NCBI GenBank assembly: GCA_023957375.1
Contig: JAMLHB010000003.1
Coordinates: 5,830-69,829 of the forward strand
Direction of reading: 5' to 3'
Length of the DNA stretch: 64,000 nt
DNA from: Flavobacteriales bacterium
Lineage (GTDB): Bacteria > Bacteroidota > Bacteroidia > Flavobacteriales_F > PHOS-HE28
Shown: positions 1 through 64,000 of the stretch, in pieces
Numbering within the stretch: position 1 is the first letter of the stretch
Layout of the letters: each line of letters opens with the position of its first letter
Made by a program: the position numbers and the translations under genes
The notes under the pieces: generated by a model
What the model was told of the DNA's origin: nothing
Seen by the model: only the letters and a program-made list of their open reading frames with translations
The model's database searches: none

Positions 1-216
1 CTCCCGCTTCACGTTCTCGTACAGTTCCACCCAACGCTTCAACTCGCGGATCTTATGCATCACCCCTTGGGCCTTCTTCTGGTCGTTCCAGAAGTCGGGG
101 TCCAGTGTGTACTTCTCCTCTTCCTTGATGCGGCCGCGTTTCTCCTCAATGTCCAGGTAGCCTTTCAGGGCTTCTAAGCGCTCCTGGAGGTCGTTGACCT
201 TTTCGATGGTGATCAT
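1..216 (-). CDS. prfB: Peptide chain release factor 2 (RF2), N-terminal part; gene continues beyond the window start
   Basis: Reverse-strand translation from the ATG at 216-214 gives MITIEKVNDLQERLEALKGYLD...DPDFWNDQKKAQG, a typical RF2 N-terminus. No in-frame stop occurs in the 72 visible codons. Confidence 0.8.
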   Translation of the reverse strand, partial: MITIEKVNDLQERLEALKGYLDIEEKRGRIKEEEKYTLDPDFWNDQKKAQGVMHKIRELKRWVELYENVKRE

Positions 217-488
217 GGGTGCGGGGCCGGCCGTTTTCGGGCCGCGAAGGTACGGACCGGAGCCAGTGTGCACATCGTGACGGACATCAGGCTCCACCGC
301 CTGAAAAGTGCCACACAAATCTCAGATCAGGCTTCCGGGCCTTGATCTTCACCGATTCTTCCCGAAGGAGCAGAAAGTTGATAAATGCGGGCAGGAATCC
401 CAGGCAACCTAATGGCCCGCAACACGTCATTCTTTCGTATCGGTGATATTTCGCCTTTCCGGACCTGAATTGTTCAAGTCTTCACGCC

Positions 489-3362
489 ATGCTTCGGAAA
501 ATACGCCTGTTCCTGTTGGCATTGCCATTGGCAACTGTTCCGCGGATTTCCTTGGCCCAGAACTTCAATTTCACCAGCGGCCCCATTCCGCTGTGCGACA
601 CCACCTACTTCACGGCCACGGTAAGCGGCATTGGCGCGCTGGTGTATCCGGGCAGCTTCTCCGACGGCTACTACCTGAGTGATGTGTGGCTGAACATCAC
701 CACCAACCACCCGCAAACCCTGCAGATCTTTTTAACCTCACCCAACGGCTTCGTGCTGCTGCTTTCGCAGTTCAATGGGGCGGGCGGGCAGAACTACACG
801 GACACCCACTTCAACGGCTGGCAGAACATCACCACTGGAACAGCACCCTTTACGGGCAGTTTCCTGCCCCAAGGCGGCTCTGACCTAGGCAACTACTTCG
901 CTGGTTGGAGCGGGGACGGTATCTGGACCCTGACGGTGATTGACACGGCTTGCGCCAATGGGGGTACCGGCCCAGACGGAGATTGGGTACCTGGCTCTTT
1001 CGGTGGTGGTGGCGGTGGCGGTGGTGGGCCCACTGGAGGAGCTGGCATGGGGTTTGGCTACAACATTGGCAACCCATGGGTTCATTTGCCGGATGTTACA
1101 GTCTACCTCTGTCCGGGCGGAAGTGTGGATATTCTGGGGTATTATTGGGAGAGTGTATATATTGGTGGTGTATTAGGGACCCCTGATCCACCAAACCCGA
1201 ATGCCGTGACCACCCCTGGGACGTATGGCGTCGTCGGCTCTCACTGGGATCAGAACTTCATCATCAATTCATACCCTGCAGATCCGCTTGGCCCGGACCA
1301 ATCCGTGGTGCAATGCGACCTTTCCGTTCCGGTGAATCTTGCCGCCCTCTTCCAGGTGACGGACTTAACCTTGACTTGGAGCTTTAACGGATCCCCAATC
1401 CCAGCTTCCACAGCCGTCTCCGCTACCAATGCCGGCGTGTACCAAGTGATCGGGCAGAACGCGAACGGTTGCAACGACACGGCCTTGGTCACCCTTGCTA
1501 ATGGAAGTGATTTTTTGGGCGCCGATCAATCGCTAAACATTTGCAACGGATCAAGCACGGACCTCACCACCTTGTTCCCCACTTCCGGGGCCACGGAAAC
1601 GTGGTTCTTCGGGGGCACCTCCATTCCTGCGCCTACTGCAGCAAGCAACCCAGGCACCTACACCTTGGTCGCAACGGCGGCATCGGGCTGCGCCGATACG
1701 GCTGAGGTGGTGCTGAACGCGCTGCCCGCCGTGGCCTTGGGCGCCGATCAAGCAGCCACGCTGTGCAGCAATGCAACCGTTGACCTTGCAGCGCTGTTCA
1801 CAACAACCGGCCTTTCCTCCGCATGGACCTTGAACAATGCAACTGTTCCAGACCCCACAGCCGTGGATACGGCTGGCCTTTACACCTTGGTAGCCACGAA
1901 CGGTTCCGGATGTTCAGACACTGCACAGGTGACCCTTGTTTCTGCCGCAGCCCCGGTGCTCGGGCCGGATGCAGCGCAAGCAACCTGCGAAGGCAACACT
2001 GTGGACCTGACAGCGAGCTTCAACCCGGCAGGTCTTACCACGGCATGGACACTGTCCGGTGCGGCAGTACCTGACCCCACTGCCGTTGGCGCCACCGGGC
2101 TTTACACATTGGTGGCCACCAATGCCGCTGGCTGCAGCGACACGGCCCAAGTAGCTGTGACGATCAACCCGGACCCGGTGTTGGGCGCCGACCAATCCAT
2201 CACCGCGTGCACCGGCCATCCCGTGAACTTGGGCAGCCTCTACGATACCGCCCCGCATGTTGCCGTATGGACGGTCAACGGCACGCCCGTTCCGGATCCG
2301 GCAGCGGTAACCAATGCGGGAAGCTATTTGCTCACCGTCACTTCATCGGAAGGATGCTCCGCAACGGCCACCGTGGACCTGGCCTTTGTGCCTGCGCCGG
2401 ACCTCGGCGCGGACATGGCCTTGACCATCTGCGCGGACAGCATGATCGACCTGGCCACCTTGTACCCCACCACAGGGCTTTCCGCCACGTGGACCCAGGG
2501 GAGCGCGCTGGTGACATACGCATCTGGCGTGGCGCTGCCGGGCATGTACCAGCTGGTAGTTTCCAATGGGGCATGCACCGATACGGCCAAAGTGGTGCTC
2601 ACGGTCAATCCGAACCCTTCCCTTGGCGAGGACCAACCCTTCACGCTGTGCCCCTGGCAAACGGTGAATTTGGGCACCTTGTTCCCAACGGACGGGCTCA
2701 GCACGGCCTTCACATTGAACGGCGTGCCCGTGGCCAACCCTGATTCCGTGCATGCGGCGGGGGTGTATGCCGTAACGGCCACGAACGCTGCGGGATGCAG
2801 TGACGTGGCAAACGCCATCATCACCAACATGGATTGCCTCTGCGAAGCGGACTTCCAAACGGATGCGCTTTGCTTGCAGGAACCTGCGCAGTTCACGCTG
2901 ATCGCGGATTCCACCGTGCAAGCCGTACACTGGGATTTTGGCGGTGCTGCAACTGCTTCCACGGAGCTGAACCCCGAAGTGCATTTTGAGGCGGGCCAGG
3001 ACGTGCCCGTCACCCTGCAAGCCACGCTCAGTTGCGGCGTGGTCACCGTGGAGCACATCGTACACGTCGAGGACTGCTCACAGAGCTGCCACCTGTGGTT
3101 TCCCAACTCCTTCACACCGGACAAGGACGACAAGAACGACATGTGGAACTGGGCCGGTGATTGCACCCCTGATCCGTACAAGCTGATGATCTTCAACCGC
3201 TGGGGCGAACTCATCTTCTCCACCACCGATCCGCATGATGCGTGGGACGGCACCTACGGCGGTGTGCCCTCGCCCATCGGCGTGTACGTGTACAAGGCCG
3301 AATACCAGTTTCCCTACCAGGATGCGCAGACGGCCATTGGCCATATCACGCTGGTGAGGTAA
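489..3362 (+). CDS. Large secreted T9SS cargo protein: signal peptide, proprotein-convertase P-domain-like region, poly-Gly linker, ~10 tandem Cys-containing Ig-like repeats, T9SS type-B C-terminal domain
   Basis: N-terminal signal peptide. Residues ~50-165 fit the P-domain pattern (IFLTSPNGF...WSGDGIWTLTVID). A G9 linker follows. The C-terminus HLWFPNSFTPDKDDKNDMW...YKLMIFNRWGELIF...GVYVYKAEYQF matches the gliding-motility-associated C-terminal (type B) sorting domain. Confidence 0.8.
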   Translation: MLRKIRLFLLALPLATVPRISLAQNFNFTSGPIPLCDTTYFTATVSGIGALVYPGSFSDGYYLSDVWLNITTNHPQTLQIFLTSPNGFVLLLSQFNGAGGQNYTDTHFNGWQNITTGTAPFTGSFLPQGGSDLGNYFAGWSGDGIWTLTVIDTACANGGTGPDGDWVPGSFGGGGGGGGGPTGGAGMGFGYNIGNPWVHLPDVTVYLCPGGSVDILGYYWESVYIGGVLGTPDPPNPNAVTTPGTYGVVGSHWDQNFIINSYPADPLGPDQSVVQCDLSVPVNLAALFQVTDLTLTWSFNGSPIPASTAVSATNAGVYQVIGQNANGCNDTALVTLANGSDFLGADQSLNICNGSSTDLTTLFPTSGATETWFFGGTSIPAPTAASNPGTYTLVATAASGCADTAEVVLNALPAVALGADQAATLCSNATVDLAALFTTTGLSSAWTLNNATVPDPTAVDTAGLYTLVATNGSGCSDTAQVTLVSAAAPVLGPDAAQATCEGNTVDLTASFNPAGLTTAWTLSGAAVPDPTAVGATGLYTLVATNAAGCSDTAQVAVTINPDPVLGADQSITACTGHPVNLGSLYDTAPHVAVWTVNGTPVPDPAAVTNAGSYLLTVTSSEGCSATATVDLAFVPAPDLGADMALTICADSMIDLATLYPTTGLSATWTQGSALVTYASGVALPGMYQLVVSNGACTDTAKVVLTVNPNPSLGEDQPFTLCPWQTVNLGTLFPTDGLSTAFTLNGVPVANPDSVHAAGVYAVTATNAAGCSDVANAIITNMDCLCEADFQTDALCLQEPAQFTLIADSTVQAVHWDFGGAATASTELNPEVHFEAGQDVPVTLQATLSCGVVTVEHIVHVEDCSQSCHLWFPNSFTPDKDDKNDMWNWAGDCTPDPYKLMIFNRWGELIFSTTDPHDAWDGTYGGVPSPIGVYVYKAEYQFPYQDAQTAIGHITLVR
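1269..2826 (+). repeat. Intragenic tandem repeats, ~10 copies of ~235-245 bp (~80 aa units)
   Basis: The protein shows a recurring unit LGADQ...C.G..VDL..L....GL...W.LNG..VPDP.AV...G.Y.LVATN..GCSDTA.V.L. The DNA copies are diverged but clearly related. Confidence 0.75.
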
Positions 3363-3373
3363 CGCGATCACGC

Positions 3374-3516
3374 TCGCCCGCGTTTGCAACGCGGGCGCAT
3401 CACCCCGGTCGTTTGCAACGATCAACCCTGATCCAGCCTCACGGTCCGCCAGGCCATTGTTGCGATGAGCGCGCTGCAAGCGCCTTGATCTTCGCCCGCG
3501 TTGCAAACGCGGGCGA
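3374..3516. terminator. Pair of REP-like GC-rich palindromic hairpins downstream of the T9SS gene, with a smaller related hairpin between them
   Basis: 3375-3397 is cgcccgcg-tttgcaa-cgcgggcg and 3492-3516 is tcgcccgcg-ttgcaaa-cgcgggcga (same element, loop inverted). 3409-3421 is tcgtt-tgc-aacga, sharing the GTTTGCAAC core. The first hairpin starts 13 nt after the stop codon. Confidence 0.5.
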
Positions 3517-3666
3517 GTGGGATTTCCTTGGTGCGCGCCCAGCGTTTGGCCACGGGAAGGCACCACTGCTGGGCAACCAGAAGGCATATTCCAAGTAAAG
3601 AGTTCATCGGTGAAGATAGGCTGCACTGCGGCCTATTTGCTTTGTGCCCGAAGCCAATTTCGAGAT

Positions 3667-3942
3667 ATGCGGATCCTGAAGGCCACCTACAATGAACTCC
3701 TTGGACGAGACGAGTGGATCATCAAGCGCAAAGCGATCATACAACGCGATGGAGGAGCTTGCCGCAACTGTGGATCAAGGGACCACCTTCAAGTTCATCA
3801 TCGGCAATATCACAAATGCCCAAAAACCGGATACAAAGTCGCGCCATGGTGCTATGCGGATCAATACCTGATCACGCTGTGCAACAATTGCCACAAACAA
3901 GGTCACCACGTTCATCACGTCCCCTGCTTCACAGTTAAATGA
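3667..3942 (+). CDS. Small HNH endonuclease (92 aa)
   Basis: MRILKATYNELL...CRNCGSRDHLQVHH...LCNNCHKQGHH is a Cys-box/HNH motif. Its stop TGA (3940-3942) overlaps the next ATG (3939-3941). Confidence 0.7.
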   Translation: MRILKATYNELLGRDEWIIKRKAIIQRDGGACRNCGSRDHLQVHHRQYHKCPKTGYKVAPWCYADQYLITLCNNCHKQGHHVHHVPCFTVK

Positions 3943-4532
3943 TCTTTAAACCCCCTGTTGCCATGAGCTTCATGAGCCGTATCTTCCAAAGAGCAGAAAA
4001 GGACACCGCCACTAAGGTGGCTGTAGCACCAGTTGATTTGGCGAATCCCACCACAACCCTCGTGGAACAGGAACTTTTTATTGACCGGGAACCACCCAGC
4101 CCCACCAAGGAATCCATGCGGACCCTCACCCGATTGGAGGAATTGGCCAGCACTGACCACCGAGAAGCGGGTCGCTTGGATGGGTTCACCTATCATGACA
4201 TGACGATTTGTGGCCAAGGGATAGAGCGGATCAAAGCCGAAATTCGCTGTGCTCTGGAGCAGGAGGTGAATCGGATCGGTCGATTTGTTGACCTGTTGGA
4301 CGTGGAGATCCGAAAGATCCAGGACACCGGCAGCGCCAATTTACTTCTTGACCTTCAGGCCAATCGCGACCAAATGGAACGGGATCGCTATCGGCTGAAC
4401 GAACAGCAGATGCTGGTCGTGGGCAACTCAGGTCTTGCCGACCTCCCGACAACCACGTATGAAGCCGGATTCCGACAGGGATATCGGGAATACTTGGAAT
4501 CCATGAACTTCATCCTAAAATACCAGGGATGA
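3939..4532 (+). CDS. Hypothetical protein (197 aa), translationally coupled to flanking genes
   Basis: ATGA overlaps at both ends (3939-3942 and 4529-4532). No motif recognised. Lower GC than the flanks. Confidence 0.55.
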   Translation: MIFKPPVAMSFMSRIFQRAEKDTATKVAVAPVDLANPTTTLVEQELFIDREPPSPTKESMRTLTRLEELASTDHREAGRLDGFTYHDMTICGQGIERIKAEIRCALEQEVNRIGRFVDLLDVEIRKIQDTGSANLLLDLQANRDQMERDRYRLNEQQMLVVGNSGLADLPTTTYEAGFRQGYREYLESMNFILKYQG

Positions 4533-5527
4533 CCATGCTGCACTTCTTCTCCATCCTCACAGGCGACCGTTACGCGACAGTTGCCAAGCACGGCCCGGTC
4601 TCCCGAAGGAAGGTGATTGCCATGGGAAGTGGCCTTCTGTTGGTAACGGGATTGTGGTTCTTCATTGGTTTCAACCTTGGCATGAATGCATTCGGCATGA
4701 AACCATTCCCCGCCCTCGCGCTCGGAGCTTCAATGAGCGCGGTGGTCTTCTTGGTGGATCGCATGGTACTGCTCAGCAGTGGGAAGCACTGGGGCATTGT
4801 TGTCTCCCGGATAGCACTTGCACTATTGATGTCCTTCCTCGGTGGCATTGGCCTTGACCTGTACATTCTACGAGCTGAGATCGATCAGACGGTTGTGGGC
4901 ATGCACAGGGAGGCACAAGCCGAGATGGCGAGTTCACTTGCCATGGGTTATGCTGACAAGCAAAATGATCTCGCCTTGGTAGTTGAACATGCCCGCCAAG
5001 AGCTGGCTGCAGCTGAGGCAGCCTGGCTCAAAGAGTTGGATGGCACCGGTGGTACCGGCCGCTATGGTGCAGGAGCGGTAGCCCGTTCAAAGGAGCGACT
5101 GGTGCATGATCGAAAGGGGGCACTTGCTGATGCACAGCAACGCGCGGACCTGCTGTCCCAAAAGATCGCTGCTGAACAACTGGCAAGGACATCCACATTG
5201 GCCCAAGCACAACGCGCCACAGGTCTATTTGACCGCATCCACGCCATGAAGAACTATATTGCCACGGACCCCTTGGTGCGGATCGTTTATCTACTGCTCA
5301 CCTTGCTCTTGATCCTTGTGGAACTATCCCCGCTGGTGGTGAAGTACGGCTTTCCCACAACGGCGTACGAGCAAGGCATCGAAGCGGCGAACCACATGCA
5401 TTGCGAGCAGGTGAGGCTGTTGGCGCACAAACAGGAGCAATTCAATGCCCGGAGCGCTGCGATGTCCGTGGAAGAACTCCGCTCCCGGGCACGGTTGCAG
5501 GCCATAACAGAAGCATACCAAGGTTGA
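4529..5527 (+). CDS. Membrane protein with two N-terminal TM helices, a long coiled-coil and a C-terminal TM helix (DUF4407-like architecture)
   Basis: Hydrophobic segments VIAMGSGLLLVTGLWFFIGF and ALALGASMSAVVFLVDRMVLL, a long Ala/Gln/Glu-rich helical middle, and a C-terminal TM segment IVYLLLTLLLILVELSPLVV. Confidence 0.6.
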   Translation: MTMLHFFSILTGDRYATVAKHGPVSRRKVIAMGSGLLLVTGLWFFIGFNLGMNAFGMKPFPALALGASMSAVVFLVDRMVLLSSGKHWGIVVSRIALALLMSFLGGIGLDLYILRAEIDQTVVGMHREAQAEMASSLAMGYADKQNDLALVVEHARQELAAAEAAWLKELDGTGGTGRYGAGAVARSKERLVHDRKGALADAQQRADLLSQKIAAEQLARTSTLAQAQRATGLFDRIHAMKNYIATDPLVRIVYLLLTLLLILVELSPLVVKYGFPTTAYEQGIEAANHMHCEQVRLLAHKQEQFNARSAAMSVEELRSRARLQAITEAYQG

Positions 5528-5613
5528 ACTTATGTCAACAAGGAACGCCCGGACACCCCAGCTTATCCAGTGCCAAGTGCATCCCTTCTACCTTGGCTGA
5601 ACCAGTTGTTGCC

Positions 5614-6642
5614 ATGCCTGTCAATAAGCACGCCCTGATCCGCTACCAAACCTTGGACCGCTGCTTTGCAAGTCGCGGCAGGCAATACTTCTTGGATGAT
5701 CTGTTGGAGGCATGCAACGAAGCCCTATTCGAGTATGACAGCAACGCAAAGGGCATTTCCCGCAGGCAGCTCTTCGAGGACATCAAGTATATGGAAAGCG
5801 CCCAAGGGTGGTCCATCCCGCTTGAACGGATCAAGGAGGAAAACAATCGGACCTGGTACCGTTACGCAGAACCTGGTTTTTCCATCAACAAGCAGCCGAT
5901 CAACGTGGATGAAGCCGCCCTGCTCAAGGAAGCGTTGCTCACCATGGGCCGCTTCAAGGGCATGCCCCAGTTCCAATGGGTGAATGAGCTCATGGTCCGA
6001 TTGGAGGCCGGATTCGGATTGCGGCAAGGTGCGGCGCATGTCATCGAGTTCGAGGAGAACCCCTATTTGAAGGGAAGTGAGCAGATCACCCCACTCTTTC
6101 ACTTCATTCTGGGAAAGCAGGTCTTGGCTGTGGAATACCAGAGCTTTAAGCATCCTGCCCCAACTTCTCTCCGTTTCCATCCATATTACCTGAAGCAGTA
6201 CAACAACCGGTGGTTTATTCTTGGCTGGAATGAACTCCTGGGGCGGCTCACCAATTTGGCGCTGGACCGGATCCAATCGCTTCGCCCGGTGCAAGGGGAA
6301 TTCCTACCCAACAGCGCCATCGATTTCTCCGAATACTTTGAAGACGTGGTGGGAGTTACAGTGCCGGAAGGGTCCGTGGAAAACGTGGAACTTCTGGTCG
6401 GTGGATCGTTATGGCCCTACATCGAGACGAAACCTCTGCATGGGTCGCAAAAAGTGATCTCACGGGATGAGGCGGGTGTTCGGGTGAAGTTGCAGGTGAA
6501 ATTGAACCATGAACTAGTGGCGTTGATCCTTTCCTTCGGAAGTGATGTGGAAGTGCTAAAGCCACCCACGCTCAGGGCATCCATGGCAGACCATGCGAAG
6601 GCAGCTCAATGCCGTTACCAAAAGAGCAAAGACCATGAGTGA
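5614..6642 (+). CDS. WYL-domain transcriptional regulator (HTH-WYL-WCX, BrxR/CapW-like)
   Basis: The N-terminal HTH region runs from MPVNKHALIRYQTLDRCF. The WYL signature is FHPYYLKQYNNRWFILGWNELLGRLTNLALDRI. Its stop TGA 6640-6642 overlaps the ATG of the next gene at 6635. Confidence 0.75.
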   Translation: MPVNKHALIRYQTLDRCFASRGRQYFLDDLLEACNEALFEYDSNAKGISRRQLFEDIKYMESAQGWSIPLERIKEENNRTWYRYAEPGFSINKQPINVDEAALLKEALLTMGRFKGMPQFQWVNELMVRLEAGFGLRQGAAHVIEFEENPYLKGSEQITPLFHFILGKQVLAVEYQSFKHPAPTSLRFHPYYLKQYNNRWFILGWNELLGRLTNLALDRIQSLRPVQGEFLPNSAIDFSEYFEDVVGVTVPEGSVENVELLVGGSLWPYIETKPLHGSQKVISRDEAGVRVKLQVKLNHELVALILSFGSDVEVLKPPTLRASMADHAKAAQCRYQKSKDHE

Positions 6643-9256
6643 AGATGCACATACGGACGGGGTCTATCCGGCAAGGAATATCGGCACGGCAGCAACCTTG
6701 GTCCTGTTAGGGGCCAATCGCGCAATGACTGCGGAGGCCATTGCCGATCGCCTGCGCATTGAAGGGAGCACGGACGATCCATGTTCCGCTTCAGACGTGC
6801 TGGCATGGGCCAATCAGAAAGGCTACTTGAATGAGCAGGGGAAGATCTGGTTTAGCGGATTGAACGAAGCCTTGGTTCTGCGTAATGACTTTCGAGGTGC
6901 CCTATTCTGGAGCAATTGGAGTCGATCGTTCGGATATCAGCGCCTCGCCGCCGCTGCCGTGCTCAGCATCAGCCGGTTCTTGCAGACACACCCGGACCAC
7001 CCATCAACCGATTCCATGCGCCAGCTCCTTATGGCTGGCCTTCACCATGAGTCGCTCGCGCAGCTCTTACGCACGATCGGTGAAATTGCCGGTGCGCCCA
7101 ACCTTCCCGAACGGCTGGGGATTGCAGCCTGGTCCGAATTACGGATCCGGGACCTTGGCCGGCTCATTAGCGCACTGAGCCCAGGCGTAGGCTTCACGGG
7201 GGAACATTCTTTTTCCATTGGGGATGAGTGGTGGCAGTTTGCCCACGCCAAAAAGGTCGAAGGGCGGCGCGCAATTACGTTGAAAAAGGAAATCAGTTCG
7301 CTTCGACTTACCACCGACGAGTTCCCGTATGACCACTGGATACAACTGCGTGCACCTGGTCGGGAGTTCTTTTTTCCGGATGCGCAATTTGCCGCACCTG
7401 CCTTTTTGCACCATCGGTCTCTTGTGCTGCGGGACATCCGGGTCACCGGTTATTGTGCCGATGCGGATGAACGGGATGGACTACGGCTTATGCTGTCGGC
7501 ACAGGGTATCGAGCATGACCTCCATGTCAGAAACGGGCAGGGCGCCATCCCTCTCCCATCCACCCCGGGCACTTCAGTAGTGACCTGCCCGGTGGACGCT
7601 AAGAAAGCCCTGCTCTATGCCAAGGAGTTCTTACGCACTGCTACCCAACCCGGACACCGGCGACTTTTCCTGATCGCTCCAATAGCTTGTTTCCATGAAA
7701 TAAACGCTGAGTGGGATAAGGTGCGCAGGGAAATGGTGGAGCGGGATCTCTTGGATTGCATGTTGACACTCCCGCAGGTAGGAAAGCAGATGTCCGACCT
7801 CGGCATGTTCGTATTGGACAACAACAAGTGGGAGGATGCAAAGGGCCTGGTATTGTTCGGAGGTGGAACCAACAACATGAACATAACCAATCCCGACGAT
7901 CCAATAGTCCGTAAGTTGGATGGTCTGAAAACGTTCGCCTTCAGGATGTCCCTCCAAATGGCAGCACGGGATCGCAAAGGCGCCTGTACGTTGATCACGA
8001 ATGACATCATTCTAACCGATCCCAACTGCCGACTCGCTATAGCATATTGTTATCATCCATTTTCAGTGATAAGCAGTTCTTTCCCATGGGAGGAATTGAA
8101 GCAATTCAAGGAAGTTGGAAGTATCATGGACTTTTCGATCGGAGTCACAGTTGATGCCAATGGAGACATTACACGCGAAGGTGTGATCAAGGCGCTGCGG
8201 AAGGACATGGCCTTGCCGGAATACGTTCGACACGAATTGGCTGAACGATACATGGAACAACAGATGGAGAAGATCAGGACCTATAAGCCCCAATGGGGCT
8301 ACCCCGATGCATACATCCGGATCCCATCGATTGAAGCCCAACTTCGGAAAGTGGAGGGCCTCAAACGTTCATGGGGGCTTCTCCCCATGTCCGAGACGGA
8401 AGGTGTATCGGACGATTGGGTCGCCAACGTGGTGGACAACATCCTGTTGCGCAACGAGGACCCTGAGCAGTGCAAGCTGAACCTGGGTTACATCATTCGT
8501 GAGCTGCAGCGCGTGGAGCGTACCCGTGCCTTGGCCGATGCCGAGGAAGCCTACAAAGCCTACCGCCATGATCTGGGCAACATGACCGGCCGCGTCAGGG
8601 ACAGCATTTCACTCCTGAAAGGGCAAATGAAGAAGCCTGATGCATGGACGGCATTAGCCACGGATACGCATGGCCGCTTGGAGGGCACCCTTTCCACCCT
8701 CGATCATTACTTTGAAAAGATGAAAGGCCTACTCACCGATCAGGAAAAATGCTTCACCAATGAGCACTATTCCCTAACAGCAGTGGAGCTGTCGGATGTC
8801 CTGAACAATGTGATCGGCGGTTTTAAAGATCCCGATGTCCGGTTGGAATACCGGGGTGGCCCTGCCCAGGTATGGGCCGATCGGCAAAAGCTGGAGCAAC
8901 TGATCACCAACCTGGTGTTAAATGCGATCGGCCATGGCAAGGTAGCGGGCAGGGAATTGTGCATCGTTCTGGACCGCATGGATGAATGGGACCAAGACTG
9001 GGGCGAGCCAGGCAGCATACCGCTTTTCATTGGCAATAACGGCAAAGCCTTTGAGCAGAGCTTTGACGAATTGACCAAGCAAGGAAGGCGCTCCAAACAA
9101 AGCAAAGGTGAAGGCCTTGGCCTGTACTTGGCACGCAAATGGGCAAAGGGCATGGGCGGTGAACTGGAAATGGCAAATGGAACGTTTCCTGCTATTGATG
9201 ACATAAGTCCACCGCTTTCCGTCGGCTTCTTCCTCCACCTGCGACAGGTTGAATAA
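6635..9256 (+). CDS. Cytoplasmic histidine-kinase-like protein (873 aa): ~600 aa uncharacterised N-terminal region, putative H-box, C-terminal HATPase_c
   Basis: C-terminal N-box LITNLVLNAIGHG, G1 FIGNNGKAF and G2 GEGLGLYLARKWAKGMGGEL. Candidate H-box YRHDLGNMTG. No TM segments are evident. Lower GC than the flanks. Confidence 0.7.
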   Translation: MSEDAHTDGVYPARNIGTAATLVLLGANRAMTAEAIADRLRIEGSTDDPCSASDVLAWANQKGYLNEQGKIWFSGLNEALVLRNDFRGALFWSNWSRSFGYQRLAAAAVLSISRFLQTHPDHPSTDSMRQLLMAGLHHESLAQLLRTIGEIAGAPNLPERLGIAAWSELRIRDLGRLISALSPGVGFTGEHSFSIGDEWWQFAHAKKVEGRRAITLKKEISSLRLTTDEFPYDHWIQLRAPGREFFFPDAQFAAPAFLHHRSLVLRDIRVTGYCADADERDGLRLMLSAQGIEHDLHVRNGQGAIPLPSTPGTSVVTCPVDAKKALLYAKEFLRTATQPGHRRLFLIAPIACFHEINAEWDKVRREMVERDLLDCMLTLPQVGKQMSDLGMFVLDNNKWEDAKGLVLFGGGTNNMNITNPDDPIVRKLDGLKTFAFRMSLQMAARDRKGACTLITNDIILTDPNCRLAIAYCYHPFSVISSSFPWEELKQFKEVGSIMDFSIGVTVDANGDITREGVIKALRKDMALPEYVRHELAERYMEQQMEKIRTYKPQWGYPDAYIRIPSIEAQLRKVEGLKRSWGLLPMSETEGVSDDWVANVVDNILLRNEDPEQCKLNLGYIIRELQRVERTRALADAEEAYKAYRHDLGNMTGRVRDSISLLKGQMKKPDAWTALATDTHGRLEGTLSTLDHYFEKMKGLLTDQEKCFTNEHYSLTAVELSDVLNNVIGGFKDPDVRLEYRGGPAQVWADRQKLEQLITNLVLNAIGHGKVAGRELCIVLDRMDEWDQDWGEPGSIPLFIGNNGKAFEQSFDELTKQGRRSKQSKGEGLGLYLARKWAKGMGGELEMANGTFPAIDDISPPLSVGFFLHLRQVE

Positions 9257-9261
9257 AATCA

Positions 9262-10401
9262 ATGGACATGAAGATTCTACTGATCGATGACGAACCACAA
9301 GAACAGTTCCGCGCACTCGCGCAGGCGCAGGAAATTGAGATCTTGCATGAACCCGATCGCCACGTTGACGAGTGCTTGGAGTTCCTGCGGCGAGAATATT
9401 GGGATATCGATGCGGTGATCGTGGATGGCAGACTGGATCCCAACCAACAATTTCAAGGCTTGAGCCGAACGACCGGCCGCATCCAGGAATTGAACGGGAC
9501 AAACCATTGGTGGAAACCATTTTGCGTCTGGACCGGCTATGCAGAGGATATAAGGAACGTGGTGGACCAGCATATCCAGGTCTTCGATAAGGCAGATGGC
9601 GGGCAACCGGTCCTGGACTACCTCAAAGGCATCATTGAAGATCTTCCCGCATACAGGGTGAAGATGAAATTCAAAGATGCCTTGCAAGCTTGTGACACAG
9701 CAAAATTGACCCCTGACTCAAAGAACCACATCAACGCCATACTTCGGAACCTGTTCGGAAACAGCACGCTTGATGAAGATTACCCCAAGCATTTACGCAG
9801 CTGCCTTGAATCGATGTTCCGCTCCGCCCATGGTCTTGGGCTCGTGCATGAGAAGTGCATTGAGAAGAACAGGGTGAATCTTACTGCATGTTCCTTGTTC
9901 CTTAGTGGACATCCCGTAGAAAAGCTCAATGTGAAATGTACCAAGCGCCACGCGCCGGAACTGGTCGGGCAACACATACACCATATCCTCAATGTCACCA
10001 ATGCATTCAGCCACAGCGAAGACCCGATCAAGGGCAAGCTCAATGCATATCGTGAATGGATAAAAACACCCTATCTATTGTACAGCCTTACTTTCGAACT
10101 ACTGGATGTGTTGGTGTGGTACAAAGCGTATGCTGAGGCTCATCCAAACATAGAAGACAACAAGAAATTATGGGTGGTTGATTCCCAAGAGGCCGAAAAC
10201 ATCCAAATGATTCCGGGCGTGATTACATTCATCCACCCGCAAGGGTATGGATTTTTCAGTGCGAGCACGGATGGCTCCGAAGCTTATATCCCACACGATG
10301 TGGTATCCGCGAATGAGCTCATCCAGGGGATGAAGATCGAGGTGGCTACAGTAACAAAAGCTAAAGGTCCGGTGGTGAAGAAGCTCAGAATCCTGGATTG
10401 A
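9262..10401 (+). CDS. Response-regulator receiver protein with an unknown middle region and a C-terminal cold-shock (OB-fold nucleic-acid-binding) domain
   Basis: REC: MKILLIDDE...DAVIVDGRLDP...CVWTGY...FDKADG. C-terminus: GVITFIHPQGYGFFSASTDGSEAYIPHDVV...GMKIEVATVTKAKGPVVKKLRI, which resembles the CspA pattern G.V.WFN..KGFGFI...G.DVFVH.S.......G..V.F....G.KGP.A..V. Confidence 0.65.
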   Translation: MDMKILLIDDEPQEQFRALAQAQEIEILHEPDRHVDECLEFLRREYWDIDAVIVDGRLDPNQQFQGLSRTTGRIQELNGTNHWWKPFCVWTGYAEDIRNVVDQHIQVFDKADGGQPVLDYLKGIIEDLPAYRVKMKFKDALQACDTAKLTPDSKNHINAILRNLFGNSTLDEDYPKHLRSCLESMFRSAHGLGLVHEKCIEKNRVNLTACSLFLSGHPVEKLNVKCTKRHAPELVGQHIHHILNVTNAFSHSEDPIKGKLNAYREWIKTPYLLYSLTFELLDVLVWYKAYAEAHPNIEDNKKLWVVDSQEAENIQMIPGVITFIHPQGYGFFSASTDGSEAYIPHDVVSANELIQGMKIEVATVTKAKGPVVKKLRILD

Positions 10402-10879
10402 AGCGAATATTCGTTCCGTCCGCCTCAATCACCCTCTCCACCTGCTCGCGTGGGAACCCCTTCCCCACAAAATACCGCACCACCTTCTCACGGCGGATCC
10501 ATGGGTCGGTTTCCTGGGTGCGCTCCCAGCACTTGGCCACGGCCAATTTCAGTTGTTCGCTTTCCTCCTCCCCATCGATGGCCTTTAAGCCTGAGGTGAT
10601 GCAGCTTGCCGAAACTCCTTTGGCCTTCAGCGCCAGCTCTATCTTCCTGCGCCCCCATCCCTTCTGGCGGCTCTTGCTCACGGCGTAGTGCTCCGCGAAG
10701 CGCGCCTCGTTGAGGAAGCCCTCACTAATGAGCTGCGCAATGACCTGTTCCACATCTTCCTTGTGGCTGCCCCAGGCATAGAGCTTGTCGCGCACTTCCT
10801 GTTGGGCGCGTTCTTGGCGGGCGCAGTAGGCGCGGGCTTTGGAGAGCAACGCGGTCAACATGGTTGGAGGCATGGCCAC
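10385..10879 (-). CDS. recX: Recombination regulator RecX
   Basis: 164 aa with the RecX-like helical repeat pattern (ARAYCARQERAQQEVRDKL...VIAQLISEGFLNEARFAEHY). Its 3' end overlaps the island gene convergently by ~17 nt. Confidence 0.65.
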   Translation of the reverse strand: MAMPPTMLTALLSKARAYCARQERAQQEVRDKLYAWGSHKEDVEQVIAQLISEGFLNEARFAEHYAVSKSRQKGWGRRKIELALKAKGVSASCITSGLKAIDGEEESEQLKLAVAKCWERTQETDPWIRREKVVRYFVGKGFPREQVERVIEADGTNIRFNPGF

Positions 10880-10912
10880 GGTAGATCACAAATAACGGAG
10901 GCAAAGGTTTGA

Positions 10913-10977
10913 TTTGTCCGATGTCTTATGTCCTATGCGGTACGCAATCGCGCATAGGACATAAGACATCGGACAAA
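10913..10977. repeat. Perfect 27 bp inverted repeat (hairpin, 11 nt loop) between rng and recX
   Basis: 10913-10939 tttgtccgatgtcttatgtcctatgcg, loop gtacgcaatcg, and 10951-10977 cgcataggacataagacatcggacaaa, which is the exact reverse complement. Confidence 0.9.
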
Positions 10978-10998
10978 GGCAGTATCTCCGACCTCCCC

Positions 10999-12546
10999 CT
11001 ACACCGCCACCTCCTTGCCCTCGCCATCAAAGACATGGAACTCGAGGTAGCGGCTGGAACCTTGTGGCACCACCTTCACCCATTTCTTCCAGCGCCACCA
11101 CCACTTGTGCTGGATGCTGGGCAGCCCCTTTGTGAAGTAGGAGGCAACGAAGGGATGCACGTGCAGACTGAGGCCGCCCATGTCCTTCTCTGATAACAGG
11201 TAGTTGAGGGCGTTCTCGATCTCGTCCACGATGAGCACGGGGGCGCTCACCTCTCCGGTGCCGCCGCAGGTGGGGCAAGCTTCGCTGGTATCGATCTCGG
11301 TTTCGGGACGCACGCGCTGGCGCGTCATTTCGATCACTCCGAACTTGCTTGGCGGAAGCACGTTGTGCTTGGCCTTGTCGTCCTCCATGGCGTCCTTGAG
11401 CGCCTTGTGGAGGGTGCGGCGGTTCTCCGGCTCATACAGGTCGATGAAATCCACGCAGATGATGCCGCCCATGTCGCGCAGGCGCAGCAGGCGTGCGATC
11501 TCCTTGGCAGCCTCCACGTTGATGGCTAAGGCGTTGGTCTCCTGGTCGTTGCGCCCGCCCTTGCGGCTGCCGCTGTTCACGTCGATGACGTGCATGGCCT
11601 CCGTCTTCTCGATGATGAGATAGGCTCCGCTGGGCAGCATGACCTGCCTGCCGAAAGCTTGTTTGATCTGCTTGTTGATCCCGAAGTTGTCGAAGATGTC
11701 CAGCTTGCCCTTGTACAGTTTCACAATGCCCACGCGGTCCGGTGCGGTGCGTTCCAAGGTCTGGCGCACTTCCTCCAACACCTGTTCGTCGTCCACGATG
11801 ATGCTGGTGAACTCCTTGTTGAGCACATCGCGCAGCACCGCGCTGGTGCGGTCCACTTCGCCGAGCACCTGCTTGGGGGGCATGGCGTTGCGCAGGTTGC
11901 GGAACATCTGGTCCCAGCGCTGCAGCAAGTGCTTCAGGTCGGCCTCCAGGTCCTCGGTGCGGCGGCCCTCGGCATTGGTGCGGATGATGATGCCGAAGTT
12001 CTTCGGGCGGATCTCCTGCAGGAGGGCTTTGAGGCGCTTGCGCTCGGCCTCGTCGGTGAGGCGGCTGCTGATGTGCACCCGGTTGGTAAAGGGTACCAGC
12101 ACCATGTAGCGGCCCGGCAGGGTCACTTCGGCAGTGAGGCGCGGGCCTTTGGTGCTGATGGGCTCCTTGGCGATCTGCACCAGGATGCTCTGGCTGGCGC
12201 TGAGCACATCGGGCAGCTTACCCTCCTTGGGGATGTCGGGATCGATCTTCCAGTCGTCCAGCAGGGAAGTTTTCACCGTGCCGCTCACCGCTCCCTTGGC
12301 AAACTTGTAGCTGTTGCGGTACTGCGGCCCCAGGTCGTAGTAATGCAGGAAGGCATCCTTTTCATGGCCCACGTCCACGAAGGCGGCATTGAGCCCTGGC
12401 GCCACCTTTCGGACCTTGGCCAAGTAAATGTCGCCCACGGCAAAGCCACGCTCGGTCCGCTCGCGGTGCAACTCCATGAGGAGCTTGTCGCGCAATACGG
12501 CGATGGCCACTTCGCTCCCTTGGGAACGGATGATCAGGTCTACGCT
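10999..12546 (-). CDS. rng: Ribonuclease G (Rne/Rng family). Likely GTG start at 12546; the upstream in-frame extension to 12636 is not used.
   Basis: The N-terminus VDLIIRSQGSEVAIAVLRDKLLMELHRER and the S1 region GDIYLAKVRKVAPGLNAAFVDVGHEKDAFLH are diagnostic of RNase G/E. Confidence 0.85.
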   Translation of the reverse strand, partial: SVDLIIRSQGSEVAIAVLRDKLLMELHRERTERGFAVGDIYLAKVRKVAPGLNAAFVDVGHEKDAFLHYYDLGPQYRNSYKFAKGAVSGTVKTSLLDDWKIDPDIPKEGKLPDVLSASQSILVQIAKEPISTKGPRLTAEVTLPGRYMVLVPFTNRVHISSRLTDEAERKRLKALLQEIRPKNFGIIIRTNAEGRRTEDLEADLKHLLQRWDQMFRNLRNAMPPKQVLGEVDRTSAVLRDVLNKEFTSIIVDDEQVLEEVRQTLERTAPDRVGIVKLYKGKLDIFDNFGINKQIKQAFGRQVMLPSGAYLIIEKTEAMHVIDVNSGSRKGGRNDQETNALAINVEAAKEIARLLRLRDMGGIICVDFIDLYEPENRRTLHKALKDAMEDDKAKHNVLPPSKFGVIEMTRQRVRPETEIDTSEACPTCGGTGEVSAPVLIVDEIENALNYLLSEKDMGGLSLHVHPFVASYFTKGLPSIQHKWWWRWKKWVKVVPQGSSRYLEFHVFDGEGKEVAV

Positions 12547-12658
12547 CACGTTGAAAAAGAAGGTAAGGTGACGCGCCCTGCCGGGCGCAGGATCACTGCA
12601 CGCACACACCCCGGGCCCGTTGCATATTGCGGGCACGGGAGGGCCGGGCCTTCAAGGC

Positions 12659-12754
12659 CTACCGGTTCTTCTTCTTGTGGCGGTTCTTGCGCAGGCGCTT
12701 TTTGCGCTTGTGCGTGGCCATTTTGTGCCGCTTTCTTTTCTTACCGCTGGGCAT
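12659..12754 (-). CDS. Tiny basic ribosomal protein bS22-like (31 aa; DUF1713/AURKAIP1-like)
   Basis: Reverse translation gives MPSGKKRKRHKMATHKRKKRLRKNRHKKKNR. It resembles mycobacterial/Bacteroidota bS22 (KKRRKRM.KKKHRK). It is not in the supplied ORF track, which omits very short ORFs. Confidence 0.6.
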   Translation of the reverse strand: MPSGKKRKRHKMATHKRKKRLRKNRHKKKNR

Positions 12755-12760
12755 GTGTGC

Positions 12761-13297
12761 TCAATGTTGTTGCTTGTTCCTTAGGTCTTGAATGTACCGC
12801 TCCGCCCCGTTCACCAAGGCGGTATCGGCCACGAGGGTCTTGTACGTCTCCAGTACCGCGATGGCCTTGTCCGTGCTGTCCAAGGTGGCGTAGGCCTGCC
12901 CGAGGTAGGCGTAAGCATCCGGGTGGCCCTTAGGGTCCAGTTCGATCACTTTCCGGAAGCGCTCCATGGCCTTGTCGTACTGGTTGGTCTGCCAGCTGAA
13001 AAGGCCCATGTGGTACTGGGCTTCCACGTTTTCCGGTTCCGCATCGGCCAGGTCGCGCAGCTTTACGATCACCTGCATGGGCGGCCCGCCTGAGGCCAGT
13101 TCACCCAGGATGGCGGACACCTTGGGGTCCGAGCTCACGGGGCCCTCGCGCTGGGGTTCCGCCTGTTCGCTCTGCTGTGCCTGTGCCGCGTTCTTCTCCG
13201 CTTGGCCGCCGGGCGTGCGCGGCGCCAGCGCCAACAGCACCAACACCACCACGGCGGCGGCGATCATCATCCAATGCCGGCGTTGAAGGCTCATCAA
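12761..13297 (-). CDS. TPR-repeat protein with N-terminal membrane anchor/signal
   Basis: Hydrophobic N-terminus followed by TPR-like helices (AQYHMGLFSWQTNQYDKAMERFRKVIELDP...AYAYLGQAY). Confidence 0.6.
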   Translation of the reverse strand: MMSLQRRHWMMIAAAVVVLVLLALAPRTPGGQAEKNAAQAQQSEQAEPQREGPVSSDPKVSAILGELASGGPPMQVIVKLRDLADAEPENVEAQYHMGLFSWQTNQYDKAMERFRKVIELDPKGHPDAYAYLGQAYATLDSTDKAIAVLETYKTLVADTALVNGAERYIQDLRNKQQH

Positions 13298-13587
13298 ACG
13301 GTCCGCTTGCCGCGGTTCTTCACCTTGTCCACGAACACGTCCGCCGGCTTGAACGAGGGGATGTCGTGCGCCGGGATGATGATCGACGTGTTGTTCTTCA
13401 GGATGCGGCCGGTCTTTTGCGCCCGGTGCTTCACCAAAAAGCTGCCGAAGCCCCGGAGGTGCACGTTCTCGCCAGCTTCCAGGTTGTTCTTCACCTCATC
13501 CATGAACGCTTCCACGGTGGCCAGCACCACGCTGCGCTCAATGCCTGTACGCTTGCTGATGTTCGCGACCAGTTCCGCCTTCGTCAT
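13294..13587 (-). CDS. hup: HU family DNA-binding protein
   Basis: MTKAELVANISKRTG...LRGFGSF.VK.RA.KTGR...IPA...P.FKP. The start was chosen at the internal Met of the longer ORF. Confidence 0.85.
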   Translation of the reverse strand: MTKAELVANISKRTGIERSVVLATVEAFMDEVKNNLEAGENVHLRGFGSFLVKHRAQKTGRILKNNTSIIIPAHDIPSFKPADVFVDKVKNRGKRTV

Positions 13588-13669
13588 TGCACGTCTCCTG
13601 TTTTTGGGGCTGCGAAGATAGTGCTTCCTTCGATCCGGCCACGCAGCGGGTTGCATCTTTGTCCCTGTA

Positions 13670-14718
13670 TGTCAACCCCTTCTTGGTTCAGCCGCCAATT
13701 GGTGCCGTGGTACCGGGCCGGGCACCGGCCTCTGCCTTGGCGGGAAACCAAGGATCCCTACCGCATCTGGCTCAGCGAGGTGATCCTGCAGCAAACCCGT
13801 GTGGACCAGGGGCTGGCCTACTACCAGCGCTTCCTGCAACGCTGGCCAAGCGTGGTGGACCTGGCCGGGGCCAGCGAGGAGCAGGTGCTGAAACAATGGC
13901 AGGGCTTGGGCTACTACAGCCGGGCGCGGAACCTGCTGGCGGCCGCACGGCAGGTGGTGCATGGGCATGGCGGCCGGTTCCCCACGACTCATGCAGAGCT
14001 GGTCGAGCTCAAAGGAGTCGGTGACTACACCGCCTCCGCTATCGCATCCATCTGCTTCGGCAAGCCCGATGCCGTGGTGGACGGCAATGTGTACCGCGTG
14101 CTCGCGCGCTTCGCCGGCATCGGAACGCCCATCGATTCCACTGAGGGCCGCAGGCAGTTCAAGGCGCTGGCCACCGAACTGCTGGACCCGGCGCACCCCG
14201 GCGACCACAACCAGGCGGTGATGGAATTAGGCGCCACCGTGTGTGTGCCGCGCAATCCGCTGTGCGATCGATGCCCGCTGCAGTCCAAGTGCGTGGCCTT
14301 TTCCACGGGCACCACAAGCGAACTGCCCGTGAAGGCGGGCCGGACCAAGACGCGCAACCGCTACTTCAACTACCTGCACATCAGCACCCCGAACGGGCTG
14401 TATATGCAACAACGGGGGCCGGGCGACATCTGGCAGGGCTTGTTTGAATTGCCGCTGATCGAAAGTGAACGGCCTTTGAAGCGACACGCCATGCTGACCA
14501 CCTTGAACAAAACATTCGGCCCGGGATGGAAGATCATCGCCGGCAGTGAACGGCCGGCCCATGTGCTCAGCCATCAGGTTATTCATGCCACCTTTTGGCG
14601 CGCAATTCCTTCAAAGACATTCACCATCCCTGCTCCTTGGCGCCTGCTGCCACTGGAAAGCGTACGCGACCTCGCCCTTCCAAAGCTGATGGAAAAGTGG
14701 ATGGATGAGCAATCGTGA
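13670..14718 (+). CDS. mutY: A/G-specific adenine DNA glycosylase MutY
   Basis: WYRAGHRPLPWRETKDPYRIWLSEVILQQTRV, HhH-GPD, and the Fe-S cluster cysteines CVPRNPLCDRCPLQSKC. Start at the internal ATG 13670. Confidence 0.85.
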
Positions 14719-15066
14719 TGCACGATCTGATGCTCCGGCTGCCATCGCAGGGCTATCGCCTCTTAATTCTGCGCCTGGCGGCGCTTATCCAATACTAGGG
14801 CGAACCACGCCCCGGTGAATACCGGGGCCACACGCCCCGGTGCCTGCCGGGGGGACACGGATCGCGAACGTCTCCGGTTATCGGACGCAAAAGCGTGGCT
14901 CACGTTCCACATCGCGTATTTATCAGTGTGCATCAGCGTTCATCCGTGGTTAAGAATTCGGGAGAGCCGCGACCGCAGGGCGCGCAAGAGGCGATAGCCC
15001 TGGCTGCCATCGCCTCGAACCGGATCAAAGCGCGTACATTTGGGAGTGCCTCGATCCCGCAAGAAC

Positions 15067-15483
15067 ATGAGGTCCTCCTTTCCATCCGGCATCGCGCCTG
15101 TATTGGCGCTTGTATGCAGCTTGGCGCTCGTGCAACACACAACGGCCCAAACCATCTCTTTTTATACAGATTGCCTGTGCCCTGTAAAGATCGTGTCCTC
15201 CTATGCCTCGGGCTGCCTTCTTGGACCATCCTCGCTTGGTGCTACCGTATCCGTGGACCACGCCAACTCCCCAGGGTCGATCACACCACCTCCGGGAAAG
15301 ATCATTGTCCAACTCGACTTCTATTTCCCGGCAACGGCCAGCACGCCGATCTATTCCTGGCATTGCAGTCCATCGGGCATGTTCAACCAAACGAGCGCGC
15401 CGGTTTACTGCGCTGGGAACGGATTTTCCGTGCGGGTCAATACGCAAGGCACACCTCCAACTTTCAGGCTGACATGTTTCTAA
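15067..15483 (+). CDS. Small secreted hypothetical protein (signal peptide, Cys-rich)
   Basis: MRSSFPSGIAPVLALVCSLALVQHTTAQ signal peptide. Its stop overlaps the downstream gene start by 10 nt. Confidence 0.4.
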   Translation: MRSSFPSGIAPVLALVCSLALVQHTTAQTISFYTDCLCPVKIVSSYASGCLLGPSSLGATVSVDHANSPGSITPPPGKIIVQLDFYFPATASTPIYSWHCSPSGMFNQTSAPVYCAGNGFSVRVNTQGTPPTFRLTCF

Positions 15484-17006
15484 GGAAGACCGGCATTCGG
15501 CCCGGCTACGGGCTGCTGCTCGCCTGCCTCTTCGTGCAGACCTCAAGCCAATTGGCTGCACAGGCCCGCAATTCCAACTGGATCTTTGCACCGGGCATTT
15601 GGCTGCATTTCGAGCCGGACACCATCCTTGCCTTTCCCATGGCCGACACGGTTTCCCTGCGGAATGCATCCATCAGCGATACCACGGGGCAATTCGCTCT
15701 GCTGGCCGATGATTTCGGCATCCGCAATGCGCTCTTTGAAACAGTCGCCGGGGGTAGTGCGGCCGAACTTGGCTGGAACGTGCCCGCCGCCAGTTATTTG
15801 ATCCTGCCCCTACCTGGACAAGCCGACCAATACGGGGTCTTCATCAATGAACGGCCACCCGGTTCCCGTGCCGGATTTGTGCAAGTGGACCTGGGCGCAA
15901 ACAATGGGGCCGGCACTGTGCTGGGGGGCACGACCTGGTACTTGGAGCATGCCACCGCCAAGCTTACGGCCACCACCGATTCCACCGAAACAGGCTATTG
16001 GATCCTGCAACATGACGAGTCAGGCGATGCATTCCGTGCATTCCACCTCACCGCTGCGGGCCTTGACCCGGCCCCGGTCATTTCCCACGTTGGCACGAGC
16101 TACCTGCCAGACACCTCACCGAAGGAAAACATTGACCGGTACGGGCAGATGAATTTCAATTTTCAGGGCGACCTGGTGGCGGCCATCAAAAACGGCCCAT
16201 CCATCGACACCAGCAAGGTGGAACTCTTCCGGTTCAACCGGGCCACCGGCGAGCTGCAAATGGAGGCGGAGGTCGGAGCGCTCTATTACGATGGCAATGC
16301 GGGGCCTGCGGGATTGCTGCAAGCCCTCCTGCAAGGCGTGGATTTCAGCCTGGGCGGGTCGTACATGGTTGTTGGGCATATTGACACGTTGTCCACCATG
16401 AACAACTCAAGGATCGTTCGGTATCCCCTTGGTGCACCATGGGACAGCCTGATCACTTCTTCAAGCTCATTGATCAATGGCGTTTCGGGCGATACCCTGC
16501 GGTATGACACCCGGTACGGAATTCAATTTGCCACTACACCCTATGGGAAAATATTGATCCGTCGGCCCTACCGCCCCGCAGACCTGATACTCAATTTCCA
16601 ACACATGTTCGAGATCGCGATCCCCGATCCGGGTCCATTCTCGGGCTGGACCTACTATGCCTTCGCGGGTATGCCTGTACCGGGAGGGTTCCCATCCCCG
16701 TGCAAGCGCTATGTGGATAGCACACCCCTGATCACCGGAATTGGCCAGTTGACCACCTTTCATACCGAGGTCGGCATTCGGCCCAATCCAATGGCCGACC
16801 AAGCTACCTTGTTCTATCGCGGTAATGACAGTCCAAAAAGCGTGGTGTGGCGGGATGCCTTGGGCCGCGAGGTACGCCGGACGACCTGGCGCATGGCCGG
16901 TTCCACCCATACGCTTGAGCGCAACGGGCTGCCCGCCGGGGTGTACTTTGTTGAAGTACTTGGCGAGCGGGGTGTGCTCGGCGCGGTAAAACTGTTCTGT
17001 GAATGA
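15474..17006 (+). CDS. Secreted hypothetical protein with T9SS type-A C-terminal sorting domain
   Basis: Signal peptide MFLRKTGIRPGYGLLLACLFVQTSSQLAAQA. The C-terminus IRPNPMADQATLFY...LPAGVYFVEVLGERGVLGAVKLF fits the Por_Secre_tail pattern. Confidence 0.65.
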   Translation: MFLRKTGIRPGYGLLLACLFVQTSSQLAAQARNSNWIFAPGIWLHFEPDTILAFPMADTVSLRNASISDTTGQFALLADDFGIRNALFETVAGGSAAELGWNVPAASYLILPLPGQADQYGVFINERPPGSRAGFVQVDLGANNGAGTVLGGTTWYLEHATAKLTATTDSTETGYWILQHDESGDAFRAFHLTAAGLDPAPVISHVGTSYLPDTSPKENIDRYGQMNFNFQGDLVAAIKNGPSIDTSKVELFRFNRATGELQMEAEVGALYYDGNAGPAGLLQALLQGVDFSLGGSYMVVGHIDTLSTMNNSRIVRYPLGAPWDSLITSSSSLINGVSGDTLRYDTRYGIQFATTPYGKILIRRPYRPADLILNFQHMFEIAIPDPGPFSGWTYYAFAGMPVPGGFPSPCKRYVDSTPLITGIGQLTTFHTEVGIRPNPMADQATLFYRGNDSPKSVVWRDALGREVRRTTWRMAGSTHTLERNGLPAGVYFVEVLGERGVLGAVKLFCE

Positions 17007-17085
17007 GCCGCTGCCGGAAACCGCAACAGCCACAGGACCGTATGTCGCCGCCCCACGGCAACTACCCCAAGCATACCTTGGCCGA

Positions 17086-19077
17086 ATGCGAAATCTTTGG
17101 TTATGCCTCCTGCTTGCACCCTTGCCTGCCATCGCCCAGGAATTTGCGCTAATGCCATGGCCCGCGCAAGTGGAACACCGGACCGGCCAGCTCACGTTCA
17201 GCGCCCCGTTGCAACCGCGGGTGGACGGGCCGGCAAGTGAACGCACCACCCGGGGATTGGAACGCTGGTCCATGCGACTGGCGGAAAAGGCCGGGCCCGC
17301 CGCCATGGGCGACAGCCGGAACGGAATGCCGGTGCTCATCCGTTACGAACGCGTGGCCGACTTGCGCACCCCGGACGTGGACGGCAGCTACGCACTGGCG
17401 ATAGACAGCACGGGAATCACTGTACAAGCCCCTACGGACATCGGTGTGCTGCACGCACTGGCCACCCTGTACCAATGTTTCCGCAGGGATGACGCGGGCT
17501 GGGGATTCCCCTCGTTGCGCATCACCGATGACCCGCGCTTCACCTGGCGCGGCCTGCTGATCGATCCCTGCCGCCACTTCATGCCCTTGGATGTGATCCT
17601 GCGCCAACTGGACGGCATGGAGCTGGTGAAGATGAACGTGCTGCATCTGCACCTCACCGAGGACCAAGGCTTCCGCATCGAAAGCAAACTGCTGCCGGAA
17701 CTCCACGAAAAAGGCAGCAACGGCCAGTACCTCAGCCAGGAAGACATCCGCAAGATCATCCGCGAAGCGGACCTGCGCGGCATCCGCGTGGTGCCCGAGT
17801 TCGACCTGCCCGGCCACGCCACCAGCTGGTTTGCCAGCCACCCCGAACTGGCCAGCGCGCCCGGCACCTACCAGCCCGACACGCGCTACGGTGTGCTGGA
17901 TGCCGTGTTCGACCCAACCAATGAAGCTACGTACGCCCTGCTGGACCGCTTCCTGGGTGAGATGGCCGCGCTCTTCCCCGACCCGTACTTGCACATCGGC
18001 GGCGATGAGAACAACGGCAAGCAGTGGGATGCCAACCCCGCCATCCAGGCCTTCATGAAAGCCCACAACCTGCCGGACAACCACGCCCTGCAGGCCTATT
18101 TCAACCAGCGGCTTTACGCGATCCTGAAAAAACACGGCAAGCGCATGATGGGCTGGGACGAGATCGGCGATGTGCCGGCGGGAAGCGCCCCTGCCTTGCC
18201 CCAGGATGTCACCATCCAAAGCTGGCGCGGCAAGGAAGGGCTGGTGAGCGCGGCGCATGCCGGGCGGGATGCCATCCTGAGCAACGGCTGGTACATCGAC
18301 CTGTGCCAAAGCGCGGAATTCCACTACCTCAACGACCCGCTCCCCCCGGACAGCCCGCTGAACGCGGAGGAACGCAAGCACGTGCTGGGCGGCGAGGCCA
18401 CCATGTGGGCCGAACTGGTGGACGCCCGCAACGTGGATACGCGGATCTGGCCGCGCGCCGCCGCAGTGGCGGAACGCCTGTGGAGCCCGGCCTCCGTAAA
18501 GGATGTGCCCGACATGTACCGGCGCATGGAGGCTGTCTCCAAACAGCTCGACGCCATCGGCCTGCGGCACAAAAGCGCCCAACTGGAACTGCTGCGCCTG
18601 ATGGCCGGCAGCGATGACGTGGCCGGCTTGAAAGGCTTGGTGGACGTGATGGCGCCCGTGCAGGGCTACAAGCGCCACCAGCTGGCCAAGCACACCACGC
18701 ACACGCCCCTCACCGGCTTGGCCGATGCCGCCGTGCCAGACCCCGAAGGCGCCCGCCGGTCCACGGCATTGATCGATGCGTTCATCACCCGGCGGGACGC
18801 CGCAACCGCAGCCGCGCTCAGACCCGTGCTGGAGGCCACCACCAACGCACCTGCCCTGCCCTGCTGCGGCACCGCCGCCGATGCCCGGAAAGTGTTGGTA
18901 AATGCTGCATTGGCGATCATGGACCACCTGCTGAAGAGCACTGCACCGGATGCCGGAGCTTGTAAAACGTTCCAGCTTGCCTTGGACCGGGCACAAAGCC
19001 CCATCCTGGAAGCGGAATTCGCAGACCTGCCCGCCTTCCAGCGGCTCTTCGCGGCGGCCTGCACCCCGGCAAAATGA
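17086..19077 (+). CDS. Beta-N-acetylhexosaminidase (GH20), secreted
   Basis: Signal peptide. GH20 motifs LLIDPCRHF, LHLHLTEDQGFRIE, HIGGDE and W..E. Confidence 0.85.
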   Translation: MRNLWLCLLLAPLPAIAQEFALMPWPAQVEHRTGQLTFSAPLQPRVDGPASERTTRGLERWSMRLAEKAGPAAMGDSRNGMPVLIRYERVADLRTPDVDGSYALAIDSTGITVQAPTDIGVLHALATLYQCFRRDDAGWGFPSLRITDDPRFTWRGLLIDPCRHFMPLDVILRQLDGMELVKMNVLHLHLTEDQGFRIESKLLPELHEKGSNGQYLSQEDIRKIIREADLRGIRVVPEFDLPGHATSWFASHPELASAPGTYQPDTRYGVLDAVFDPTNEATYALLDRFLGEMAALFPDPYLHIGGDENNGKQWDANPAIQAFMKAHNLPDNHALQAYFNQRLYAILKKHGKRMMGWDEIGDVPAGSAPALPQDVTIQSWRGKEGLVSAAHAGRDAILSNGWYIDLCQSAEFHYLNDPLPPDSPLNAEERKHVLGGEATMWAELVDARNVDTRIWPRAAAVAERLWSPASVKDVPDMYRRMEAVSKQLDAIGLRHKSAQLELLRLMAGSDDVAGLKGLVDVMAPVQGYKRHQLAKHTTHTPLTGLADAAVPDPEGARRSTALIDAFITRRDAATAAALRPVLEATTNAPALPCCGTAADARKVLVNAALAIMDHLLKSTAPDAGACKTFQLALDRAQSPILEAEFADLPAFQRLFAAACTPAK

Positions 19078-19137
19078 CCCCGGCACCCGGTAGCCACCGG
19101 GCGGTGCGCTATCTTCGCTGTCCCAACCACCCATACC

Positions 19138-19587
19138 ATGAGCGGCGTGAACAAAGTGATCTTGATCGGCAACCTTGGCGCCGACCCCGAAGTGCGCCAC
19201 CTGCAGAACGATGTTACCGTGGCCAACTTCAACTTGGCCACCAGCGAAACCTTCAGGGACCGCCAAACGGGTGAAAAACGCGAGCAGACCGAGTGGCACC
19301 GCGTGGTGGTCTGGCGTGGTTTGGCCGAAGTGGTGGAGAAGTATGTGCGGAAGGGCAGCAAAGTGTATGTGGAAGGAAAGCTGCGCACCCGGAAATGGGA
19401 AAAGGACGGGATCGAGCGCTATACCACCGAAGTGCAAGCGGACAACCTGACCATGCTGGACAAGCCTGTAGGCAGCGCCGATGCTACCCAGCAAGCCTCC
19501 GCGCGCCCGCAGGCCCAACCTGCGGCACCCGTGCCCGAGCCGGCCATGGAGCCGCCCAGTGGAGAAGTAGACGACCTGCCCTTCTGA
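19138..19587 (+). CDS. ssb: Single-stranded DNA-binding protein
   Basis: OB-fold N-terminus [22 protein letters not shown]...EWHRVVVW, a Pro/Gln-rich linker, and the acidic tail DDLPF. Confidence 0.9.
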
Positions 19588-19682
19588 GCTTTGGACCGAA
19601 GTAGCCGACATCTTGGGCCGTGGGTGCCTGCCTTACAGGTTGGCCTTCCCCCCACGGCCGATCCCCACCAGCCAGCTGCCTG

Positions 19683-20966
19683 ATGGGAAGTTTCGACCCA
19701 ACGGTGTGGGCCGCATGCGGCGGGATCATGGTCCTGCTGCTGCTGTCCGCCATGACCTCCGCCAGCGAAGTGGCGCTATTCTCCCTGAACGCCACCCACC
19801 TGCGCGACCTCAAGGAACGCGGCGGGCCCAGCGGAGGGCGGGTATTGGAACTGCTGGCCCAGCCACGCCGCCTGTTGGCCACCATCTTGGTGACGAACAA
19901 CTTCGCCAACGTGGGCATCACCGTGCTCTCCACCGTCCTGGTGGCCCGCATGATCAACCTGCTCTCCTTAAGTGCCCAGTGGGTCTTCCTGCTGCAAGTG
20001 GTGGCCGTTACCGCCCTGATCCTCCTGCTCGGCGAGGTGCTGCCCAAGGTGTACGCCACCAGCCACCCCATGCGGGTGGCCCAGTTCTTCAGTGCACCGG
20101 TGCTGCTCATGCGGTCCTTCTGGACCCCGGTCACCAAACCGCTGATGGGTTCCACCGCCTTCATTGAGAAACGCTACAGAAAACGGTCCACGGAGGTGGA
20201 TGCGGACACGCTGGGCCACGCCTTGGAGCTCACCAACGACGCCAGCACCACCGAAGAAGAGCAGCGCATCCTCAAAGGCATCGTCAAGTTCGGCAACATC
20301 GAGGCACGCCAAGTGATGCGGCCCCGCACCGAGGTGACCGCCTTCAGCAAGGACATCTCCTTCAAGGAACTGCTGGAGGCCATCGTTGGCAGCGGATTCT
20401 CGCGCGTGCCGGTGTATGAAGACACCATGGACCGCGTGGTGGGCGTGCTGTACATCAAGGATGTGCTGCCCCACATCGACGCAGCGGACTACGAATGGAA
20501 CACCCTGCTCCGCCCCGCCTTGTTCGTGCCCGAAAACAAGAAGTTGGACGAGCTGCTCCAGGAATTCCAGCGCAAGCATGTGCACTTGGCCGTGGTGGTG
20601 GACGAGTACGGAGGCACCTGCGGCATCATTACCTTGGAAGACGTGATCGAGGAGATCGTGGGAGACATCACGGACGAGTATGACGACGTGGACCTGATCT
20701 ACAGCAAACTGGACGACCACACATACGTGTTCGAGGGGCGCGCGCCGCTCACCGACATGTACCGCATCTTAGGCATCGATGGCAAGCTTTTCGAGGAACA
20801 CAAGGGCGAAAGCGAAACCCTGGGAGGGTTCGTACTGGAGCTCACCGGACGCATTCCGCAGAAAGGCGAGCGCGTGACCCTGCACAATTTCGACTTCACC
20901 GTGGAAAGCGCCGACAACAAGCGCGTGCGCCGCGTGAAGGTCCATTTCAGGAATGAAGGAGCCTAA
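19683..20966 (+). CDS. gldE: Gliding motility protein GldE (CNNM/CorC-HlyC family: DUF21 TM domain + CBS pair + CorC_HlyC)
   Basis: Four-TM DUF21 region, CBS pair, and C-terminal CorC_HlyC. It sits immediately upstream of gldD, as in Flavobacteria. Confidence 0.75.
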   Translation: MGSFDPTVWAACGGIMVLLLLSAMTSASEVALFSLNATHLRDLKERGGPSGGRVLELLAQPRRLLATILVTNNFANVGITVLSTVLVARMINLLSLSAQWVFLLQVVAVTALILLLGEVLPKVYATSHPMRVAQFFSAPVLLMRSFWTPVTKPLMGSTAFIEKRYRKRSTEVDADTLGHALELTNDASTTEEEQRILKGIVKFGNIEARQVMRPRTEVTAFSKDISFKELLEAIVGSGFSRVPVYEDTMDRVVGVLYIKDVLPHIDAADYEWNTLLRPALFVPENKKLDELLQEFQRKHVHLAVVVDEYGGTCGIITLEDVIEEIVGDITDEYDDVDLIYSKLDDHTYVFEGRAPLTDMYRILGIDGKLFEEHKGESETLGGFVLELTGRIPQKGERVTLHNFDFTVESADNKRVRRVKVHFRNEGA

Positions 20967-21006
20967 GGAATTGGCAGGTGGCAGGCGGCAGGCGGCAGCC
21001 CGGAGC

Positions 21007-21660
21007 ATGCGCGCACTACTGCCCGCTGCCACCCGCCTACTACCCGCTGCTCTCTGCCTACTGCTCCTGCAAATGCTCCTGGCCAACTGCACCAGCGACC
21101 CCATTCCCAAGCCGCACGGCTACTTCCGCATCGACCTGCCACCCGACAGCGCCCACCATGCCGCTGCGCCATGCCCGTTTGCCGCCACCATTCCCAGCTA
21201 TGCCCGCTTGACCACCGGCACGGGGCCAGGCCAAGTAGCAGGCATGGGCACAACTTGTTGGGCGGACCTCGTTTTCCCGGGGCAACGCGCCGTGGTGCAC
21301 ATGACCTGGCGCCGCATTCAGAACGACCTGCCCGAGCTGGTCCATGATGCGCATGAGTTCAAGGAGAAGCACCAGGCCATGGCCAGCCGGATCCGTACCG
21401 AGGAGGTCCTGCGCGACAGTGCCCGCGTCTTCGGCACCCTGTTCGACGTGGAAGGCAACGTGGCCAGCCCGCTGGTGTTCTACCTCACGGACAGCACCAG
21501 TAACTTCCTTTACGGTGCGCTCTATTTCGACGTGCGGCCAAACGCCGATTCACTGGCCCCGGTGACCGGCCGCATCCGCAGCGACATCCGGCGCATGGCC
21601 GCCACCCTGCAGTGGAACGGGCCTGCCGGTGCGGTGGAGCACATTGATCAGCGCCGTTAG
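21007..21660 (+). CDS. gldD: Gliding motility lipoprotein GldD
   Basis: Lipoprotein signal ...LLANC followed by TSDPIPKPHGYFRIDLP, characteristic of GldD. Located downstream of gldE. Confidence 0.65.
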   Translation: MRALLPAATRLLPAALCLLLLQMLLANCTSDPIPKPHGYFRIDLPPDSAHHAAAPCPFAATIPSYARLTTGTGPGQVAGMGTTCWADLVFPGQRAVVHMTWRRIQNDLPELVHDAHEFKEKHQAMASRIRTEEVLRDSARVFGTLFDVEGNVASPLVFYLTDSTSNFLYGALYFDVRPNADSLAPVTGRIRSDIRRMAATLQWNGPAGAVEHIDQRR

Positions 21661-22638
21661 CAGCAGTACGGCCCCGAACTGGTGCAGGACGCCCGCCGAG
21701 ACCCAGACCCGCGTCAGCACCGCGAACACGCCCAAGGTCATTTGCAGGAACACCGCGCCGAACAACCAGCGGTCGCCGCCGTGAAGCGACGCGTTCTTCC
21801 GGTTGGCGTAGCCGAACCAAGTGATCGCCGCGGCCACCACCCAGGCGAAATTGCGGTGGATGAAATGGACCGCCACCTGGTTATGGGTCAGGTTCTTCCA
21901 CAGGCTGTCGTATGCGAACACGGCCTTGGGCATGAACTCGTCGTTCATCATGGGCCACGTGTTGGAGACGGGCCCGGCATGCAGCCCGGCCACGAAGGCC
22001 CCGTACACGATCTGCACCAGCACCAGTACCAGCAACCAACGCGACCATTTGCCCGCAGGGGTGCCATCGCTCCGGAAACCATGCCGTTCCTGCTTGACGT
22101 CGAACACCGTCCACAGCACCACGCAGTAGATGGTGAACGCCGCCACCAAGTGGATCGCTAAGCGGTAGTGGCTTACGCTGCTCAGTTCCTCCAGCCCACT
22201 GGCCACCATGAACCAGCCCAGGGCGCCCACCAGCCCGCCCCCGACAAGGATCCAAATGCCGCGCACCATCAACCAGCCCTTCAGCATGCCCTTGCGCATG
22301 AACCACAGGAACGGCACGATGAACACGATGCCCATCAACCGGCCCCAATTGCGGTGGATGTATTCCCAGAAAAAGATCTGCTTGAACTCCCCCAGCTCCA
22401 TCCCGCTGTTCACTTCCCTGTACTGGGGGATCTGCTGGTACTTTTCAAAAGCCTCGTGCCATTGGGCCTCGTTCATCGGCGGCAGGGCGCCCATGATCGG
22501 CTTCCATTCGGTGATGCTGAGGCCGCTGCCGGTGAGCCGCGTGATCCCGCCTATCGTCACCATCATGGCGATCATCACGCAGCCGGTGATCAGCCAGGCC
22601 ACCACGGGTTTCAGGGATCGATCATTCACAGTGGACAT
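21550..22638 (-). CDS. ctaA: Heme A synthase (CtaA/COX15 family). The 3' end overlaps gldD convergently by ~110 nt, so the C-terminal extent is uncertain.
   Basis: Multi-TM protein with conserved His residues in the COX15-like pattern (WHEAFEKYQQIPQY, HRNWG, HLVAAFTIYC). Confidence 0.7.
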   Translation of the reverse strand: MSTVNDRSLKPVVAWLITGCVMIAMMVTIGGITRLTGSGLSITEWKPIMGALPPMNEAQWHEAFEKYQQIPQYREVNSGMELGEFKQIFFWEYIHRNWGRLMGIVFIVPFLWFMRKGMLKGWLMVRGIWILVGGGLVGALGWFMVASGLEELSSVSHYRLAIHLVAAFTIYCVVLWTVFDVKQERHGFRSDGTPAGKWSRWLLVLVLVQIVYGAFVAGLHAGPVSNTWPMMNDEFMPKAVFAYDSLWKNLTHNQVAVHFIHRNFAWVVAAAITWFGYANRKNASLHGGDRWLFGAVFLQMTLGVFAVLTRVWVSAGVLHQFGAVLLLTALINVLHRTGRPVPLQGGGHAPDVAADAAGHRGQ

Positions 22639-22660
22639 GGGGCGCGAAAGTACGGGCGGC

Positions 22661-22735
22661 GGTTGTCAGTTGCCCGTTGTCAGTGGATGTCATCTACAAG
22701 TGACAACAGGAAACTCGGACCTGACAACTATGAAC
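22661..22735. repeat. Heptamer repeat array with inverted partner (GTTGTCA ... TGACAAC)
   Basis: ggttgtcagttgcccgttgtcag ... tgacaacagg...ctgacaac, between ctaA and pyrC. Confidence 0.6.
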
Positions 22736-22748
22736 TGATACCTGCCAC

Positions 22749-24026
22749 CTACGAACCATGTCCCCACCGCATCTGCCCGTTCGCCACAATACCCATGGCC
22801 TTGCCCGTGAAGCGGTGGCCAAGGAAAGGCGTGTTGTGTGAGCGGCTGACGATGTCCGAATTAGAGAACTGCCATTGATGCGCCGGTGCAAAAAGCGTTA
22901 ACTCGGCCATTTCACCTTCGGCGATGTGCGGCACGGGCAGGCCCAACACGGCCCGCGGACCATGGCAAAAGCGTTCCACGATGCGGCGGCCAGTCATGCG
23001 CCCCTGCAAGGCGGTGTTGGCCACGGCATAGGCGGTTTCCAGTCCGATGATGCCGAAGGCAGCGTGGCCGAACTCCAGCTTTTTGTGCTCCACATCCTCC
23101 GGCCGGTGGTCGCTGACGATGCTGTCGATGGTGCCGTCCTTCACGCCTTCGCGCAGGGCTTCGATGTGCTCCGGGCTGCGGAAGGGCGGCATCACCTTGT
23201 AATGGCTGTCGAAGCCGCGCAGCACGCCGTCGTCCAACAGCAGGTGGTGGGCACAAACGCTGGCCGTAACGCGCAGTTTGCGCGCCTTGGCCTCCCTGAT
23301 CAACGCCACGCCTTCGGCAGTGCTCACCGCTTCCACGTGCAGACGCGAACCCGTGTACTCCAGCAACTGCAGGTCGCGGGCCAGGCGGACGGGCTCGGCC
23401 ATGGCAGGCATGCCCCGCAGGCCCAAGCGCGTGCTCATCACGCCTTCATGCATCTGCCCATCCCGCATGAGGTCGGGGTCTTGCGGCATGGCCATGACCA
23501 GGCCATTGAAGTTGTGCGCGTACTGCAGGGCCAACAGCATCAGGCGGGCATTGCGCACCGGGTGCAGATCGTCGGTGAAGCCCACCGCGCCAGCCTGCTG
23601 CATGTCGTACAGTTCGGCCAGCTGTTCCCCCTTCCCGCCTTTGGTGAGGGTGCCCAACGGAAGCAGGCGCACCGCGTGGCCCTGGCTCTTGCGCAGCAGA
23701 TATTCCACCGTGGCGCGCTGGTCCACCGGAGGCGAGGTGCCTGGCAGCACGGCCACGGCCGTATAGCCTCCGGCGGCCGCGGCATCCAAGCCGCTCCGCA
23801 CATCCTCCTTGTATTCTTCGCCGGGATCGCAGAAGTGGGCGCGCAGGTCCACCCATCCGGGCGAGGCGTGCAGGCCTTCCACCGCGATCACTTCGGCATC
23901 GCCCTTGGGCAACTTGGCCCCGGCCCTCAATAGGCGGCCTTCGGAAAAGTGCAGGTCGGCCACCGTATCGTGCAGCGGCCCACCGGGATCGGTGATCGCC
24001 ACTTGGCGGAAGAGCAGGTCGTTCAT
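22749..24026 (-). CDS. pyrC: Dihydroorotase
   Basis: MNDLLFRQVAI...GWVDLRAHFCDPGEEYKEDV amidohydrolase signature. ATGA overlap with the upstream gene at 24023-24026. Confidence 0.8.
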   Translation of the reverse strand: MNDLLFRQVAITDPGGPLHDTVADLHFSEGRLLRAGAKLPKGDAEVIAVEGLHASPGWVDLRAHFCDPGEEYKEDVRSGLDAAAAGGYTAVAVLPGTSPPVDQRATVEYLLRKSQGHAVRLLPLGTLTKGGKGEQLAELYDMQQAGAVGFTDDLHPVRNARLMLLALQYAHNFNGLVMAMPQDPDLMRDGQMHEGVMSTRLGLRGMPAMAEPVRLARDLQLLEYTGSRLHVEAVSTAEGVALIREAKARKLRVTASVCAHHLLLDDGVLRGFDSHYKVMPPFRSPEHIEALREGVKDGTIDSIVSDHRPEDVEHKKLEFGHAAFGIIGLETAYAVANTALQGRMTGRRIVERFCHGPRAVLGLPVPHIAEGEMAELTLFAPAHQWQFSNSDIVSRSHNTPFLGHRFTGKAMGIVANGQMRWGHGS

Positions 24027-26059
24027 CGGCTGGTGCGGATCAAAAGGACCTCCAACATAAGGAACAGGAGCGCCGCCGCAATGAACCACTTCCAAAGCTT
24101 GGTGCCCTGGTCAAGCGATTTCAGATCGGCTGCAAGCTCGTTGCCGGTCTTGTCCAACAGGGTAATGGAGGTGATGCCGTGCTTGGCCAGCTCCTCCTTC
24201 AGTTGCTCCGGCGAATAGGCGCCGAGGTCACCCTCCTTTCGGGGCAAATTGAGCGCGAGGAGGGCGGCCGTATCGCTGCCTGCGGTGAGGGCATAGGTGC
24301 CGGGGGCGATATCCTCATCGTGCAGCACTATGGAGATGCCGCCGAGGGTGCGGCGCACTTCGGGGATCAGGGCCATGCCACCAGCACCCTTCAACTGGGG
24401 TGGTGCCTCCCCCGGAAGGTCCACGCCCTCCAATGTTACCACCGCTTCCCCGCCGATGATGTGGTACAGGGCACCTGCGGGCCTGGCCAGTTCGGCCATG
24501 CGCAACAGGGAAGTGACAAACAAGGCATGGCCACTGAAATTGCCTCCGGCGGCTCCAAGGGGCGCGGCACACAAATAGGCCCTTCCCTTGCCGATGGGCA
24601 CCGCGCTTAGAAAGGCGCTACCGGACTGTAGCCGCAACAGCACCTCCGCCGCCGGGCCCGGCGTGATCGCATAGCGCGTGCGCACCAAGGGCAGGTCCAC
24701 GTTGGCAGGCATGCTGTTGAACACATCGCGGTAGAACGGCGCGCGCAGGTCGATACGCTCCACCCGCATGGCGGCGGTGTCGCGCACGCCCATCCCGGCG
24801 CTAAACTGCGACAACGCTCCCCGATAGGACGGTTCATCCACGCGGTCAGCCGGGAAAATGGCCACACTGCCCCCGCCCTCCGCGAATTCCCGAACCGCGC
24901 CGGCCAGCCCGCTGGACAGGTCCGGCAGGCCATTGAGCACCACCAAGTCCTGCGAGGCCAAGGAGGCCAGGTCCACCTGCCGGTATGGTTGGGTGGAAAA
25001 AGCATAGGCACTATCGCCCCGGAACACCGCCTCGATGTCTTTGTCGCTCGCCGGATCCCCGCCACCCAAGAGCAGGACGTGCAGCTTCCCGGTGGTGCGG
25101 TAAGCGATGTGCATCACGTTGTCGAAGGTGATGGGCCGGTCGTCGATCTCCACCGTGCCGGTATGGAACCCGGGACTGTCGTTGGTGAAATTGAGCACGG
25201 TGTCCACCTGGGCTCCAGGCCCGATACCGAAGGTGGCCATCGCCCGCTGCCGCCCGTCGATGCCAAGTTTGAGCGGCACGTTGTGCAGTGCCAAGCTGCC
25301 GTAGTTCCGTACGCGTACATTCAGTTGTTCCACTTGGCCCATGCGCCGCACTGGATTGCCAAACCATACGGAATCAATGGCCAGGTTGTCCGCACTGGCC
25401 GCTTCCAACGGCACGATCACCGTTTGCACCGCACTGTCGTTGCTCCATTGCTCCACGTCGGTCACCGCCCGCTGCAGGTCCGTGAACAAGAACGCCTTCT
25501 TCACCGGTGCCTCGCTGCGCGCAAGGGCTTCACGCTGCCGCTCCATCACTTGGGAAAGCGGGCGGGAGTACGGCCCCACCTCCACCTGGCCGGCGGCCGC
25601 CAGCGCTTCATCGCGGCCCAGCAGCATCTGCTGTCGGCCTTCGAAGCGGTTGGTGAGCACCTGGAAGCGGTCCGTGGGCTTGTAGGCCATCACCACATCT
25701 TGCGCGTCGGTGCGGGCCTGGTCCAGCAGGCGGCCCGCGCCGTTCTGGCCGTCCATGCTCCAGCTATCGTCCAGATAAAGGCTTACCGCGCGCTGACCGG
25801 CCACCACCGCACCGTTCTTGCTGCGGAAGTACGGCTGCGCAAAGGCCAGTACGATGCTCGCCAAGGCCAACAGCCGCGCGAGTAACACCAACCAGTGGCG
25901 CACTTTCTTGCGTGAGCGCGTCTGCTGCGTCACCTCCTGCAGGAACTGCACGTTGGGGAATTCGATGCGCTTGAAGCGCCGGAGCTGGAAGAGGTGGATG
26001 ATGACCGGGATGGCCAGCGCGGTGAGCGCCCAGAGGAAATTCGGATAGAGGAAGGCCAT
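24023..26059 (-). CDS. BatA-like protein with N-terminal double-TM domain and vWA-like region
   Basis: MAFLYPNFLWALTALAIPVIIHLFQLRRFKRIEFPNVQFL is the typical N-terminal double-transmembrane domain. MIDAS-like DDSWSMDG motif. Confidence 0.6.
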   Translation of the reverse strand: MAFLYPNFLWALTALAIPVIIHLFQLRRFKRIEFPNVQFLQEVTQQTRSRKKVRHWLVLLARLLALASIVLAFAQPYFRSKNGAVVAGQRAVSLYLDDSWSMDGQNGAGRLLDQARTDAQDVVMAYKPTDRFQVLTNRFEGRQQMLLGRDEALAAAGQVEVGPYSRPLSQVMERQREALARSEAPVKKAFLFTDLQRAVTDVEQWSNDSAVQTVIVPLEAASADNLAIDSVWFGNPVRRMGQVEQLNVRVRNYGSLALHNVPLKLGIDGRQRAMATFGIGPGAQVDTVLNFTNDSPGFHTGTVEIDDRPITFDNVMHIAYRTTGKLHVLLLGGGDPASDKDIEAVFRGDSAYAFSTQPYRQVDLASLASQDLVVLNGLPDLSSGLAGAVREFAEGGGSVAIFPADRVDEPSYRGALSQFSAGMGVRDTAAMRVERIDLRAPFYRDVFNSMPANVDLPLVRTRYAITPGPAAEVLLRLQSGSAFLSAVPIGKGRAYLCAAPLGAAGGNFSGHALFVTSLLRMAELARPAGALYHIIGGEAVVTLEGVDLPGEAPPQLKGAGGMALIPEVRRTLGGISIVLHDEDIAPGTYALTAGSDTAALLALNLPRKEGDLGAYSPEQLKEELAKHGITSITLLDKTGNELAADLKSLDQGTKLWKWFIAAALLFLMLEVLLIRTSR

Positions 26060-26108
26060 GCGGGGCGCAAAGGTGGGGATAGTTCCGGGTTCGCAGGGCG
26101 TGGTTCGT

Positions 26109-26232
26109 GGTTGTCAAGGCGTGGTTCGCAGTTGTCAGTTGTCTGTTGTCAGGCTTTCTGCGACCAGCCTCCGACCACTGACAACCGACAACTGACAACT
26201 GACAACCGAAAACTGATCACTGAGAACTGCCC
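26109..26232. repeat. Heptamer repeat array with inverted partner
   Basis: gttgtcaaggcgtggttcgcagttgtcagttgtctgttgtcagg ... ctgacaaccgacaactgacaactgacaaccgaaaactga. Confidence 0.7.
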
Positions 26233-26240
26233 CACCCCTT

Positions 26241-27908
26241 TCACTCCCCCGCCAACCGGCTATTCCTCCTCCCATAAGCAAAATACACGGCCAGCCCCAG
26301 CGCCATCCACCCGAAGAAGACGGCCCAGCTCTTGGCGGGGATCTCGATCATCAGGTAGGCGCAGCTGAGCATGCCGATGCAGGGGATCAGCGAGTAGTTA
26401 CGCCGGAAGGCTTGCACGGCGGTGCCTATGGCGAAGAGGGTGAACGCGGCAAGGAGTATGGCTTGGCGATCTAAGTGCAGGCTGGTGAAGGCGTTGGTGA
26501 TCCGCACGCGGTCCAGCAGCAGGTAGGCCAGCACGATGGCGGGTATGAAGTACTTGCCGGGGATGAACGGGATGCGGAAACGCTTGCGCCCGCTGGCATC
26601 ACGGGCATCCAAGCGCGGCAGCAGCAGCACGCCGGCGCACACCAGGGTGAACGCGAACAGCGTGCCGATGGAAGTGAGGTCCGTGATGATGCCGCTGGGC
26701 GCCAGCAGCGCGGGGATGCCCACCAGCACACCGGTGACCACTGTGGCGAACGCGGGCGTTCCGTACTTGCGGTGCAGGTGGCCGAAGCGCGGCGGCAGCA
26801 GCCCGTCGCGGCTCATGCTCATCCAGATGCGCGGCTGGCCCAGTTGGAAAACGAGCAGCACGCTGGTGGCCGCCAGCACGGCGCCGATGCTCACCACAAA
26901 GCCGAAGCCGCCCAGGCCCACCTTGTTGAACACGTAGGCCAGCGGGTCCATCACGCCCTTGAAATCGGTGTAGGGCACCATGCCGGTGAGCACCAAGGCG
27001 GTAACGCAGTAGATCACCGTGCAGATCACTAAGGACCAGATCATGCTGCGGGGCAGGTCGCGCTGCGGGTCCTTGCACTCCTCCGCCGTGGTGCTGATGG
27101 CGTCAAATCCGATGTAGGCGAAGAACACCGCACTGACACCTTTCAACACACCGCCCATGCCGTTGGGCAGGAAGGGCACGTAGTTGGCGCCGTTGATGTA
27201 CCACAGCCCCACCAGCGCCACTGCCGCCAGCAGCACCAGCTTCAGGATCACCATGCCGTTGGCCACGCGCTTGCTTTCCTTGATGCCCACGTACACCACG
27301 GCGGTGATCAGCACGGTGATCAGCAATGCCGGGATGTTCATGATCACGCGCCAGCCGCCCACCACCGGCGCGGAGGCCCAGGCCAGGGCTTCCGTGGGCT
27401 GCCCCAACTGCTTGGCATGCTCGAAAGCTTCCTTCGCGCCCAACGGATCGGTGGCTAACCACGGCGGCAGGTGCAGCCCAAAGGCCGCGAGGATGTTGGT
27501 GAAATAGCTGCTCCACGAAATGGCCACCACCACGTTGCCGATGGCGTATTCCAGGATCAGCGCCCAGCCGATCACCCAGGCCACCACCTCGCCAAAACTG
27601 ACGTAGCTGTAAGTGTACGCGCTGCCGCTCACCGGCACGCGCCCGGCGAATTCCGCGTAGCACAGCGCCGTGAAGCCGCACACAGCCGCGGTGATGATGA
27701 ACAGGAACACCACGCCCGGACCGCCCTCGTAAGCCGCCGCGCCCACGGTGCTGAAGATGCCTGCACCGATCACCGCCGCCACGCCCATCAGCGTGAGGTC
27801 GCGTACGGTGAGCGTGCGCTTCATGGCCGGATGCCCGTCCGCCTCCCGCGCTTCGTGCTCCCGCAGGATGCGTTCCACGGATTTCTTTCGGAAGAGGTCG
27901 TTGGCCAT
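26241..27908 (-). CDS. Amino acid permease (APC superfamily)
   Basis: 12-TM protein with GAGIF motif (LMGVAAVIGAGIFSTVG) and a typical APC N-terminus. Confidence 0.8.
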   Translation of the reverse strand: MANDLFRKKSVERILREHEAREADGHPAMKRTLTVRDLTLMGVAAVIGAGIFSTVGAAAYEGGPGVVFLFIITAAVCGFTALCYAEFAGRVPVSGSAYTYSYVSFGEVVAWVIGWALILEYAIGNVVVAISWSSYFTNILAAFGLHLPPWLATDPLGAKEAFEHAKQLGQPTEALAWASAPVVGGWRVIMNIPALLITVLITAVVYVGIKESKRVANGMVILKLVLLAAVALVGLWYINGANYVPFLPNGMGGVLKGVSAVFFAYIGFDAISTTAEECKDPQRDLPRSMIWSLVICTVIYCVTALVLTGMVPYTDFKGVMDPLAYVFNKVGLGGFGFVVSIGAVLAATSVLLVFQLGQPRIWMSMSRDGLLPPRFGHLHRKYGTPAFATVVTGVLVGIPALLAPSGIITDLTSIGTLFAFTLVCAGVLLLPRLDARDASGRKRFRIPFIPGKYFIPAIVLAYLLLDRVRITNAFTSLHLDRQAILLAAFTLFAIGTAVQAFRRNYSLIPCIGMLSCAYLMIEIPAKSWAVFFGWMALGLAVYFAYGRRNSRLAGE

Positions 27909-27941
27909 GTGAGGATTGATGCGGGGAAAGTAGGAAAAGAG

Positions 27942-28077
27942 CAGTTGTCCGTTGCAAGTTGCCGGTGGAAAGGGCGCAGGGTCTGGTTCGTAGGGCGTAG
28001 GGCGTAGGGCGTAGTTCGCAGGGCATGGTTGATGGTCCTTCTGGACGTATTCCTCCCCACGAACTACGAACTGCGCA
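27942..28077. repeat. Heptamer repeat arrays (GTTGTCC and GTAGGGC/GTAGTTC) with inverted partner
   Basis: gttcgtagggcgtagggcgtagggcgtagttcgcagggc ... cacgaactacgaactgcgcac. Confidence 0.7.
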
Positions 28078-28123
28078 CGTTGCCCTGTTGGCAGGGCGCA
28101 GGGTGCAGTGCGTGGTGCCGGGT

Positions 28124-29291
28124 TTAGATCCGCGCCAGCGCCTGCTCCAGATCGGCGATCAGCAGTTGCGGGTCTTCCAAGCCCACGTAGATCCGCACCA
28201 AGTCCCAGGGCAGTTCACCTTGTGGGGCCTGGGGATCCATGGTGGCTGCCGTGGGGAACTGCAGCGATTCGTAGCCGCCCCAGCTCACCGCCATCAGGAA
28301 GCGTTTCAAGGCGTTGCAGAAGCGCTCCACCCCGGCGATGTCAGGGGCCTCTACACGAATGCTCATCAGACCTGCGCAGCGCTTCATCTGCCGCTTGGCC
28401 AAAGCCTGTTGCGGAAAGCCGTCCAGAAACGGCCAGTTCACTTGCGCCACCTTGGGGTGCGCCTCCAGGAACTTGGCCACCTGTTCCGCACTGTCGGCAC
28501 TGCGGTGCATGCGGAGCTCCAGCGTCCGCAGGCCGCGCATCAACAGCCATGCATCGTGCGGCGAAGGGATCGCCCCCAAGGTCATGAATTCCTTGGCCAT
28601 CACTTGGCGGATGTGTTCACGGCTTCCGGCCAGCACCCCGCACACCACGTCGCTGTGGCCGTTCAGGTACTTCGTTCCACTGTGCGCCACCAGGTCGATG
28701 CCCAGGTCGATCGGGTTCTGGAACAGCGGACTGCTATAGCTGTTGTCGCATACCGTGAGGATGCCGTGCTCCTTGGCGATGGCCGCCACGGCGCGCAGGT
28801 CCTGCAGCTCGAAGGTGATGGAGTTCGGGCTTTCCAGGATGAAGAGCCGCGTGCTTGGCGTAACGGCGCGGCGGAAGTGCTCCGCATCGGTGCCGTCCAC
28901 GTAGGTGTGTGTCACGCCGAAGCGTTCCAGCAGTTCGTTGAGCAACTTGGTGGTCCAGCTGTAGGGCTTTCGCACGCACACGATGTGGTCGCCTGCCTTC
29001 ACGAAGCTGAGCACCCCCGCCGCGATGGCCGCGCTGCCGCTGCCGAAGAGCAAGGCATCTTCCGCGTGTTCCAACGCGGCCAGCTTCCTGCGCACCACGG
29101 CCACCGTGGGGTTCGCACCGCGGGTGTACAGCGGCACGTCGAACTCGTTGCGCATGGCGTTGCGCAGTGCTTCCACCGTGGGGTAGGTGAAGTTGCCGCT
29201 CTGCACCACCGGCGGCACCACCGCGTGGAAGCCAGCCACGCGGTCTTCGCCAAGGTGGTTCAGGATGAAGGAGAGGTCGTCTGTGTCCACG
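28124..29291 (-). CDS. Cys/Met-metabolism PLP-dependent enzyme (cystathionine gamma-synthase/beta-lyase family). Likely GTG start.
   Basis: Sequence DVPLYTRGANPTVAVVRRKLAALEHAEDALLFGSGSAAI...HSGTKYLNGHSDVV contains the PLP-lysine motif. No ATG lies in a plausible position, so the GTG at 29291 is assumed. Confidence 0.7.
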
Positions 29292-29777
29292 TGCTTCGGG
29301 TTTGGGGGAAAGGTAGCGGATGAAGCGGGCGCATCCCTTGGTCGTGTCCATGCGCCCACGTCTATGCGGTCATGCCAGCGAATGCCGAATGATCCTTTCC
29401 GGATCGAATGCCGCGCTGGATACGGGTTCAATGTTGTGTGACCCACTTCGAGGCCACGATCACCATCACCCCAAGTGACCCCGGAGGGGTCGCACAACGT
29501 TGCAAAAAGAAATAATGCCGTACGACCCTGAAAGGGTCGCACACCAACGGATCCCAAACCGGTCGGCAGTACACCCTTCCAATGCAGTGATCAACGCGCC
29601 ACCAGCACCTCTGCTTCCTTCAATGGCCAACAGCATTTCTGCCCCTTCTAAAAGGACAAATCCGCGCTTCCATGTCCTTTCAAATAGGATGATCAATAAC
29701 CGCAGGCGCCGACCCGATCAGCCAAAAACACAACGGCAGCCGAAACTACCGGACCTGCACGGCCCCTTCAACCTGCT

Positions 29778-31514
29778 TCACGGAGCGTTCCTCCCGAAAA
29801 ACACAAACCCGTTCTTGCGGTATAGCTCCTGCAATCCGGGGATGGCCGCCACTTCTTCCGCGCTGGTCACCTTGCACATGACGTACACTGGCCTGCCCAC
29901 GTTGCCGGTGAGCAGCCAATTTTCGCTCTGCACGCGGGAGTCGGTGATGGGCGGCATGCGCGTGTAGAACCACTGCGCGTAGCTCTTGTAGCCCTTGGTC
30001 ATCACGTAGCAGGTTTCGCCCTGCCGCTGCTGGAAGAATTCCACGGCCGCACGCTGCGAATACCCTTCGATGCGGTTGATGAAATAGTACAGCGTGATGG
30101 TGACGAACAGCGCCGTGCCGCCGAACACCGCCACGATGCCGCTGCGGTATTCGCGTTTGGCGAAGAAGCGGTGGCCCAGATAGAGCACCACGCACATCCA
30201 CACGCCCGCCAACGCTTCCCAGCCGCTCCAATGCACTTCCGCCATCAAGTTGCCTTGCGCGAAGGGGTCGCTCTTCAACAACGGAATGATCCATTCCGGG
30301 TGCATGCCGATGAACGGCAACACCAACGTGACCAGCGCGAAGAGCGTGCCGATACCGCCCATCAGCAGCCGCGACCACAGCGTGGCCCTCCCGCCGTTCC
30401 ATAGCCGCTCCAATTGCAGCGCCGCGAGGAAGGTGAGCGGGAAGTAGCACAGGCTGCTGTAGTGGACGATCTTGGTCTTGACGATGCTGAAGAGGATGAA
30501 CACGACCCAGAAAAGGATGAGGAGCCACTTGCGGTAGTTGTCCGTTGTCCGTTGTTGATTAGCTCCCTCAGCGGTCTCCCGAAGGGGACCCTGAGGCAAA
30601 GGGTGCATACAAGGTCCGCTGCGCGAGACCTTGATGGAGCTAGTTCCCCTGACTATCTCCTGCAGGGCAAAGACCGATGCGGGGAAGCAGCCGATGAGCA
30701 GCACCACGAAATGGTAGCCGAAGAAGCCGCCGTGGCCGGCATCCTCGGTGCTGAGCATGGCCACCTGCCGCCAGAAGAAGGCGGTGAAGAACACGGGGCC
30801 GTTGCGCAGCAGGTCCGCGCCGAACCACAGGCCGGGCACTAACAGCAGCACGCCCAGCATCAACAGCACGCGCGGGATGGAAACGTAGAGGCGGAACCGG
30901 TTCCACACCCAGTACACCAGCGCGCACAGCGCGGGGATCAGCACGCCCACCGGCCCTTTGGTGAGCACGGCCAGCCCCATCCAAAGCCCGGCCATGGCTG
31001 CGGAAAGGTTCTTCCTCCGGGCTGAAAGACCCGCGCTGGCCGGTGTGTCGGTGCTGCGGATGAACCCCAGGAAGCCGAGGAAGATGAAGAAGTTGAACCA
31101 GGGATCGATGATGCCGCTGCGGAAGTAGAGGTTTGGCAGGATGGAGCCGATATAGGCCAGCACCCAGAGCAGCCCGAAGCTGCGGTTGCGCAGCCGCGTG
31201 CCGATGCGGAACAGCACCAACAGCGTGGCCACGCCGCACAACGCGTTGGGCAGGCGCGCCGCAAACTCGCCCACGCCAAACACCGACATGCTGAGCGCCT
31301 GCATCCACATAAAGAGCGGCGGCTTCTCATAGAACGGCACATAGCCGATCTGCGGCTGCAGCCAGTTGTGCGTGGCCAGCATCTCCCGCGCGATCTCCGC
31401 GAAGTTGATCTCGTCCCAATCGAACAGGTGTACCGCACCCAAGCCGGGCACAAAGAGCAGCAACGCCAACAAGGCGATCAGCCACGAGATGCTGCGGTTG
31501 GACAGGCCCTTCAT
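29778..31514 (-). CDS. GT39/GT83-family glycosyltransferase (ArnT/PMT-like), carrying an in-frame repeat insertion
   Basis: MKGLSNRSISWLIALLALLL...DEINFAEIAREML...YFEKPPLFMW is ArnT/PMT_2-like. A ~42 aa insertion (RGTSSIKVSRSGPCMHPLPQGPLRETAEGANQQRTTDN) is encoded by the palindromic element. Confidence 0.75.
   Translation of the reverse strand: MKGLSNRSISWLIALLALLLFVPGLGAVHLFDWDEINFAEIAREMLATHNWLQPQIGYVPFYEKPPLFMWMQALSMSVFGVGEFAARLPNALCGVATLLVLFRIGTRLRNRSFGLLWVLAYIGSILPNLYFRSGIIDPWFNFFIFLGFLGFIRSTDTPASAGLSARRKNLSAAMAGLWMGLAVLTKGPVGVLIPALCALVYWVWNRFRLYVSIPRVLLMLGVLLLVPGLWFGADLLRNGPVFFTAFFWRQVAMLSTEDAGHGGFFGYHFVVLLIGCFPASVFALQEIVRGTSSIKVSRSGPCMHPLPQGPLRETAEGANQQRTTDNYRKWLLILFWVVFILFSIVKTKIVHYSSLCYFPLTFLAALQLERLWNGGRATLWSRLLMGGIGTLFALVTLVLPFIGMHPEWIIPLLKSDPFAQGNLMAEVHWSGWEALAGVWMCVVLYLGHRFFAKREYRSGIVAVFGGTALFVTITLYYFINRIEGYSQRAAVEFFQQRQGETCYVMTKGYKSYAQWFYTRMPPITDSRVQSENWLLTGNVGRPVYVMCKVTSAEEVAAIPGLQELYRKNGFVFFGRNAP
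30533..30660. repeat. MITE-like palindromic element inserted in-frame in the GT39 gene
   Basis: Heptamers gttgtccgttgtccgttgtt, terminal inverted repeats gattagctcc...ggagctagttc, and internal hairpins cctcagcggtctcc-cgaag-gggaccctgagg and caaggtcc-gctgcgcg-agaccttg. Confidence 0.6.
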
Positions 31515-31626
31515 GCGGTGCCGAAGGTAGCGGCGTAAAACGCGTTGCCTTTCCGCAGCGGGCCGGCATTAGGACACGAGCGTGGACGCTCGCGTCAGAG
31601 ATGGGATGGATTCAGCGTGGTCAGCG

Positions 31627-31818
31627 CTACCACTCCGGTTCTTTGTCCTTCTTCTTGAGAGCGAAAAACAACAGCGCACAAAACGTGATCAAGTACAAGG
31701 TATCGATGTAAGGCTTCTCGAACGTGAAGTTCTTGAAGTCCGTGTGTTTATAGAGCGTAAACCCGATCGGGGCCGCCAGGATCAGCAGCAACACGTCCAG
31801 ACGCTTCTTTCGCTTCAT
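31627..31818 (-). CDS. Small membrane protein (63 aa)
   Basis: Two hydrophobic helices. Lower GC. Sits 5 nt downstream of the DUF3667 gene. Confidence 0.4.
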   Translation of the reverse strand: MKRKKRLDVLLLILAAPIGFTLYKHTDFKNFTFEKPYIDTLYLITFCALLFFALKKKDKEPEW

Positions 31819-31822
31819 GGTC

Positions 31823-32539
31823 TTACTGCTTGGAGATCAAGTCAACGCCAATACCCACCAATGTAATCGCTATGGCAAAGGAGATCATGCCCAGGATGTA
31901 CGCAAGGAATGCCTTCAGGTAGTTCAACAGCTTGCCTTGCCCATAAAACTGCCCGACCGCCCACGTGATATAGGCAAGCACCACCACCGAACCGAACATC
32001 ACCAAGTTGATGCTGAGCAATTCCTGGGCGATGGCAAGGAATGACAAAACAAGCATGCCCATGCCCATGACAAAGCACAGGAGCACCAAGATCTCGTAGA
32101 GGTTGAAGGGGTGCTTGCGAAAGAACAGCTTCGTCCAGAGTGCGATGAATATCCCCATGATGATATTGGCATACCCGTAATGGCCCTGTATCCACGCCCA
32201 AACCGTAAACACCGCCGATTTCACGGGTGGTTGGAAATTCCCGTATTCTGCTTCGATGTGAAAATAGTGGTTCACCACGGAGTAGAACAGTGAGGTCACG
32301 ATGATGAAGAGGATGGGCTTCACCAATCGGTTCCTGTTCACCAACAGGTAATCCCGGATGCTTTTGCCCGGCCTGGCCAGCATCTCCCTTACGGTGTACA
32401 AGATCCCCCGTTCCAAATGCAGCACATGCTGGACCTCATGGAGCAGGTAGTGCCCATCGATCCGCTTTACTTCCGCTGCTTGCCCGCAATTGGGGCAAAA
32501 CTTGGCGTTCACCTCCTTGGCGCAGTTCGCACAGTTCAT
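31823..32539 (-). CDS. DUF3667-like protein (N-terminal zinc ribbon + multi-TM)
   Basis: MNCANCAKEVNAKFCPNCGQ zinc ribbon followed by ~5 TM helices. Lower GC. Confidence 0.55.
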   Translation of the reverse strand: MNCANCAKEVNAKFCPNCGQAAEVKRIDGHYLLHEVQHVLHLERGILYTVREMLARPGKSIRDYLLVNRNRLVKPILFIIVTSLFYSVVNHYFHIEAEYGNFQPPVKSAVFTVWAWIQGHYGYANIIMGIFIALWTKLFFRKHPFNLYEILVLLCFVMGMGMLVLSFLAIAQELLSINLVMFGSVVVLAYITWAVGQFYGQGKLLNYLKAFLAYILGMISFAIAITLVGIGVDLISKQ

Positions 32540-32734
32540 TCTTTTGGCGGGCTACTTTCTTCTGTCCGTTTGATCCTCGTGCAGGTACTTCGCTTCGAGA
32601 CCCTAATCCTCCCGCAAGGTCTTCGCATCGAGACCCCGCAGTTTGCGCGATGCCGCGGTGAAGCTACGCCAATATCAACCCGTAATGTTTTGGTGCGCAG
32701 GGTCCAGAAACGGAGACACTGAGCGAAGGTAAAG

Positions 32735-32955
32735 AGCCTTCATGCGGTGCCGAAGGTACCGGCGTAGACCGCCTTGCCTTTCCGTAGCGGGCCGACATTA
32801 GGACACGAGCGTGGACGCTCGCGTCAGAGATGGGGACACTGAGCGAAGGTAAAGGGCCTTCATGCAGTGCCGAAGGTAGCGGCGTAAAACGCGTTGCCTT
32901 TCCGCTGCGGGCTGGCATTAGGACACGAGCGTGGACGCTCGCGTCAGAGATGGGG
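32735..32955. repeat. Two tandem extra copies of the ~105 bp GT39 5' leader (hairpin + start codon region)
   Basis: Both copies match 31503-31620 (cttcatgcggtgccgaaggtagcggcgtaaaacgcgttgcctttccgcagcgggccggcattaggacacgagcgtggacgctcgcgtcagagatggg) with few mismatches. Confidence 0.85.
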
Positions 32956-33753
32956 TCAAAGAGCAAGCTCGTCAATAATGATATATTTCCGAAAATCAAT
33001 TCCAGGTTTGAAGCGTTTAACTTTACCATCATAAATTATCTTCCCATCAATTCTCCAACGCAGTCGCCAATCATAGTGGGCCGGATGAATAATTGGCCTT
33101 AATAATCTTCTCGTTCGCTCAATAAGCTTTACATTCCATATGTAAGTCGGTGGAGTATTGTCATCTTTTTTGTATCGCTGGTAATTCCATAGTTCAATTG
33201 TTTCATCTGCAAGTTGAGTTAAACTTGTCTGCAAATGTTCTGTCAAGATTAAATAGAGCTCCTTGTTGTCGTCGGAGTTGAGGTTATAATTCTCGGGCGG
33301 GTCAGGAAACTCTACAAAACCCAATCGCTTCCAAAAAGGCTCTGAATCGCTTGGAGAGCATTGCAAATCAACAACACAAACTCCGCTGTCTTTCAGAAAA
33401 TCGAGTACAAAACCAGTCAATTTTTTACCAATTCCTTTCTCGCGATGAGTATGCTTCACCTTCGCTATCTCAATTCTTGCTGTCTTGCCTGTAGTTCGTC
33501 GCCAAGTTGCAAACCCAATAGTTCTATTGTTGAGTGAGATTGTCACCAACTCGTTGTTATCAAACGAAGATTTAATAATGTTCCAATTACAATAAAATCC
33601 GCCTCCAGTTTTTTCCTTCTCCGAACGCAACCACTGTTCTATTTCTTTTACCTGCTTGTTTGTCGGCGAAAGCGATACCCGAAAATTGTCGGTTCCCCTT
33701 TGTATTTCGGCCGCCATAATGTTGCAAAAGTGCAAGGTACCCTCTTTCCGCAT
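32956..33753 (-). CDS. GNAT family N-acetyltransferase, in a markedly low-GC islet
   Basis: Acetyl-CoA binding motif HREKGIGKKLTGFVLDFL. AT-rich codon usage unlike the flanks. Start uncertain (ATG at 33753 or 33717). Confidence 0.6.
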   Translation of the reverse strand: MRKEGTLHFCNIMAAEIQRGTDNFRVSLSPTNKQVKEIEQWLRSEKEKTGGGFYCNWNIIKSSFDNNELVTISLNNRTIGFATWRRTTGKTARIEIAKVKHTHREKGIGKKLTGFVLDFLKDSGVCVVDLQCSPSDSEPFWKRLGFVEFPDPPENYNLNSDDNKELYLILTEHLQTSLTQLADETIELWNYQRYKKDDNTPPTYIWNVKLIERTRRLLRPIIHPAHYDWRLRWRIDGKIIYDGKVKRFKPGIDFRKYIIIDELAL

Positions 33754-33805
33754 ACGCGGAATACGGAGTTTTCAACAACGACCACACTTGGCCATGTACA
33801 TCCCT

Positions 33806-34555
33806 TCACCGCTTCCCCAACAGCCCCCACCCCATCAATCCTGTCCGTGCCAAAAAGTACCGCCAGCTCACGTTCAGCACGCCGAAGCCATACTTCATGC
33901 TGCGGCTGAAGTTGATGCTGCTGGCCTCATCGAAGTACTTGGTGGGGCAAGTCACTTCCGCAATGGCGAAGCGGTTCCAGAAGATCTGGCCGATCATCTG
34001 GTTGTCGAACACGAAATCGTCGGAGCAGCGGTGGTATTCGCACTTGCGCAGCACATCGGCGCTGTAAGCGCGGTAGCCGGTGTGGTACTCGCTGAGCTTC
34101 TCGCCCATCAGCATGTTCTGGGTGAGGGTGAGCAGGCGGTTGGCGATGTATTTGTACAATGGCATGCCGCCCTTGAGCGCACCGCCGCCTAAGATGCGCG
34201 AGCCGAAGACCACGGGATAGACCCCATCGCCGATCACCGCCACCATGGCCGTAATGAGCTTGGGGGTGTACTGGTAGTCGGGGTGCAGCATCACCACGAT
34301 GTCGGCGTCCAGTTCCAGGGCCTTGTTGTAGCAGCTCTTCTGGTTGCCGCCGTAACCCTTGTTCACCTCATGCACCACGATGTGGCGAATGCCGATGCGC
34401 TTGGCCTCCTCCACGGTGTTGTCAGGGCTGTTGTCGTCCACGAGCACCACCTCATCCACGATGTCGAACGGGATTTCGTCGTAGGTCTGCTTCAGGGTGT
34501 GCTGGGCCTTGTAGGCGGGGAGCACCACAACTACTTTCTGGTTTCGGTACATGGT
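33806..34555 (-). CDS. GT2 glycosyltransferase (polyprenol-phosphate sugar transferase, ArnC/DPM1-like)
   Basis: MYRNQKVVVVLPAYKA...VVLVDDNSPDNT...DAD GT-A fold motifs. Start chosen at the internal Met. Confidence 0.75.
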   Translation of the reverse strand, partial: TMYRNQKVVVVLPAYKAQHTLKQTYDEIPFDIVDEVVLVDDNSPDNTVEEAKRIGIRHIVVHEVNKGYGGNQKSCYNKALELDADIVVMLHPDYQYTPKLITAMVAVIGDGVYPVVFGSRILGGGALKGGMPLYKYIANRLLTLTQNMLMGEKLSEYHTGYRAYSADVLRKCEYHRCSDDFVFDNQMIGQIFWNRFAIAEVTCPTKYFDEASSINFSRSMKYGFGVLNVSWRYFLARTGLMGWGLLGKR

Positions 34556-34635
34556 TTGGCAAAGATGGGGGAGTTGCCACCAACGGGATGAACAGATCAC
34601 GCAAAGTATGGATAACTTACGCGAAGCCGCGAAGG

Positions 34636-34785
34636 GGGTACTCCAAGAACGCTTGTGGCAGGCACTTGGCAAATACGATGCCTCACGCGAAGCCGCGAAG
34701 GCGCGAAGGGGGTACTCCAAGAACGCTTGTGGCAGGCACTTGGCAAATACGATGCCTCACGCGAAGCCGCGAAGGCGCGAAGGAG
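34636..34785. repeat. Tandem direct repeat, ~75 bp x2, with downstream inverted partial copy
   Basis: gggggtactccaagaacgcttgtggcaggcacttggcaaatacgatgcctcacgcgaagccgcgaaggcgcgaag occurs twice. ccttcgcggcttcgcgtg lies downstream at 34830. Confidence 0.8.
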
Positions 34786-34893
34786 TACTCCTTGATTCGT
34801 GTGAAATACTCCACCTTCCCTGGATGGAACCTTCGCGGCTTCGCGTGCCTCTTCCCCGCCAGCCTGTATGCTTCGCGTGCCTCTTCCCCACCT

Positions 34894-35802
34894 TCAGCCT
34901 GCTGCCGAGGTGCCTTTGTTCACCAAGTACACGCCCAGCAGGATCAGGCCCACCATGGCCAATTGCATCGGGGCCACGCTTTCGCCATCGAACAGGCCCC
35001 AGCCGATGGCCACCACGGGCATGAGGTAGGTGACGGAGGCCGCCCACACGGCGGAGGTGAGCTTGATCAACTGGTTCCAGAGGATGAGCGACATACCTGT
35101 ACCCAGCGCCGCCAAGATGGCCACAAAGCCCAAGGCCCTCCAAGCATGCGGCACCGTGGCCAAGGTGTGCGGCAGGTCCGATGCGAAAATGCCGACGAGG
35201 CCTAGCGGCCCCACCATGCTGATGGCCAGCACGGAGATGGCCGTGGCGGGCACCATGTACAGGCCGTGCTTCACGATGTTTCCGCTGAACCCGTAGCACA
35301 CCGCGCCCACGATGGGCAGGATGGCGTACATGCTCCAGGCCGCAGCCCCGCCGCCCTGCCGGAAGGCGATGGTGCCCAAGGCCCCCGCCAGGCCCAGCAA
35401 CACGCCAAGGAAGTTGGCCGCGCGGAAGCGTACGCCGAACAGCAGCACGCCCACCAAGAGCGTAAAGAGCGGTGAGAGGCTGTTGAGCATGCCCGCCAGG
35501 GAGCTGTCAATGCGGCTTTGCGCCAAGGCGAACAGGAACGCGGGAATGCCGTTGCCCAGCAGGGCCGTGCCCAGCAGCGGTTTCCAATGGCCGATAAACC
35601 AGTGTGCGTGGCGGAAGAGCAGCGGCAGTAGCACCAACCAGGCGATGAACAGGCGCGCGCTGGCCAGCTGCATGGGTGAAAGTGCAGGCGCCCCGCCCTG
35701 GAACAGCCCGCGCTTCATCAGGATAAAGGAACTGCCCCAGACCAGGGACAAAATGGCGAGCAACAACCACTTGGTCCTATGGATGGCGGTGCTGCGTTCC
35801 AT
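34894..35802 (-). CDS. DMT (EamA-like) family transporter
   Basis: 10 TM helices with duplicated EamA pattern (LAILSLVWGSSFILMK ... ). Start at the internal Met MERSTAIHRTKWLL. Confidence 0.7.
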   Translation of the reverse strand: MERSTAIHRTKWLLLAILSLVWGSSFILMKRGLFQGGAPALSPMQLASARLFIAWLVLLPLLFRHAHWFIGHWKPLLGTALLGNGIPAFLFALAQSRIDSSLAGMLNSLSPLFTLLVGVLLFGVRFRAANFLGVLLGLAGALGTIAFRQGGGAAAWSMYAILPIVGAVCYGFSGNIVKHGLYMVPATAISVLAISMVGPLGLVGIFASDLPHTLATVPHAWRALGFVAILAALGTGMSLILWNQLIKLTSAVWAASVTYLMPVVAIGWGLFDGESVAPMQLAMVGLILLGVYLVNKGTSAAG

Positions 35803-35874
35803 GCATGGCGATGCGGGCCGAAGGTAGAGGCGCAATTGCCCCGGCAAGCTACCTTTGTACCATACCTCCATCCG

Positions 35875-36375
35875 ATGAAAACCCCGATATCCGTTCTGTC
35901 CATCCTCCTGTTTGCCGCTTGCAGCCAAGGGCCCACACCTGATGCGGGTTCCTATGCAGCGGAGCGCACCGTGCAGGAAGTGGTGATCACCGATGGGCAA
36001 CCCATGGCCACGGCCGACCTGACCATCGGGGGCATGAGCTGCTCCATGATGTGCGGGAACATGATCAAGGGGGCCTTGGCCAAGGTGCCGGGCGTTACCC
36101 AGGCCGAGGTGGAATACACCGACGGCTCGGAAACGGGCCATGCCAAGGTGACCTACGATCCGGCCAAGGTGGATGACGGCCAGTTGGTGAGCGCGGTGCA
36201 GAGCTTGGCCGACGGCCAGTACACCGTGGCCTCCATTGCCATCACCAAGCAGGTGAAGCATGCCTCCACGGAGCGCCATGAAAAGGGCGCTTCGGAAGAG
36301 CGGTCGGCATCCGTGCTGCCAGCAGTGCCCATGCCCAACCTGGTGGGCATGTTGCGGGCGCTGGTGCGTATCTGA
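35875..36375 (+). CDS. Heavy-metal-associated (HMA) domain lipoprotein
   Basis: Lipoprotein signal MKTPISVLSILLFAACS. The GMSCSMMCGNMIKGAL motif matches GMxCxxC. Confidence 0.7.
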   Translation: MKTPISVLSILLFAACSQGPTPDAGSYAAERTVQEVVITDGQPMATADLTIGGMSCSMMCGNMIKGALAKVPGVTQAEVEYTDGSETGHAKVTYDPAKVDDGQLVSAVQSLADGQYTVASIAITKQVKHASTERHEKGASEERSASVLPAVPMPNLVGMLRALVRI

Positions 36376-36456
36376 GGCACGTGGAGGGATAGCCGCGCAG
36401 CAGCCGGCCGGCGAGTGGTGCGGAACCCGTGGTACCGCGCGATCGGCCCGGTACGG

Positions 36457-37086
36457 TCAGGTCAACGCACGCAGCAGCACGAGCAATTCACGCTGAACAC
36501 TATACCCCTTGTCGGCGGCGTACCAGGCGTGCACCTGGGCATACAGTTCTTCCTTGGGCAATTGCCGTTCCGCCGGCAAGGCCTTGTTGGCCAGCACGAT
36601 CTGGTGGGCAGCGGCCGGGCGTGGGCCCCAGGTGAAGAGCTCACTCCCCTTCCTGTCGAAGGCGATCAACTTGGGAATGCTGCGGCTGCCGCCGGTCAGG
36701 TAGCGGTCCATCAAGGCCAAGTGATCGTCCCGGAGCAGCAGGCCGAAATGCACGTTCGGGGCGGCGGCAGCCATCAAGTGCAACACGGGCGCCACCTGCG
36801 AGCTATCCCCGCACCACGGCTCGGTGATCACTAACCAGTTCATTTCGGGCAGCCGGCCCAGCACCTCTTGTACCTCGGGAAGCAGCCTCACCGTCTTTTC
36901 GTTGCGCACCGTTCGCGCCAAGTTCAACTTGGTGTAGGCCAGCATCTCATCGCTTTGGTCGGGGCCGGTGGTACGGTGCTCCGCCACCAACCGATCGAAC
37001 AGGACGCGATAGGCACCTGCATCCATGGCCGCCCTCATCCCGGACAACAACTCCGCGGCGGGCGCCACCTGCACTTGGCTTTCCAT
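36457..37086 (-). CDS. Thioredoxin-fold family protein (WCGDS motif)
   Basis: NWLVITEPWCGDSSQVAPVL is a thioredoxin-like CxxS/C motif. Start ambiguous (37086 or 37116). Confidence 0.5.
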   Translation of the reverse strand: MESQVQVAPAAELLSGMRAAMDAGAYRVLFDRLVAEHRTTGPDQSDEMLAYTKLNLARTVRNEKTVRLLPEVQEVLGRLPEMNWLVITEPWCGDSSQVAPVLHLMAAAAPNVHFGLLLRDDHLALMDRYLTGGSRSIPKLIAFDRKGSELFTWGPRPAAAHQIVLANKALPAERQLPKEELYAQVHAWYAADKGYSVQRELLVLLRALT

Positions 37087-37090
37087 CCTG

Positions 37091-37651
37091 TTACGGCAGG
37101 TCATGGGCTTGTGCACTGTCCGCGTTCATCGCTTCAAACCGCTGGATCAGTTCCTCGTCCGTGTACTGGAGGTTCTGGATCATCTGTTCAGCATCCTTCG
37201 CAAAGCGGTGCTCCGGGAACCTGCGGATCACTTCCTTGTAGGCCTTTTCGGCCTCGCCTTTTTGCTGCAGGCCATTGTCGATGGTGAAGGCCTTGAGGTA
37301 GTAGGTGTCGGCGATCTTGCTCCACCCGGGTGAATCGCGGATGATGCGGTCGTACAGTGCGATCGACCCGTTCGGGTCGCCCAAGGTGCTGCGTATGCTG
37401 GCCCCCCGGAAAATATACTCAGGCGTCAGCGAATCCAGGGGATAACGTTGTGCGTAGAGCAGGTACACGTCCAGCAGCGCCTGGGCTCCCTTGCGGTCCA
37501 CCCCGGGCTTGGCATACAGCGAATCCTCCATGGCACGGATCCTCACGGTGGCCTCCTGACGGGTTTCATCCGCCTTGGGCTTGTCTCCTCCACTGCAAGC
37601 CACCATCAAGGCGGCCCACAACATGAACAGGGTCCATTTCAACGTGTGCAT
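37091..37651 (-). CDS. TPR-like lipoprotein
   Basis: MHTLKWTLFMLWAALMVACSG lipobox followed by TPR-like helices. Confidence 0.55.
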   Translation of the reverse strand: MHTLKWTLFMLWAALMVACSGGDKPKADETRQEATVRIRAMEDSLYAKPGVDRKGAQALLDVYLLYAQRYPLDSLTPEYIFRGASIRSTLGDPNGSIALYDRIIRDSPGWSKIADTYYLKAFTIDNGLQQKGEAEKAYKEVIRRFPEHRFAKDAEQMIQNLQYTDEELIQRFEAMNADSAQAHDLP

Positions 37652-37718
37652 CGTGGTCGATTGTGATTTTGCTTGAACTTTTTCCAAAACGACAGGTGGT
37701 GAAGGGCCAACGCCCTGT

Positions 37719-38300
37719 TCATTTCACGGGGGCAAACCTCATTTTGTACTTCGCGTCGGTTTTGCCGTGGCTGATGTCGCGCAGCTTGCCTTTCAGCATG
37801 CGCTTGCGCAGCGGCGGCAGCAGCTCGGTGAAAAGGATGCCGTCCAGGTGGTCGTGCTCGTGTTGCAGCACGCGGGCGGCATAGCCCTCGAAGGTCTCTT
37901 CGTGCTCCTTGAAGTCCTCGTCCATATACTGCATCACGATCTTCGGCTGGCGCTCCACGTCCTCGCGGATGCCAGGAATGCTGAGGCAGCCTTCCTCGAA
38001 GGCCCACTCCTCCCCTTCCTCCTCCACGATGTAGGGGTTGATGAAGACCTTCTTGAAGTCCTTCAGGTGTGCATCTTCCGTGGGGTTGCCGTCCTCATCT
38101 TCGGCAAAAGGCGAGCAGTCCACCACAAAGAGGCGGATGCTTTCGCCCACCTGCGGTGCGGCCAAACCTACGCCACTGGCGGCGTACATGGTTTCGTACA
38201 TGTCGGCGATCAGTTGCTTGAGGTCCGGATGTCCGGGTTCAATGTCGGCAGCGACCTTCTTCAGTATGGGGTCGCCATAGGCGCGGATGGGGAGGATCAT
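37719..38300 (-). CDS. def: Peptide deformylase
   Basis: GVGLAAPQVG, EGCLSIPG and QHEHDHLDG motifs. Start at the internal MILPIRAYGDP. Confidence 0.9.
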   Translation of the reverse strand: MILPIRAYGDPILKKVAADIEPGHPDLKQLIADMYETMYAASGVGLAAPQVGESIRLFVVDCSPFAEDEDGNPTEDAHLKDFKKVFINPYIVEEEGEEWAFEEGCLSIPGIREDVERQPKIVMQYMDEDFKEHEETFEGYAARVLQHEHDHLDGILFTELLPPLRKRMLKGKLRDISHGKTDAKYKMRFAPVK

Positions 38301-38329
38301 GGTTGGGGGCGCAAAGGTATTGGGGGAGG

Positions 38330-38410
38330 GCATAGCGCGCAGGGCGTAGTTCGCAGGGTGCAGGCGGGGCCATGCGTGCAGGCACTCTTCCCTACGGACC
38401 ACGAACTATG
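38330..38410. repeat. GTAGTTCG/GCAGGGC repeat with inverted partner between def and ruvX
   Basis: gcgcagggcgtagttcgcagggtgcagg ... ggaccacgaactatg. Confidence 0.55.
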
Positions 38411-38819
38411 TCCTCCTCTTTTCCATCCACCCCTGCAGGATCAACACCGCGCTGATGCGATCCAGCGTGCCTTTGTCGCGCCGGGCCTTCTTACCAACAC
38501 CGCTGGCGATCATGGCCTGCTGCGCGATGCTGCTGGTGAAGCGCTCATCGGCGGTTTCCACCCATTGCCCTGGGAATTGCTTCTTCAGCTCAGCCACGAA
38601 CAACTGCACATTGGCCGTCACGTCCGTGGGGGTGCCGTACAGGTTCACCGGCAGGCCCACCACGAAGCCTTCCACCGGTTCCTTGGCCACGTAGCGCTTC
38701 AGGTGATCCATCAGTTCAACGGTCGGCACGGTGTCCAGCGCAGAGGCGATGATGCCTGCGGGATCCGTCACCGCCAAGCCGGTACGCTTGAGGCCGAAGT
38801 CGATGGCGAGGATGCGCAT
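38406..38819 (-). CDS. ruvX: Holliday junction resolvase-like RuvX/YqgF
   Basis: MRILAIDFGLKRTGLAVTD ... a typical YqgF N-terminus. Confidence 0.85.
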   Translation of the reverse strand: MRILAIDFGLKRTGLAVTDPAGIIASALDTVPTVELMDHLKRYVAKEPVEGFVVGLPVNLYGTPTDVTANVQLFVAELKKQFPGQWVETADERFTSSIAQQAMIASGVGKKARRDKGTLDRISAVLILQGWMEKRRT

Positions 38820-38920
38820 GGGGCAAAGGTGGCATGGAACGGTTTGGTACACGGGCGCAGCCTATGTTTGTTCGTTGGCTTGCGTTCACAGCCACGCCCG
38901 TTGCACCCGGCCCGCGCCCG

Positions 38921-40891
38921 ATGAAGCCCCTATTTGCCCTTGTCCCGGCGATTTTCCTCACCTGCGCGGCATCGGGGCAGGACCAACGGGACATCGATTC
39001 GTTGAATGCACTGCTCGACCGGCATTGGGCCATGAAAAAGGAGTTGGGGATATTGCATCCTTCGCTGTATGACACCTCGGCCGCGCTGATCCTTCACAGT
39101 TTGTTCGAGGCCACCTGGGCCAATGACCCCGATCAGGCCATGGCGTATGCCGAACGGTACCTGGAATTGTCAAAACAAATCGGGTTCAAGCGGGGTGAAG
39201 GGAATGCCTACAACGCAATTGGCGCGGCGCTTGGCTTAAAAGGGGATTATTCCCGGGCCATGGAGTACCTGGGCAAGGCGCTGCAGGTCCGGGAGGGGCT
39301 TGGGCTTCCGGAGCATGTGGCCGAAACCCACAACAACATCGGGTTCGTGTACCAAGCGCTGGGGAAATTCCCGGAGGCCACCCAAGAGCATCTCGCGGCC
39401 TTGCGCATTTTCGAGTCGACCGGGAATAAGAGCCATCAAGCGAGGATCCACATGAAGCTGGGCTCCATGCTGGCCGAGGTCGGCGATTACCGGGCATCCC
39501 AAGGGCATTTCACCCAAGCCCTGGCGTTGGCCGAGGAGGCCGGCAATCGATCCATCATTCCGGACATCCACAGTTCGGCAGGGCAGGGGTATGCCCTGGA
39601 GGGGGATTACACCAAGGCCTTGGAGCACCATTTCGCCGCCCTCGATGCCGTGCAGGAAAGCGGGAGCACCTCTTCCCTTGCGTTCTCCTACAGCGCAATC
39701 GGATTCACTTATTGGCACCTGGAATTATATGAGGATGCCATGGAATACACCAAAAAGGCATTGGGCCTCTACGATCAATTGGAAAGCAATGAAGGCAAAT
39801 GCCAAGCTTACCAAATGATCGGGGCCATCCATCAGGTACGGAAGGAATACGCCCAGGCCCGGGACAACTACCAAAAGGTCCTGGCCCTATCCAAGGAAAT
39901 CGGCAGTTACCGCTATGCGGCCGGCGCCTTGCTGGACCTTGCCGAAATGGACAGCACGCAGGGCAACTTCCGTGAAGCCCTTGGGCACTATAAGCTGCAC
40001 ATCGCCGCGCGCGACAGCTTGCAGAAAGCCGAAAACCGCTCCAAAACCACCGAGCTGCGCATGCAGTACGACTTCGAAAAGAAGGAAGCCGAGGCCAAGG
40101 CCCTTGCAGAGGCTGAACTGAAAAAGCAGAAGCTGGTGCGCAACAGTTTCGTCGGGGGCTTCGGCGCCATGCTGCTCTTTGCCGCGGTGGTGTACCGCCA
40201 GCGCAACAGGACCAAGAAGGAGAAACGCCGCGCAGAAGAGGAAAAGGAGCGCAGTGACCGGCTCCTGCTCAACATCTTCCCGAAATCCGTCGTGCAGGAG
40301 ATCAAGGCATCGGGCACCGCGAAGGCCAAGGCCTACACCATGGCCACCGTCATGCTCACCGACTTCAAGGACTTCACCACCGTGAGCGACCAGGTGAGCG
40401 CGGAACTGCTGGTGGACGAGATCCATACCTGCTTCAGCGCCTTCGACCGCATCATGCTGCGGCACGGCATCGAAAAAATCAAGACCATCGGGGATGCCTA
40501 CCTCTGCGCCGGCGGGCTGCCCGTGAGCAACTACACCCACGCCACCGACATGGTGAGCGCCGCCCTGGAGATCCGCGACTACATGCTCCAGCGCAAGCAG
40601 GAGAAGCAGGCACGCGGCGAAACGCCCTTCGAAATGCGCATCGGCATACACACCGGGCCCGTGGTGGCAGGCATCGTGGGCACCCACAAGTACGCCTACG
40701 ACATCTGGGGCGACACGGTGAACATCGCCGCGCGCATGGAGCAGAACTCCGAGCCCGGCAAGATCAACATCAGCGAAAGGACGTACGCCCTGGTGAAGGA
40801 CCGGTTCCAGTGCACCCACCGCGGAAAGATCCAAGCCAAGAACAAGGGCGAGCTCGACATGTACTTCGTGGAGGCGCCGGGCGCCGCGTGA
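38921..40891 (+). CDS. Class III adenylate/guanylate cyclase with N-terminal signal, TPR repeats and a TM segment
   Basis: TPR-rich N-terminal half, a TM helix (FVGGFGAMLLFAAVVY), and the cyclase domain (TIGDAYLCAGG, IWGDTVNIAARME). Confidence 0.8.
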   Translation: MKPLFALVPAIFLTCAASGQDQRDIDSLNALLDRHWAMKKELGILHPSLYDTSAALILHSLFEATWANDPDQAMAYAERYLELSKQIGFKRGEGNAYNAIGAALGLKGDYSRAMEYLGKALQVREGLGLPEHVAETHNNIGFVYQALGKFPEATQEHLAALRIFESTGNKSHQARIHMKLGSMLAEVGDYRASQGHFTQALALAEEAGNRSIIPDIHSSAGQGYALEGDYTKALEHHFAALDAVQESGSTSSLAFSYSAIGFTYWHLELYEDAMEYTKKALGLYDQLESNEGKCQAYQMIGAIHQVRKEYAQARDNYQKVLALSKEIGSYRYAAGALLDLAEMDSTQGNFREALGHYKLHIAARDSLQKAENRSKTTELRMQYDFEKKEAEAKALAEAELKKQKLVRNSFVGGFGAMLLFAAVVYRQRNRTKKEKRRAEEEKERSDRLLLNIFPKSVVQEIKASGTAKAKAYTMATVMLTDFKDFTTVSDQVSAELLVDEIHTCFSAFDRIMLRHGIEKIKTIGDAYLCAGGLPVSNYTHATDMVSAALEIRDYMLQRKQEKQARGETPFEMRIGIHTGPVVAGIVGTHKYAYDIWGDTVNIAARMEQNSEPGKINISERTYALVKDRFQCTHRGKIQAKNKGELDMYFVEAPGAA

Positions 40892-40979
40892 ACGGTGTGC
40901 CCGCCGCCCTGCATTGGCAGCAGCCGGAACGGCATTTACCTTGGCTTCGCCGGAACAGGCAACTCCTAGTTACCGCCCC

Positions 40980-41522
40980 ATGCACAAGGCACGGATCATC
41001 CTGAGTGACACGGAAAGCCTCGCCACGCTCGGCTTCTTCATCCTGGCCACCTTCACATTGGCATCCGCCGTGCGCTGGCTCATGCGCAGGCGCATTGAGC
41101 GGAAGCTGGCCGCAGCGGAGGCCGACCTTACCGTGTACAAATTCATCCGCGACCTGGTCACGCTCACCATCTACCTGGTGGGCATCGGCTGGGCCTTGCT
41201 CACCCTGCCCATTTCCGCCACCTATGCCCACACCTTGCTCGTCAGTGCGGGGGCATCCACCCTGATCATCGGGTTCGCCTCCCAGCAGGTGCTGGGCAAC
41301 ATCATCTCGGGCATCTACCTGGTCATGCGCCGGTCCTACCGGCTGAACGACATCATCGAGATCAATGGCTCCAAGGGGAAAGTGGTGGAGATCAACATCC
41401 ATGAAACCGTGCTCACGTCCATGGACGGCAAGCAACGGATCACCATCCCGAATACGCTGGTGTCCACCGCGATCATCATCCACCACCAACAGGCCGCAAC
41501 TCGTGGCACCGGGCCTTCATAA
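40980..41522 (+). CDS. Small MscS-family mechanosensitive channel homologue (short C-terminus, possibly truncated)
   Basis: MscS core LVTLTIYLVGIGWALLTL...RLNDIIEINGSKGKVVEINIHETVLTSMDGKQRITIPNTLV, but it ends soon after this. Confidence 0.55.
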   Translation: MHKARIILSDTESLATLGFFILATFTLASAVRWLMRRRIERKLAAAEADLTVYKFIRDLVTLTIYLVGIGWALLTLPISATYAHTLLVSAGASTLIIGFASQQVLGNIISGIYLVMRRSYRLNDIIEINGSKGKVVEINIHETVLTSMDGKQRITIPNTLVSTAIIIHHQQAATRGTGPS

Positions 41523-41586
41523 CACTCCCGACGGCAATCCACGGGGTTATTTTCGCCCGCGCAAACCTCATGCAGCGTTCGGCCGA

Positions 41587-42579
41587 ATGAGCATCCTTCC
41601 CTCCCGCTCCTTGCCCATCCGGTGCAAGCGCAGCCCTCGTGCAGCGGCCGGCCTGGCCCTCGTCATCCTGGCCTCCTGCTCCAGCCCAAAGAGCCTGCAA
41701 CCCGGTGCGGACCGCAAGATCAATTGCAACCTGCAAGCGGATCATCAATATGCGGCCGGCGACCTGCCCGTCGCCCTTCATGAAGTGGCCGTGGAGCCGC
41801 TGCTCACCGGGCACTTCAGCAAGGCAAGCCTCAACGTGGCGAACAGCATCGGCGTCCTGGACCTGCTGGGTGAATACACCCGCTTGAAGCAAAAACAACG
41901 GGCCATCCCCAGCCTGGAGCAGAAGGTGGAGCTGCTCGAACTTTCCCACACCATCACGCAACGCATCGATCTGGCATCCTTGGAGATCTCGTCCGTGACA
42001 GCCGAACTCGACTGCGAGGAGGAGCGCATCTCACAGATCGCCGATTACCTTACGGCTCGGTCCCGAACGGCGGAAACGCGACTGACCGTGGCCGCGATCG
42101 CCGTGGGCGCGTTCGGCTCCATGACACCCATCATCCTGGACGGCAAGCAAGCCGACCGGGCCGGCTTGGCGGCGGGCATCGCCGAAGCGGCACTGGGTGC
42201 CATGATCCTGCTCAACGACCGCAAAGTGAACGTGCAGCATCCGCGCAACGCACTCAGTGACATCTGGGAAGGGCCACAGACATCCCGCGTCTTCCCGCCC
42301 TTTGTTTGGTACTATCTGAATTACCGGGATCCGGGCGACCAGGCCAGCGTCTCCTTGCGCACCAAGATCATCGACCAATGGAAGGGGTTCGGACAGGTCG
42401 AACGGTTGAAGCCCAAGGAACAGGCAAGCCATCAGGAGCTGTATTTCGGGAATGGCGGCCGCTACGACACCGACCAGTTGTACAACCGCGCCAATATGTA
42501 CGACCAGCTGGAATCCTCGATCAAATTGATCAAGCAGGACCTCACGCAGCTGGCGCTGGAATTGGGGGGGCTGCAGTAG
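41587..42579 (+). CDS. Hypothetical lipoprotein
   Basis: Lipobox LALVILASCSS. No recognisable domain. Confidence 0.5.
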   Translation: MSILPSRSLPIRCKRSPRAAAGLALVILASCSSPKSLQPGADRKINCNLQADHQYAAGDLPVALHEVAVEPLLTGHFSKASLNVANSIGVLDLLGEYTRLKQKQRAIPSLEQKVELLELSHTITQRIDLASLEISSVTAELDCEEERISQIADYLTARSRTAETRLTVAAIAVGAFGSMTPIILDGKQADRAGLAAGIAEAALGAMILLNDRKVNVQHPRNALSDIWEGPQTSRVFPPFVWYYLNYRDPGDQASVSLRTKIIDQWKGFGQVERLKPKEQASHQELYFGNGGRYDTDQLYNRANMYDQLESSIKLIKQDLTQLALELGGLQ

Positions 42580-42635
42580 GAGGTACCCGGCAACAAGCAG
42601 ACCGCCTCCCTCTTTCCTCCCCACCTTTGCCCCAT

Positions 42636-42707
42636 GCAGGAACTGATCGAACAAGCGTGGGCAGACCGCTCCCTGTTGAAGGACCCCGAGGTGATCCGCG
42701 CCATTTA
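42636..42707 (+). pseudogene. Duplicated 5' fragment of dapD (first ~23 codons, then a stop) left of the vapBC insertion
   Basis: atgcaggaactgatcgaacaagcgtgggcagaccgctccctgttgaaggaccccgaggtgatccgcgccatttag nearly matches dapD 43557-43628. The upstream ttgccccatgcag motif is also duplicated. Confidence 0.8.
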
Positions 42708-42834
42708 GGGCGTGTTGGAGCACCTGGACAAAGGCTCGGATACAGGGAGTAGCGGCGAGATCCTGATGATGGGCAACCTCCGCAAACCATTCAAGCTGAA
42801 TTACGTATGTTTTTATTACATTCGCACGTAATCC

Positions 42835-43086
42835 TTGAAGATGAATACCAAGCTGACCTTGAACATCGATAAGGGTGTGATTGAAAACGCCAAGGTTCTC
42901 GCGAAGGAGACGGGGACCAGTCTATCGAAATTGATCGAGAACTACCTCCGGTCCCTTGTCCAGCCAAACAAGAACAAATCGGCGATCACCCCCTTGGTGA
43001 AGAGCCTGACCGGTGTCATGCCTGCACAAGATGAGGAGCGTGAAAAGGACGCTCGGTTCGATCACTTGGCGAACAAGTATTCCTGA
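42835..43086 (+). CDS. Type II antitoxin (VapB-like), in a lower-GC insert
   Basis: 83 aa, partner of the downstream PIN toxin. Its stop overlaps the toxin ATG by 1 nt. Confidence 0.6.
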   Translation: MKMNTKLTLNIDKGVIENAKVLAKETGTSLSKLIENYLRSLVQPNKNKSAITPLVKSLTGVMPAQDEEREKDARFDHLANKYS

Positions 43087-43490
43087 TGGAGAAAGTCTTC
43101 GTGGACACCAACGTTGTCTTGGACCTCCTACAGGAACGCAAGCCATTCTTCAAGGAAGCACAACAACTATTCTCCATGGGTGATCGCGGGGAGTTGAAAT
43201 TGTTCATCTCATCGCTAACGGTCGCAAACACCCATTTCATGCTCGCACGGCATCTGCAGATGGAGGCACGCCAGGTATTGTCCAAGCTTATGATCGTATT
43301 GGATGTTCTTCCCTTGGATGCGAAGGTCCTGAAACTTTCATTGGCATCAGACTGGAAGGACCTTGAGGATGCCATCCAGTACTTCACGGCCGCGGAGCAT
43401 GGGATGCATGTGATCATCACACGTAACAAACGTGACTTCAAAGGCTCTCTGCTTCCCATTCTTAGCACAGGGGAATATCTGCGTCGCTAA
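43086..43490 (+). CDS. vapC: PIN-domain toxin (VapC-like)
   Basis: MEKVFVDTNVVLDLL... with PIN acidic residues. Confidence 0.75.
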   Translation: MEKVFVDTNVVLDLLQERKPFFKEAQQLFSMGDRGELKLFISSLTVANTHFMLARHLQMEARQVLSKLMIVLDVLPLDAKVLKLSLASDWKDLEDAIQYFTAAEHGMHVIITRNKRDFKGSLLPILSTGEYLRR

Positions 43491-43556
43491 CCCGGGGCCG
43501 CTAGCCGCCATGTTGTACTTCAATGCCCGGTCCCGTATCATGGCCAACTTTGCCCC

Positions 43557-44390
43557 ATGCAGGAACTGATCGAAAAGGCGTGGGCAGACCGCTCCCTGTT
43601 GAAGGACCCCGAGGTGATCCGCGCCATTGAAACCGTGGTGGGCCAGCTGGACCGCGGGGAGCTGCGCGTGGCGGAACCAACCGACGGGATTCCGGGTCAA
43701 GCCCGGAATGACGGTGCGTGGAAAGTGAACGAATGGGTGAAAAAGGCCGTGCTGCTCTATTTCCCCATCCGCAAGATGGAGGTATTGGAAGCAGGCCCGC
43801 TGGAATGGCACGACAAGATCCCCCTGAAGCATGACTATGCGAAGCTGGGCGTGCGCGTGGTGCCCCACGCCATCGCACGGCATGGAAGCTACCTGGCCCC
43901 CGGCGTGATCCTGATGCCGAGCTATGTGAACATCGGCGCCTACGTGGACGAGGGCAGCATGGTGGATACTTGGGCCACGGTGGGCAGTTGCGCCCAGATC
44001 GGCAAGGGCGTGCACCTGAGCGGCGGCGTGGGCATCGGTGGCGTGCTGGAACCCGTGCAGGCCGCGCCGGTGATCATCGGCGACGGCGCCTTCATCGGCA
44101 GCCGCGCCATTGTGGTGGAGGGCGTGCATGTGGGCCGCGAGGCGGTACTGGGCGCCAACGTGGTACTTACCGCCAGCACGCGCATCATCGACGTGGCCGG
44201 GCCGGAACCCAAGGAGATGAAGGGCTACGTGCCGCCGCGCAGCGTGGTGATCCCCGGCACCGTGCCCAAGCGTTTCCCCGCCGGGGAGTACGGCGTGCCC
44301 TGTGCATTGATCATCGGGCAGCGCAAGGAAAGCACGGACCGGAAAACGAGCCTGAACGAGGTGTTGCGGGAGTTCGATGTGGCCGTGTGA
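43557..44390 (+). CDS. dapD: 2,3,4,5-tetrahydropyridine-2,6-dicarboxylate N-succinyltransferase
   Basis: MQELIEKAWADRSLLKDPEV... followed by hexapeptide-repeat left-handed beta-helix (GAYVDEGSMVDTWATVGSCAQIGKGVHLSGGVGIGG). Confidence 0.8.
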   Translation: MQELIEKAWADRSLLKDPEVIRAIETVVGQLDRGELRVAEPTDGIPGQARNDGAWKVNEWVKKAVLLYFPIRKMEVLEAGPLEWHDKIPLKHDYAKLGVRVVPHAIARHGSYLAPGVILMPSYVNIGAYVDEGSMVDTWATVGSCAQIGKGVHLSGGVGIGGVLEPVQAAPVIIGDGAFIGSRAIVVEGVHVGREAVLGANVVLTASTRIIDVAGPEPKEMKGYVPPRSVVIPGTVPKRFPAGEYGVPCALIIGQRKESTDRKTSLNEVLREFDVAV

Positions 44391-44393
44391 TCG

Positions 44394-44496
44394 GTTGTCA
44401 GTTGTCAGTTGTCAGTTGTCAGTTGTCGGTTGTCGGTTGTCGGTTGTCGGTTGTCTGTTTCTGGCGCCCCACCCTTACAACGAGCAACTGACAACG
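44394..44496. repeat. Heptamer tandem array (GTTGTCR x ~9) with inverted partial partner, between dapD and the response regulator
   Basis: ggttgtcagttgtcagttgtcagttgtcggttgtcggttgtcggttgtcggttgtctg ... caacgagcaactgacaacgaacaacc. Confidence 0.85.
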
Positions 44497-44520
44497 AACA
44501 ACCACCCTAAAGGAAGAAAA

Positions 44521-45222
44521 ATGCCAGCCACAACCGATCGCACCATCCTGGTGGTGGAGGATGACCCCCGCCTATACCGCTCGCTGTGCAGGCAGTTGGA
44601 GGAGGCGGGGTATGCCACCCTTCCGGTATTCGACGGCAAAATGGCCCAGCGTGCCATCCGCAACAGCAGGTTCCATCTGGTGCTGCTGGACCTGAGCCTG
44701 CCAGAAGTGGATGGCTTCAAGTTGACCGAGGAGATCCGTTGCCGCGACCGGAACACACCGGTCATCATCCTCACGGCATTCGGCGACATGGACAGCAAGC
44801 TGAATGCTTTCCAGCTCGGCGCGGACGACTATCTGGTAAAGCCTGTCCATTTCCAGGAACTGCTCGCCAAGGTGAAGGTGTTCCTGAAACGTGCCGAGAG
44901 CCATCCGCTGGAAGTGGAGCACATTGAAGTAGCCGACCTGCGGATCGACCTGCAACGCAAGACCGTGGAACGCGCGGGCCAAGCGATCGAACTCACACCC
45001 AAGGAATTCCATCTGCTCGCCTGCCTCGCCCGCAACAAGGGCCGCGTGCTGAGCAAGGACGACCTCGCCGAGCAGGTGTGGGACAATGCCTACGGCGTTT
45101 CCAACAACACCATCGAGGTGTACATCAGCTTTCTGCGCAGCAAGGTGGACAAGGGCCATGAGCAACCGCTGATCCACACCAAGCACGGGTTCGGTTACGC
45201 CCTGGACGACCACCCGGCATGA
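44521..45222 (+). CDS. OmpR-family response regulator (heavy-metal type, CusR/CzcR-like by context)
   Basis: REC (ILVVEDDPRL...LLDLSLP) plus winged-helix trans_reg_C. Lies upstream of the sensor kinase and efflux genes. Confidence 0.8.
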   Translation: MPATTDRTILVVEDDPRLYRSLCRQLEEAGYATLPVFDGKMAQRAIRNSRFHLVLLDLSLPEVDGFKLTEEIRCRDRNTPVIILTAFGDMDSKLNAFQLGADDYLVKPVHFQELLAKVKVFLKRAESHPLEVEHIEVADLRIDLQRKTVERAGQAIELTPKEFHLLACLARNKGRVLSKDDLAEQVWDNAYGVSNNTIEVYISFLRSKVDKGHEQPLIHTKHGFGYALDDHPA

Positions 45223-46577
45223 CCACCCGCGTTCGCCTTTCGCTGCTCTTCGCCAGTTTCTCCATGGTGCTGTTGGTGGGCACCTTGGGCAGCATCTACT
45301 ACTCGCACTCCCGTTCGCGCCAGCACGAATTCTTCGAGCGCTTGCGCACCCAGTGCTTCCGCACCGCCGGACTGCTCAATGAGGTGAAGGCCGCCGACCG
45401 CGACTTGCTGCGCGTGCTTGACCGCAACAGCATCCACCGCATGTATGACGAGAAGGTATTGCTGTTCAACGACCGGGACGAACTCATTTACAGCAGCCTG
45501 GACGACGAGCCCATCCCGTACACCCGCGCCCTGCTGGACAGCATACGCCGCCGCAAGGAACTGCAATGGAGGGATGCGGACGGCGACGAGGTGGTGGGCG
45601 TTCACTACACGGAAAGCAACGCCGACTATGTGGCGCTCGCCTCGGCCTTCGACAAATACGGGCGTATTGAACTGCGAAATTTGCTCAACACCCTGTTCGT
45701 GGCACTGGCACTGGGCTCCCTCTTCATCTTCGGCGCAGGCTACTTCTTCATCGGCTTGGCCTTCCGCCCGCTGGAAAAGCTCAACCACGCCATCGACCAT
45801 ATCGATATACACCGCTTGGACCAACATCTCCCCGTGCGGGGCACCAAGGGTGAAATAGACCGCTTGGCCATGGGATACAACGCCATGCTTGCGCGTCTGA
45901 GGCGGTCATTCGAACTGCAAAAGGCCTTCGTCACCAACGCCAGCCACGAATTGCGCACCCCTTTGGCACGCATGAACGCCTTGGTGGAAGAAGCGTTGGC
46001 CGAACCCCATGCAAGCGCCAGTACCGGAACGACCCTTCAACGCCTGCAAACCGACATTGCCGAGCAAGGCCAACTGATAGACTCGTTGCTACTGCTGGAG
46101 CAATTGCAAAGCGGCATGCCCGTGGCCAAGGAACCGGTACGGCTTGATGAAGCCCTCTTCGCCGCCATTGCCGAGGTGAAGGCCGCGCACCCCGCGTTGC
46201 AAGCCACGGTGGATATCGGCAGTGCGATCAAGTCCGGGGCACAACTCACCGTGGTGATCAATCCCCTATTGTTGCGCACCGCCCTGCGCAACCTGCTCGC
46301 CAATGCCGCGCTTTACGCGTCCGACGCTTCCGTTGCCATCCATCTGCAACCCATGGCCGGCCGCTTGAAGGCGCAATTCGTCAATGCCGGCGCCCGGCCT
46401 TTGCCGGACGACCGGCTGTTCCAACCTTTCTTCCGCCATGCGGAAAACCAGCACGTGCCCGGCAACGGGTTGGGCCTCTCCATTGTGAAGCAGATCGCCG
46501 AGCAGGCCGGAGGCTCCCTCAACTATGCATACAACGATGCGCATCGCTTCACCATCGCACTTCCAGTGGCGGTTTAA
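45219..46577 (+). CDS. Two-TM sensor histidine kinase (CusS/CzcS-like by context)
   Basis: 2 TM helices, HAMP, HisKA (VTNASHELRTPL) and HATPase_c. 4 nt overlap with the response regulator gene. Confidence 0.8.
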   Translation: MTTRVRLSLLFASFSMVLLVGTLGSIYYSHSRSRQHEFFERLRTQCFRTAGLLNEVKAADRDLLRVLDRNSIHRMYDEKVLLFNDRDELIYSSLDDEPIPYTRALLDSIRRRKELQWRDADGDEVVGVHYTESNADYVALASAFDKYGRIELRNLLNTLFVALALGSLFIFGAGYFFIGLAFRPLEKLNHAIDHIDIHRLDQHLPVRGTKGEIDRLAMGYNAMLARLRRSFELQKAFVTNASHELRTPLARMNALVEEALAEPHASASTGTTLQRLQTDIAEQGQLIDSLLLLEQLQSGMPVAKEPVRLDEALFAAIAEVKAAHPALQATVDIGSAIKSGAQLTVVINPLLLRTALRNLLANAALYASDASVAIHLQPMAGRLKAQFVNAGARPLPDDRLFQPFFRHAENQHVPGNGLGLSIVKQIAEQAGGSLNYAYNDAHRFTIALPVAV

Positions 46578-46634
46578 GCAACTTTTAAGCTCACCTCCAA
46601 GGAAGCCTTAAGCCAAAAAGGCGGCCTTTGCACC

Positions 46635-47891
46635 ATGCGGGTCCTTCTGCCGGTGCTGTGCGCCATTCTATTGCCGTGGTTGTCCTTGCAAGCTGAGGAT
46701 ACGTTGCGCGTCACCCTCCGGCAGGCCGACAGCCTATTGGCCGCGCGCTCCTTGGCATTGGTGGCCCAACAGGCGGAGATCGACAAGGCCGAGGCGGAAC
46801 GCATCCAGGCACGCCTCTTCCACAACCCGCAGTTCAGCAGTGAATGGGTGGTGGGCCGCACGGGTGAACCCTTCATTCACGCCGGTGCCGGCGGGCAGAA
46901 GATACTGGCCGTGGAGCAACTCTTCCGCATTGCCGGGCAGCGCTCCTTGGCCGTGCGCGCAGCCGAAAACGGAAAGCGCATCACCGAAGCCCAATATGCC
47001 GAACTGGCCGCGGCACTGCGGCTGAAGCTGCACAGCACCTTGTACCGGCAGTACTATACGCAGCGCAGCGTGGACGCCATTGCCTCGCAACTGCAACTGC
47101 TGAAGCAACTGCAGGAGGCCTACGGCGGACAGTACGACAAGGGCAACGTTTCCCTCAAGCAGGTCACCCGCCTGCGTACCGCCTTCTTCGCGCTGAACGC
47201 CCAACGCATCCAGCTGCTGCGCCAGCTCAACCGGGATCAGCAGGACCTGCGCGCGATGCTTGCCGAGACCGGCACCGTGATCGCCTCCCCCACCGCCGCC
47301 GAGCTGCAGCTGCCCACGGCCATTCCATTGCCACCGGACACATTGGTGTCGATGGCCGTGCAACAGCGCCACGCAGCGGTGGCCGCACAAGCCGCACAGG
47401 AAGCCGCTGCGCTTGACCTCAAACTCCAACGTCGCATGGCCGTGCCCGACCTGGCGCTCGGTGCGCAATACAACCAAGTGGGCGACCTCCATCCGCGGCA
47501 GACCGCCGTTACCATCGGCTTCTCCGTGCCCCTGTTCGACCGAAACCAAGGGCGCATCCGCTGGGCCGAGGCAGCAGGAAAACACGCGGAGGCCACATTG
47601 CGGCAAACACAACTCGATGTGCGCAACGAAGTGCTGTACGCCTTGGAGCACATCCGCGTGCTGCAAGAGCAACTGGATGCCACAAATCCCGGATTGGACG
47701 CGCAATTAGACCAGCTCAGCGAGAGCTTGGTGGACAACTACGTGCGCAACAACATCAAGCTCATCGAATTCACCGACCTCTTCGAATCCTACAACAGCAC
47801 CATCATCGACCTCAACCAGCTGATGGCAGACCTGCAAAACGCCTATGAAGAACTTGAATATGCCACTGGCCGCAACCTGTTCGGGCGCTGA
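46635..47891 (+). CDS. TolC-family outer membrane efflux protein
   Basis: Signal peptide and duplicated OEP helical repeat pattern. Confidence 0.75.
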   Translation: MRVLLPVLCAILLPWLSLQAEDTLRVTLRQADSLLAARSLALVAQQAEIDKAEAERIQARLFHNPQFSSEWVVGRTGEPFIHAGAGGQKILAVEQLFRIAGQRSLAVRAAENGKRITEAQYAELAAALRLKLHSTLYRQYYTQRSVDAIASQLQLLKQLQEAYGGQYDKGNVSLKQVTRLRTAFFALNAQRIQLLRQLNRDQQDLRAMLAETGTVIASPTAAELQLPTAIPLPPDTLVSMAVQQRHAAVAAQAAQEAAALDLKLQRRMAVPDLALGAQYNQVGDLHPRQTAVTIGFSVPLFDRNQGRIRWAEAAGKHAEATLRQTQLDVRNEVLYALEHIRVLQEQLDATNPGLDAQLDQLSESLVDNYVRNNIKLIEFTDLFESYNSTIIDLNQLMADLQNAYEELEYATGRNLFGR

Positions 47892-47946
47892 ACAGGCAGT
47901 GGCGATGGCCCGTGAACAACGCAACACCGCAGCCAACGGCCACGCC

Positions 47947-49026
47947 ATGATCCTCCTTGCCTTTCTTGCGGCGGCCATGCTGTTGGGCGGCTGTGCCCCC
48001 GAGGCCCTCCCCGATGCCGATGCCAACGCCTTCACCCTGAGCGACACCATGTTCGCCCGCATCGGGTTGGACACCGTGCGCATGCTCCCCGTGGAGAACA
48101 GCGTGGAGCTCAATGCCCGCATCGCACCGGACGAGGGGCGTTTGGCACGCGTGTATCCGATCGTGGGCGGCCAAGTGGCCGATGTGCGCGTGGAATTGGG
48201 CGACCATGTGGCCAAGGGCCAAACACTGGCCGTGATCCGCAGCAGCGAAGTGGCCAAGCTGGAACGCAAACTGATCGAGGCGCAAAGCGACATGGAGGTG
48301 GCCGACAAGAACCTCGCCACCAAGCAGGAACTCTTCAACTCGCAGCTACTCAGCGAGCGAAAGCTCGTAGAGGCCCGGTACGACGTGGAAAAAGCGCGCG
48401 CGCGGCTCAAGGACATGCAGGAGGTGTTCTCCATCTACCAGTTCCAGGCAGGCTCGCAGTACATCGTTACCGCGCCCATCAGCGGCTATGTGATCGAGAA
48501 GGACGTGGTGCGCGACGAAACCCTGCCCAGCGACCACCATGAAGCCATTTTCACCATTGCCGAGCTGGGCAGCATCTGGGTACTGGCCGATGTGTATGAA
48601 AGCGACATCGCACGGGTGAAGGAGGGCATGCCCGCCGAGGTATCCACCCTGAGCTACCCCGGCAAGGTGTTCAGCGGCCAAGTGGACAAGATCATGAACA
48701 TGCTGGACCCGCGCACCCGCACCATGCGCATCCGCATTACGCTACCGAATCCCGAAGTGCTGCTGAAACCGGAAATGATCGCCCATGTGCGCCTCACCTA
48801 CCAGGACAACGACACCCTCCCCGCCATTCCCGCCAGCGCCGTGATCAGCGACAACAACCGCGAGCAAGTAATGGTGTTCAAGGACCGCAAGAACATCGAC
48901 ACGCGCCGCATCTCCATTGCCCACAGCTTGGGCGGCACCAGCTGGGTGGCCGGGGGCCTGAAGCCGGGCGAGGTGGTGATCTCCAAGGAACAGCTCTTCA
49001 TCTATGATGCCCTGAACGACCGATGA
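47947..49026 (+). CDS. Efflux RND periplasmic adaptor (MFP/HlyD family) lipoprotein. The start may be 47905.
   Basis: LLGGCAP lipobox, biotinyl/lipoyl-like and beta-barrel motifs. Confidence 0.75.
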   Translation: MILLAFLAAAMLLGGCAPEALPDADANAFTLSDTMFARIGLDTVRMLPVENSVELNARIAPDEGRLARVYPIVGGQVADVRVELGDHVAKGQTLAVIRSSEVAKLERKLIEAQSDMEVADKNLATKQELFNSQLLSERKLVEARYDVEKARARLKDMQEVFSIYQFQAGSQYIVTAPISGYVIEKDVVRDETLPSDHHEAIFTIAELGSIWVLADVYESDIARVKEGMPAEVSTLSYPGKVFSGQVDKIMNMLDPRTRTMRIRITLPNPEVLLKPEMIAHVRLTYQDNDTLPAIPASAVISDNNREQVMVFKDRKNIDTRRISIAHSLGGTSWVAGGLKPGEVVISKEQLFIYDALNDR

Positions 49027-52000
49027 GCTTCATCCGCTCCATCATCTCCTTCTCGCTGAAGAACCGCTTTTTCACCTACTTCTGGGTGGGCGTGCTCATC
49101 ATAGCGGGCGTCATCAGCTTCAGGAACACGCCCATTGATGCGTTCCCGGACGTCACCAACACGCAGATCGTGGTGGTAACCCAGTGGCCCGGCCGCAGCG
49201 CCCAGGAGGTGGAGCTCTTTGTGAGCGTGCCCTTGGAAGTGGCCATGAACAGCGTGCAGCGCAAGACCCACGTGCGCTCCATGAGCATGTTCGGCCTGAG
49301 CGTGATCACGGTGATCTTCGACGACGGCGTGGAGGACTTCTTCGCCCGCCAGCAAGTGAACAACCTGCTCGGAAGCGTGGAACTGCCCGATGGCGTGGAA
49401 CCCGATGTGCAACCGCCCTACGGACCCACCGGCGAGATCTTCCGATACACCCTGCAAAGCAGCAAGCGTGATTCACGCGACCTGCTCACCCTCCAGAACT
49501 GGGTGATCGACCGGCACCTCCGCCAAGTGCCCGGCGTGGCTGATGTGGTGGACTTCGGCGGCCGCGAGAAGATCTACGAGATCGAGGCCGACCCCGGCAG
49601 GCTGATGCAATACGACCTTACCCCCCTGGAAGTGTACGAGGCCGTTACCCACAGCAACGTGAACGTGGGCGGCGACGTGATCGAAAAGAACGGCCAGGCC
49701 TTCGTGGTGCGCGGCATCGGCCTGCTCACCAGCATCGAGGACATCGGGAACATCATCATTGAGGCCCGAGACGGCGTGCCCGTGCTGGTGAAGAACGTGG
49801 CACAGGTGCGCGTGGCCGACTTGCCGCGAGTGGGGCAGGTGGGCCTGAACGGAGACGATGACGTGGTGGAAGGCATCGTGGTGATGCGAAAGGGCGAAAA
49901 CCCCAGCACCGTACTGGCCGCCGTGAAGGAAAAGATCGCCCTGCTGAACGAGCACATCCTGCCGGCGGACGTGAAGATGGTGACCTTCTACGACCGCGAC
50001 AAACTGATGGAATACACCACCGGCACGGTGATGCACAACCTGCTGGAAGGCATCGTGCTGGTCACCCTCATCGTGCTGCTGTTCATGGCCGATTGGCGCA
50101 CCACGGTCATCGTCTCCATCGTCATCCCGCTCTCGCTGCTCTTCGCCTTCCTAATGCTGCGGATGAAAGGCATGAGCGCCAACCTGATCTCCTTGGGCGC
50201 CATCGACTTCGGCATCATCATAGACGGGGCCGTGGTGATGGTGGAGGGCGTCTTCGTGGCGCTGGACAACCTGGCGCGCCGTGTGGGCATGGAGAAGTTC
50301 AACCGCATGGGCAAACTGGGCCTGATCAAGCGCACCAGCACCCGCATGGGCGTGGCCGTCTTCTTCAGCAAGCTCATCATCATCGCCGCGCTGCTGCCCA
50401 TTTTCGCCTTCGAGAAGGTGGAAGGCAAAATGTTCGCCCCGCTCGCCTGGACGCTCGGCTTCGCCTTGGTGGGCGCCCTGATCTTCACCCTCACCTTGGT
50501 GCCCGTGCTGATGGCCGCCCTGCTGAAGAGGAACGTGCGCGAAAAGCACAGCTTCATCGCCCGCTTCTTCGATAAGTGGGCTTTCAAGGGCTTCGAGCGA
50601 ACCTACCGCAGGCCGCGCACGGCACTCTCCGTTTCACTGATCGCACTCGCCCTTTCCCTGGCATCGCTGAACTGGATGGGTACCGAATTCCTGCCTGAAC
50701 TGAATGAAGGCGCCTTGTGGGTGGAAGCCAAGATGCCCATGAGCATGAGCCTGCCGGAAACCGTGAAAATGGTGCATACGCTGCGCGAAACGCTCAACAC
50801 CTTCCCCGAAGTGACCGGCGTGCTGAGCCAGACCGGGCGCAGCAACGACGGCACCGACCCCAGCGGCTTCTACTACGTGCAGATGCAGGTGAACCTGAAG
50901 CCGCTGAAGGAATGGCGAAGGGGGCTGAAGCGCGATGCGCTGATCAATGAAATGGATGCTGAACTGAAGAACTTCCAAGGCATCAACTTCAACTACTCGC
51001 AGCCCATCATCGACAACGTGGCCGAGGCCGTGGCCGGCATGAACGCCAACAACGCGGTGAAGATCTTCGGCCCGGAGCTGCCCGTGCTGGACCCCTTGGC
51101 CGACCTCATCTTCGACCAGATCCACCCTGTGGAGGGCATCAAGGACCCCGGCATCTTGCGCAACGTGGGCCAGCCCGAACTGCAGATCCGCCTGAGCGAT
51201 ACCAAGATGGCTCTCTACGGCGTAAGCACCGCCGACGCACAGGCCGTGATCGAAATGGCCATCGGCGGGAAAACCGCCAACGTGATGTACGAGGGCGAAC
51301 GCAAATTCGACATCCGCGTGCGCTTCCCGCTGGAATACCGCCAAGGCGTGGACGAGATCAAGGCCATCCTGGTGCCCACCTTGGGCGGCAACCACATCGC
51401 CTTGAGCGAGATCGCCACCGTGACCACCACCACAGGGCCCGCCTTCATCTACCGCGACAACAACAACCGCTTCATCGGCGTGAAGTTCACCGTGCGCGAC
51501 CGCGACCTCGGCAGCACCATTGCGGAAGCGCGCGCCAACGTAGACGAACACGTGAAACTGCCGCGCGGATACACCCTCACCTGGACCGGCGAGTTCGAGA
51601 ACCAAGTGCGCGCCACCAAACGCTTGGCCCAAGTGGTGCCCATCAGCCTCGGCATCATCTTCGTGATCCTCTTCATCACCTTCGGCGATGTGCGCAATGC
51701 GGGCCTGGTACTGGTCAACGTGCCCTTCGCCCTCATCGGCGGCATCCTGGCGCTGCACCTCACGGGCATCAACTTCGGCATCAGCGCCGGCGTGGGCTTC
51801 ATCGCGCTCTTCGGCATCTGCGTGCAGAACGGCGTGATCCTCGTGAATGAGTTCAACGAAAACCTCTCGTTGAAAATGGGGCTGGACAACAGCATCATCG
51901 ACGGCGTGAAGAAGCGCATACGCCCGGTGGTGATGACCGCCTTGATGGCCAGCTTGGGCCTCCTTCCTGCTGCCACCAGCACCGGCATCGGCAGCGAGGC

Positions 52001-52127
52001 CCAAAAGCCTTTGGCCGTGGTGATCATCGGCGGGCTGGTCACGGCCACCTTCTTCATCCTGTTGGTGTTCCCGGTCGTGTTCCGCATGTTCCGCGGGCGT
52101 ACGTTGCAGCGCAAAGCCGCGCTGTAG
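49023..52127 (+). CDS. RND efflux permease, CzcA/CusA (HME) family
   Basis: MSFIRSIISFSLKNRFFTYFWVGVLIIAGVISFRNTPIDAFPDVTNTQIVVVTQWPGRSAQEVE is a typical CusA/CzcA N-terminus. 1034 aa with 12 TM helices. Confidence 0.85.
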   Translation: MSFIRSIISFSLKNRFFTYFWVGVLIIAGVISFRNTPIDAFPDVTNTQIVVVTQWPGRSAQEVELFVSVPLEVAMNSVQRKTHVRSMSMFGLSVITVIFDDGVEDFFARQQVNNLLGSVELPDGVEPDVQPPYGPTGEIFRYTLQSSKRDSRDLLTLQNWVIDRHLRQVPGVADVVDFGGREKIYEIEADPGRLMQYDLTPLEVYEAVTHSNVNVGGDVIEKNGQAFVVRGIGLLTSIEDIGNIIIEARDGVPVLVKNVAQVRVADLPRVGQVGLNGDDDVVEGIVVMRKGENPSTVLAAVKEKIALLNEHILPADVKMVTFYDRDKLMEYTTGTVMHNLLEGIVLVTLIVLLFMADWRTTVIVSIVIPLSLLFAFLMLRMKGMSANLISLGAIDFGIIIDGAVVMVEGVFVALDNLARRVGMEKFNRMGKLGLIKRTSTRMGVAVFFSKLIIIAALLPIFAFEKVEGKMFAPLAWTLGFALVGALIFTLTLVPVLMAALLKRNVREKHSFIARFFDKWAFKGFERTYRRPRTALSVSLIALALSLASLNWMGTEFLPELNEGALWVEAKMPMSMSLPETVKMVHTLRETLNTFPEVTGVLSQTGRSNDGTDPSGFYYVQMQVNLKPLKEWRRGLKRDALINEMDAELKNFQGINFNYSQPIIDNVAEAVAGMNANNAVKIFGPELPVLDPLADLIFDQIHPVEGIKDPGILRNVGQPELQIRLSDTKMALYGVSTADAQAVIEMAIGGKTANVMYEGERKFDIRVRFPLEYRQGVDEIKAILVPTLGGNHIALSEIATVTTTTGPAFIYRDNNNRFIGVKFTVRDRDLGSTIAEARANVDEHVKLPRGYTLTWTGEFENQVRATKRLAQVVPISLGIIFVILFITFGDVRNAGLVLVNVPFALIGGILALHLTGINFGISAGVGFIALFGICVQNGVILVNEFNENLSLKMGLDNSIIDGVKKRIRPVVMTALMASLGLLPAATSTGIGSEAQKPLAVVIIGGLVTATFFILLVFPVVFRMFRGRTLQRKAAL

Positions 52128-52271
52128 CAATGCGAGGAGGCGAAACCCGCAGCCCGCAACCGAACAACCCGCAACCCGGCGAGGAGGTACAGGAGGTAAG
52201 CACCTCATCCATACTCCCCACCCCCGCAGTTACCCTCCGCCACGCATCTTTGCATCCCGCAAGTCCTCCTC

Positions 52272-53462
52272 GTGCCCAAGCAGTTCCTGATCATCCAAAC
52301 CGCCTTCCTCGGCGATGCCGTGCTGGCCACCGGCTTGGCGGAGAAGCTGCATGCGTGGTACCCGGATGCCGCCATTGACCTGGTGGTGCGCAAGGGCAAC
52401 GACGGGTTGTTCAAGGGTCATCCCTTCCTGCGCAAGCTGCACGTTTGGGACAAGAGCCAAGGCAAGAACCGCGACCTCTTCCGACTGGTGCACGCATTCC
52501 GCCGCCAGCGGTACGACCATGTGATCAACGCGCAACGCTTCTTCAGCACCGGGCTGATGGCGGTTCTTTCCGGAGGGAAGGAGACGGTTGGTTACGATAA
52601 GAATCCATTGAGCTTGTTCTTCTCGCGCCGGGTGAAGCACGAGATCCCGGATTGGCGCGTGCTGCGCGGAAAGGCCGCCGGCACCGGTGTGCATGAGATG
52701 GACCGGTTGAATGTGCTGATCGAACACCTCACCGATGGAAAAAGGCCGTTGCCAAGGTTGTACCCTTCGGAGGCGGACCGGGCACAGGTGGCAGGGCTAC
52801 TGGGGCCTCAGGGTCCCGAGGCGGAGGCCCTGAGGGAGCAACCTACCCGAACTCCCGCAGGGTCTCTCGGAGAGGACCCTGCGGACATCCCTCCTCAGGG
52901 TCCCGAAGCGGAGACCCTGAGGGAGCGATCGGGGGCGGAGACCCTGAGGGAGCAATCGGGAACGAGGACCCTGAGGGAGCAGCAATACATCACCATCGCA
53001 CCGGCATCGGTGTGGTACACCAAGCAATGGCCCGCAGGGAAATGGATCGAGCTGATCCAGCTGCTGCCACCGGAACAGCGCGTACTACTGATCGGCGCGC
53101 CGGGTGACGTAACGCTGTGTGATCACATCGCTAAGGAAGCCGGGCGCGGAGAAGTGTTGGCCGGCAAACTGAGCCTGTTGGCCACTGCGGCGTTAATGGA
53201 AGGCGCCATCATGAACTACGTGAACGACAGTGCGCCGCTGCACATCGCCAGCGCGATGAATGCGCCGGTGACAGCGATCTTCTGCAGCACGGTGCCCGCT
53301 TTCGGCTTCGGGCCGCTGCGCCCCAACGGGCGGATCGTGCAACGCGAGGAAACCCTCTACTGCCGCCCTTGCGGCCTGCACGGGCACAAGGCATGTCCCG
53401 AGGGGCATTTCAAATGTGCGTTGGAGGTCCTACCAACCCAGCTGGCCGCCCCGATGCCGTAG
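52272..53462 (+). CDS. GT9 glycosyltransferase (LPS heptosyltransferase family) with a ~60 aa in-frame repeat-encoded insertion. Apparent GTG start.
   Basis: FLIIQTAFLGDAVLATGL ... APGDVTLCD ... VNDSAPLHIASAMNAPVTAIF are heptosyltransferase motifs. The inserted segment is LLGPQGPEAEALREQ...TLREQ. Confidence 0.75.
   Translation: MPKQFLIIQTAFLGDAVLATGLAEKLHAWYPDAAIDLVVRKGNDGLFKGHPFLRKLHVWDKSQGKNRDLFRLVHAFRRQRYDHVINAQRFFSTGLMAVLSGGKETVGYDKNPLSLFFSRRVKHEIPDWRVLRGKAAGTGVHEMDRLNVLIEHLTDGKRPLPRLYPSEADRAQVAGLLGPQGPEAEALREQPTRTPAGSLGEDPADIPPQGPEAETLRERSGAETLREQSGTRTLREQQYITIAPASVWYTKQWPAGKWIELIQLLPPEQRVLLIGAPGDVTLCDHIAKEAGRGEVLAGKLSLLATAALMEGAIMNYVNDSAPLHIASAMNAPVTAIFCSTVPAFGFGPLRPNGRIVQREETLYCRPCGLHGHKACPEGHFKCALEVLPTQLAAPMP
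52797..52990. repeat. Array of CCTCAGGGTCCC-GAAG-CGGAGACCCTGAGG palindromes and half-copies, inserted in-frame in the GT9 gene
   Basis: Units at 52806-52840, 52856-52883 and 52892-52923 (perfect 10 bp stem), plus half-units ggagaccctgagggagc x2. Confidence 0.85.
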
Positions 53463-53603
53463 CAGGACACTGGCGAACGGCTGCGAAATCGACTTGGCCG
53501 GATGCAGGTGAACTTTATGCAAGTTCGTATGTTTCAATCCCGATGTACCGCAGCTTTATTGGCGGACGATGCATCCATCCTTATTCAACCAACTTCGATC
53601 ATC

Positions 53604-54215
53604 ATGGCAAAAGAAGAGATCCTCGGGCCCCAGAAATTGGGGCCGCTGACGCCGCTTGTAGGCGAATGGGAAGGGAACGTGGGCATCGACCTCTCCTACC
53701 ACAACAAGGACGATGTGACGACCAAAACCTCCTACTTCGAAAAGGCATGGTTCAAGCCCATTCCCATCCAGGAGAACGGGCAGCAGACCTTGGAAGGATT
53801 GACTTACAAGGACACCGCATGGCGCCATGGTGAAGAAGGCATGGACCCCTTCCATGACGAAATCGGCTTCCTGCTGTGGGACAAGAAGAATGAACAGGTA
53901 CTGCGCACCGTGGTCTTTGGGCGTGGCATTGCCATCCAGGCGGGCGCCACGGCAAAAGCCCGCGACAAGATGATCCACTTCAAGGCCATGCCCGGCGACC
54001 CCAGCTACGGCATCCTGCAGAACAAGTACCTCATGGAGCGCGCACAGCTGATGAGCTTCACCAGCGTGTTCAAGTTCAATGCGGACGGCACCTTCACCCA
54101 CTCATCGGACATTGTGATGAAACTGGCCGCATTGGGTGGCAAGGAGATGCACCACACGGACGTGAACACGCTGCATTTGGTGAAGCGGTACCATCCCGGT
54201 TCCGAGTTCCAATAG
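53604..54215 (+). CDS. Nitrobindin/THAP4-like heme-binding beta-barrel domain protein (DUF1794-like)
   Basis: LVGEWEGNVG motif near the N-terminus. Size and pattern fit the calycin-like fold. Confidence 0.5.
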   Translation: MAKEEILGPQKLGPLTPLVGEWEGNVGIDLSYHNKDDVTTKTSYFEKAWFKPIPIQENGQQTLEGLTYKDTAWRHGEEGMDPFHDEIGFLLWDKKNEQVLRTVVFGRGIAIQAGATAKARDKMIHFKAMPGDPSYGILQNKYLMERAQLMSFTSVFKFNADGTFTHSSDIVMKLAALGGKEMHHTDVNTLHLVKRYHPGSEFQ

Positions 54216-54287
54216 CGCATGGGTGCGCACCATGGCTACCTTGCGCACCTACTGGACGGCACGCAACCGTAAAAAAACAATCCACCA

Positions 54288-54725
54288 ATGAACAGGAAGA
54301 TCCTAGTTATGGCTTTGATCGGGGGGGGCGTGGCCTTCTGCTCCTTCGCATTCCGCCCTGCACCTACCGTACAAGGCGAACATGAAAACAACCTGAAGGT
54401 GCTGCCCAAGGACATCAGCCACGACGAGCTGATGCAGGTGATGCACAGCTTCGAGGTGGCCACGGGCATGAACTGCGGCGACTGCCATGCCAGTTCCGCA
54501 ACCGATCCCAGCAAGATGGATTGGGCCGCAGACACCGAACACAAGCAAACCACCATCGCTATGATGAAGATGGTGGCCGAGATGAACAAGCAATACTTTG
54601 CCGTGGAAGGCAACTTCAAGGACAACTACCTACAGTCGCAATTCGAGGTCACCTGCATCACCTGCCACAATGGGCATGAGGAACCGAGCAACTTGGTGAC
54701 GATCCCGATACCGGTGAAGAGGTGA
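54288..54725 (+). CDS. Small dihaem c-type cytochrome (periplasmic)
   Basis: Signal peptide. Two CxxCH motifs (CGDCH and CITCH). Confidence 0.7.
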   Translation: MNRKILVMALIGGGVAFCSFAFRPAPTVQGEHENNLKVLPKDISHDELMQVMHSFEVATGMNCGDCHASSATDPSKMDWAADTEHKQTTIAMMKMVAEMNKQYFAVEGNFKDNYLQSQFEVTCITCHNGHEEPSNLVTIPIPVKR

Positions 54726-54732
54726 GGGATGG

Positions 54733-54848
54733 ATTGTCAGTTGTCAGTTGTCGGTTGCCAGTTGTCAGTTGTCAGTTGTCCGTTGTCCGTTGTTAGGTGT
54801 TAGACGGTACGTCCGCCTGACAACGGACAACTGGCAACCGACAACTAC
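54733..54848. repeat. Heptamer tandem array with inverted partner between convergent genes
   Basis: gttgtcagttgtcggttgccagttgtcagttgtcagttgtccgttgtccgttgtt ... cctgacaacggacaactggcaaccgacaac. Confidence 0.85.
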
Positions 54849-55285
54849 TCGCCAATATCCTCATTCCACAACTCCGGTTTTGCGGCGATGAAGGCTTCCA
54901 TCATCCGCACGCATTCCGGCAGGTCCAGGTCCACCACTTCCACGCCGTGTTCCTCCATGAACCTACGGGCACCGGGAAAAGTGCGGCTTTCGCCCACAAT
55001 GACCTTGGGGATCTTGAACTGCACGATGGTGCCTGCGCACATATAGCACGGCATCAAGGTGGAATAGATCACCGTGTTGCGGTAGCTGCCGATGCGGCCC
55101 GCATTGTTCAGGCAGTCCATTTCGCCGTGCAGAATGGGGTTGCGCTCCTGCACCCGCTTGTTGCGGCCCGTGGCAATGAGCTTGCCGTCCTTGACCAGCG
55201 CGGAGCCGATGGGAATGCCGCCTTCGGCAAGGCCCTTGCGCGCCTCGTCAATGGCGGCTTGCATGAATTGGTCCATGGTGTACAA
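54845..55285 (-). CDS. Nucleoside/tRNA adenosine deaminase (CDA/TadA family)
   Basis: HGEMDC and PCYMCAG zinc-binding motifs. Confidence 0.75.
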   Translation of the reverse strand: MYTMDQFMQAAIDEARKGLAEGGIPIGSALVKDGKLIATGRNKRVQERNPILHGEMDCLNNAGRIGSYRNTVIYSTLMPCYMCAGTIVQFKIPKVIVGESRTFPGARRFMEEHGVEVVDLDLPECVRMMEAFIAAKPELWNEDIGE

Positions 55286-55373
55286 TTGTTCCGGCCTTGA
55301 ATCCTGCTGCGTTCAGTCAGCAAGTTTACCCTCTTCCAACTATTTCACCCGCCCTATTTTCGCGCCCCGTTCA

Positions 55374-56846
55374 ATGGCCCGCGACACCTCATACACCGTA
55401 GACGCTTCCCGCCTGCACGGCGTGCTGGACCAACCGCTCTTTGTGGCGGCCGCGAAGGTGGCCGAACGCATGGGCGTGAAGGCGTACACCATTGGCGGTT
55501 ATGTGCGCGACCTGCTGTTGGGCAAGCCTTGCAAGGACATCGACATCGTATGCGAAGCCGACGGCATTGCGTATGCCCAGGCCGTGGCGCAGGAATTGAA
55601 TGCGGGCCACGTGCATGTCTTCAAGAATTTCGGCACGGCCATGTTCATGCTGGGCGACGTGCAAGTTGAATTCGTGGGGGCGCGCAAGGAGAGTTACAGC
55701 CGCAACAGCCGCAAGCCGGAGGTGGTGCCCGGCACCATCCGCGACGACCAGGAGCGGCGCGACTTCACCATCAATGCCTTGGCCATCCCACTCAACGCGG
55801 AAGACCGCGGGCAGCTGGTCGACCCGTTCTACGGCGTGCACGACCTAGAGCGCGGCATCATCCGCACCCCGCTGGCACCGGACATTACCTTCAGCGACGA
55901 TCCGCTGCGCATGCTCCGTGCCATCCGCTTCGCCACGCAGTTGGGCTTCTTCATCGATGCGCCCACCTTCGAGGCCATCCAGCGGAATGCCGAACGCTTG
56001 GACATCATCAGTGCCGAGCGCATCCACACCGAGCTGAACAAGATCATCGGGGCACCGGTGCCCAGCATCGGCTTCAAGCTGCTCTTAGACAGCGGCCTGC
56101 TGGTGCGCTTCTTCCCCGAAATGGTCGACCTGCTGGGCGCGGAGGAAAAATTCGGCATCGGGCACAAAGACAACTTCTACCACACCATCCAGGTGCTGGA
56201 CAACGTGGCCAAGCACAGCGACGACCTGTGGCTGCGCTGGGCCGCCGTGCTGCACGACATCGCCAAGCCGCGCACCAAACGCTTCGAGCAGGGCCGCGGC
56301 TGGACCTTCCACGGGCATGAGGACAAGGGCGCGCGCATGGTGCCCGGCATCTTCCGCCGCATGAAGCTGCCCTTAGACGAGCAGATGCGCTTCGTGAAAA
56401 AGCTGGTGGCCCTGCACCTGCGCCCCATCGCCCTCACCAAGGAGGAAGTCACCGACAGCGCCGTGCGCCGCCTGCTCTTCGATGCCGGCGACGACATCGA
56501 CGCGCTGATGATCCTCTGCAAGGCGGACATCACCAGCAAGAACGAGGCCCGCAAGAAGCGCTACTTAGCCAACTACGAGCTGGTGCTGGAAAAGCTGAAG
56601 GAAGTGGAGGAAAAAGACCGTGTGCGCAACTTCCAGCCGCCCATCACCGGCGAGGACATCATGGGCGCCTTCAACATCCCGCCCTGCAAGGCCATCGGCG
56701 ACATCAAGACGGTGATCAAGGACGCGATCCTCGACGGCAGGATCCACAACGACCGCGCCGCCGCTTGGCCGTTGATGCTGGAGGAGGGGAAGAAGTTGGG
56801 GCTGACGGTGGTGAATGGGATGGAGGGGCCGGGGAGTAGTTCGTAG
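55374..56846 (+). CDS. cca: tRNA nucleotidyltransferase (CCA-adding enzyme/poly(A) polymerase family) with HD domain
   Basis: GGYVRDLLLGKPCKDIDIV (PolA head), RRDFTINAL, and HD motif HDIAKP. Confidence 0.8.
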   Translation: MARDTSYTVDASRLHGVLDQPLFVAAAKVAERMGVKAYTIGGYVRDLLLGKPCKDIDIVCEADGIAYAQAVAQELNAGHVHVFKNFGTAMFMLGDVQVEFVGARKESYSRNSRKPEVVPGTIRDDQERRDFTINALAIPLNAEDRGQLVDPFYGVHDLERGIIRTPLAPDITFSDDPLRMLRAIRFATQLGFFIDAPTFEAIQRNAERLDIISAERIHTELNKIIGAPVPSIGFKLLLDSGLLVRFFPEMVDLLGAEEKFGIGHKDNFYHTIQVLDNVAKHSDDLWLRWAAVLHDIAKPRTKRFEQGRGWTFHGHEDKGARMVPGIFRRMKLPLDEQMRFVKKLVALHLRPIALTKEEVTDSAVRRLLFDAGDDIDALMILCKADITSKNEARKKRYLANYELVLEKLKEVEEKDRVRNFQPPITGEDIMGAFNIPPCKAIGDIKTVIKDAILDGRIHNDRAAAWPLMLEEGKKLGLTVVNGMEGPGSSS

Positions 56847-56910
56847 TTCGGCGTTCGGAGTGCTCACACCACCAACCACGAACTACGCCCTAACAACGGA
56901 CAACTGGGAT
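56836..56910. repeat. GTAGTTCG repeat with inverted partner plus GGACAAC unit
   Basis: gtagttcgtagttcggcgttcgg ... cacgaactacgccctaacaacggacaactgg. Confidence 0.55.
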
Positions 56911-56951
56911 TCACCCCTATCTCAGGCTACTTTCGCACTTCATCCACAGCC

Positions 56952-57503
56952 ATGCTCATCTACCGTTTCCGTGTACTGATCGACGACGCCAGCGAAGCAT
57001 TTCGCGACATCGAGATCGGTTCGGGCCAATCCTTTTTGGAATTCCACCGGGCCATCAAGGAGGCTTTCGGCTTCACCAGCGATGAAATGGCCTGCTTCTA
57101 CGTGAGCGATGCGGAATGGAACAAGGGCATTGAGATCCCCTTGGCGGACATGGGCTTCGCCGAGGAAGGCAAGATGCCGTTGATGATGCATGAAGTGGAA
57201 GTGGGCGACCACATCCGCGACGCGGACCAGCGCTTCGTATATGCCTACGATTTCCTCACCATGTGGATGTTCTTAGTGGAACGCATCGGCACGGGCGACC
57301 CCGATCCCGCGCTCACCTATCCGCGCGTGGCCATGAGCGTGGGCAAGGCCCCCAGCGAACGATCGCGCAACGCCCTGCTCGGCATGGACCTGGAAGAAGA
57401 GGAGTTCAACGGTTCGCACGATGGTGACGACCCGTATGATGAGGATGACGAAGACGAGCACTACGGCGGCAGCATCGACGACTTGGGCGACGAATACCGA
57501 TGA
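56952..57503 (+). CDS. Hypothetical protein with acidic C-terminal tail (possibly pRiA4b ORF-3-like family)
   Basis: YRFRVLIDDA...FRDIEIGSGQSFLEFHRAIKEAFGF pattern. Weak assignment. Confidence 0.4.
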   Translation: MLIYRFRVLIDDASEAFRDIEIGSGQSFLEFHRAIKEAFGFTSDEMACFYVSDAEWNKGIEIPLADMGFAEEGKMPLMMHEVEVGDHIRDADQRFVYAYDFLTMWMFLVERIGTGDPDPALTYPRVAMSVGKAPSERSRNALLGMDLEEEEFNGSHDGDDPYDEDDEDEHYGGSIDDLGDEYR

Positions 57504-58408
57504 GCGGCGAGGGCCTGCTGGTGGTGATCGGCGGCCCCACGGCCAGCGGTAAAACGCACGTGGCCGCCACCTTGGCGAAGCACTTCGGCGCGGAGGTCAT
57601 CAGCGGCGATTCACGCCAGTTCTACCGCGCCATGCGCATCGGCACCGCACGGCCTGCGGAAGAAGAATTGCTGGGGGTAAAGCACCACTTCCTTGGCCAC
57701 TTGGAACTGAAGGAAACGTGGAGCGCCGGTGAATTCGCGCGGCAGGCGGAACCCGTGCTGCAAGAGATCTTGAAGCAACACGGCATCGCGGTGCTGGTGG
57801 GCGGCAGCGGCCTCTACTTGGATGCGCTCACCAACGGGCTGGATCCCATGCCACGGGTGGACCACGCCGTGCGCGAACGGCTCCAACACCGCTTTCAGCA
57901 ACAGGGCCTGCACGACCTTTTGAAAGAACTGGACCGCTTGGACCCGGCGATCTCCGGGGTCATCGATCGCCAAAATCCGCACCGCGTGATCCGCGCCTTG
58001 GAGGTGTGCATGGCCAGCGGCAGGCCGTACAGCGCCCAGCGCATCGGCCCGCGCCAGCGCGAGGACCTGCGCATCGTGCGCATCGCCCTGGACCTGCCGC
58101 GCGAGGAACTCTACGCCCGCATCGATGCCCGCGTGGACCGCATGGTCGCCGACGGCCTGGAGGAAGAAGCGCGTTCCCTCCTGCCCTACCGCGACCTCAA
58201 TGCCTTGCGCACCGTGGGCTACCGCGAATTCTTCGAGCACTTCGACGGGAAGACCGGCCGCGAAGAGGCCATTGAACGGATTAAGCAGCACACGCGCAAC
58301 TATGCCAAGCGGCAGTTGACGTGGATCCGCAGGGATCCGGCCTGGCAACGCCTTTCACCCGCTGCCGCAGATGCCCTCATCACCACCGTTCATTCCGCGC
58401 TTGGGTGA
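57500..58408 (+). CDS. miaA: tRNA dimethylallyltransferase
   Basis: P-loop GGPTASGKT, followed by SGDSRQFYR and the rest of the MiaA pattern. Confidence 0.9.
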   Translation: MSGEGLLVVIGGPTASGKTHVAATLAKHFGAEVISGDSRQFYRAMRIGTARPAEEELLGVKHHFLGHLELKETWSAGEFARQAEPVLQEILKQHGIAVLVGGSGLYLDALTNGLDPMPRVDHAVRERLQHRFQQQGLHDLLKELDRLDPAISGVIDRQNPHRVIRALEVCMASGRPYSAQRIGPRQREDLRIVRIALDLPREELYARIDARVDRMVADGLEEEARSLLPYRDLNALRTVGYREFFEHFDGKTGREEAIERIKQHTRNYAKRQLTWIRRDPAWQRLSPAAADALITTVHSALG

Positions 58409-58439
58409 TGGCAGTCCTGTAAATTGCCGTCCTTACACC

Positions 58440-58760
58440 ATGGCCAACAGCCGCCTTGCCCAGCTCCGTGCCATGCTCGTCGAAGAGCCGGGCGATCAAT
58501 TCCTACGCTATGCCATTGCCATGGAGAGCAAACGGGCCGGTAACACCGAAGGTGCCATGGCAGAGCTGGAAGCCTTGATCGCCGAGCACCCCAAATACCT
58601 GGCCTGCTATTACCAGTTGGCCCTGTTGTTGGCCTCACTGGACCGCGTACCGGAAGCCGTGGAAGCCTGCCGCGCCGGAGCCTTGCAGTCCCTAGTGGCC
58701 GGCGATGGAAGGGCGCGGGCCGAGCTGCTCGGTTTAGCCCAAGCCTTGGAGGTTGGTTGA
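58440..58760 (+). CDS. Small TPR-like protein
   Basis: Helical TPR-like repeats. Start chosen at MANSRLAQL. Confidence 0.4.
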   Translation: MANSRLAQLRAMLVEEPGDQFLRYAIAMESKRAGNTEGAMAELEALIAEHPKYLACYYQLALLLASLDRVPEAVEACRAGALQSLVAGDGRARAELLGLAQALEVG

Positions 58761-59701
58761 TGAAAAAGCGCATGCGGTTCGTATGGTGGGTTATAGCCCT
58801 GCCCATTGTTGCGCTGGCATCCATCGTGCCTTTCGCCTTCCCCTTCCTGGCCATCACGGAGCCAAGCGGCGCCCAAGTGCTGGTGGTGGAAGGCTGGATG
58901 GATCCCGGCGCCATGCAGGAAGCTGCGAAACTGGCGGTGGACAGCGGCTACGGGCAGATCTATACCACCGGCTCGGTACGGCCTTTCGCCTACCTGATGG
59001 GGTATGGCGACGGCATTGACATCGTGATGCACGACTCCGCACAGGGCCCCATTGAGCTGGAGGTAGTGGGCAACGCAGGCGCAGGGTTCGTTCTGATGGC
59101 CGGCGGCGATACCCTGCTCAACGCCGCAGTCGCCCTGGACCCGCGCAGGTTCACGGCGCAATGCAAGCGCCCCGTGGTGCAGTTCCGCTTTGCCGCATGG
59201 GAAAAGCCCGGCGCCCCCGGTCCTGCCCTGTTCATCCGTTCGTTCACCGTGGACGGCATGAACGTGAACTACCTCCAGTCTTCCTCCCGGTTCACGCATC
59301 CCGGTTCGCTGCCCACCGAAGCATGGCCCACCTATGCCCATTCGGCCCGCAGCGAACTGATCGGCATGGGGCTGCCCCCGGACCGGGTCACAGCAGTGCC
59401 CGCGTATGGCAAACCGCACAGCCGCAGCTGGGGCAACGCCCATGCCTTTGGGGAACTGGCCCGCAGGGACGGAATTACAGCCTTCGACGTGGCCACCAGC
59501 GGCGTGCATGCCCGCCGCTCGCGCAACTTGTTCCGCCAGGCCTGCGGTCCCGACGTGATGGTGGGCGTGATCGCCTTGGAAGACCCGTACTGCACCCGTC
59601 AAAATTGGTGGAAGAGCTTCCGCGGATGGTTCACCCTGCTGAAGGAGATAGTGGGCGCCCCTGAAGCCGAGGCGGTGGAGATCAAGCGCTTGGCCCGGTA
59701 A
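58757..59701 (+). CDS. Membrane-anchored DUF218 (SanA/YdcF/ElyC-like) family protein
   Basis: N-terminal TM, then VLVVEGW...IYTTGS, reminiscent of DUF218. Confidence 0.45.
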   Translation: MMKKRMRFVWWVIALPIVALASIVPFAFPFLAITEPSGAQVLVVEGWMDPGAMQEAAKLAVDSGYGQIYTTGSVRPFAYLMGYGDGIDIVMHDSAQGPIELEVVGNAGAGFVLMAGGDTLLNAAVALDPRRFTAQCKRPVVQFRFAAWEKPGAPGPALFIRSFTVDGMNVNYLQSSSRFTHPGSLPTEAWPTYAHSARSELIGMGLPPDRVTAVPAYGKPHSRSWGNAHAFGELARRDGITAFDVATSGVHARRSRNLFRQACGPDVMVGVIALEDPYCTRQNWWKSFRGWFTLLKEIVGAPEAEAVEIKRLAR

Positions 59702-59743
59702 AGCGAAACCCCGTGCCCCTGCGCATTTCGTACCTTCGCGGGC

Positions 59744-60259
59744 ATGAAAACAATAGGACGGCCCAAGGAGGGCGACTATCCGAGAGGACACCAGACCTAC
59801 GTGGACGAAGCGGTGGGCAACACACTGGCCGAGGCCTTCCGGCACGCCACCGAGGAAGAACAACGGATCATTGCCCGGGTGGGCGACAAGTGGGAATACC
59901 GCTATGCACCCGGAAAATGGACCATCAAGGAAAGCTTCCAGCACATCATCGACATCGAGCGGGCGTTCAGCTTCCGTGCCTTTGCCTTCGCGCGCGGCGA
60001 AAAAGCCGACCTGGCCGACATGAACGAAGATGCATACCAGGCCGAGGCGCGTACCGGCATTCGCAAGGTGGAGGACGTGCTCCGCGAGCTGAAGGCCGTG
60101 CGGAGCTCCACCGTGGAGCTGTTTGACGGCTTGGACGACCAAGCCTTGGCGCAAAGCGGTACCGTGCTGGGCCGGCGCTCCACCGTACCCGCCGTGGGCT
60201 GGGTGATCGCGGGGCACTCCGAACACCACCTGCGGGTGATCCGCGAGCGCTACTTGTGA
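59744..60259 (+). CDS. DinB/YfiT-like family protein
   Basis: Four-helix bundle with His triad pattern (H..D.E....H, GHSEHH). Confidence 0.55.
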   Translation: MKTIGRPKEGDYPRGHQTYVDEAVGNTLAEAFRHATEEEQRIIARVGDKWEYRYAPGKWTIKESFQHIIDIERAFSFRAFAFARGEKADLADMNEDAYQAEARTGIRKVEDVLRELKAVRSSTVELFDGLDDQALAQSGTVLGRRSTVPAVGWVIAGHSEHHLRVIRERYL

Positions 60260-60322
60260 AAACCGGACAGCCCGCATGGCATGCGGCGGACGGCTACCTT
60301 GCAGCACACAACACCACCAGCA

Positions 60323-60793
60323 ATGCCCACCCGCCGCGCCCTGCGCCTGTTTGAGGAGTACGCCCAAAGCCACCGCAACCCGTTGAACCTGCGGGTGCAC
60401 TGGATCGCGGTGCCGGTGATTTTTTTCTCCACCCTCGGCCTGCTGCATGCCGTGCCGGGCATGGATGCCAGCGTATACGGCACCGTTCAGGTGATCGACC
60501 TGGTGCTGGCGGCCGTGCTGCTGTACTATGCTAGCCTCTCCGTGGGCCTGGCCATCGGCATGGGGCTGTTCATCGTGTTGTGCGAATGGTTGATCGGCGA
60601 ACTGCGCTTCCATGCACCCTGGCCGCTTTGGGCCATCTGTAGCGTGCTGTTTGCCGGGGCTTGGACCGCACAGTTCCTCGGCCACCGGGTGGAGGGCAGG
60701 AAGCCCAGCTTCCTGAAGGACGTGCAGTTCCTGCTGGTGGGGCCGGCATGGCTACTGGCCAAGAGCTACAACCGCACGGGCATTCCCTACTGA
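60323..60793 (+). CDS. DUF962 (Mpo1-like) membrane protein
   Basis: FEEYAQSHRNPLNLRVHWIAVPVIFFS is the typical DUF962 start. Confidence 0.55.
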   Translation: MPTRRALRLFEEYAQSHRNPLNLRVHWIAVPVIFFSTLGLLHAVPGMDASVYGTVQVIDLVLAAVLLYYASLSVGLAIGMGLFIVLCEWLIGELRFHAPWPLWAICSVLFAGAWTAQFLGHRVEGRKPSFLKDVQFLLVGPAWLLAKSYNRTGIPY

Positions 60794-61920
60794 ACCGGCT
60801 TGAAGTACACTGGTTTGCGGCCGTCCCGCAGCGAGGGCCTGAAAATGCCGATCAGGTCCAACAGTACCACGTCCGGCTCCAGTCCCGCCTGGCCGAACAG
60901 GTCGCTCTCGGTGCTGTTGCCGTAAAACGCTCCGCCGTTCCGCAGGGCCGGCAGGGAAAGGATCCTGGCGTCGCCGCCCGCCACATCGGAAACGGTGGCC
61001 GGATGGTCCAATTCCAGGACACGCCCCCACCGGTCCGCCTTGCCCCCCTTGTTGATCACCGTTTCCAGGTCCACGTCCATGTTGCCTTCGGCATCACGGT
61101 CCGCGAACAGGTAACGGCCGCCGGCATCGGCGATCAAATGGGCCATGTAACTGTTGCCCGCCGGCACTGACCAGGTGCCCTGCCACGCACTTCCGAAGAA
61201 CACGTACGGCCCCCCGCCATCTTGCGGGACGGACGACCTGGCGGCGCCGTAGCGTTCGGTGATGCCGTTGAACAACTGCACGGCCTGCTCCTCTTTGCCG
61301 AGCAGCACCCCGAACGCCCGCACCCATTCCGCACGGCCCAGAGGATGGGGCTCCAAGTATTCGGCGATGGAGATCGGGAGAACAGCGCCCAGGGCAGGGC
61401 CCTTGGCCTCGGTACCGTACGGATAGGTGAACAGCGCTTCCGGGGAAAGGAGCATCAGCCGCTCACGGTCCAAACCGTCGGCGGTGGCGATCTCCGCCAC
61501 TTTCCCCGCCCGGGCACGCGCCGCCACCAGCGAGTCGCGCAAGCGCCCGGTGTAGGCACAACCCACGATGGCATCCGCGCTTCCCAAAGCGGTGATGAAC
61601 GAGGCGTGCGTGGTGCTCCAAAGCGCCACGCGTTCCAACGGTTGCCGCAACACCGCCGCCCCGTGCGGCACGGCTGCGGGTGCATTGGCCGTCGCAAGGA
61701 CGAACAGGCCCGTGGTGTCGCTGGTGCCCCCGGGCCCGAAGGTGAGCAACAGGCGTGCGTCGCCGTTCTTCCACAGTTGAAAGTATTCGGCATGCTGCAA
61801 AGGCAGTTGTTCCCATCCCGGCCAGCCTCCCGTACGGGGCGTTGCGGCACAACCGGCCCACAAAGCAACCAGGGCCGGTCCGGCAAGGGCCCAAGTAGCG
61901 GAGCGGAGAACGCTCCTCAT
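60787..61920 (-). CDS. ABC transporter periplasmic substrate-binding protein (TroA/siderophore-B12 type), lipoprotein
   Basis: Lipobox LWAGCAA. Two-lobed binding-protein pattern. Confidence 0.55.
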   Translation of the reverse strand: MRSVLRSATWALAGPALVALWAGCAATPRTGGWPGWEQLPLQHAEYFQLWKNGDARLLLTFGPGGTSDTTGLFVLATANAPAAVPHGAAVLRQPLERVALWSTTHASFITALGSADAIVGCAYTGRLRDSLVAARARAGKVAEIATADGLDRERLMLLSPEALFTYPYGTEAKGPALGAVLPISIAEYLEPHPLGRAEWVRAFGVLLGKEEQAVQLFNGITERYGAARSSVPQDGGGPYVFFGSAWQGTWSVPAGNSYMAHLIADAGGRYLFADRDAEGNMDVDLETVINKGGKADRWGRVLELDHPATVSDVAGGDARILSLPALRNGGAFYGNSTESDLFGQAGLEPDVVLLDLIGIFRPSLRDGRKPVYFKPVQ

Positions 61921-63374
61921 TGCATCTCTTCGATGAGCCTCAACAGGGCATCCCGTACCGAATCCTTGCCGTGGGCCAGGTCCACCGCCCTTTGGGGTAC
62001 GGCATAGCTGGGCATCTCGCCCCTGTTCGCCGCACCTTCGGGGCTTCCTTCCGGCACAAAGCGGGTCAGTGGCACGCGCAGCACGCAGCCCGTGTGCGGC
62101 AGCGTCACCTCAATGGTGCGCCCACCGCAGAAGCTGGAGGCATTGCTACCTGTCTCCTCACCCACGGTACGCGCCCTTCCGGTGCGCTTGGCCAGCATCA
62201 CAAAGGCGGCTGCCGCCCCGGTGGTCATCCCGTCACACAACACGTACACTTTGCCCGCGAACGCCTTTTCCAAGGGTTTGAGCGGCTTCAGGCGCGGATC
62301 TTCCGCCTTGAGCACCCTGCGCCCATTGGCCTCGGGCATGTACATGCCGTCCACTGAGGCAAAAAACTCCGGGGCTGGCACGGCATAGCGGTAGGAATCG
62401 GGCACACGCCCGCTGCGGATGGACATGGATTGCAGCACCCTGTACGTCCGTTGGGCAATGAGGCCGAACACCTGTTCGGCCATGCCGGGGTCCTGCCCAT
62501 GTGCCCCGCGCACGTCGATGACCAAGCTGGTGGCCCCCGACTTGCGCAAGGCGCCCATTACGGAGTTGAGGAAGCGCTCCGGATTGATCCGCTGCGCGGC
62601 CAGGTCCGCTTCTTCGAACGATGAAAGGGTCAGCCAGGCACAGCGGATATCGGGCAGTTCCTCCATGCGCCAAGCCTGAAGGTCGATGCCCTTGGGCTTG
62701 TACACCTGGCGCATCTCGTCCATGGTCATGGCAAAGACGTCCTGGGTGCCCCGGGTGCCGTCCGTAGTGCGGTAATCCACTTCAAACTTGTTCCCGGCCT
62801 CCACATGGCGGTGGTACATGGCGGGGAAGTTCCGTTCGATCCTCCGGTCCAGCAGGGTGGTGTCAGCCCCCTCGGGCACTTGGGCTCCGCGCAGCAGGGC
62901 CAAGATCTCCGTAGCTGGTCGGCCGTTGATCCGCACCACTTCGCAGGCCGTGGGCAGGCTGCGGAACCCCTTGAGCTCCTCATCCAAATAAACCCGTCCG
63001 CCGATCACCCGCACGGTGATCGGGATCAAGGGAACGGTGTGCGCATACAGGTCCTGCACCCCCAGGGGAGGTTCCAGGTTTGTGCCCGCATCGCCGATGG
63101 CTTTCAACACCGGCAGGCCTGCCCGGATGAATCCTTCCGCCGTCATGGGTGTGTCCATGGAGGCTGCGATGGCATCGAACAGCATGTCCAATTCGGTTTT
63201 CACCCGGTACCGGTACGGGTCCGGGTGGGCTTGCTCCAATGTTTGGCGCATGATCGCCAAGTCATCCCGCAGGTCGTCCGGATAGACCACGCGCTCCAGC
63301 GGCCCGTACTGGGCTGCAAGGCTTGCCCACAGGGGCAACGCGCACGTCAACAACCCGATCGCTCTCCTCCACAT
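61917..63374 (-). CDS. S41-family peptidase (C-terminal processing protease-like)
   Basis: Signal peptide. S41 catalytic region (SLVIDVRGAHGQDPG... K) with PDZ-like middle. Confidence 0.6.
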   Translation of the reverse strand: MWRRAIGLLTCALPLWASLAAQYGPLERVVYPDDLRDDLAIMRQTLEQAHPDPYRYRVKTELDMLFDAIAASMDTPMTAEGFIRAGLPVLKAIGDAGTNLEPPLGVQDLYAHTVPLIPITVRVIGGRVYLDEELKGFRSLPTACEVVRINGRPATEILALLRGAQVPEGADTTLLDRRIERNFPAMYHRHVEAGNKFEVDYRTTDGTRGTQDVFAMTMDEMRQVYKPKGIDLQAWRMEELPDIRCAWLTLSSFEEADLAAQRINPERFLNSVMGALRKSGATSLVIDVRGAHGQDPGMAEQVFGLIAQRTYRVLQSMSIRSGRVPDSYRYAVPAPEFFASVDGMYMPEANGRRVLKAEDPRLKPLKPLEKAFAGKVYVLCDGMTTGAAAAFVMLAKRTGRARTVGEETGSNASSFCGGRTIEVTLPHTGCVLRVPLTRFVPEGSPEGAANRGEMPSYAVPQRAVDLAHGKDSVRDALLRLIEEMQ

Positions 63375-63455
63375 GGCCAGTTTCCCTTCAACAAGACGAA
63401 AGTTAGTGATACCCGCACATCTTGGTGCAAGCATTCAAACTCCGGGCCGGAATGA

Positions 63456-64000
63456 TCAGGCTTTCACCTGGTTTCCGGGTTCGGCCGCCACGATCTCCGC
63501 GCTGGCGTTGTCCCGGTACTTGTTGAAGTTCGCCCGGAATGCGGCGGCCAGCTTGTCCGCCTGGGCGTCATAGGCCTGCTTGTCCTTCCATGTATTGCGC
63601 GGGTCGAGGATCTCCGCTGGCACATTGGGGCAACTGACGGGCATGTTCACGCCGAACACCGGGTGTTGGCGATAGGCCACCTGGTCCAATTCGCCGTGGA
63701 GGGCAGCAGTGATCATGGTGCGGGTATACTTGAGCTTCATGCGCTCACCAGTGCCGTAGGCGCCGCCGCTCCAACCCGTGTTCACCAGCCACACATGGAC
63801 GTTGTGCTTTTTCATCCGTTCGCCCAGCATGTCGGCATACTTGGTGGGGTGCAGGGGCAGGAAGGGCGCCCCGAAGCAGGCGCTGAAAACCGTCTTCGGT
63901 TCAGTGATACCGGCCTCGGTGCCGGCCACCTTGGCCGTGTAGCCGCTGAGGAACCAGTACATGGCCTGCCCGGCGTCCAGACGGCTGATGGGGGGCAGCA
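63456..64000 (-). CDS. pckA: Phosphoenolpyruvate carboxykinase (ATP), C-terminal part; the gene continues past the window end
   Basis: LSGYTAKVAGTE...FSACFGAPFLPLHP...VWLVNTGWSGGAYGTGERM is diagnostic of PckA. Confidence 0.9.
   Translation of the reverse strand, partial: LPPISRLDAGQAMYWFLSGYTAKVAGTEAGITEPKTVFSACFGAPFLPLHPTKYADMLGERMKKHNVHVWLVNTGWSGGAYGTGERMKLKYTRTMITAALHGELDQVAYRQHPVFGVNMPVSCPNVPAEILDPRNTWKDKQAYDAQADKLAAAFRANFNKYRDNASAEIVAAEPGNQVKA

Follow-up and report, generated by a model that had tools for sequence, protein, structure and literature searches.

The experimentally established phosphotransfer immune signal found in bacteria is that of Detocs, an anti-phage system in which a kinase (DtcA), a buffer receiver (REC) protein (DtcB), and a REC-effector (DtcC) form a relay from kinase to REC-effector. 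The methylation-associated defence system (MADS), which the cassette described here may resemble, comprises eight genes, including those for a kinase, an ATPase, a nuclease, and a methyltransferase. In PrrC/EcoprrI, a HEPN RNase guards a type I restriction-modification (R-M) system (PMC3710099), and pairs made up of a Response_reg_2 protein with an HEF_HK protein have been linked to R-M and paraMORC, type II/C5-methylase systems, and HATPase_c_3 (PMC8011034). Type I R-M genes are likewise adjoined by 16% of BrxR homologues (PMC9122601).

Here, we analysed a 64,000-nucleotide stretch of DNA from a Flavobacteriales bacterium (the window, meaning the whole of that stretch), in which six + strand open reading frames (g1–g6, 3667–10401) make up a 6.9-kb block at the 3' end of recX. 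The reading we prefer, and hold with even confidence, is that of a mobile defence-type cassette of two modules, g1–g3 and g4–g6, whereby an RNA-targeting effector is turned on through a kinase phosphorelay; within it, the data show the insertion, the domain make-up of the proteins, the conservation of residues of catalytic type, a conserved triad with R-M neighbours, and a direct fusion of sensor to effector, whereas we infer the defence role, the signal, the RNase activity, and the coupling of the modules. The features of the locus, in window positions, are as follows.

3367–3523, no strand: MITE/REP-like element of 157 bp, whose terminal inverted repeats are 31 bp long (arms 3367–3397 and 3493–3523, 94% complementary)
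3523–3555, minus strand: 33 bp left over from a displaced recX 3' fragment, the left direct-repeat copy (88% identity to 10510–10542)
3578–3666, plus strand: left end of the insert, a leader of about 90 nt upstream of the HNH gene, with the recX'/island break point visible in the alignment
3667–3942, plus strand: g1, 91-aa stand-alone HNH nuclease (PHROG HNH families, 6e-11 to 1e-3)
3939–4532, plus strand: g2, 197-aa soluble protein conserved among cassettes (42–77%)
4529–5527, plus strand: g3, 332-aa DUF4407 membrane protein (PF14362, 3.7e-38)
5614–6642, plus strand: g4, 342-aa WYL and WCX transcription-factor-like protein (PF13280, 2.9e-10; PF25583, 8e-13)
6593–9256, plus strand: g5, 873/887-aa histidine kinase with an alternative start at 6635 (HATPase_c, 4e-8)
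Within g5, sensor half: methyltransferase-like from about 7301; motif I position 7400–7429; motif IV position 7577–7597
Within g5, kinase half: H-box His645 at 8567–8569; N box 8909–8938; G boxes 9032–9127
9262–10401, plus strand: g6, 379-aa response regulator (REC, HEPN-like domain, and S1/CSD-like OB fold)
Within g6, aa 1–125: REC domain, D55 at 9424–9426
Within g6, aa 126–303: HEPN-like helical domain, R179 at 9796–9798, E183 at 9808–9810, H251 at 10012–10014
Within g6, aa 304–379: S1/CSD-like OB fold
10385–10879, minus strand: recX, the target gene (RecX_HTH1/2/3 Pfam domains)
10421–10436, no strand: right junction, where homology to island-free relatives restarts, 36–51 nt inside the recX 3' end
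10510–10542: right copy of the direct repeat, within the recX 3' region

Comparison with described systems

As a pair, g5 and g6 resemble a classical two-component system, with H, N, and G boxes in the kinase and an acidic pocket, Asp, Thr/Ser, and Lys in the receiver domain. With Detocs, the cassette shares a cytoplasmic kinase, a response regulator with an effector domain, not a DNA-binding domain, as its output, and the same predicted chain leading from infection through phosphorylated His and phosphorylated Asp to effector activation. It differs from Detocs in having no stand-alone buffer REC (among g1–g6, only g6 contains one), in a sensor derived from a methyltransferase and target-recognition domain (TRD) rather than from TPR repeats, in an HEPN-like and OB effector rather than a PNP ATP nucleosidase, and in a WYL regulator that is integral to the g4-g5-g6 module. 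Neither g5 nor g6 has a match in PADLOC v2.0.0, a release that may lack Detocs models.

As with PrrC-EcoprrI and further HEPN RNases of R-M operons (Anantharaman et al. 2013, PMC3710099), an HEPN-type protein is encoded beside type I hsdM/hsdS/hsdR in distant relatives of the locus, a neighbourhood suggestive of a second line of response, acting at the RNA level and coupled to R-M. PrrC is regulated through an ABC-ATPase domain and direct binding of EcoprrI, whereas g6 would be regulated by a kinase-REC relay, its N-terminal domain being a REC domain and not the ABC-type ATPase of PrrC/RloC; the canonical Rx4-6H motif is missing in g6, and the cassette in the window has no R-M partner genes. 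Response_reg_2/HEF_HK pairs are comparable as non-canonical kinase-like and receiver-like proteins enriched beside R-M, but no match to PF19191 or PF19192 was obtained (g5 at E<=0.01; g6 family at E<=1). TOTE conflict systems, which combine a TPR-CSD protein with a TBP-like one, differ from the six proteins, which contain no TPR or TBP domain and only a weak S1CSD-TOTE-2 OB match. The resemblance to BrxR/CapW lies in a WYL and WCX protein (g4) that leads a set of defence-type genes, but g4 shows no detectable sequence match to the solved BrxR or CapW structures.

Layout and composition of the block

A preliminary description of the locus had presented six co-oriented, tightly packed genes, AT-richer than their flanks, with a right edge meeting the recX 3' end, and the coordinates and base composition agree with it on each point. 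Overlaps of 4 nt occur at both g1/g2 and g2/g3, g3 and g4 are separated by 86 nt, g4 and g5 overlap by 8 nt (taking the g5 start at 6635), g5 and g6 are 5 nt apart, and the 3' end of g6 shares 17 nt with the recX stop region. GC content is 53.5% at 3517–10401 vs 61.3% in the remaining window, the block being the minimum among all 7-kb windows (mean 60.3%, sd 2.6%), and GC3 is 0.55–0.67 in the six genes vs 0.71–0.86 in the T9SS gene, recX, and rng. GC of the cassette is below that of the flanking DNA in all hosts compared. The leader carries an imperfect inverted repeat, GTGAAG-N5-CTGCAC (3610–3626). It is kept in L001 and L004, both at the recX site, and in L123 at the alaS site, whose version of the repeat, GTGCAG-N5-CTGCAC, is perfect; the leader is a candidate promoter or operator. 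A promoter/terminator scan gave chance-level results only, and an Rfam search of the window returned no RNA families.

Gene products

The call of g1 as a stand-alone HNH nuclease was upheld by PHROGs, on which it rests, Pfam giving only a weak zinc ribbon and PHROGs being uninformative for the other five proteins; the protein has CxxC at aa 32, HH at aa 44–45, and CNNCH at aa 72, and is 66–77% identical to the copies in L001, L004, L123, and L125. The next two proteins had both been called unknown, which holds for g2 (no matches in Pfam, NCBIfam, PHROGs, or PADLOC) but not for g3, a DUF4407 protein. The g2 gene lies between the HNH and DUF4407 genes in every cassette copy. A hydropathy scan of g3 indicated four TM-like segments (about 28–52, 62–83, 88–115, and 243–275) around a long helical loop, and PADLOC gave a marginal match (E 0.009) to a candidate model of unknown function. 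Homologues of g3 are 47–83% identical, and all those with an examined contig (L001/L002, L004, L122–L127) belong to the same cassette. A distant DUF4407 member, P0024, has PadR and glycosidase genes for neighbours, and the DUF4407 Pfam family overall is thus not defence-linked.

The predicted WYL regulator was recovered as g4, with both WYL and WCX Pfam domains; its N-terminus presumably carries an HTH, none being detected by Pfam. In PADLOC it matches generic CRISPR-associated WYL models only (1.7e-25), and phmmer against PDB sequences returned only PafBC-like chains (E 1e-3). In distant relatives of the locus, the WYL gene lying ahead of the kinase gave phmmer matches of 1e-66 to 1e-119.

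For g5, the earlier assignment of an HK-like ATPase proved right (HATPase_c), and a degenerate DNA-methyltransferase module was found in addition. All kinase boxes are present (YRH645DLGN, NLVLNAIGHG, GNNGKAF, and GEGLGLY), the H-box His is shared by each of the 14 family members aligned, and g5 and its relatives retain the N and G boxes. By hhalign, the g5 family aligns over 556 columns (probability 98.6%, E 8e-16) with an N6_Mtase-TRD-HATPase_c family that has genuine Pfam matches to N6_Mtase, Methylase_S, and HATPase_c. In g5 itself there is no Pfam N6_Mtase match, and AdoMet motif I and catalytic motif IV are both lost, their positions being occupied by AFLHHRSLVL and VVTCPVD in place of NPFAGxASF and NPPF/Y; motif IV varies across the kinase family (NPPF, NPPY, NPPL, SPPL, FPPI, and IPPT). 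As judged from these alignments, the N-terminal part of g5 is a degenerate N6-adenine-methyltransferase/TRD module with a putative sensor role. In the kinase family, the sensor half is homologous to the N6_Mtase and Methylase_S-type TRD of type I and type IIG N6-adenine methyltransferases, from which g5 differs in the loss of both motifs and in the fusion to a DHp/HATPase_c core. Just four close homologues of g5 were found among 5.8 billion proteins, and NCBIfam gave only sub-threshold kinase similarities for the six proteins.

The REC protein with a cold-shock domain foreseen at the end of the block was recovered in g6, with an OB fold that is weak in g6 itself (PF22707, S1CSD-TOTE-2; E 0.14, vs 7e-6 in the best family homologue) and with an HEPN-like domain between the two. 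Clustered at 50% identity, the family comes to 657 clusters, of which 401 are at E<=1e-10; almost every one has the REC-HEPN-like-OB architecture, and none is named. The public record of g6 starts two codons downstream. Among 118 family representatives, the receiver residues D55, K110, and T/S91 are present in 116, 114, and 115, respectively. In the middle domain, which has no Pfam match and gave no significant Foldseek result, R179 and H251 are invariant across the same representatives and E183 occurs in 117; R/K187 occurs in 91, which with E183 gives the Ex3[KR] motif described for HEPN helix 1 (PMC3710099). The canonical Rx4-6H Arg is absent, positions -4 to -7 from H251 never being Arg (T/N/G/I) in the 118 representatives, and the domain could therefore be a non-catalytic RNA binder; the invariant R179 and E183 sit on an earlier helix than H251. 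On the strength of these conserved residues, we consider that the domain probably cleaves RNA. A zinc site (H196/C199/C226/H230) was rejected as a family-wide feature, being confined to a subfamily. In the cassette at a third site, rlmN, a single 815-aa protein (L125) fuses the methyltransferase-like/TRD part straight to HEPN-like/OB, with no kinase or REC domain (hhalign, E 9e-42 and 1e-10).

Triads beside type I R-M genes

Distant relatives of g4, g5, and g6 form a conserved triad that usually lies directly upstream of type I hsdM-hsdS. Triad context was assessed at 19 distinct loci, counts being limited to those with enough flanking sequence: directly upstream of the regulator is the methyltransferase-kinase gene, or the 3' end of it that a contig edge has left, in 14/17 clusters that have any sequence on that side, a WYL gene stands upstream of the kinase at seven of the eight loci with room for it, and an HsdM-like gene follows the triad in 9/12. 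The gap between regulator and hsdM is 1–90 nt at most distant loci, and AbiE, McrBC, a PLD nuclease, HsdR, and large helicases are also encoded nearby. The kinase TRD/methyltransferase was considered as a copy of the neighbouring HsdS/HsdM and rejected, since identity was 21–27% in six loci, and there is accordingly no sign of shared sequence specificity.

In PADLOC v2.0.0 at E<=0.01, g1, g2, g5, and g6 had no matches and no model of a known defence system was matched, and a literature search for DUF4407/PF14362, N6_Mtase with HATPase_c and WYL, and HEPN with a receiver found no description of the system. The earlier proposal of a candidate undescribed defence or signalling locus is thus supported by the R-M context and by the negative PADLOC, Pfam, and literature results, the step to defence being one that we infer. 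Tentatively, and with more doubt than conviction, we suggest an immune module that is widespread and for which the sources searched gave no description: a kinase with a methyltransferase-derived sensor would phosphorylate and so activate an RNA-targeting HEPN-like/OB regulator, as guard or back-up of type I R-M, and in the window this module would be rewired to an HNH and DUF4407 membrane module. On the same tentative view, the cassette would spread by an unrecognised, recombinase-free route into housekeeping-gene 3' ends, duplicating about 145 bp of the target.

A candidate phosphorelay and its alternatives

Under the preferred reading, g5 would be a soluble histidine kinase that senses through its methyltransferase and target-recognition module, devoid of catalytic motifs, the cue most likely being DNA that is foreign or unmodified, or else an anti-restriction protein made by a phage and binding to methyltransferase-like surfaces. 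Autophosphorylation at His645 would be followed by transfer of the phosphate to Asp55 of g6, a transfer predicted from the adjacency of the two genes and their co-conservation. Phosphorylation of the receiver would then free the HEPN-like domain (R179/E183/H251), which together with the S1/CSD OB fold would bind and probably cleave RNA, halting growth or phage development. Transcription of the operon would be set by g4 (WYL-WCX), and g1-g2-g3, in the place taken beside the triad elsewhere by type I R-M genes, would probably be a DNA-level and/or membrane-level effector arm. If this model is correct, Detocs would be joined by a second family of defensive two-component systems that differs from it in structure, with a DNA methyltransferase recycled as an infection sensor, and the model would bear on how R-M-linked back-up systems detect evaded restriction. 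A plasmid-borne triad and R-M locus in a cultured organism, Myroides odoratimimus pFM-G13, at 26821–41719 of NZ_CP037428.1, makes the model testable.

Cold-shock and S1 folds are classic RNA chaperones and antiterminators. A minority reading, though a serious one, is that the triad is regulatory, g6 being a phosphorylation-controlled RNA or ssDNA binder (a non-catalytic HEPN-like domain with OB) that tunes adjacent defence genes, hsdMS elsewhere and HNH-g2-DUF4407 here, for example by antitermination or translational control according to methylation state or DNA damage. The position of the regulator gene immediately upstream of hsdM at most distant loci fits such a role, as do the missing Rx4-6H Arg and the proposal that HEPN domains without this motif, such as MtlR, are RNA binders (PMC3710099). 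The module already includes a WYL regulator, which also suits this reading. However, the conservation of R179, E183, and H251 exceeds what a binding surface usually needs, g6 is the last gene of the cassette in the window, L001, L004, and L123, with a convergent host gene beyond it and no downstream cis target, and the L125 fusion resembles defence sensor-effector fusions.

No homologues of g1–g3 were found in 36 distant triad loci, and the two modules may therefore be functionally independent. Defence islands often juxtapose independent systems (PMC9122601), and HNH-g2-DUF4407 and the WYL-kinase-regulator triad, the latter widespread without g1–g3, could be co-travelling systems with no shared function. 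We regard this as unlikely, given how the cassettes are built. An identical set and order of six genes is found at the recX site (window, L001, and L004) and at the alaS site (L122–L124), and the rlmN-site variant (L125–L127) keeps g1–g4 with a single fused gene in place of g5-g6, so that the order and tight spacing of g1–g4 are common to three insertion contexts, and the six-gene order to two, at protein identities as low as 37–68%. The rlmN-site cassette L125 thereby keeps HNH-g2-DUF4407-WYL while exchanging kinase and regulator for a fused sensor-effector, and the presence in this cassette of every close DUF4407 homologue with an examined contig likewise speaks against independence.

Insertion at gene 3' ends

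The block is a true insertion, and its horizontal acquisition is supported by an exact empty site in the close relative L010, where the T9SS gene starts about 57 nt past recX, by the lack of the block at 78 of the 80 related-species loci, and by the three target genes that carry it with 3'-end repeats. The preliminary description had argued for acquisition from composition, which is now joined by the empty site, the patchy distribution, and the three chromosomal targets; the recX-to-T9SS-gene interval, which it had proposed comparing among relatives, holds the block at just one of the 80 loci (L021). The recX-rng arrangement is kept in most of these loci, and the closest relatives (rng 91–95% identical) have no block. 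Alignments by blastn with L007, L009, L010, and L011 end at window positions 10424–10436. The six-gene form is confined to a handful of uncultured Flavobacteriales.

Copies are bracketed by direct repeats of the 3' end of the target gene, as in an integrase-borne island: 145 bp at 95% identity in L001 (1490–1633/8478–8622; the repeat is also present in L004), 146 bp at 97% in L123, further repeats of 70 and 127 bp, and the 33-bp remnant in the window. The difference from such islands is that the insert has no recombinase gene, neither recombinase nor transposase being found among the six products in Pfam, NCBIfam, and PHROGs, with insert bounds set by the empty site; the other cassette copies contain none either. 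How small defence cassettes move in Bacteroidota is a puzzle of its own, posed by the recurrent 3'-end duplication in the absence of a recombinase.

With no recombinase in the insert, the HNH protein as its sole recognisable nuclease, adjoining the left repeat in all copies, and one style of 3'-end duplication at three target genes, a selfish mobile element could be envisaged in which HNH is a homing-type endonuclease that cuts empty targets and the other genes are cargo or an addiction module. We hold this to be quite improbable, since a 145-bp target duplication is not expected from homing by double-strand-break repair, L125 has a DUF433-PIN pair with a similar repeat on both sides but no HNH, and the conserved phosphorelay would be left unexplained. 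Viral matches are near nil as well, and an origin from a phage or satellite was also rejected: the g6 family matched one viral contig only, and the viral match of g3 (40 residues, E 3e-4) was discounted. A vertically inherited housekeeping signalling locus of the lineage, for which the same recX-rng-side position in a second species (L001/L021) might speak, can hardly be entertained in view of the exact empty site, the absence from the closest relatives, the duplicated target DNA at the flanks, the deviant composition, and the alaS and rlmN sites elsewhere.

MITE-like element beside the cassette

Palindromes at 3376–3396 and 3494–3514 (two in the window vs 0.06 expected) correspond to the REP-like palindromes that had been noted at the left edge of the block. 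Their existence was confirmed but not their role as an island boundary; as island ends or att sites they were ruled out, being the terminal repeats of a separate MITE-like element that is found without the island. In island-free relatives, this element also adjoins recX in L009 (91%) and L007 (76%).

A six-gene cassette at the 3′ end of recX

Six genes on the + strand (g1–g6) lie in the window beside a CHU_C/T9SS protein gene and the genes for RecX and RNase G (rng), the flanks already named in the preliminary description. They are as tightly packed as had been read there, overlapping by 4–8 nt or separated by gaps of 5 and 86 nt:

3367–3523, no strand: MITE-like element, 157 bp, ending in 31-bp terminal inverted repeats whose arms are themselves GC-rich hairpins
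3667–3942, +: g1, ORF for a small HNH nuclease (PHROGs 6e-11; CxxC...HH...CNNCH)
3939–4532, +: g2, ORF with no match in Pfam, NCBIfam, PHROGs or PADLOC
4529–5527, +: g3, ORF for a DUF4407 protein (3.7e-38) with four TM-like segments
5614–6642, +: g4, ORF for a WYL + WCX protein
6593 or 6635–9256 (two possible starts), +: g5, ORF with a C-terminal HATPase_c domain carrying H, N and G boxes
9262–10401, +: g6, ORF for a REC protein

The standalone HNH nuclease, WYL regulator and HK-like ATPase proposed from the sequence alone were borne out; of the two proteins then called unknown, g2 stays without any match, whereas g3 belongs to DUF4407. recX (10385–10879) is convergent with g6, and its stop region shares 17 nt with g6, confirming the overlap noted at the right edge. 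The AT-richness judged by eye also held: GC content is 53.5% in the block and 61.3% elsewhere in the window, the former being the minimum among all 7-kb windows of the 64 kb, and the GC3 of g1–g6 is 0.55–0.67 versus 0.71–0.86 for the T9SS gene, recX and rng.

A second low-GC patch (32000–34000, 49.4% over 2 kb) may be another acquired segment and holds two ORFs:

31823–32539, −: ORF for a zinc-ribbon membrane protein
32956–33753, −: 265-aa ORF

When the rng-recX region was compared across 80 related species, the six genes were found in only one locus (L021, from the same lineage as the recX-site copy L001; rng 85% identical) and were missing from the closest relatives (rng 91%–95%). The related locus L010 is an exact empty site, with the T9SS-gene orthologue ~57 nt beyond recX and the sequence corresponding to window ~3363–10435 absent. 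Alignment of occupied and empty sites placed the junctions at ~3578 (left) and ~10421–10436 (right). A 145-bp direct repeat of the recX 3′ end (95% identity) brackets the L001 block, the left recX fragment of this type is also present in the second recX-site copy, L004, and the window retains a 33-bp remnant (3523–3555 versus 10510–10542, 88% identity). Based on the empty site, the single occupied locus and the flanking direct repeats, the block is very probably a horizontally acquired cassette. The preliminary observation was confirmed overall and its interpretation supported, with corrections.

One correction concerns the REP-like palindromes described at the left edge, which are real but are the terminal inverted repeats of the MITE-like element. 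Copies of this element adjoin recX in two island-free relatives (L007 and L009), which rules it out as part of the island; a partial copy occurs elsewhere in L010.

The recX-rng spacer is just ~120 nt in the window. In relatives (L028, L029, L035, L047, L054, L060, L079) its length runs from ~50 nt to as much as 5.4 kb and its content differs: T9SS-sorted proteins, in L028 a NACHT-pentapeptide STAND NTPase, in L054 a metallophosphatase, in L060 an ordinary HisKA kinase. The recX neighbourhood is thus a variable hotspot on both sides. In L001 the spacer carries a small nucleotidyltransferase gene (9030–9269; NTP_transf_2/Polbeta, 79 aa) resembling the MNT partner in HEPN-MNT pairs.

Other insertion targets

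Tracing homologues of g3, the DUF4407 gene, uncovered two more groups of cassette loci. Three (L122–L124) carry all six genes in unchanged order (37%–68% protein identity) at the alaS 3′ end, where a 146-bp repeat (97%) of the 3′ region of alaS encloses them, and three (L125–L127) carry HNH-g2-DUF4407-WYL followed by one 815-aa gene at the rlmN 3′ end, flanked by rlmN 3′-end repeats of 70 and 127 bp. Cassette GC is lower than that of the flanks in all hosts, and domain and family searches found no recombinase encoded in any recX-, alaS- or rlmN-site insert.

In L125, the 70-bp repeat (300–369/10866–10935) encloses a ResIII helicase, a DprA/SLOG-like gene and the cassette, and the 127-bp repeat (10033–11193; also in L126) surrounds a DUF433-PIN toxin-antitoxin pair (10235–10830), an arrangement suggestive of insertions nested within one another at the 3′ end of a single gene. 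Since this pair, too, has such a repeat on either side, insertion of this type may be a general feature of these genomes. Between the regulator gene and alaS, L123 has ~3 tandem copies of a ~150–200-bp repeat (16438–16941) and an extra 162-aa ORF with no Pfam match (16044–16532).

An inverted repeat in the HNH-gene leader, GTGAAG-N5-CTGCAC in the window (3610–3626) and a perfect GTGCAG-N5-CTGCAC in L123 (~9070–9090), is conserved in cassettes at recX and at alaS and may serve the WYL protein as an operator.

A conserved triad in distant relatives

The surroundings of g6 homologues (27%–42% identity) were examined at 36 loci, representing 19 distinct clusters, and show a triad of a WYL-WCX gene, a 790–1230-aa protein in which Pfam recognises genuine N6_Mtase, Methylase_S and HATPase_c domains, and a REC protein, in that order. 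The g4 protein matches the triad WYL genes at 1e-66 to 1e-119. An hsdM-type gene is next downstream in 9 of 12 informative cases, in most of these with hsdS and hsdR further on, and AbiE, McrBC, PLD nuclease and giant helicases lie close to triads. One cultured example is on Myroides odoratimimus plasmid pFM-G13, annotated as "N-6 DNA methylase" and "hypothetical protein".

Only four close homologues of g5 exist among 5.8 billion proteins. Profile-profile comparison (probability 98.6%, E 8e-16, 556 columns) placed it, from residue 223 onward, in the methyltransferase-kinase family as a diverged member, the 222 residues before that having no assignment; unrelated residues at the motif I and motif IV positions rule out an active methyltransferase.

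The g6 output domain

The REC assignment of g6 was upheld by conservation across 118 family representatives (D55 in 116, K110 in 114, T/S91 in 115), with a C-terminal OB fold and, between the two, a domain scored against the proteins listed below.

Scores of the g6 middle domain, by protein
YutE, AF0298, HEPN toxins of HEPN-MNT pairs: 8.7–8.1
Sacsin HEPN: 7.5
Csm6: 7.1
AbiA: 6.9
LsoA: 6.6
RnlA, HepS: 6.4

Foldseek returned no significant match for this domain, although its best TM-scores were to HEPN toxins; we therefore regard the fold as HEPN-like, at moderate confidence only. R179 (118/118), E183 (117/118) and H251 (118/118) are invariant or nearly so, and E183-x3-R187 corresponds to the Ex3[KR] motif reported for HEPN helix 1 (PMC3710099). 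The canonical Arg of Rx4-6H is missing in the 118 representatives, and the active site is predicted to be non-canonical. With clustering at 50% identity, a profile of the domain retrieved 657 clusters, 401 of them at E≤1e-10; almost all are ~380–420 aa and carry the domain at ~135–320 (REC-X-OB architecture); all sampled members are annotated "hypothetical".

In L125, the 815-aa protein matches the kinase family's methyltransferase/TRD region at its N-terminal part (E 9e-42), whereas its C-terminal ~235 residues match g6 over the HEPN-like + OB region (E 1e-10); inspection of the C-terminal sequence revealed no kinase-box or receiver segment. This Rosetta-stone fusion links sensor and effector functionally; by implication, the kinase and REC proteins form a relay that has come to stand between the two.

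At L114–L116, a WYL gene is directly followed, with no upstream kinase, by a 431–455-aa protein with a HEPN-like domain and no Pfam match at its N-terminus.

Proposed function and relation to known systems

The cassette is probably a conflict or defence system. In the mechanism we propose, the methyltransferase-derived module of g5 would bind a cue, candidates being foreign DNA, unmodified DNA and anti-restriction proteins that target methyltransferase surfaces; His645 of g5 would be phosphorylated and pass the phosphate to Asp55 of g6, whose HEPN-like domain, assisted by the OB fold, would engage and probably cleave RNA. The WYL protein would set operon expression, and HNH-g2-DUF4407, in place of R-M genes, may be a DNA- or membrane-level arm. 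This specific kinase-to-HEPN RNase route is tentative: counting against it, g1–g3 never accompany the distant triads at the 36 loci, the kinase TRD has no similarity to neighbouring HsdS, the predicted active site is non-canonical, and in the window cassette the sensor is dead as a methyltransferase and lacks an R-M partner.

Identity with a TOTE system or with a Response_reg_2/HEF_HK pair was rejected. By analogy, Detocs supports the kinase-to-REC-effector relay logic and PrrC/EcoprrI the R-M-linked HEPN back-up logic. Despite this similarity in proposed working, the cassette does not qualify as either: unlike Detocs it has no buffer REC, TPR or PNP domain, and unlike PrrC-type R-M guards no ABC ATPase or Rx4-6H motif. 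In keeping with the earlier suggestion of an undescribed locus, no description of it turned up in PADLOC 2.0.0 or the literature searched. We classify the system as a phosphorelay of probable defensive role joined to a HEPN-type effector of the R-M-linked kind, and the window cassette as a rare, rewired, mobile form of it.

Follow-up and report, generated by a model that had tools for sequence, protein, structure and literature searches.

Three adjacent genes, encoding a minimal HNH endonuclease, a small protein (A) and a DUF4407 membrane protein (B), form a conserved unit that we tentatively interpret as an unnamed conflict module of Bacteroidota, directed against phages or plasmids, in which a membrane sensor would govern the HNH nuclease. 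We lean to such an anti-phage or anti-plasmid system because the three genes constantly co-occur, defense genes are frequent neighbors and the unit often resides on mobile cassettes. DUF4407 is widespread and has no assigned function, and A belongs to no described family; the strict partnership with an intact HNH nuclease hence provides a testable functional context for both. The unit was analyzed in a 64,000-nucleotide stretch of a Flavobacteriales genome, referred to here as the window.

Gene layout and reading frames

The HNH gene (3667..3942, plus strand) encodes 91 aa and runs from an ATG at 3667 to a TGA stop at 3940-3942. Gene A (3963..4532, plus strand; stop at 4530-4532) encodes a predicted cytoplasmic helical-hairpin protein of 189 aa from the conserved start, or of 197 aa from an alternative ATG at 3939. 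Gene B (4529..5527, plus strand) encodes a DUF4407 inner-membrane protein of 332 aa from the ATG at 4529. According to an earlier note on this DNA, the stop of HNH overlaps the start of A and the stop of A overlaps the start of B, and ATGA is indeed present in the window at 3939-3942 and at 4529-4532. The first overlap is probably not the start in use, because all gene A homologues begin at an invariant 'MSF' (M9 of the 197-aa reading, window position 3963); this conserved Met lies 20 nt past the HNH stop, and the corresponding gap in relatives is 17-24 nt. At the second junction the tight spacing is conserved, although the 4-nt overlap itself is not: A and B are mostly separated by -4 to +18 nt (72 loci), and the better conserved gene B ATG is that of M3 (4535), 2 nt past the A stop. 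That the products form a stoichiometric complex is inferred purely from gene spacing, and one of the two overlaps cited for it is probably not a true start.

The HNH–A–B unit had also been described as a three-gene operon. The unit is real, but the transcription unit extends past 5527: three more genes come after the trio in the same orientation with short gaps, and encode in turn a WYL/WCX regulator, a histidine-kinase-like protein of 887 aa and a REC-like/CSD protein of 379 aa. They are kept with the trio in the closest lineages. The functional unit in the window genome is larger than the trio and comprises six genes in ~7 kb, including a regulator of its own and a pair that resembles a two-component system.

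The HNH nuclease is the most conserved component

The HNH protein keeps the pattern CxxC...HH...CxxCH of a minimal zinc-binding endonuclease. It matched at least eight PHROG HNH families (best phrog_119, E=5.8e-11) and, weakly, the IscB HNH region in NCBIfam (E=0.0067). No Pfam HNH model matched at E<=0.1, and phmmer searches of the PDB returned spurious matches only. In an alignment of 81 sequences the positions W17, R21, D28, C32, C35, LQVHHRQY (41-48), W61, Y63, C72, C75, H76, G79 and H80 are invariant or near-invariant, R46 being kept in 80 of the 81. The catalytic His and the zinc or metal ligands (H44, H45, C32, C35, C72, C75, H76 and H80) are likewise invariant or nearly so. The gene product is predicted to be a His-Me finger nuclease, and HNH is intact in 81/81 sequences. 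Homologues of HNH in this set are 42-77% identical, whereas A and B have diverged to 15-30%.

Proteins A and B

Gene A had no match in Pfam, NCBIfam, PADLOC, PHROGs or the PDB, where profile searches returned coiled-coil noise only. An exhaustive profile search yielded 107 representatives of 50% clusters; almost without exception these are stand-alone proteins of 175-200 aa. The AF2 model of A is poor overall (pLDDT 56.6); its N-terminus is disordered, and a hairpin at ~88-161 is modeled with confidence. No fusion that would physically link the three proteins was detected. The sole apparent case, P0021 (318 aa), was rejected as an HNH–A fusion, since its N-terminus is an artefactual alternative-frame translation of the HNH gene.

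The assignment of gene B as DUF4407-like held up well: the protein scored 131.9 bits with Pfam PF14362 (cut-off 31.3, E=3.7e-38) and covered profile positions 8-294 of 297. Trio-linked DUF4407 proteins constitute a distinct subfamily, scoring at least 228 bits, while those not linked to the trio do not exceed 114 bits. Some DUF4407 proteins are found alone, without HNH. The layout proposed earlier was correct in its long coiled coil and its C-terminal TM helix; however, it had two N-terminal TM helices, and these number three, giving a 3+1 arrangement. Family hydropathy and the AF2 model (pLDDT 92.1, pTM 0.73) place the hydrophobic helices at ~23-54, 59-82 and 88-113 and at ~248-274. Between them, the model contains an antiparallel coiled-coil hairpin of ~115 residues (115-229) with a Gly-rich tip, and a C-terminal helical hairpin follows TM4. 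Residues W43, R94, E265 and K272 are invariant. Across 70 sequences, the N-terminus carries 4.3 K+R and the TM2-3 loop 3.2 K+R, compared to 0.2 K+R in the TM1-2 loop. By the positive-inside rule alone, applied to these 70 homologues, the N-terminus and the TM2-3 loop are predicted to lie inside, the TM1-2 loop outside and the coiled-coil hairpin in the periplasm. A solved relative of B was not found, PDB profile searches yielding coiled-coil noise. The Foldseek comparison that had been suggested for B returned nothing at E<1e-3; its structural matches are generic coiled coils. In the papers searched, main-text mentions of DUF4407 occur only as gene-table entries or in unrelated contexts.

Co-occurrence and genomic context

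Probing 185,579 species-representative genomes with HNH gave 195 relatives, and 80 loci were fetched. Linkage was counted in the 74 of these that have at least 1.7 kb of sequence downstream of HNH. The earlier note had asked whether the three genes co-occur across genomes; they do so without exception, A-family and DUF4407 genes following HNH in 74/74 loci, with the order HNH–A–B in 71/74. They are distributed over Flavobacteriales, Chitinophagales, Sphingobacteriales, Cytophagales and Bacteroidales.

Defense-like or mobile settings are frequent among these loci. In 25/80 loci, a raw count, type I RM, RT or cas genes or CRISPR arrays are found no more than 10 kb away; of the 48 loci that are 15 kb or longer, 18 have such neighbors. 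The remaining 55/80 loci have none of the annotated defense gene clusters. In two Belliella loci the trio is flanked by two CRISPR arrays. Flanks vary between relatives, and signal-transduction genes recur, with a TPR histidine kinase and a response regulator in 11 loci and ECF sigma/TPR/CHAT genes in 8. Viruses rarely carry the module: among 2.9 M viral contigs two distant solitary HNHs were detected, and 50,697 phage records contained none. The link between trio and defense is suggested through guilt by association. No named system accounts for the combination, as the earlier note had supposed: PADLOC returned no match for HNH or A and nothing above noise for B, and a keyword search of the literature found no named Bacteroidota system of an HNH and a membrane protein.

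Regulator, operator-like palindrome and accessory genes

The gene directly following the trio (5614..6642, plus strand) encodes a transcription regulator with WYL and WCX domains in a BrxR/CapW-like architecture (PF13280, 2.9e-10; PF25583, 8e-13; PADLOC WYL, 1.7e-25), the N-terminus of which has no HTH match in Pfam. WYL proteins of the BrxR/CapW type regulate defense islands. The window resembles such arrangements in that the module comes with a WYL+WCX gene and has a palindrome at its promoter; it differs in that the WYL gene adjoins the trio in only 29/80 loci and that the pairing of WYL protein and palindrome is putative. The palindrome (3608..3628, plus strand; consensus CTGTGMAGAT-NNN-CTGCACAG) lies ~40 nt 5' of the HNH ATG, is followed by a TTTG-containing promoter-like stretch and is conserved in the alignment of HNH upstream regions. 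The window has a single match, with 2 mismatches, and at least one match also arises in 14/100 shuffles. In 19 loci the palindrome occurs exactly once per locus, and in the loci examined it is situated 5' of HNH whether the WYL gene is upstream or downstream. This operator-like element co-occurs with the WYL-containing versions and is a candidate WYL operator.

Further downstream, HK887 (6593..9256, plus strand; start codon uncertain) is a predicted cytoplasmic histidine-kinase-like protein of 887 aa, in which a large uncharacterized N-terminal region precedes DHp and HATPase_c domains (HATPase_c, 4.1e-08; profile match to the histidine kinase 7z8n, 3.5e-08, residues 600-836). It is kept with the trio in loci L001, L003, L008, L016 and L020. 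A methyltransferase-like region in HK887 was discarded, as the support was too weak (3khk, E=0.052; hhalign probability 7.8%). P379 (9262..10401, plus strand; 379 aa) has an N-terminus that looks receiver-like, then a conserved middle domain, and ends in a domain of the cold-shock/S1 type. Its profile matches CspE 3i2z (E=0.0016, residues 317-377), and relatives match PF22707 (S1CSD-TOTE-2) weakly. The N-terminus appears receiver-like by eye, from KILLIDDE...VIVDG, Pfam having given nothing.

The cassette is bounded by duplicated target sequence

The trio opens a cassette of ~7 kb, in the order HNH–A–B–WYL–histidine kinase–REC/CSD, that lies within the 3' end of recX and has duplicated recX sequence at both edges. 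In the window, the repeats are 33 bp long at 88% identity (blastn). The left copy (3523..3555, minus strand) corresponds to the recX 3' end in degenerate and displaced form, within a recX-like remnant at ~3524-3574, which tblastn detects as a weak RecX C-terminal remnant. The right copy (10510..10542, minus strand) lies inside intact recX (10385-10879, minus strand), identified by 78% identity to the L003 gene, which bears RecX_HTH Pfam domains. Relatives have clearer repeats: 138 bp at 96% in L016, 118 bp at 83% in L003 (with an 89-bp core at 90%) and 146 bp at 97% in L008, where the duplicated gene is alaS. Repeat-bounded cassettes thus occupy different chromosomal sites: recX holds those of the window, L003 and L016, alaS holds that of L008, and direct repeats are also present at further sites in L020 and L068. 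The left repeat lies ~90-250 nt 5' of HNH in the window, L003, L008, L016, L020 and L068, and within ~20 nt in L032 and L075. In L075 a 94-bp repeat encloses the trio alone (2.3 kb), and the trio of L040 belongs to an island of 16 kb at tRNA-Lys that has a 111-bp repeat. In Pfam, PADLOC and NCBIfam, no recombinase or integrase family was matched by any of the six proteins of the window cassette; an extra 162-aa gene of L008 had no Pfam match, and Rfam over 3000-11500 returned a single hairpin, mis-scored as a miRNA. That integrase-less cassettes duplicate 100-146 bp of the recX or alaS 3' end is an unexplained insertion pattern of interest by itself.

Proposed mechanism and alternative explanations

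In the mechanism that we propose, B would be a four-TM inner-membrane sensor and scaffold anchored in the envelope, with the ~75-Å coiled-coil hairpin extending into the periplasm and the N-terminus, the TM2-TM3 loop and the C-terminal helical hairpin facing the cytoplasm. A, as a cytoplasmic helical hairpin made in step with B, might tether or restrain the minimal HNH. Perception by B of a perturbation of the envelope or of DNA entry would then release HNH or concentrate it at the membrane, where it could nick or cleave DNA, incoming or cellular. Transcription would start at the promoter with the palindromic operator just 5' of HNH, under control of the WYL/WCX regulator; in the lineage of the window, the histidine-kinase-like and REC-like/CSD proteins may add a second layer of input or output. 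The whole unit would move as a ~7 kb cassette into the recX 3' end.

The roles could be reversed, B being the killing effector, a membrane-depolarizing or pore-forming protein of abortive infection, and HNH with A a sensor of foreign DNA or a second effector. Charged residues within or at the ends of the B TM helices (R94, D110, E265 and K272) would also fit an ion-conducting effector and count against the sensor model. Nevertheless, we regard this reversal as rather unlikely. Given the predicted periplasmic position of the coiled-coil hairpin, the role of sensor or anchor suits B no less than that of a pore, and the structural matches of B are generic. A 91-aa HNH without an extra domain is an unlikely specific sensor; as the most conserved component of the trio, HNH behaves as expected for an effector enzyme and not for a sensor, and solitary DUF4407 proteins lack such a partner altogether. 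Recurrent linkage to signal-transduction genes, including HK887 and P379 in the lineage of the window, and the listing of a DUF4407 gene in a Riemerella PhoP-regulon table would suit a physiological role outside defense, in which the trio serves an envelope-stress-coupled, DNA-uptake or DNA-processing function of Bacteroidota under two-component control. Such a role is improbable in view of the patchy spread (195 matches among 185,579 species genomes), the location on cassettes and islands at varying sites with varying flanks and the RM, CRISPR or RT genes that often adjoin. Least credible to us is an addiction module of the toxin–antitoxin type that stabilizes the cassette, with HNH as toxin, A as inhibitor and B as accessory. 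A small nuclease gene directly followed by a small partner gene, on mobile cassettes, would be in keeping with it, but TA pairs do not typically come with a third gene, here one for a conserved membrane protein, no TA family matched in Pfam, PADLOC or NCBIfam, and inhibition of HNH by A is purely hypothetical.

The cassette boundaries bear on a further explanation, selfish mobility, in which a homing-type HNH cuts cassette-free recX or alaS 3' ends and repair copies in the cassette together with a replacement 3' end, A and B serving the element in another way or being cargo. Organelle genomes are known to harbor free-standing cassettes of homing endonucleases in which the 3' end of the invaded gene is duplicated, and the window shares with them a nuclease gene at the edge, a duplicated target 3' end and the lack of a recombinase. 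Cassettes of 7-8 kb flanked by 100-146 bp target duplications at differing sites, the left repeat close to HNH and the repeat around the trio alone in L075 all speak for homing. Unlike the organelle cassettes, however, the insert carries five further conserved genes, and HNH, with A and B beside it in every locus that could be scored, is never solitary or degenerate, a poor fit to the gain-decay cycle of homing genes. Moreover, some trios reside in ordinary islands such as that of L040. An empty or alternative alaS junction was not recovered in two metagenome scans, which are uninformative here: they returned not even the L008 source contig, and the collection apparently lacks the metagenome from which L008 came. 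Homing as the sole explanation is unlikely in our view. A combined account seems no less speculative, in which the trio would represent envelope-coupled immunity of a new type: a DUF4407 stalk spanning the periplasm might sense, outside the cytoplasm, the entry of phage or conjugative DNA and, via A, license HNH at the membrane, and the same HNH might drive a recombinase-independent, homing-like insertion of the cassette at recX or alaS 3' ends, leaving the duplications behind. If this were true, one nuclease would serve both defense and the mobility of its own cassette.

Comparison with known systems

In Zorya II, infection leads the ZorAB membrane complex to bring ZorE, a soluble HNH nickase, to the membrane (PMC11890865). 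The trio is similar in having three genes that encode a membrane component with a long coiled coil and a small soluble HNH. No homology was found, the PADLOC ZorA, ZorB and ZorE models missing HNH, A and B: ZorA and ZorB matched no window protein and only 1/70 B homologues per model (E=0.002-0.008), which we consider noise, and ZorE did not match HNH at E<=0.1. Unlike Zorya II, the trio has no MotB-like peptidoglycan-binding partner and B is not MotA-like; in addition, the ZorA tail is cytoplasmic whereas the B hairpin is predicted to be periplasmic. The trio thus appears analogous, and not homologous, to Zorya II. Should it be a defense system, it would be a second, non-homologous case of the logic 'membrane complex plus HNH nuclease', and a Bacteroidota-centered addition to a catalogue drawn mostly from Proteobacteria and Firmicutes. 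Bacteroidota are a phylum important in gut and environmental microbiomes.

Kiwa consists of the membrane sensor KwaA and the effector KwaB, a DUF4868 protein. As in Kiwa and other membrane-anchored defense systems, the trio encodes a multi-TM protein beside a cytoplasmic, DNA-directed partner; however, Kiwa has no HNH, the trio has no DUF4868 and neither PADLOC (KwaA, KwaB) nor Pfam gave a match. Septu, composed of the ATPase PtuA and the HNH protein PtuB, resembles the trio in its small HNH that relies on a partner protein. It differs in lacking a membrane component, whereas the trio lacks an ABC/AAA ATPase and has no PADLOC match to PtuA or PtuB.

A similar arrangement is an actinobacterial triplet of Geodermatophilus (L097), in which an HNH gene, a gene of unknown type and a DUF4407 gene follow in the same order as in the trio, the DUF4407 gene being overlapped by 4 nt. 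Its middle gene encodes 291 aa unlike A (hhalign probability 0.1%), the HNH similarity is generic and the triplet is a single instance. Given a middle gene without detectable relation to A, it was rejected as a member of the trio family and is an architectural parallel only. The triplet adjoins a ScoMcrA-like type IV restriction gene.

Linkage and layout of the HNH-A-B trio

Three open reading frames on the same strand are present at the positions claimed by the earlier note: an HNH-like gene encoding 91 aa (ATG 3667 to TGA 3940-3942), gene A, readable from an ATG at 3939 to 4532, and the DUF4407 gene B, readable from an ATG at 4529 to 5527. The co-occurrence of these genes, which the note had named as a check, was analyzed by probing one genome per species with an alignment of HNH sequences. 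This search yielded 195 relatives, and 80 loci were kept. Nearly all HNH relatives belong to the Bacteroidota (Flavobacteriales, Chitinophagaceae, Sphingobacteriaceae, Cytophagales and Bacteroidales, including Alistipes and Rikenellaceae). For A and B, HMM searches were run on the translation of the DNA that follows each HNH gene; the count covers loci in which this DNA reaches at least 1.7 kb. Both A and B were present in every such locus (74/74), in the order HNH-A-B in 71 and HNH-B-A in 3. The trio is strictly linked across the phylum and its nuclease gene is intact.

The HNH gene of the closest relatives was overlooked by gene callers; tblastn placed it directly before A in each of the 14 loci fetched first (65-77% identity). 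A long open alternative frame lies within the HNH gene (3714-3938). The 318-aa database protein P0021 was considered as an HNH-A fusion and rejected, as it is an annotation artefact in which an alternative frame of the HNH gene runs into A.

Translational coupling had been proposed from two ATGA overlaps, and both exist (3939-3942 and 4529-4532). Only five close homologues of A were found in an index of 5.8 billion proteins, all of which start with the same invariant MSF; its Met is equivalent to Met9 of the window frame (position 3963). Because the homologues start at this MSF, and a gap of 17-24 nt separates it from the HNH stop in related loci, the HNH/A overlap is probably not the start in use. 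The A/B junction is tight in every lineage (72 loci, mostly -4 to +18 nt); of the ATG codons of B, Met3 (4535) is the better conserved.

Essentially no trio module was found in viral collections, and a single occurrence came from PLSDB, on a Persicobacter replicon of 1.07 Mb that carries the full trio. A locus in the actinobacterium Geodermatophilus (L097, 3468-7332) shares the gene layout, with an HNH gene (141 aa), a gene for a 291-aa protein and a DUF4407 gene (443 aa) with a 4-nt overlap; queuosine-precursor genes and a type IV restriction gene resembling ScoMcrA lie beside it. Its middle protein has no detectable kinship with A.

Features of the three proteins

HNH is the best conserved of the three, A and B falling to 15-30% identity. 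It matches none of the Pfam HNH models; several PHROG HNH families are matched (best 5.8e-11), and the zinc-stabilised His-Me finger pattern CxxC...HH...CxxCH is present. Among 81 sequences, invariant or near-invariant positions are W17, R21, D28, C32, C35 and LQVHHRQY, followed by W61, Y63, C72, C75, H76, G79 and H80.

Protein A has no match in Pfam, NCBIfam, PADLOC or PHROGs. An exhaustive profile search gave 107 representatives of 50% clusters, nearly all stand-alone proteins of 175-200 aa, and by sequence comparison A is a separate family. The AlphaFold-type model is poor overall (pLDDT 56.6). The first ~60 residues, which contain a conserved ELFI(D/E) motif, are disordered in the model; a confident helical hairpin (~88-161) is followed by a C-terminal helix with a conserved GNSG...Y.xGF..GY motif.

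B matches DUF4407 (PF14362; E=3.7e-38, 131.9 bits against a cut-off of 31.3). Family-averaged hydropathy and a confident AlphaFold model (pLDDT 92.1, pTM 0.73) give three N-terminal TM helices (~23-54, 59-82 and 88-113). The chain then forms a long hairpin of two antiparallel segments (115-170 and 183-229), whose Gly-rich tip (E-x-D-G-[TS]-G-G-[ST]-G) is conserved, continues into TM helix four (248-274) and ends in a helical hairpin (279-331). The DUF4407-like reading, coiled coil and C-terminal TM helix of the earlier note hold; its two N-terminal TM helices are three. Loop charges in 70 homologues (K+R of 4.3 at the N-terminus, 3.2 in the TM2-3 loop and 0.2 in the TM1-2 loop) predict an N-in topology, by which the coiled-coil hairpin would be periplasmic and the C-terminal hairpin cytoplasmic. 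Trio-linked DUF4407 proteins form their own subfamily (scores of 228 bits or more, other DUF4407 proteins reaching 114 bits at most); DUF4407 genes further removed often stand alone. Among ~8 million searchable papers only three mention the term DUF4407, as gene-table entries or in unrelated contexts.

Regulator and genomic neighbourhood

A WYL/WCX regulator adjoins the trio in 29 of the 80 loci, on either side; in the window it follows B on the same strand (5614-6642). Some 40 nt ahead of the HNH gene's start codon lies a conserved palindrome, CTGTGMAGAT-NNN-CTGCACAG, which occurs at 3608-3628 with two mismatches and is followed by a TTTG-containing stretch. The exact motif was found once per locus in 19 loci. 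In the examined loci the palindrome precedes HNH also where the WYL gene sits upstream instead of downstream, and it is likely an operator for the WYL regulator.

Flanking genes vary widely. Recurrent neighbours, representatives of which were checked against Pfam, include type I RM, reverse transcriptase with a partner, type III CRISPR-Cas, TPR-CHAT with an ECF sigma factor, DUF4258, and a TPR histidine kinase with a response regulator, sometimes with a staphylococcal-type nuclease. As raw counts over annotated clusters only, RM, RT, cas genes or CRISPR arrays lie within 10 kb in 25/80 loci, and in 18/48 of those of at least 15 kb. In two Belliella genomes (L069, 16-9682; L072, 136-7389), WYL-HNH-B-A is flanked on both sides by long CRISPR-like arrays with a period of ~72 nt and up to 62 units. 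A Mucilaginibacter trio (L040) lies within a 16 kb island at tRNA-Lys, whose ends carry a perfect 111-bp repeat (1867-1977 and 18054-18164) that includes part of tRNA-Lys(CTT).

The window also encodes, at 489-3362, a 957-aa secreted protein with many ~75-aa tandem repeats (motif LG.DQ...C...V.L..LF) and a C-terminal domain that, as read from sequence only, resembles the sorting domains of type IX secretion.

A six-gene cassette bounded by copies of a gene end

Two further genes on the same strand complete a six-gene set that is kept in the related loci L001, L003, L016, L008 and L020. The first (6593-9256) encodes a protein of 887 aa whose C-terminal part is a histidine-kinase module (DHp and HATPase_c), the second (9262-10401) a 379-aa protein with a receiver-like N-terminus, as read from sequence only, and a C-terminal cold-shock-like domain; relatives of the latter give a weak S1CSD-TOTE-2 match. 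This pair (6593-10401) is an atypical two-component-like arrangement. The ~600-aa N-terminal region of the soluble 887-aa protein bears at most a very weak likeness to type I methyltransferases, in their C-terminal part, and the 379-aa protein has a conserved middle domain with the motifs DYPKHLR and HILxxTNxxSH.

In the window and in L003, L016 and L008, direct repeats bounding the set are copies of the 3' end of the neighbouring housekeeping gene, 100-146 bp in relatives. In the window the recX repeat is degenerate (3523-3555, up to ~3575, and 10510-10542). The bounding repeat spans 118 bp at 83%, with an 89-bp core at 90%, in L003 (recX, 76-193/7076-7193), 138 bp at 96% in L016 (recX, 1496-1633/8485-8622) and 146 bp at 97% in L008 (alaS, 8787-8932/17038-17183). 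L020 and L068 have additional direct repeats. Beyond the core, the copies stay similar at lower identity, as if the insert had brought a replacement gene end. The left repeat lies ~90-250 nt upstream of HNH in the window, L003, L008, L016, L020 and L068, and at most ~20 nt from it in L032 and L075; in L075 the trio alone is bracketed, by a 94-bp repeat. None of the cassette proteins resembles a recombinase. An empty-site scan of metagenomes gave zero matches and did not return the source contig either, and is hence uninformative.

Two loci of lineages other than that of L008 (L067, L087) contain A-B, then WYL on the opposite strand, then alaS, with the module at the 5' side of alaS. This adjacency is either a recurring association or old synteny.

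A putative defence or conflict module

Many versions of the trio carry a dedicated regulator, defence-gene neighbours are frequent, and carriage on inserted cassettes is observed. We infer a role of the trio as a module for defence or conflict: B may act as membrane sensor and anchor, A as adaptor or inhibitor and HNH as DNA-cutting effector. The nearest functional precedent is Zorya II, in which ZorAB brings the HNH nickase ZorE to the membrane upon infection (PMC11890865). As no Zorya, Kiwa or Septu model of PADLOC matches the trio, the parallel is one of analogy, not of membership; the earlier note's view that no named system matches still stands. The trio would be a multi-gene defence module in which an HNH nuclease is coupled to a membrane component.

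The earlier note had instead cast B as a membrane-disrupting abortive-infection effector, a reading with which the invariant charged TM residues would be compatible. HNH could also be a homing nuclease that mobilises the cassette, a reading favoured by the position of the repeats and the absence of a recombinase; against a purely selfish homing role speaks that the nuclease is always intact and always has A and B alongside. Alternatively, the trio might serve a regulated physiological function or act as an addiction module. Beside the defence or conflict reading, the insertion pattern of the cassette is an additional unexplained feature, which could be more novel.

In L008, at least three tandem-like repeat copies of ~120-150 nt (16540-16950; core CAGGGTCTCACGCAGTGGACCCTGTGGCC...) separate the last cassette gene from alaS. 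In the window, a near-perfect stem of ~27 bp lies between recX and an RNase E/G-like gene (10913-10977), with an RNA fold of -61 kcal/mol over 116 nt (z=-9.3). Its assignment as a miRNA was rejected as Rfam mis-scoring, and the stem is probably a terminator or REP-like element.

Follow-up and report, generated by a model that had tools for sequence, protein, structure and literature searches.

The window, that is, the whole 64,000-nucleotide stretch of DNA analysed here, carries at positions 5614-10401 a tightly packed operon, as judged from the open reading frame list and the gene junctions, which encodes a WYL protein, an 873-aa soluble kinase-like protein and a 379-aa receiver (REC) protein. 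With somewhat better than even confidence, we read this locus as a WYL-controlled cytoplasmic defensive two-component module, in which a sensor derived from restriction-modification (R-M) proteins is coupled to an RNase-like effector; a defence role of the module as such is likely. The kinase-like protein is referred to here as MHK (histidine-kinase-like protein with a methylase-derived sensor) and its REC protein partner as RCSD. Both belong to a sizeable, undescribed and probably anti-phage family, for which we tentatively propose a wider reading, namely a histidine kinase family whose R-M methyltransferase/specificity input, responding to DNA state or to anti-restriction proteins, would drive a receiver-gated, PrrC-like HEPN RNase.

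Organisation of the operon and of the inserted block

The genes of the operon are as follows.

5614-6642, plus strand: WYL gene (ATG 5614, stop TGA 6640-6642; 342 aa)
6635-9256, plus strand: MHK gene (ATG 6635, ends at 9256; 873 aa; 8-nt overlap with the WYL gene)
9262-10401, plus strand: RCSD gene (379 aa; 5 nt past the MHK stop)

The junctions agree with the preliminary description, in which the stop of the WYL gene overlaps the start of the kinase-like gene at 6635 and the REC gene follows close behind, and so does the order of a WYL regulator directly 5' of a soluble histidine-kinase-like gene and a REC-effector gene. An alternative MHK ATG lies further 5' at 6593 and is the NCBI start (887 aa), while the MHK homologues start at the position equivalent to 6635; for RCSD, NCBI places the start at 9268. 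Across the three proteins the maximum Kyte-Doolittle 19-residue mean is 1.12, hence no transmembrane segment, as had been stated for MHK. The absence of a REC-only buffer gene, also pointed out earlier, extends beyond the window, since no stand-alone REC gene was found there or in any related locus examined. When the window proteins were compared with Pfam, NCBIfam, PADLOC and PHROGs, RCSD gave no match and MHK matched HATPase_c only. A scan for sigma-70 promoters and terminators returned sites no commoner than in shuffled sequences, with a promoter model unsuited to Bacteroidota.

The first gene product matches Pfam WYL (E 2.9e-10) and WCX (E 8e-13) as well as the PADLOC WYL models (1.7e-25), and this WYL-WCX protein is probably a ligand-responsive transcriptional regulator of the operon. 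Indeed, most related loci have a WYL gene directly 5' of MHK, on the same or the divergent strand. No Pfam model for an N-terminal HTH matched it, and an operator search of the upstream regions in the window and in the related loci L001 and L004 gave no inverted repeats (8 nt or longer).

The operon lies on a block of about 7 kb, whose other features are listed below.

3523-3555, unstranded: 33-nt direct repeat, left copy, sharing 88% identity with the copy at 10510-10542 (repeat search)
10510-10542, unstranded: right copy of the repeat, within recX (10385-10879, minus strand; RecX domains in Pfam)
3667-3942, plus strand: small HNH endonuclease gene (91 aa from ATG 3667), the first gene of the block
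3939-4532, plus strand: gene of a 197-aa protein, with a 4-nt overlap with the next gene, conserved only in the window's clade
4529-5527, plus strand: DUF4407 membrane protein gene (332 aa; Pfam PF14362, E 3.7e-38)

This block looks horizontally inserted, given its lower GC (0.52-0.55 versus 0.58-0.63 in the flanks) and the 33-nt direct repeat at recX. On either side lie housekeeping genes, recX and RNase G. The left repeat copy is probably the left boundary of the block; at the equivalent left edge of L001, a locus from a related MAG, a 3' fragment of recX is found. An extended recX duplication was considered and rejected, as only the 33-nt core is alignable. The HNH gene product matches PHROGs HNH endonuclease families (best E 5.8e-11) and has a homologue in locus L012. 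The 197-aa protein has a 77% identical homologue in L012 as well, with no match in Pfam, PADLOC, NCBIfam or PHROGs. The DUF4407 protein has hydrophobic segments (maximum 19-residue Kyte-Doolittle mean 2.52); its gene is found in L001, L002, L004 and L012 and is not a conserved neighbour outside the window's clade. Together with the 3939-4532 gene it possibly forms a separate two-gene unit.

Kinase core and ancestry of the MHK sensor

Four features of MHK bear on its function.

7670-7891, plus strand: C-terminal N6_Mtase motif vestige (residues ~346-419; VRREMVERDLLDCMLTLPQ...VLDNNK)
8189-8344, plus strand: C-terminal part of an HsdS-type TRD (residues ~519-570; …YVRHELAERYMEQQ…YIRIPSIEAQ)
8567-8569, plus strand: codon of His645 in the H-box YRHDLGN, the predicted autophosphorylation site
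8879-9172, plus strand: HATPase_c domain (residues 749-846; Pfam E 4e-8)

The candidate H-box and the clear HATPase_c that had been recognised from the sequence both hold up. H645 occurs in every one of the 20 MHKs aligned, N-terminal to HATPase_c, and the top-scoring sequences for MHK in the PDB and NCBIfam are all sensor histidine kinases (PDB 7z8n, E 1e-5). The N-box, G2 and G3 are kept in the HATPase_c domain; in the G1-box (DxGxG), the Asp is replaced by Asn801, a change that the motif table shows in all 20 MHKs. In GHKL ATPases this Asp contacts adenine. ATP-dependent autophosphorylation of MHK is therefore not assured, and such a universal Asp-to-Asn change could point to a non-ATP phosphodonor.

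The N-terminal region of about 600 aa, previously described as carrying no recognisable motif, is no orphan. As judged from its relatives, in which the relationship is clear, it appears to descend from a type I R-M methyltransferase and the TRD of half an HsdS. In most family members it consists of HsdM_N, N6_Mtase and one HsdS-type TRD; the relatives score Pfam HsdM_N, N6_Mtase (down to 4e-79) and Methylase_S, along with PADLOC MTase_I (1e-127) and Specificity_I (1e-15). The profile search of this region that had been recommended thus brought out its ancestry through the relatives, with only a vestige in the window's own clade. The window MHK itself has no Pfam N6_Mtase match, and its motif equivalents are degenerate (CPVD for motif IV and FFPDAQF for motif I). 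The SAM motif I and a catalytic motif IV of the form (N/D/S)PP(Y/F/W) are present in several distant MHKs, not in the window protein.

From the end of the TRD through the kinase, the window clade is homologous to the relatives (hmmsearch 1e-16 to 1e-21), and its alignment with those bearing a methyltransferase reaches 99% probability and E 4.4e-18 in hhalign over query profile columns 519-865. The region of the relatives equivalent to the TRD part matches Pfam Methylase_S and PADLOC Specificity_I. Over the N-terminal 520 aa, hhalign and hmmsearch against the same methyltransferase-bearing relatives recovered a 47-residue vestige and nothing more (hhalign E 0.002 over 47 columns, collinear with a weak hmmsearch domain), so that sequence comparison does not demonstrate methylase ancestry for residues 1-345 in the window clade. 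The window's clade would represent a derived version in which the methylase motifs were lost. Its MHK occurs in four relatives as intact ORFs of equal length with 52-76% identity, and more than 150 positions of the N-terminal 600 aa are invariant among these.

Two further ideas about the TRD of MHK were discarded. A specificity shared with the neighbouring HsdS found no support, as the two have no specific similarity, and the TRD is not hypervariable, being conserved as much as the rest of the protein. In the L005/L032 pair, identity is 86% for the MHK TRD versus 38% for the neighbour HsdS, i.e. there is no covariation.

Domains of RCSD

RCSD is predicted to be a REC - HEPN-like - S1/CSD-like OB protein acting as a phospho-activated effector, with the following parts.

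9262-9636, plus strand: receiver domain (residues 1-125; D9/D10, D55 with codon 9424-9426, T91-G92, K110)
9637-10200, plus strand: HEPN-like helical domain (residues 126-313)
9796-9798, 9808-9810 and 10012-10014, plus strand: R179, E183 and H251, conserved HEPN-like residues
10201-10398, plus strand: C-terminal OB barrel of five strands, S1/cold-shock-like

The N-terminal receiver proposed earlier is borne out by its acidic pocket, acceptor Asp (D55), Thr/Ser (T91) and Lys (K110), the features of the receiver fold. In the middle domain, R179 and H251 are invariant and E183 is found in 133 of 135 sequences, Asp taking its place in the other two. An E183-x3-R187 pattern of the Ex3[KR] type occurs in the window protein and about half of the members. 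The Rx4-6H motif is missing, positions -4 to -6 from H251 never being Arg. Some HEPN families keep the H and lack the R, and some such domains are non-catalytic, e.g. MtlR (PMC3710099). A Foldseek search of the middle domain against the PDB gave no significant match and so did not confirm HEPN. The HEPN-like domain is probably an RNase. A cluster of H196/C199/C226/H230 in the window RCSD is clade-specific, and a "zinc knuckle" as a family-wide feature was rejected at ~45% conservation.

As for the C-terminal cold-shock OB-fold suggested in the preliminary description, a barrel is predicted, but sequence support for a cold-shock domain is weak. The structure model shows a confident five-strand barrel (DSSP strands 317-377, pLDDT about 90) with GYGFF as an RNP1-like motif. 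The last 79 aa match PF22707 (S1CSD-TOTE-2) at E 0.0098, which is below threshold, and CspE-like 3i2z at E 1.7, with no match to Pfam CSD PF00313; for the RCSD homologues P0006 and P0007, PF22707 is among the precomputed matches. RCSD has no recognisable DNA-binding output domain. The effector had been taken for a CSD module in place of a PNP, and this holds for the OB fold and for PNP not being the effector, but the HEPN-like domain is present in addition.

Family size and genomic context

An exhaustive search found at least 406 clusters at 50% identity, mostly from Bacteroidota, and over 1,000 homologues of RCSD. A word-indexed homologue search had yielded 4 MHK and 13 RCSD relatives; it was swamped by ordinary kinases and methylases and therefore under-estimated the family size, which the exhaustive search corrected. 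MHK lies immediately 5' of a REC-type RCSD in 31/31 assessable non-redundant clusters, the ORFs overlapping or nearly abutting. In 20/28 clusters the 3.5 kb downstream contain an N6-MTase gene, mostly of type I R-M and often separated by just 0-20 nt; the other eight, the window locus being one of them, lack a methylase gene over that distance and keep all conserved residues. The search for homologous triplets that had been called for thus led to a large family that is characteristically located at the 5' end of type I R-M operons. This context is absent from the window's clade, which lacks an R-M neighbour, and for this reason the link was invisible from the window sequence alone.

Other neighbours across the family loci are AbiE, McrBC, GmrSD, PLD, YjiV-like helicases and an ABC ATPase. 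Members are found on a mobilizable Myroides plasmid and an 82-kb phage-like contig, and one, within a predicted Rufibacter prophage, adjoins a muramidase gene. Furthermore, three loci (L050-L052) encode proteins in which an MHK-type TRD is joined directly to HEPN-OB, with neither REC nor MHK. Against the part of the MHK profile that covers the TRD these fusions reach 28 bits, and they lie beside an ABC-ATPase gene, not an R-M system; as rare Rosetta-stone fusions, they would bypass the phosphorelay.

PADLOC 2.0.0 gave no match for any RCSD tested. The family is currently annotated merely as "N-6 DNA methylase" plus "hypothetical protein", and defence-system annotation therefore probably misses it. 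The literature searched contains no description of a methylase-kinase fusion or of a REC-HEPN protein. In the papers on CoCoNuT, BREX diversity, EVE domains, DefensePredictor and "embedded systems", kinases or REC domains come up in unrelated contexts only.

Proposed mechanism and alternative explanations

The observations above establish the gene structure, domain homologies, conserved residues, gene-order statistics and fusion variant; a trigger, a phosphotransfer, an RNase activity and a defence phenotype are inferred. The input region of MHK would have evolved from a type I R-M methyltransferase joined to a single HsdS TRD, with HsdS-like helices running into the dimerisation helix that bears the His, and on into HATPase_c. 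When the sensor meets its signal, MHK would autophosphorylate on His645, and the phosphate would move on to Asp55 in the receiver domain of RCSD; the candidates rated likeliest for this signal are a phage anti-restriction protein targeting HsdM/HsdS-like surfaces, or DNA state. The phosphorylated REC would then, most likely, turn on the HEPN-like domain to cleave RNA held by the cold-shock-like OB fold, and RNA cleavage would lead to translation shutdown and aborted infection. Like PrrC, the module would back up restriction as a second line in most members, where it opens a type I R-M operon. The window clade, without methylase motifs or an R-M neighbour, would operate from the recX block alongside the HNH gene, the unknown 197-aa gene and DUF4407; lacking that neighbour, it is a case to which the idea of a second line behind R-M does not transfer directly.

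A regulatory two-component system for the adjacent R-M operon is a rather unlikely alternative. MHK would in that case monitor chromosome methylation or the R-M complex, and phosphorylated RCSD, its HEPN-like domain being non-catalytic and accompanied by the cold-shock domain, would bind RNA and so tune how hsd transcripts are translated or how stable they are, for instance to delay restriction in a new host (restriction alleviation). The co-orientation of the module with type I R-M operons, its place at their 5' end and the gaps of often 0-20 nt fit such a role, and CSDs are classic RNA chaperones. However, the eight clusters without a downstream methylase, the window's among them, retain every conserved residue, and the strictly conserved R/E/H set is what a catalytic site is expected to show. 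The TRD-HEPN-OB fusions beside an ABC-ATPase gene also argue against it, as does the dedicated WYL transcription regulator already in place.

We give a low probability to a self-contained methylation sensor, in which MHK would methylate its own host sites and signal at unmethylated foreign ones, the RNase replacing the endonuclease. About half of the distant MHKs keep a plausible motif I (GxG) and motif IV ((N/S)PPF) and reach the N6_Mtase E-values given above, and their domain layout resembles that of an (M-halfS)2 type I methyltransferase. EcoKI-type type I methyltransferases read methylation state. Yet the motifs are degenerate in the window clade and in others (SPPL in L005, APPI in L010, NFPL in L007, LPPI in L014), and a diversifying reader should vary, whereas the MHK TRD is neither hypervariable nor covariant with the neighbour HsdS. 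For the window protein, this explanation is very unlikely.

That the window genes are what remains of an R-M-linked system in decay, or that they make up a plain housekeeping two-component system without immune role, would agree with the missing methylase motifs and R-M partner and with the housekeeping flanks, but is highly improbable given the intact ORFs and invariant N-terminal positions shared with the four relatives, the retention of all kinase, REC and R/E/H residues, the horizontally inserted appearance of the block, the lack of transmembrane or periplasmic sensor features such as housekeeping kinases typically have and an RCSD with no recognisable DNA-binding output.

One of the central questions about defence systems is how they sense infection. 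In the defensive module favoured here, both the ancestry of the sensor (HsdM + TRD) and its read-out (His-Asp phosphorelay) can be recognised, which makes this question directly testable. Tractable examples are provided by cultured strains, among them Flavobacterium daejeonense DSM 17708 and Rufibacter roseus KCTC 42217, and by one complete plasmid, pFM-G13 of Myroides odoratimimus (NZ_CP037428.1, WP_131541125-WP_131541132). If the proposal is true, R-M surveillance would be coupled to abortive infection in a way not recognised before, and RCSD would be the first HEPN nuclease under receiver control, the phospho-receiver being a new regulatory mode for HEPN RNases. Defensive two-component signalling would extend beyond Detocs, and the PrrC principle of an RNase backup wired to type I R-M would have a second, mechanistically different case.

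Comparison with known systems

WYL regulators are typical of defence operons (PMC12839542, where BrxR is cited). The window protein resembles the BrxR/CapW-type regulators as a WYL + WCX protein at the operon head, co-directional or divergent, and differs from them in having no HTH model match and no inverted repeat upstream. With type I R-M HsdM + HsdS and fused M-S enzymes, most members share the architecture of the MHK N-terminal 600 aa. In contrast to these enzymes, MHK is fused to a histidine kinase core, many of its members have degenerate catalytic motifs and the window clade has none, and its TRD is conserved, not hypervariable. The HEPN RNases gated by a sensor domain, namely Csm6/Csx1 CARF-HEPN proteins and HEPN-MNT toxins, differ from RCSD, whose regulatory domain is a phospho-receiver and which misses the Arg of Rx4-6H.

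The module had been called Detocs-like, and this applies to its logic but not to membership. As in Detocs (DtcA-DtcB-DtcC; Rousset et al., bioRxiv 10.1101/2023.01.24.525353), the gene of a cytoplasmic sensor histidine kinase lies beside a REC-effector gene, and the predicted course runs from an infection signal through His~P and Asp~P to a cell-arresting, modular effector. Detection of Detocs required all three genes including DtcB, and the DtcC effector is a PNP in about 80% (bioRxiv 10.1101/2023.01.24.525353). DtcA has a TPR sensor, whereas MHK has no TPR match in Pfam and a sensor that is HsdM/HsdS-derived in relatives. The stand-alone REC buffer DtcB has no equivalent in the window or related loci, and the PNP ATP nucleosidase of DtcC is replaced by HEPN-like + OB in RCSD, with the REC + effector architecture common to both. 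The G1-box Asn, the usual linkage to type I R-M operons and the WYL gene in front are further differences. PADLOC 2.0.0, in which the presence of Detocs models is unconfirmed, had no match for the window MHK or for any of the RCSDs compared.

PrrC and RloC (PMC1484252, PMC2610378, PMC3710099) are likewise R-M-linked, normally silent HEPN-type modules, and share with RCSD, as a pattern match only, the Arg-x3-Glu ... His set (R179, E183, H251), along with the predicted second-line abortive response once restriction is bypassed. PrrC needs R349 of its Rx6H motif (PMC3025547), which has no RCSD counterpart, and RCSD adds a CSD-like OB fold. Gating is by an ABC ATPase within the same polypeptide in PrrC/RloC versus an N-terminal receiver and a separate kinase here. 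PrrC lies between hsdS and hsdR, whereas the MHK-RCSD module precedes hsdM; the type I R-M linkage holds for 20/28 clusters of the family and not for the window locus. The module most likely works like Detocs without being a member of it, and resembles PrrC as an R-M-linked RNase.

Gene structure of the window operon

Three consecutive genes of the window form the module under study:

5614-6642, forward strand, WYL gene
6635-9256, forward strand, MHK gene (873-aa soluble sensor-kinase-like protein; ATG at 6635, 8 nt ahead of the WYL stop)
9262-10401, forward strand, RCSD gene (379-aa partner protein)

These open reading frames and their overlaps, as given in the preliminary description, were borne out by an ORF check. 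The NCBI models of this Flavobacteriales MAG start MHK 42 nt further upstream, at 6593, and RCSD at its second ATG (9268 instead of 9262); for MHK, homologue alignments favour the start at 6635. The 3' ends of the RCSD gene and of the convergent recX ORF overlap by 17 nt (10385-10401). Pfam matched WYL and WCX in the first protein, in agreement with its reading as a WYL regulator, and a hydrophobicity scan found no segment at the transmembrane level in WYL, RCSD or MHK, the last having already been described as lacking one.

The MHK sensor and kinase

In word-indexed searches MHK gave three close homologues while RCSD gave more distant relatives, and it was the contigs of these distant RCSD relatives that resolved the identity of MHK. 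The gene directly upstream of each distant RCSD encodes a protein of 800-890 aa that matches N6_Mtase, Methylase_S and HATPase_c. Direct domain scans of six distant MHKs displayed HsdM_N, N6_Mtase (E to 4e-79), Eco57I, Methylase_S and HATPase_c, and PADLOC identified a type I methyltransferase (1e-127) together with a type I specificity subunit (1e-10 to 1e-15). Of the distant MHKs, about half have plausible methylase motifs I (GxG) and IV ((N/S)PPF) and others have degenerate forms; in the window's clade (the window and related loci L001-L004 and L012) their equivalents are unrecognisable (CPVD, FFPDAQF). In a profile-profile comparison this clade and the methylase-bearing one match (99% probability, E 4e-18) over a stretch that begins at the end of the target-recognition domain (TRD; residue ~ 519, ...YIRIPSIEAQ) and extends through the kinase; ahead of ~ 519 no more than 47 collinear residues were recovered, a trace of the C-terminal motif of N6_Mtase. 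In the window's sensor, residues ~ 519-570 are thus shown to descend from HsdM/HsdS and residues ~ 346-419 give an indication of it, and for residues 1-345 the profile comparison could not demonstrate such descent. The N-terminal ~ 600 aa, in which the preliminary description recognised no motif, have no Pfam or PADLOC match in the window's protein, whereas HsdM_N, N6_Mtase and Methylase_S are found there in its relatives.

The two kinase features recognised in the preliminary description, a HATPase_c and a candidate H-box, were both recovered. Pfam places HATPase_c at MHK residues 749-846 (window 8879-9172), and every top match of this region by sequence in NCBIfam and the PDB is a sensor histidine kinase. 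In an alignment of 20 MHKs the histidine of the H-box (H645, YRHDLGN in the window) is invariant and the N-box, G2 and G3 boxes are conserved. The G1-box Asp (DxGxG) is replaced by Asn in 20/20 (N-x-G-K; N801 in the window), a family-specific change which might correspond to a different nucleotide or to altered chemistry.

Domains and conserved residues of RCSD

Pfam matched neither a receiver nor a cold-shock domain in the window's RCSD. An exhaustive profile search, clustered at 50% identity, gave a family of 406 clusters with a cutoff of E <= 1e-30, and of 1145 when this is relaxed to E <= 1e-10. Across 135 diverse full-length members, strict conservation is limited to D10, D55, K110 and, as either Ser or Thr, position 91 (100%) of the receiver, and to R179, H251 and E183 (Glu in 133, Asp in 2) of the middle domain. 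The N-terminal receiver proposed earlier is upheld despite the missing Pfam match. None of the 135 has the arginine of the canonical HEPN Rx4-6H motif. Modelled alone, the middle domain (residues 126-313) reached a pLDDT of 81.6 but Foldseek returned no significant PDB match for this model, so that the HEPN-like fold assignment is supported, not secure. For the last ~ 65 residues the model gives a five-strand barrel with high confidence; they contain a GYGFF motif and score weakly, below family thresholds, against S1CSD-TOTE-2 and CspE. The model thus agrees with the cold-shock OB-fold first assigned to this end while the sequence scores do not reach it, and the domain is likely an S1/CSD-like OB fold. 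The name RCSD stands for the domain order REC - HEPN-like - CSD-like.

Gene neighbourhoods and fusion variants

The 59 related loci come from genomes, metagenomes, viral contigs, plasmids and phages, and with the window they collapse at 90% RCSD identity into 36 clusters. The gene triplet first seen in the window recurs elsewhere, as MHK directly precedes a REC-type RCSD in 31/31 assessable clusters and a WYL gene lies ahead of MHK in most related loci. The surroundings also fit the proposed defence context: an N6-methylase gene is present <= 3.5 kb downstream in 20/28 clusters, mostly as hsdM-hsdS-...-hsdR and often with a gap of 0-20 nt or an overlap, and looser criteria add two clusters with restriction-modification (R-M) genes, one with hsdR first (L020) and one with an hsdM fragment (L045). 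Other neighbours are AbiEi/AbiEii, McrBC, GmrSD, a PLD nuclease, YjiT/YjiV-like giant helicases and a DEAD/UvrD helicase.

All genome matches belong to Bacteroidota or Balneolaceae. Complete examples are found in Flavobacterium daejeonense DSM 17708, in Rufibacter roseus KCTC 42217, on an 82-kb phage-like contig from human faeces and on a mobilizable Myroides odoratimimus plasmid, pFM-G13, whose RefSeq annotation names MHK 'N-6 DNA methylase' and RCSD 'hypothetical protein'. In R. roseus (L019/L026) the island MHK-RCSD-HsdM-HsdS-GmrSD-GmrSD-HsdR directly follows an N-acetylmuramidase gene in an IMG/VR-predicted prophage and may be prophage-borne defence cargo.

Three metagenomic proteins of 431-455 aa carry the RCSD-type HEPN-like and OB domains without a receiver:

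L050, 1689-3056, fusion gene
L051, 309-1604, fusion gene
L052, 182-1513, fusion gene

Instead, their first ~ 200 residues align with the TRD part of the MHK profile (28 bits; ...YILRELLSDYV.EQA...IAVPSLEKQ), and none of the three has an MHK gene ahead of it. The L050 gene has a WYL gene on one side and an ABC-ATPase gene (AAA_15/AAA_21) on the other. Such a fusion is the arrangement expected if a TRD-based sensor controls the HEPN-OB effector, the His-Asp relay being one of two connections between them.

Proposed mechanism and ligand of the sensor

Given the observed architecture, homologies, invariant residues, gene order and fusion variant, we consider it moderately probable that the WYL protein controls a defensive phosphorelay. 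The methylase/TRD-derived sensor kinase MHK would activate RCSD, a putative HEPN-like RNase gated by its receiver and equipped with an OB domain for RNA binding, and in most members the module would back up a type I R-M system; phosphotransfer, RNase activity, trigger and phenotype are inferred. Its main weaknesses are the G1 Asn, the missing HEPN Arg and the Foldseek result, as well as the undemonstrated N-terminal ancestry in the window's clade and the lack of an R-M partner at the window locus. With a non-catalytic, RNA-binding HEPN-like domain, the module could instead regulate R-M expression; the frequent R-M neighbours are compatible with this, the strict conservation of R179, E183 and H251 and the window locus less so, and we regard it as unlikely.

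The MHK TRD resembles HsdS TRDs only in a generic way, with no particular likeness to the HsdS encoded next to it. In close MHK pairs its conservation equals or exceeds that of the remaining protein. Between related loci L005 and L032 it is 86% identical, compared to 38% for the adjacent HsdS and 90% for HsdM; such HsdS swaps between close relatives, with the MHK TRD kept, are seen at L009/L022/L024/L025 as well. On these alignments MHK does not track the changing specificity of the neighbouring R-M system, and since its TRD is not hypervariable and the HsdS swaps are unmatched, a diversifying sequence-specific DNA reader is argued against. The conserved TRD is compatible with a conserved ligand, the likeliest candidates, unranked, being a phage anti-restriction protein at the HsdM/HsdS DNA-binding surface, or a general DNA state. 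The former follows the precedent of PrrC (PMC1484252) and PARIS (10.1101/2024.01.29.577857), which sense anti-restriction factors. A self-contained methylation-state sensor seems to us quite improbable: a methylation-based self/non-self mechanism is possible in motif-intact MHKs and very unlikely in the window's MHK.

The window's own version

In the window's clade the gene order is HNH (91 aa), a 197-aa protein, DUF4407, WYL, MHK and RCSD, with no R-M system next to the module. The 197-aa protein and the DUF4407 membrane protein form an overlapping pair (3939-5527) tied to the module only in this clade, which could be an independent two-gene system; there is almost no literature on DUF4407, which 3 papers mention. 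The ~ 7-kb block has a lower GC than its flanks and lies between the two copies of a 33-nt direct repeat (88%; 3523-3555 and 10510-10542, the right copy inside recX); in L001, a related MAG, the left edge carries a 3' piece of recX (1463-1615). Together, these features suggest insertion of the block at recX; it contains no integrase gene.

Among four MHKs of this clade identity is 52-76% and > 150 positions of the N-terminal 600 aa never vary; none of the kinase, REC or R/E/H residues has been lost. Hence the genes look functional and not decaying, and a remnant or an ordinary two-component system is a very remote explanation, even with no R-M partner beside them.

Upstream lies a 957-aa ORF (489-3362), probably for a secreted or surface protein, whose N-terminus resembles a signal peptide and which contains many repeats of ~ 75 aa with Cys residues. 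Between it and the block are two copies, 118 nt apart, of a 24-nt self-complementary GC-rich element (TCGCCCGCGTTTGCAACGCGGGCG; 3374-3397 and 3492-3515), which may be REP-like or terminator hairpins. A marked GC dip at 32001-34000 (0.494 vs about 0.61 around) suggests a further foreign insertion.

Comparison with known systems

The literature searched, with incomplete coverage, contained no description of a methylase-kinase fusion or a receiver-HEPN protein, so that a prior description elsewhere is possible; PADLOC 2.0.0 has no model for RCSD. The preliminary proposal of a Detocs-like module is kept in part: MHK-RCSD would work like Detocs (10.1101/2023.01.24.525353), but the TPR kinase and DtcB buffer that define Detocs are missing and the effector differs. 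PrrC and RloC are HEPN RNases deployed jointly with R-M systems (PMC3710099), with the catalytic triads R320/E324/H356 (PMC1484252) and R692/E696/H737 (PMC2610378) respectively, and RCSD R179/E183/H251 has the same R-x3-E...H pattern. PrrC resembles RCSD in both R-M linkage and residue pattern; however, its ABC-ATPase domain is absent from RCSD and R349, which PrrC also requires (PMC3025547), has no RCSD counterpart.
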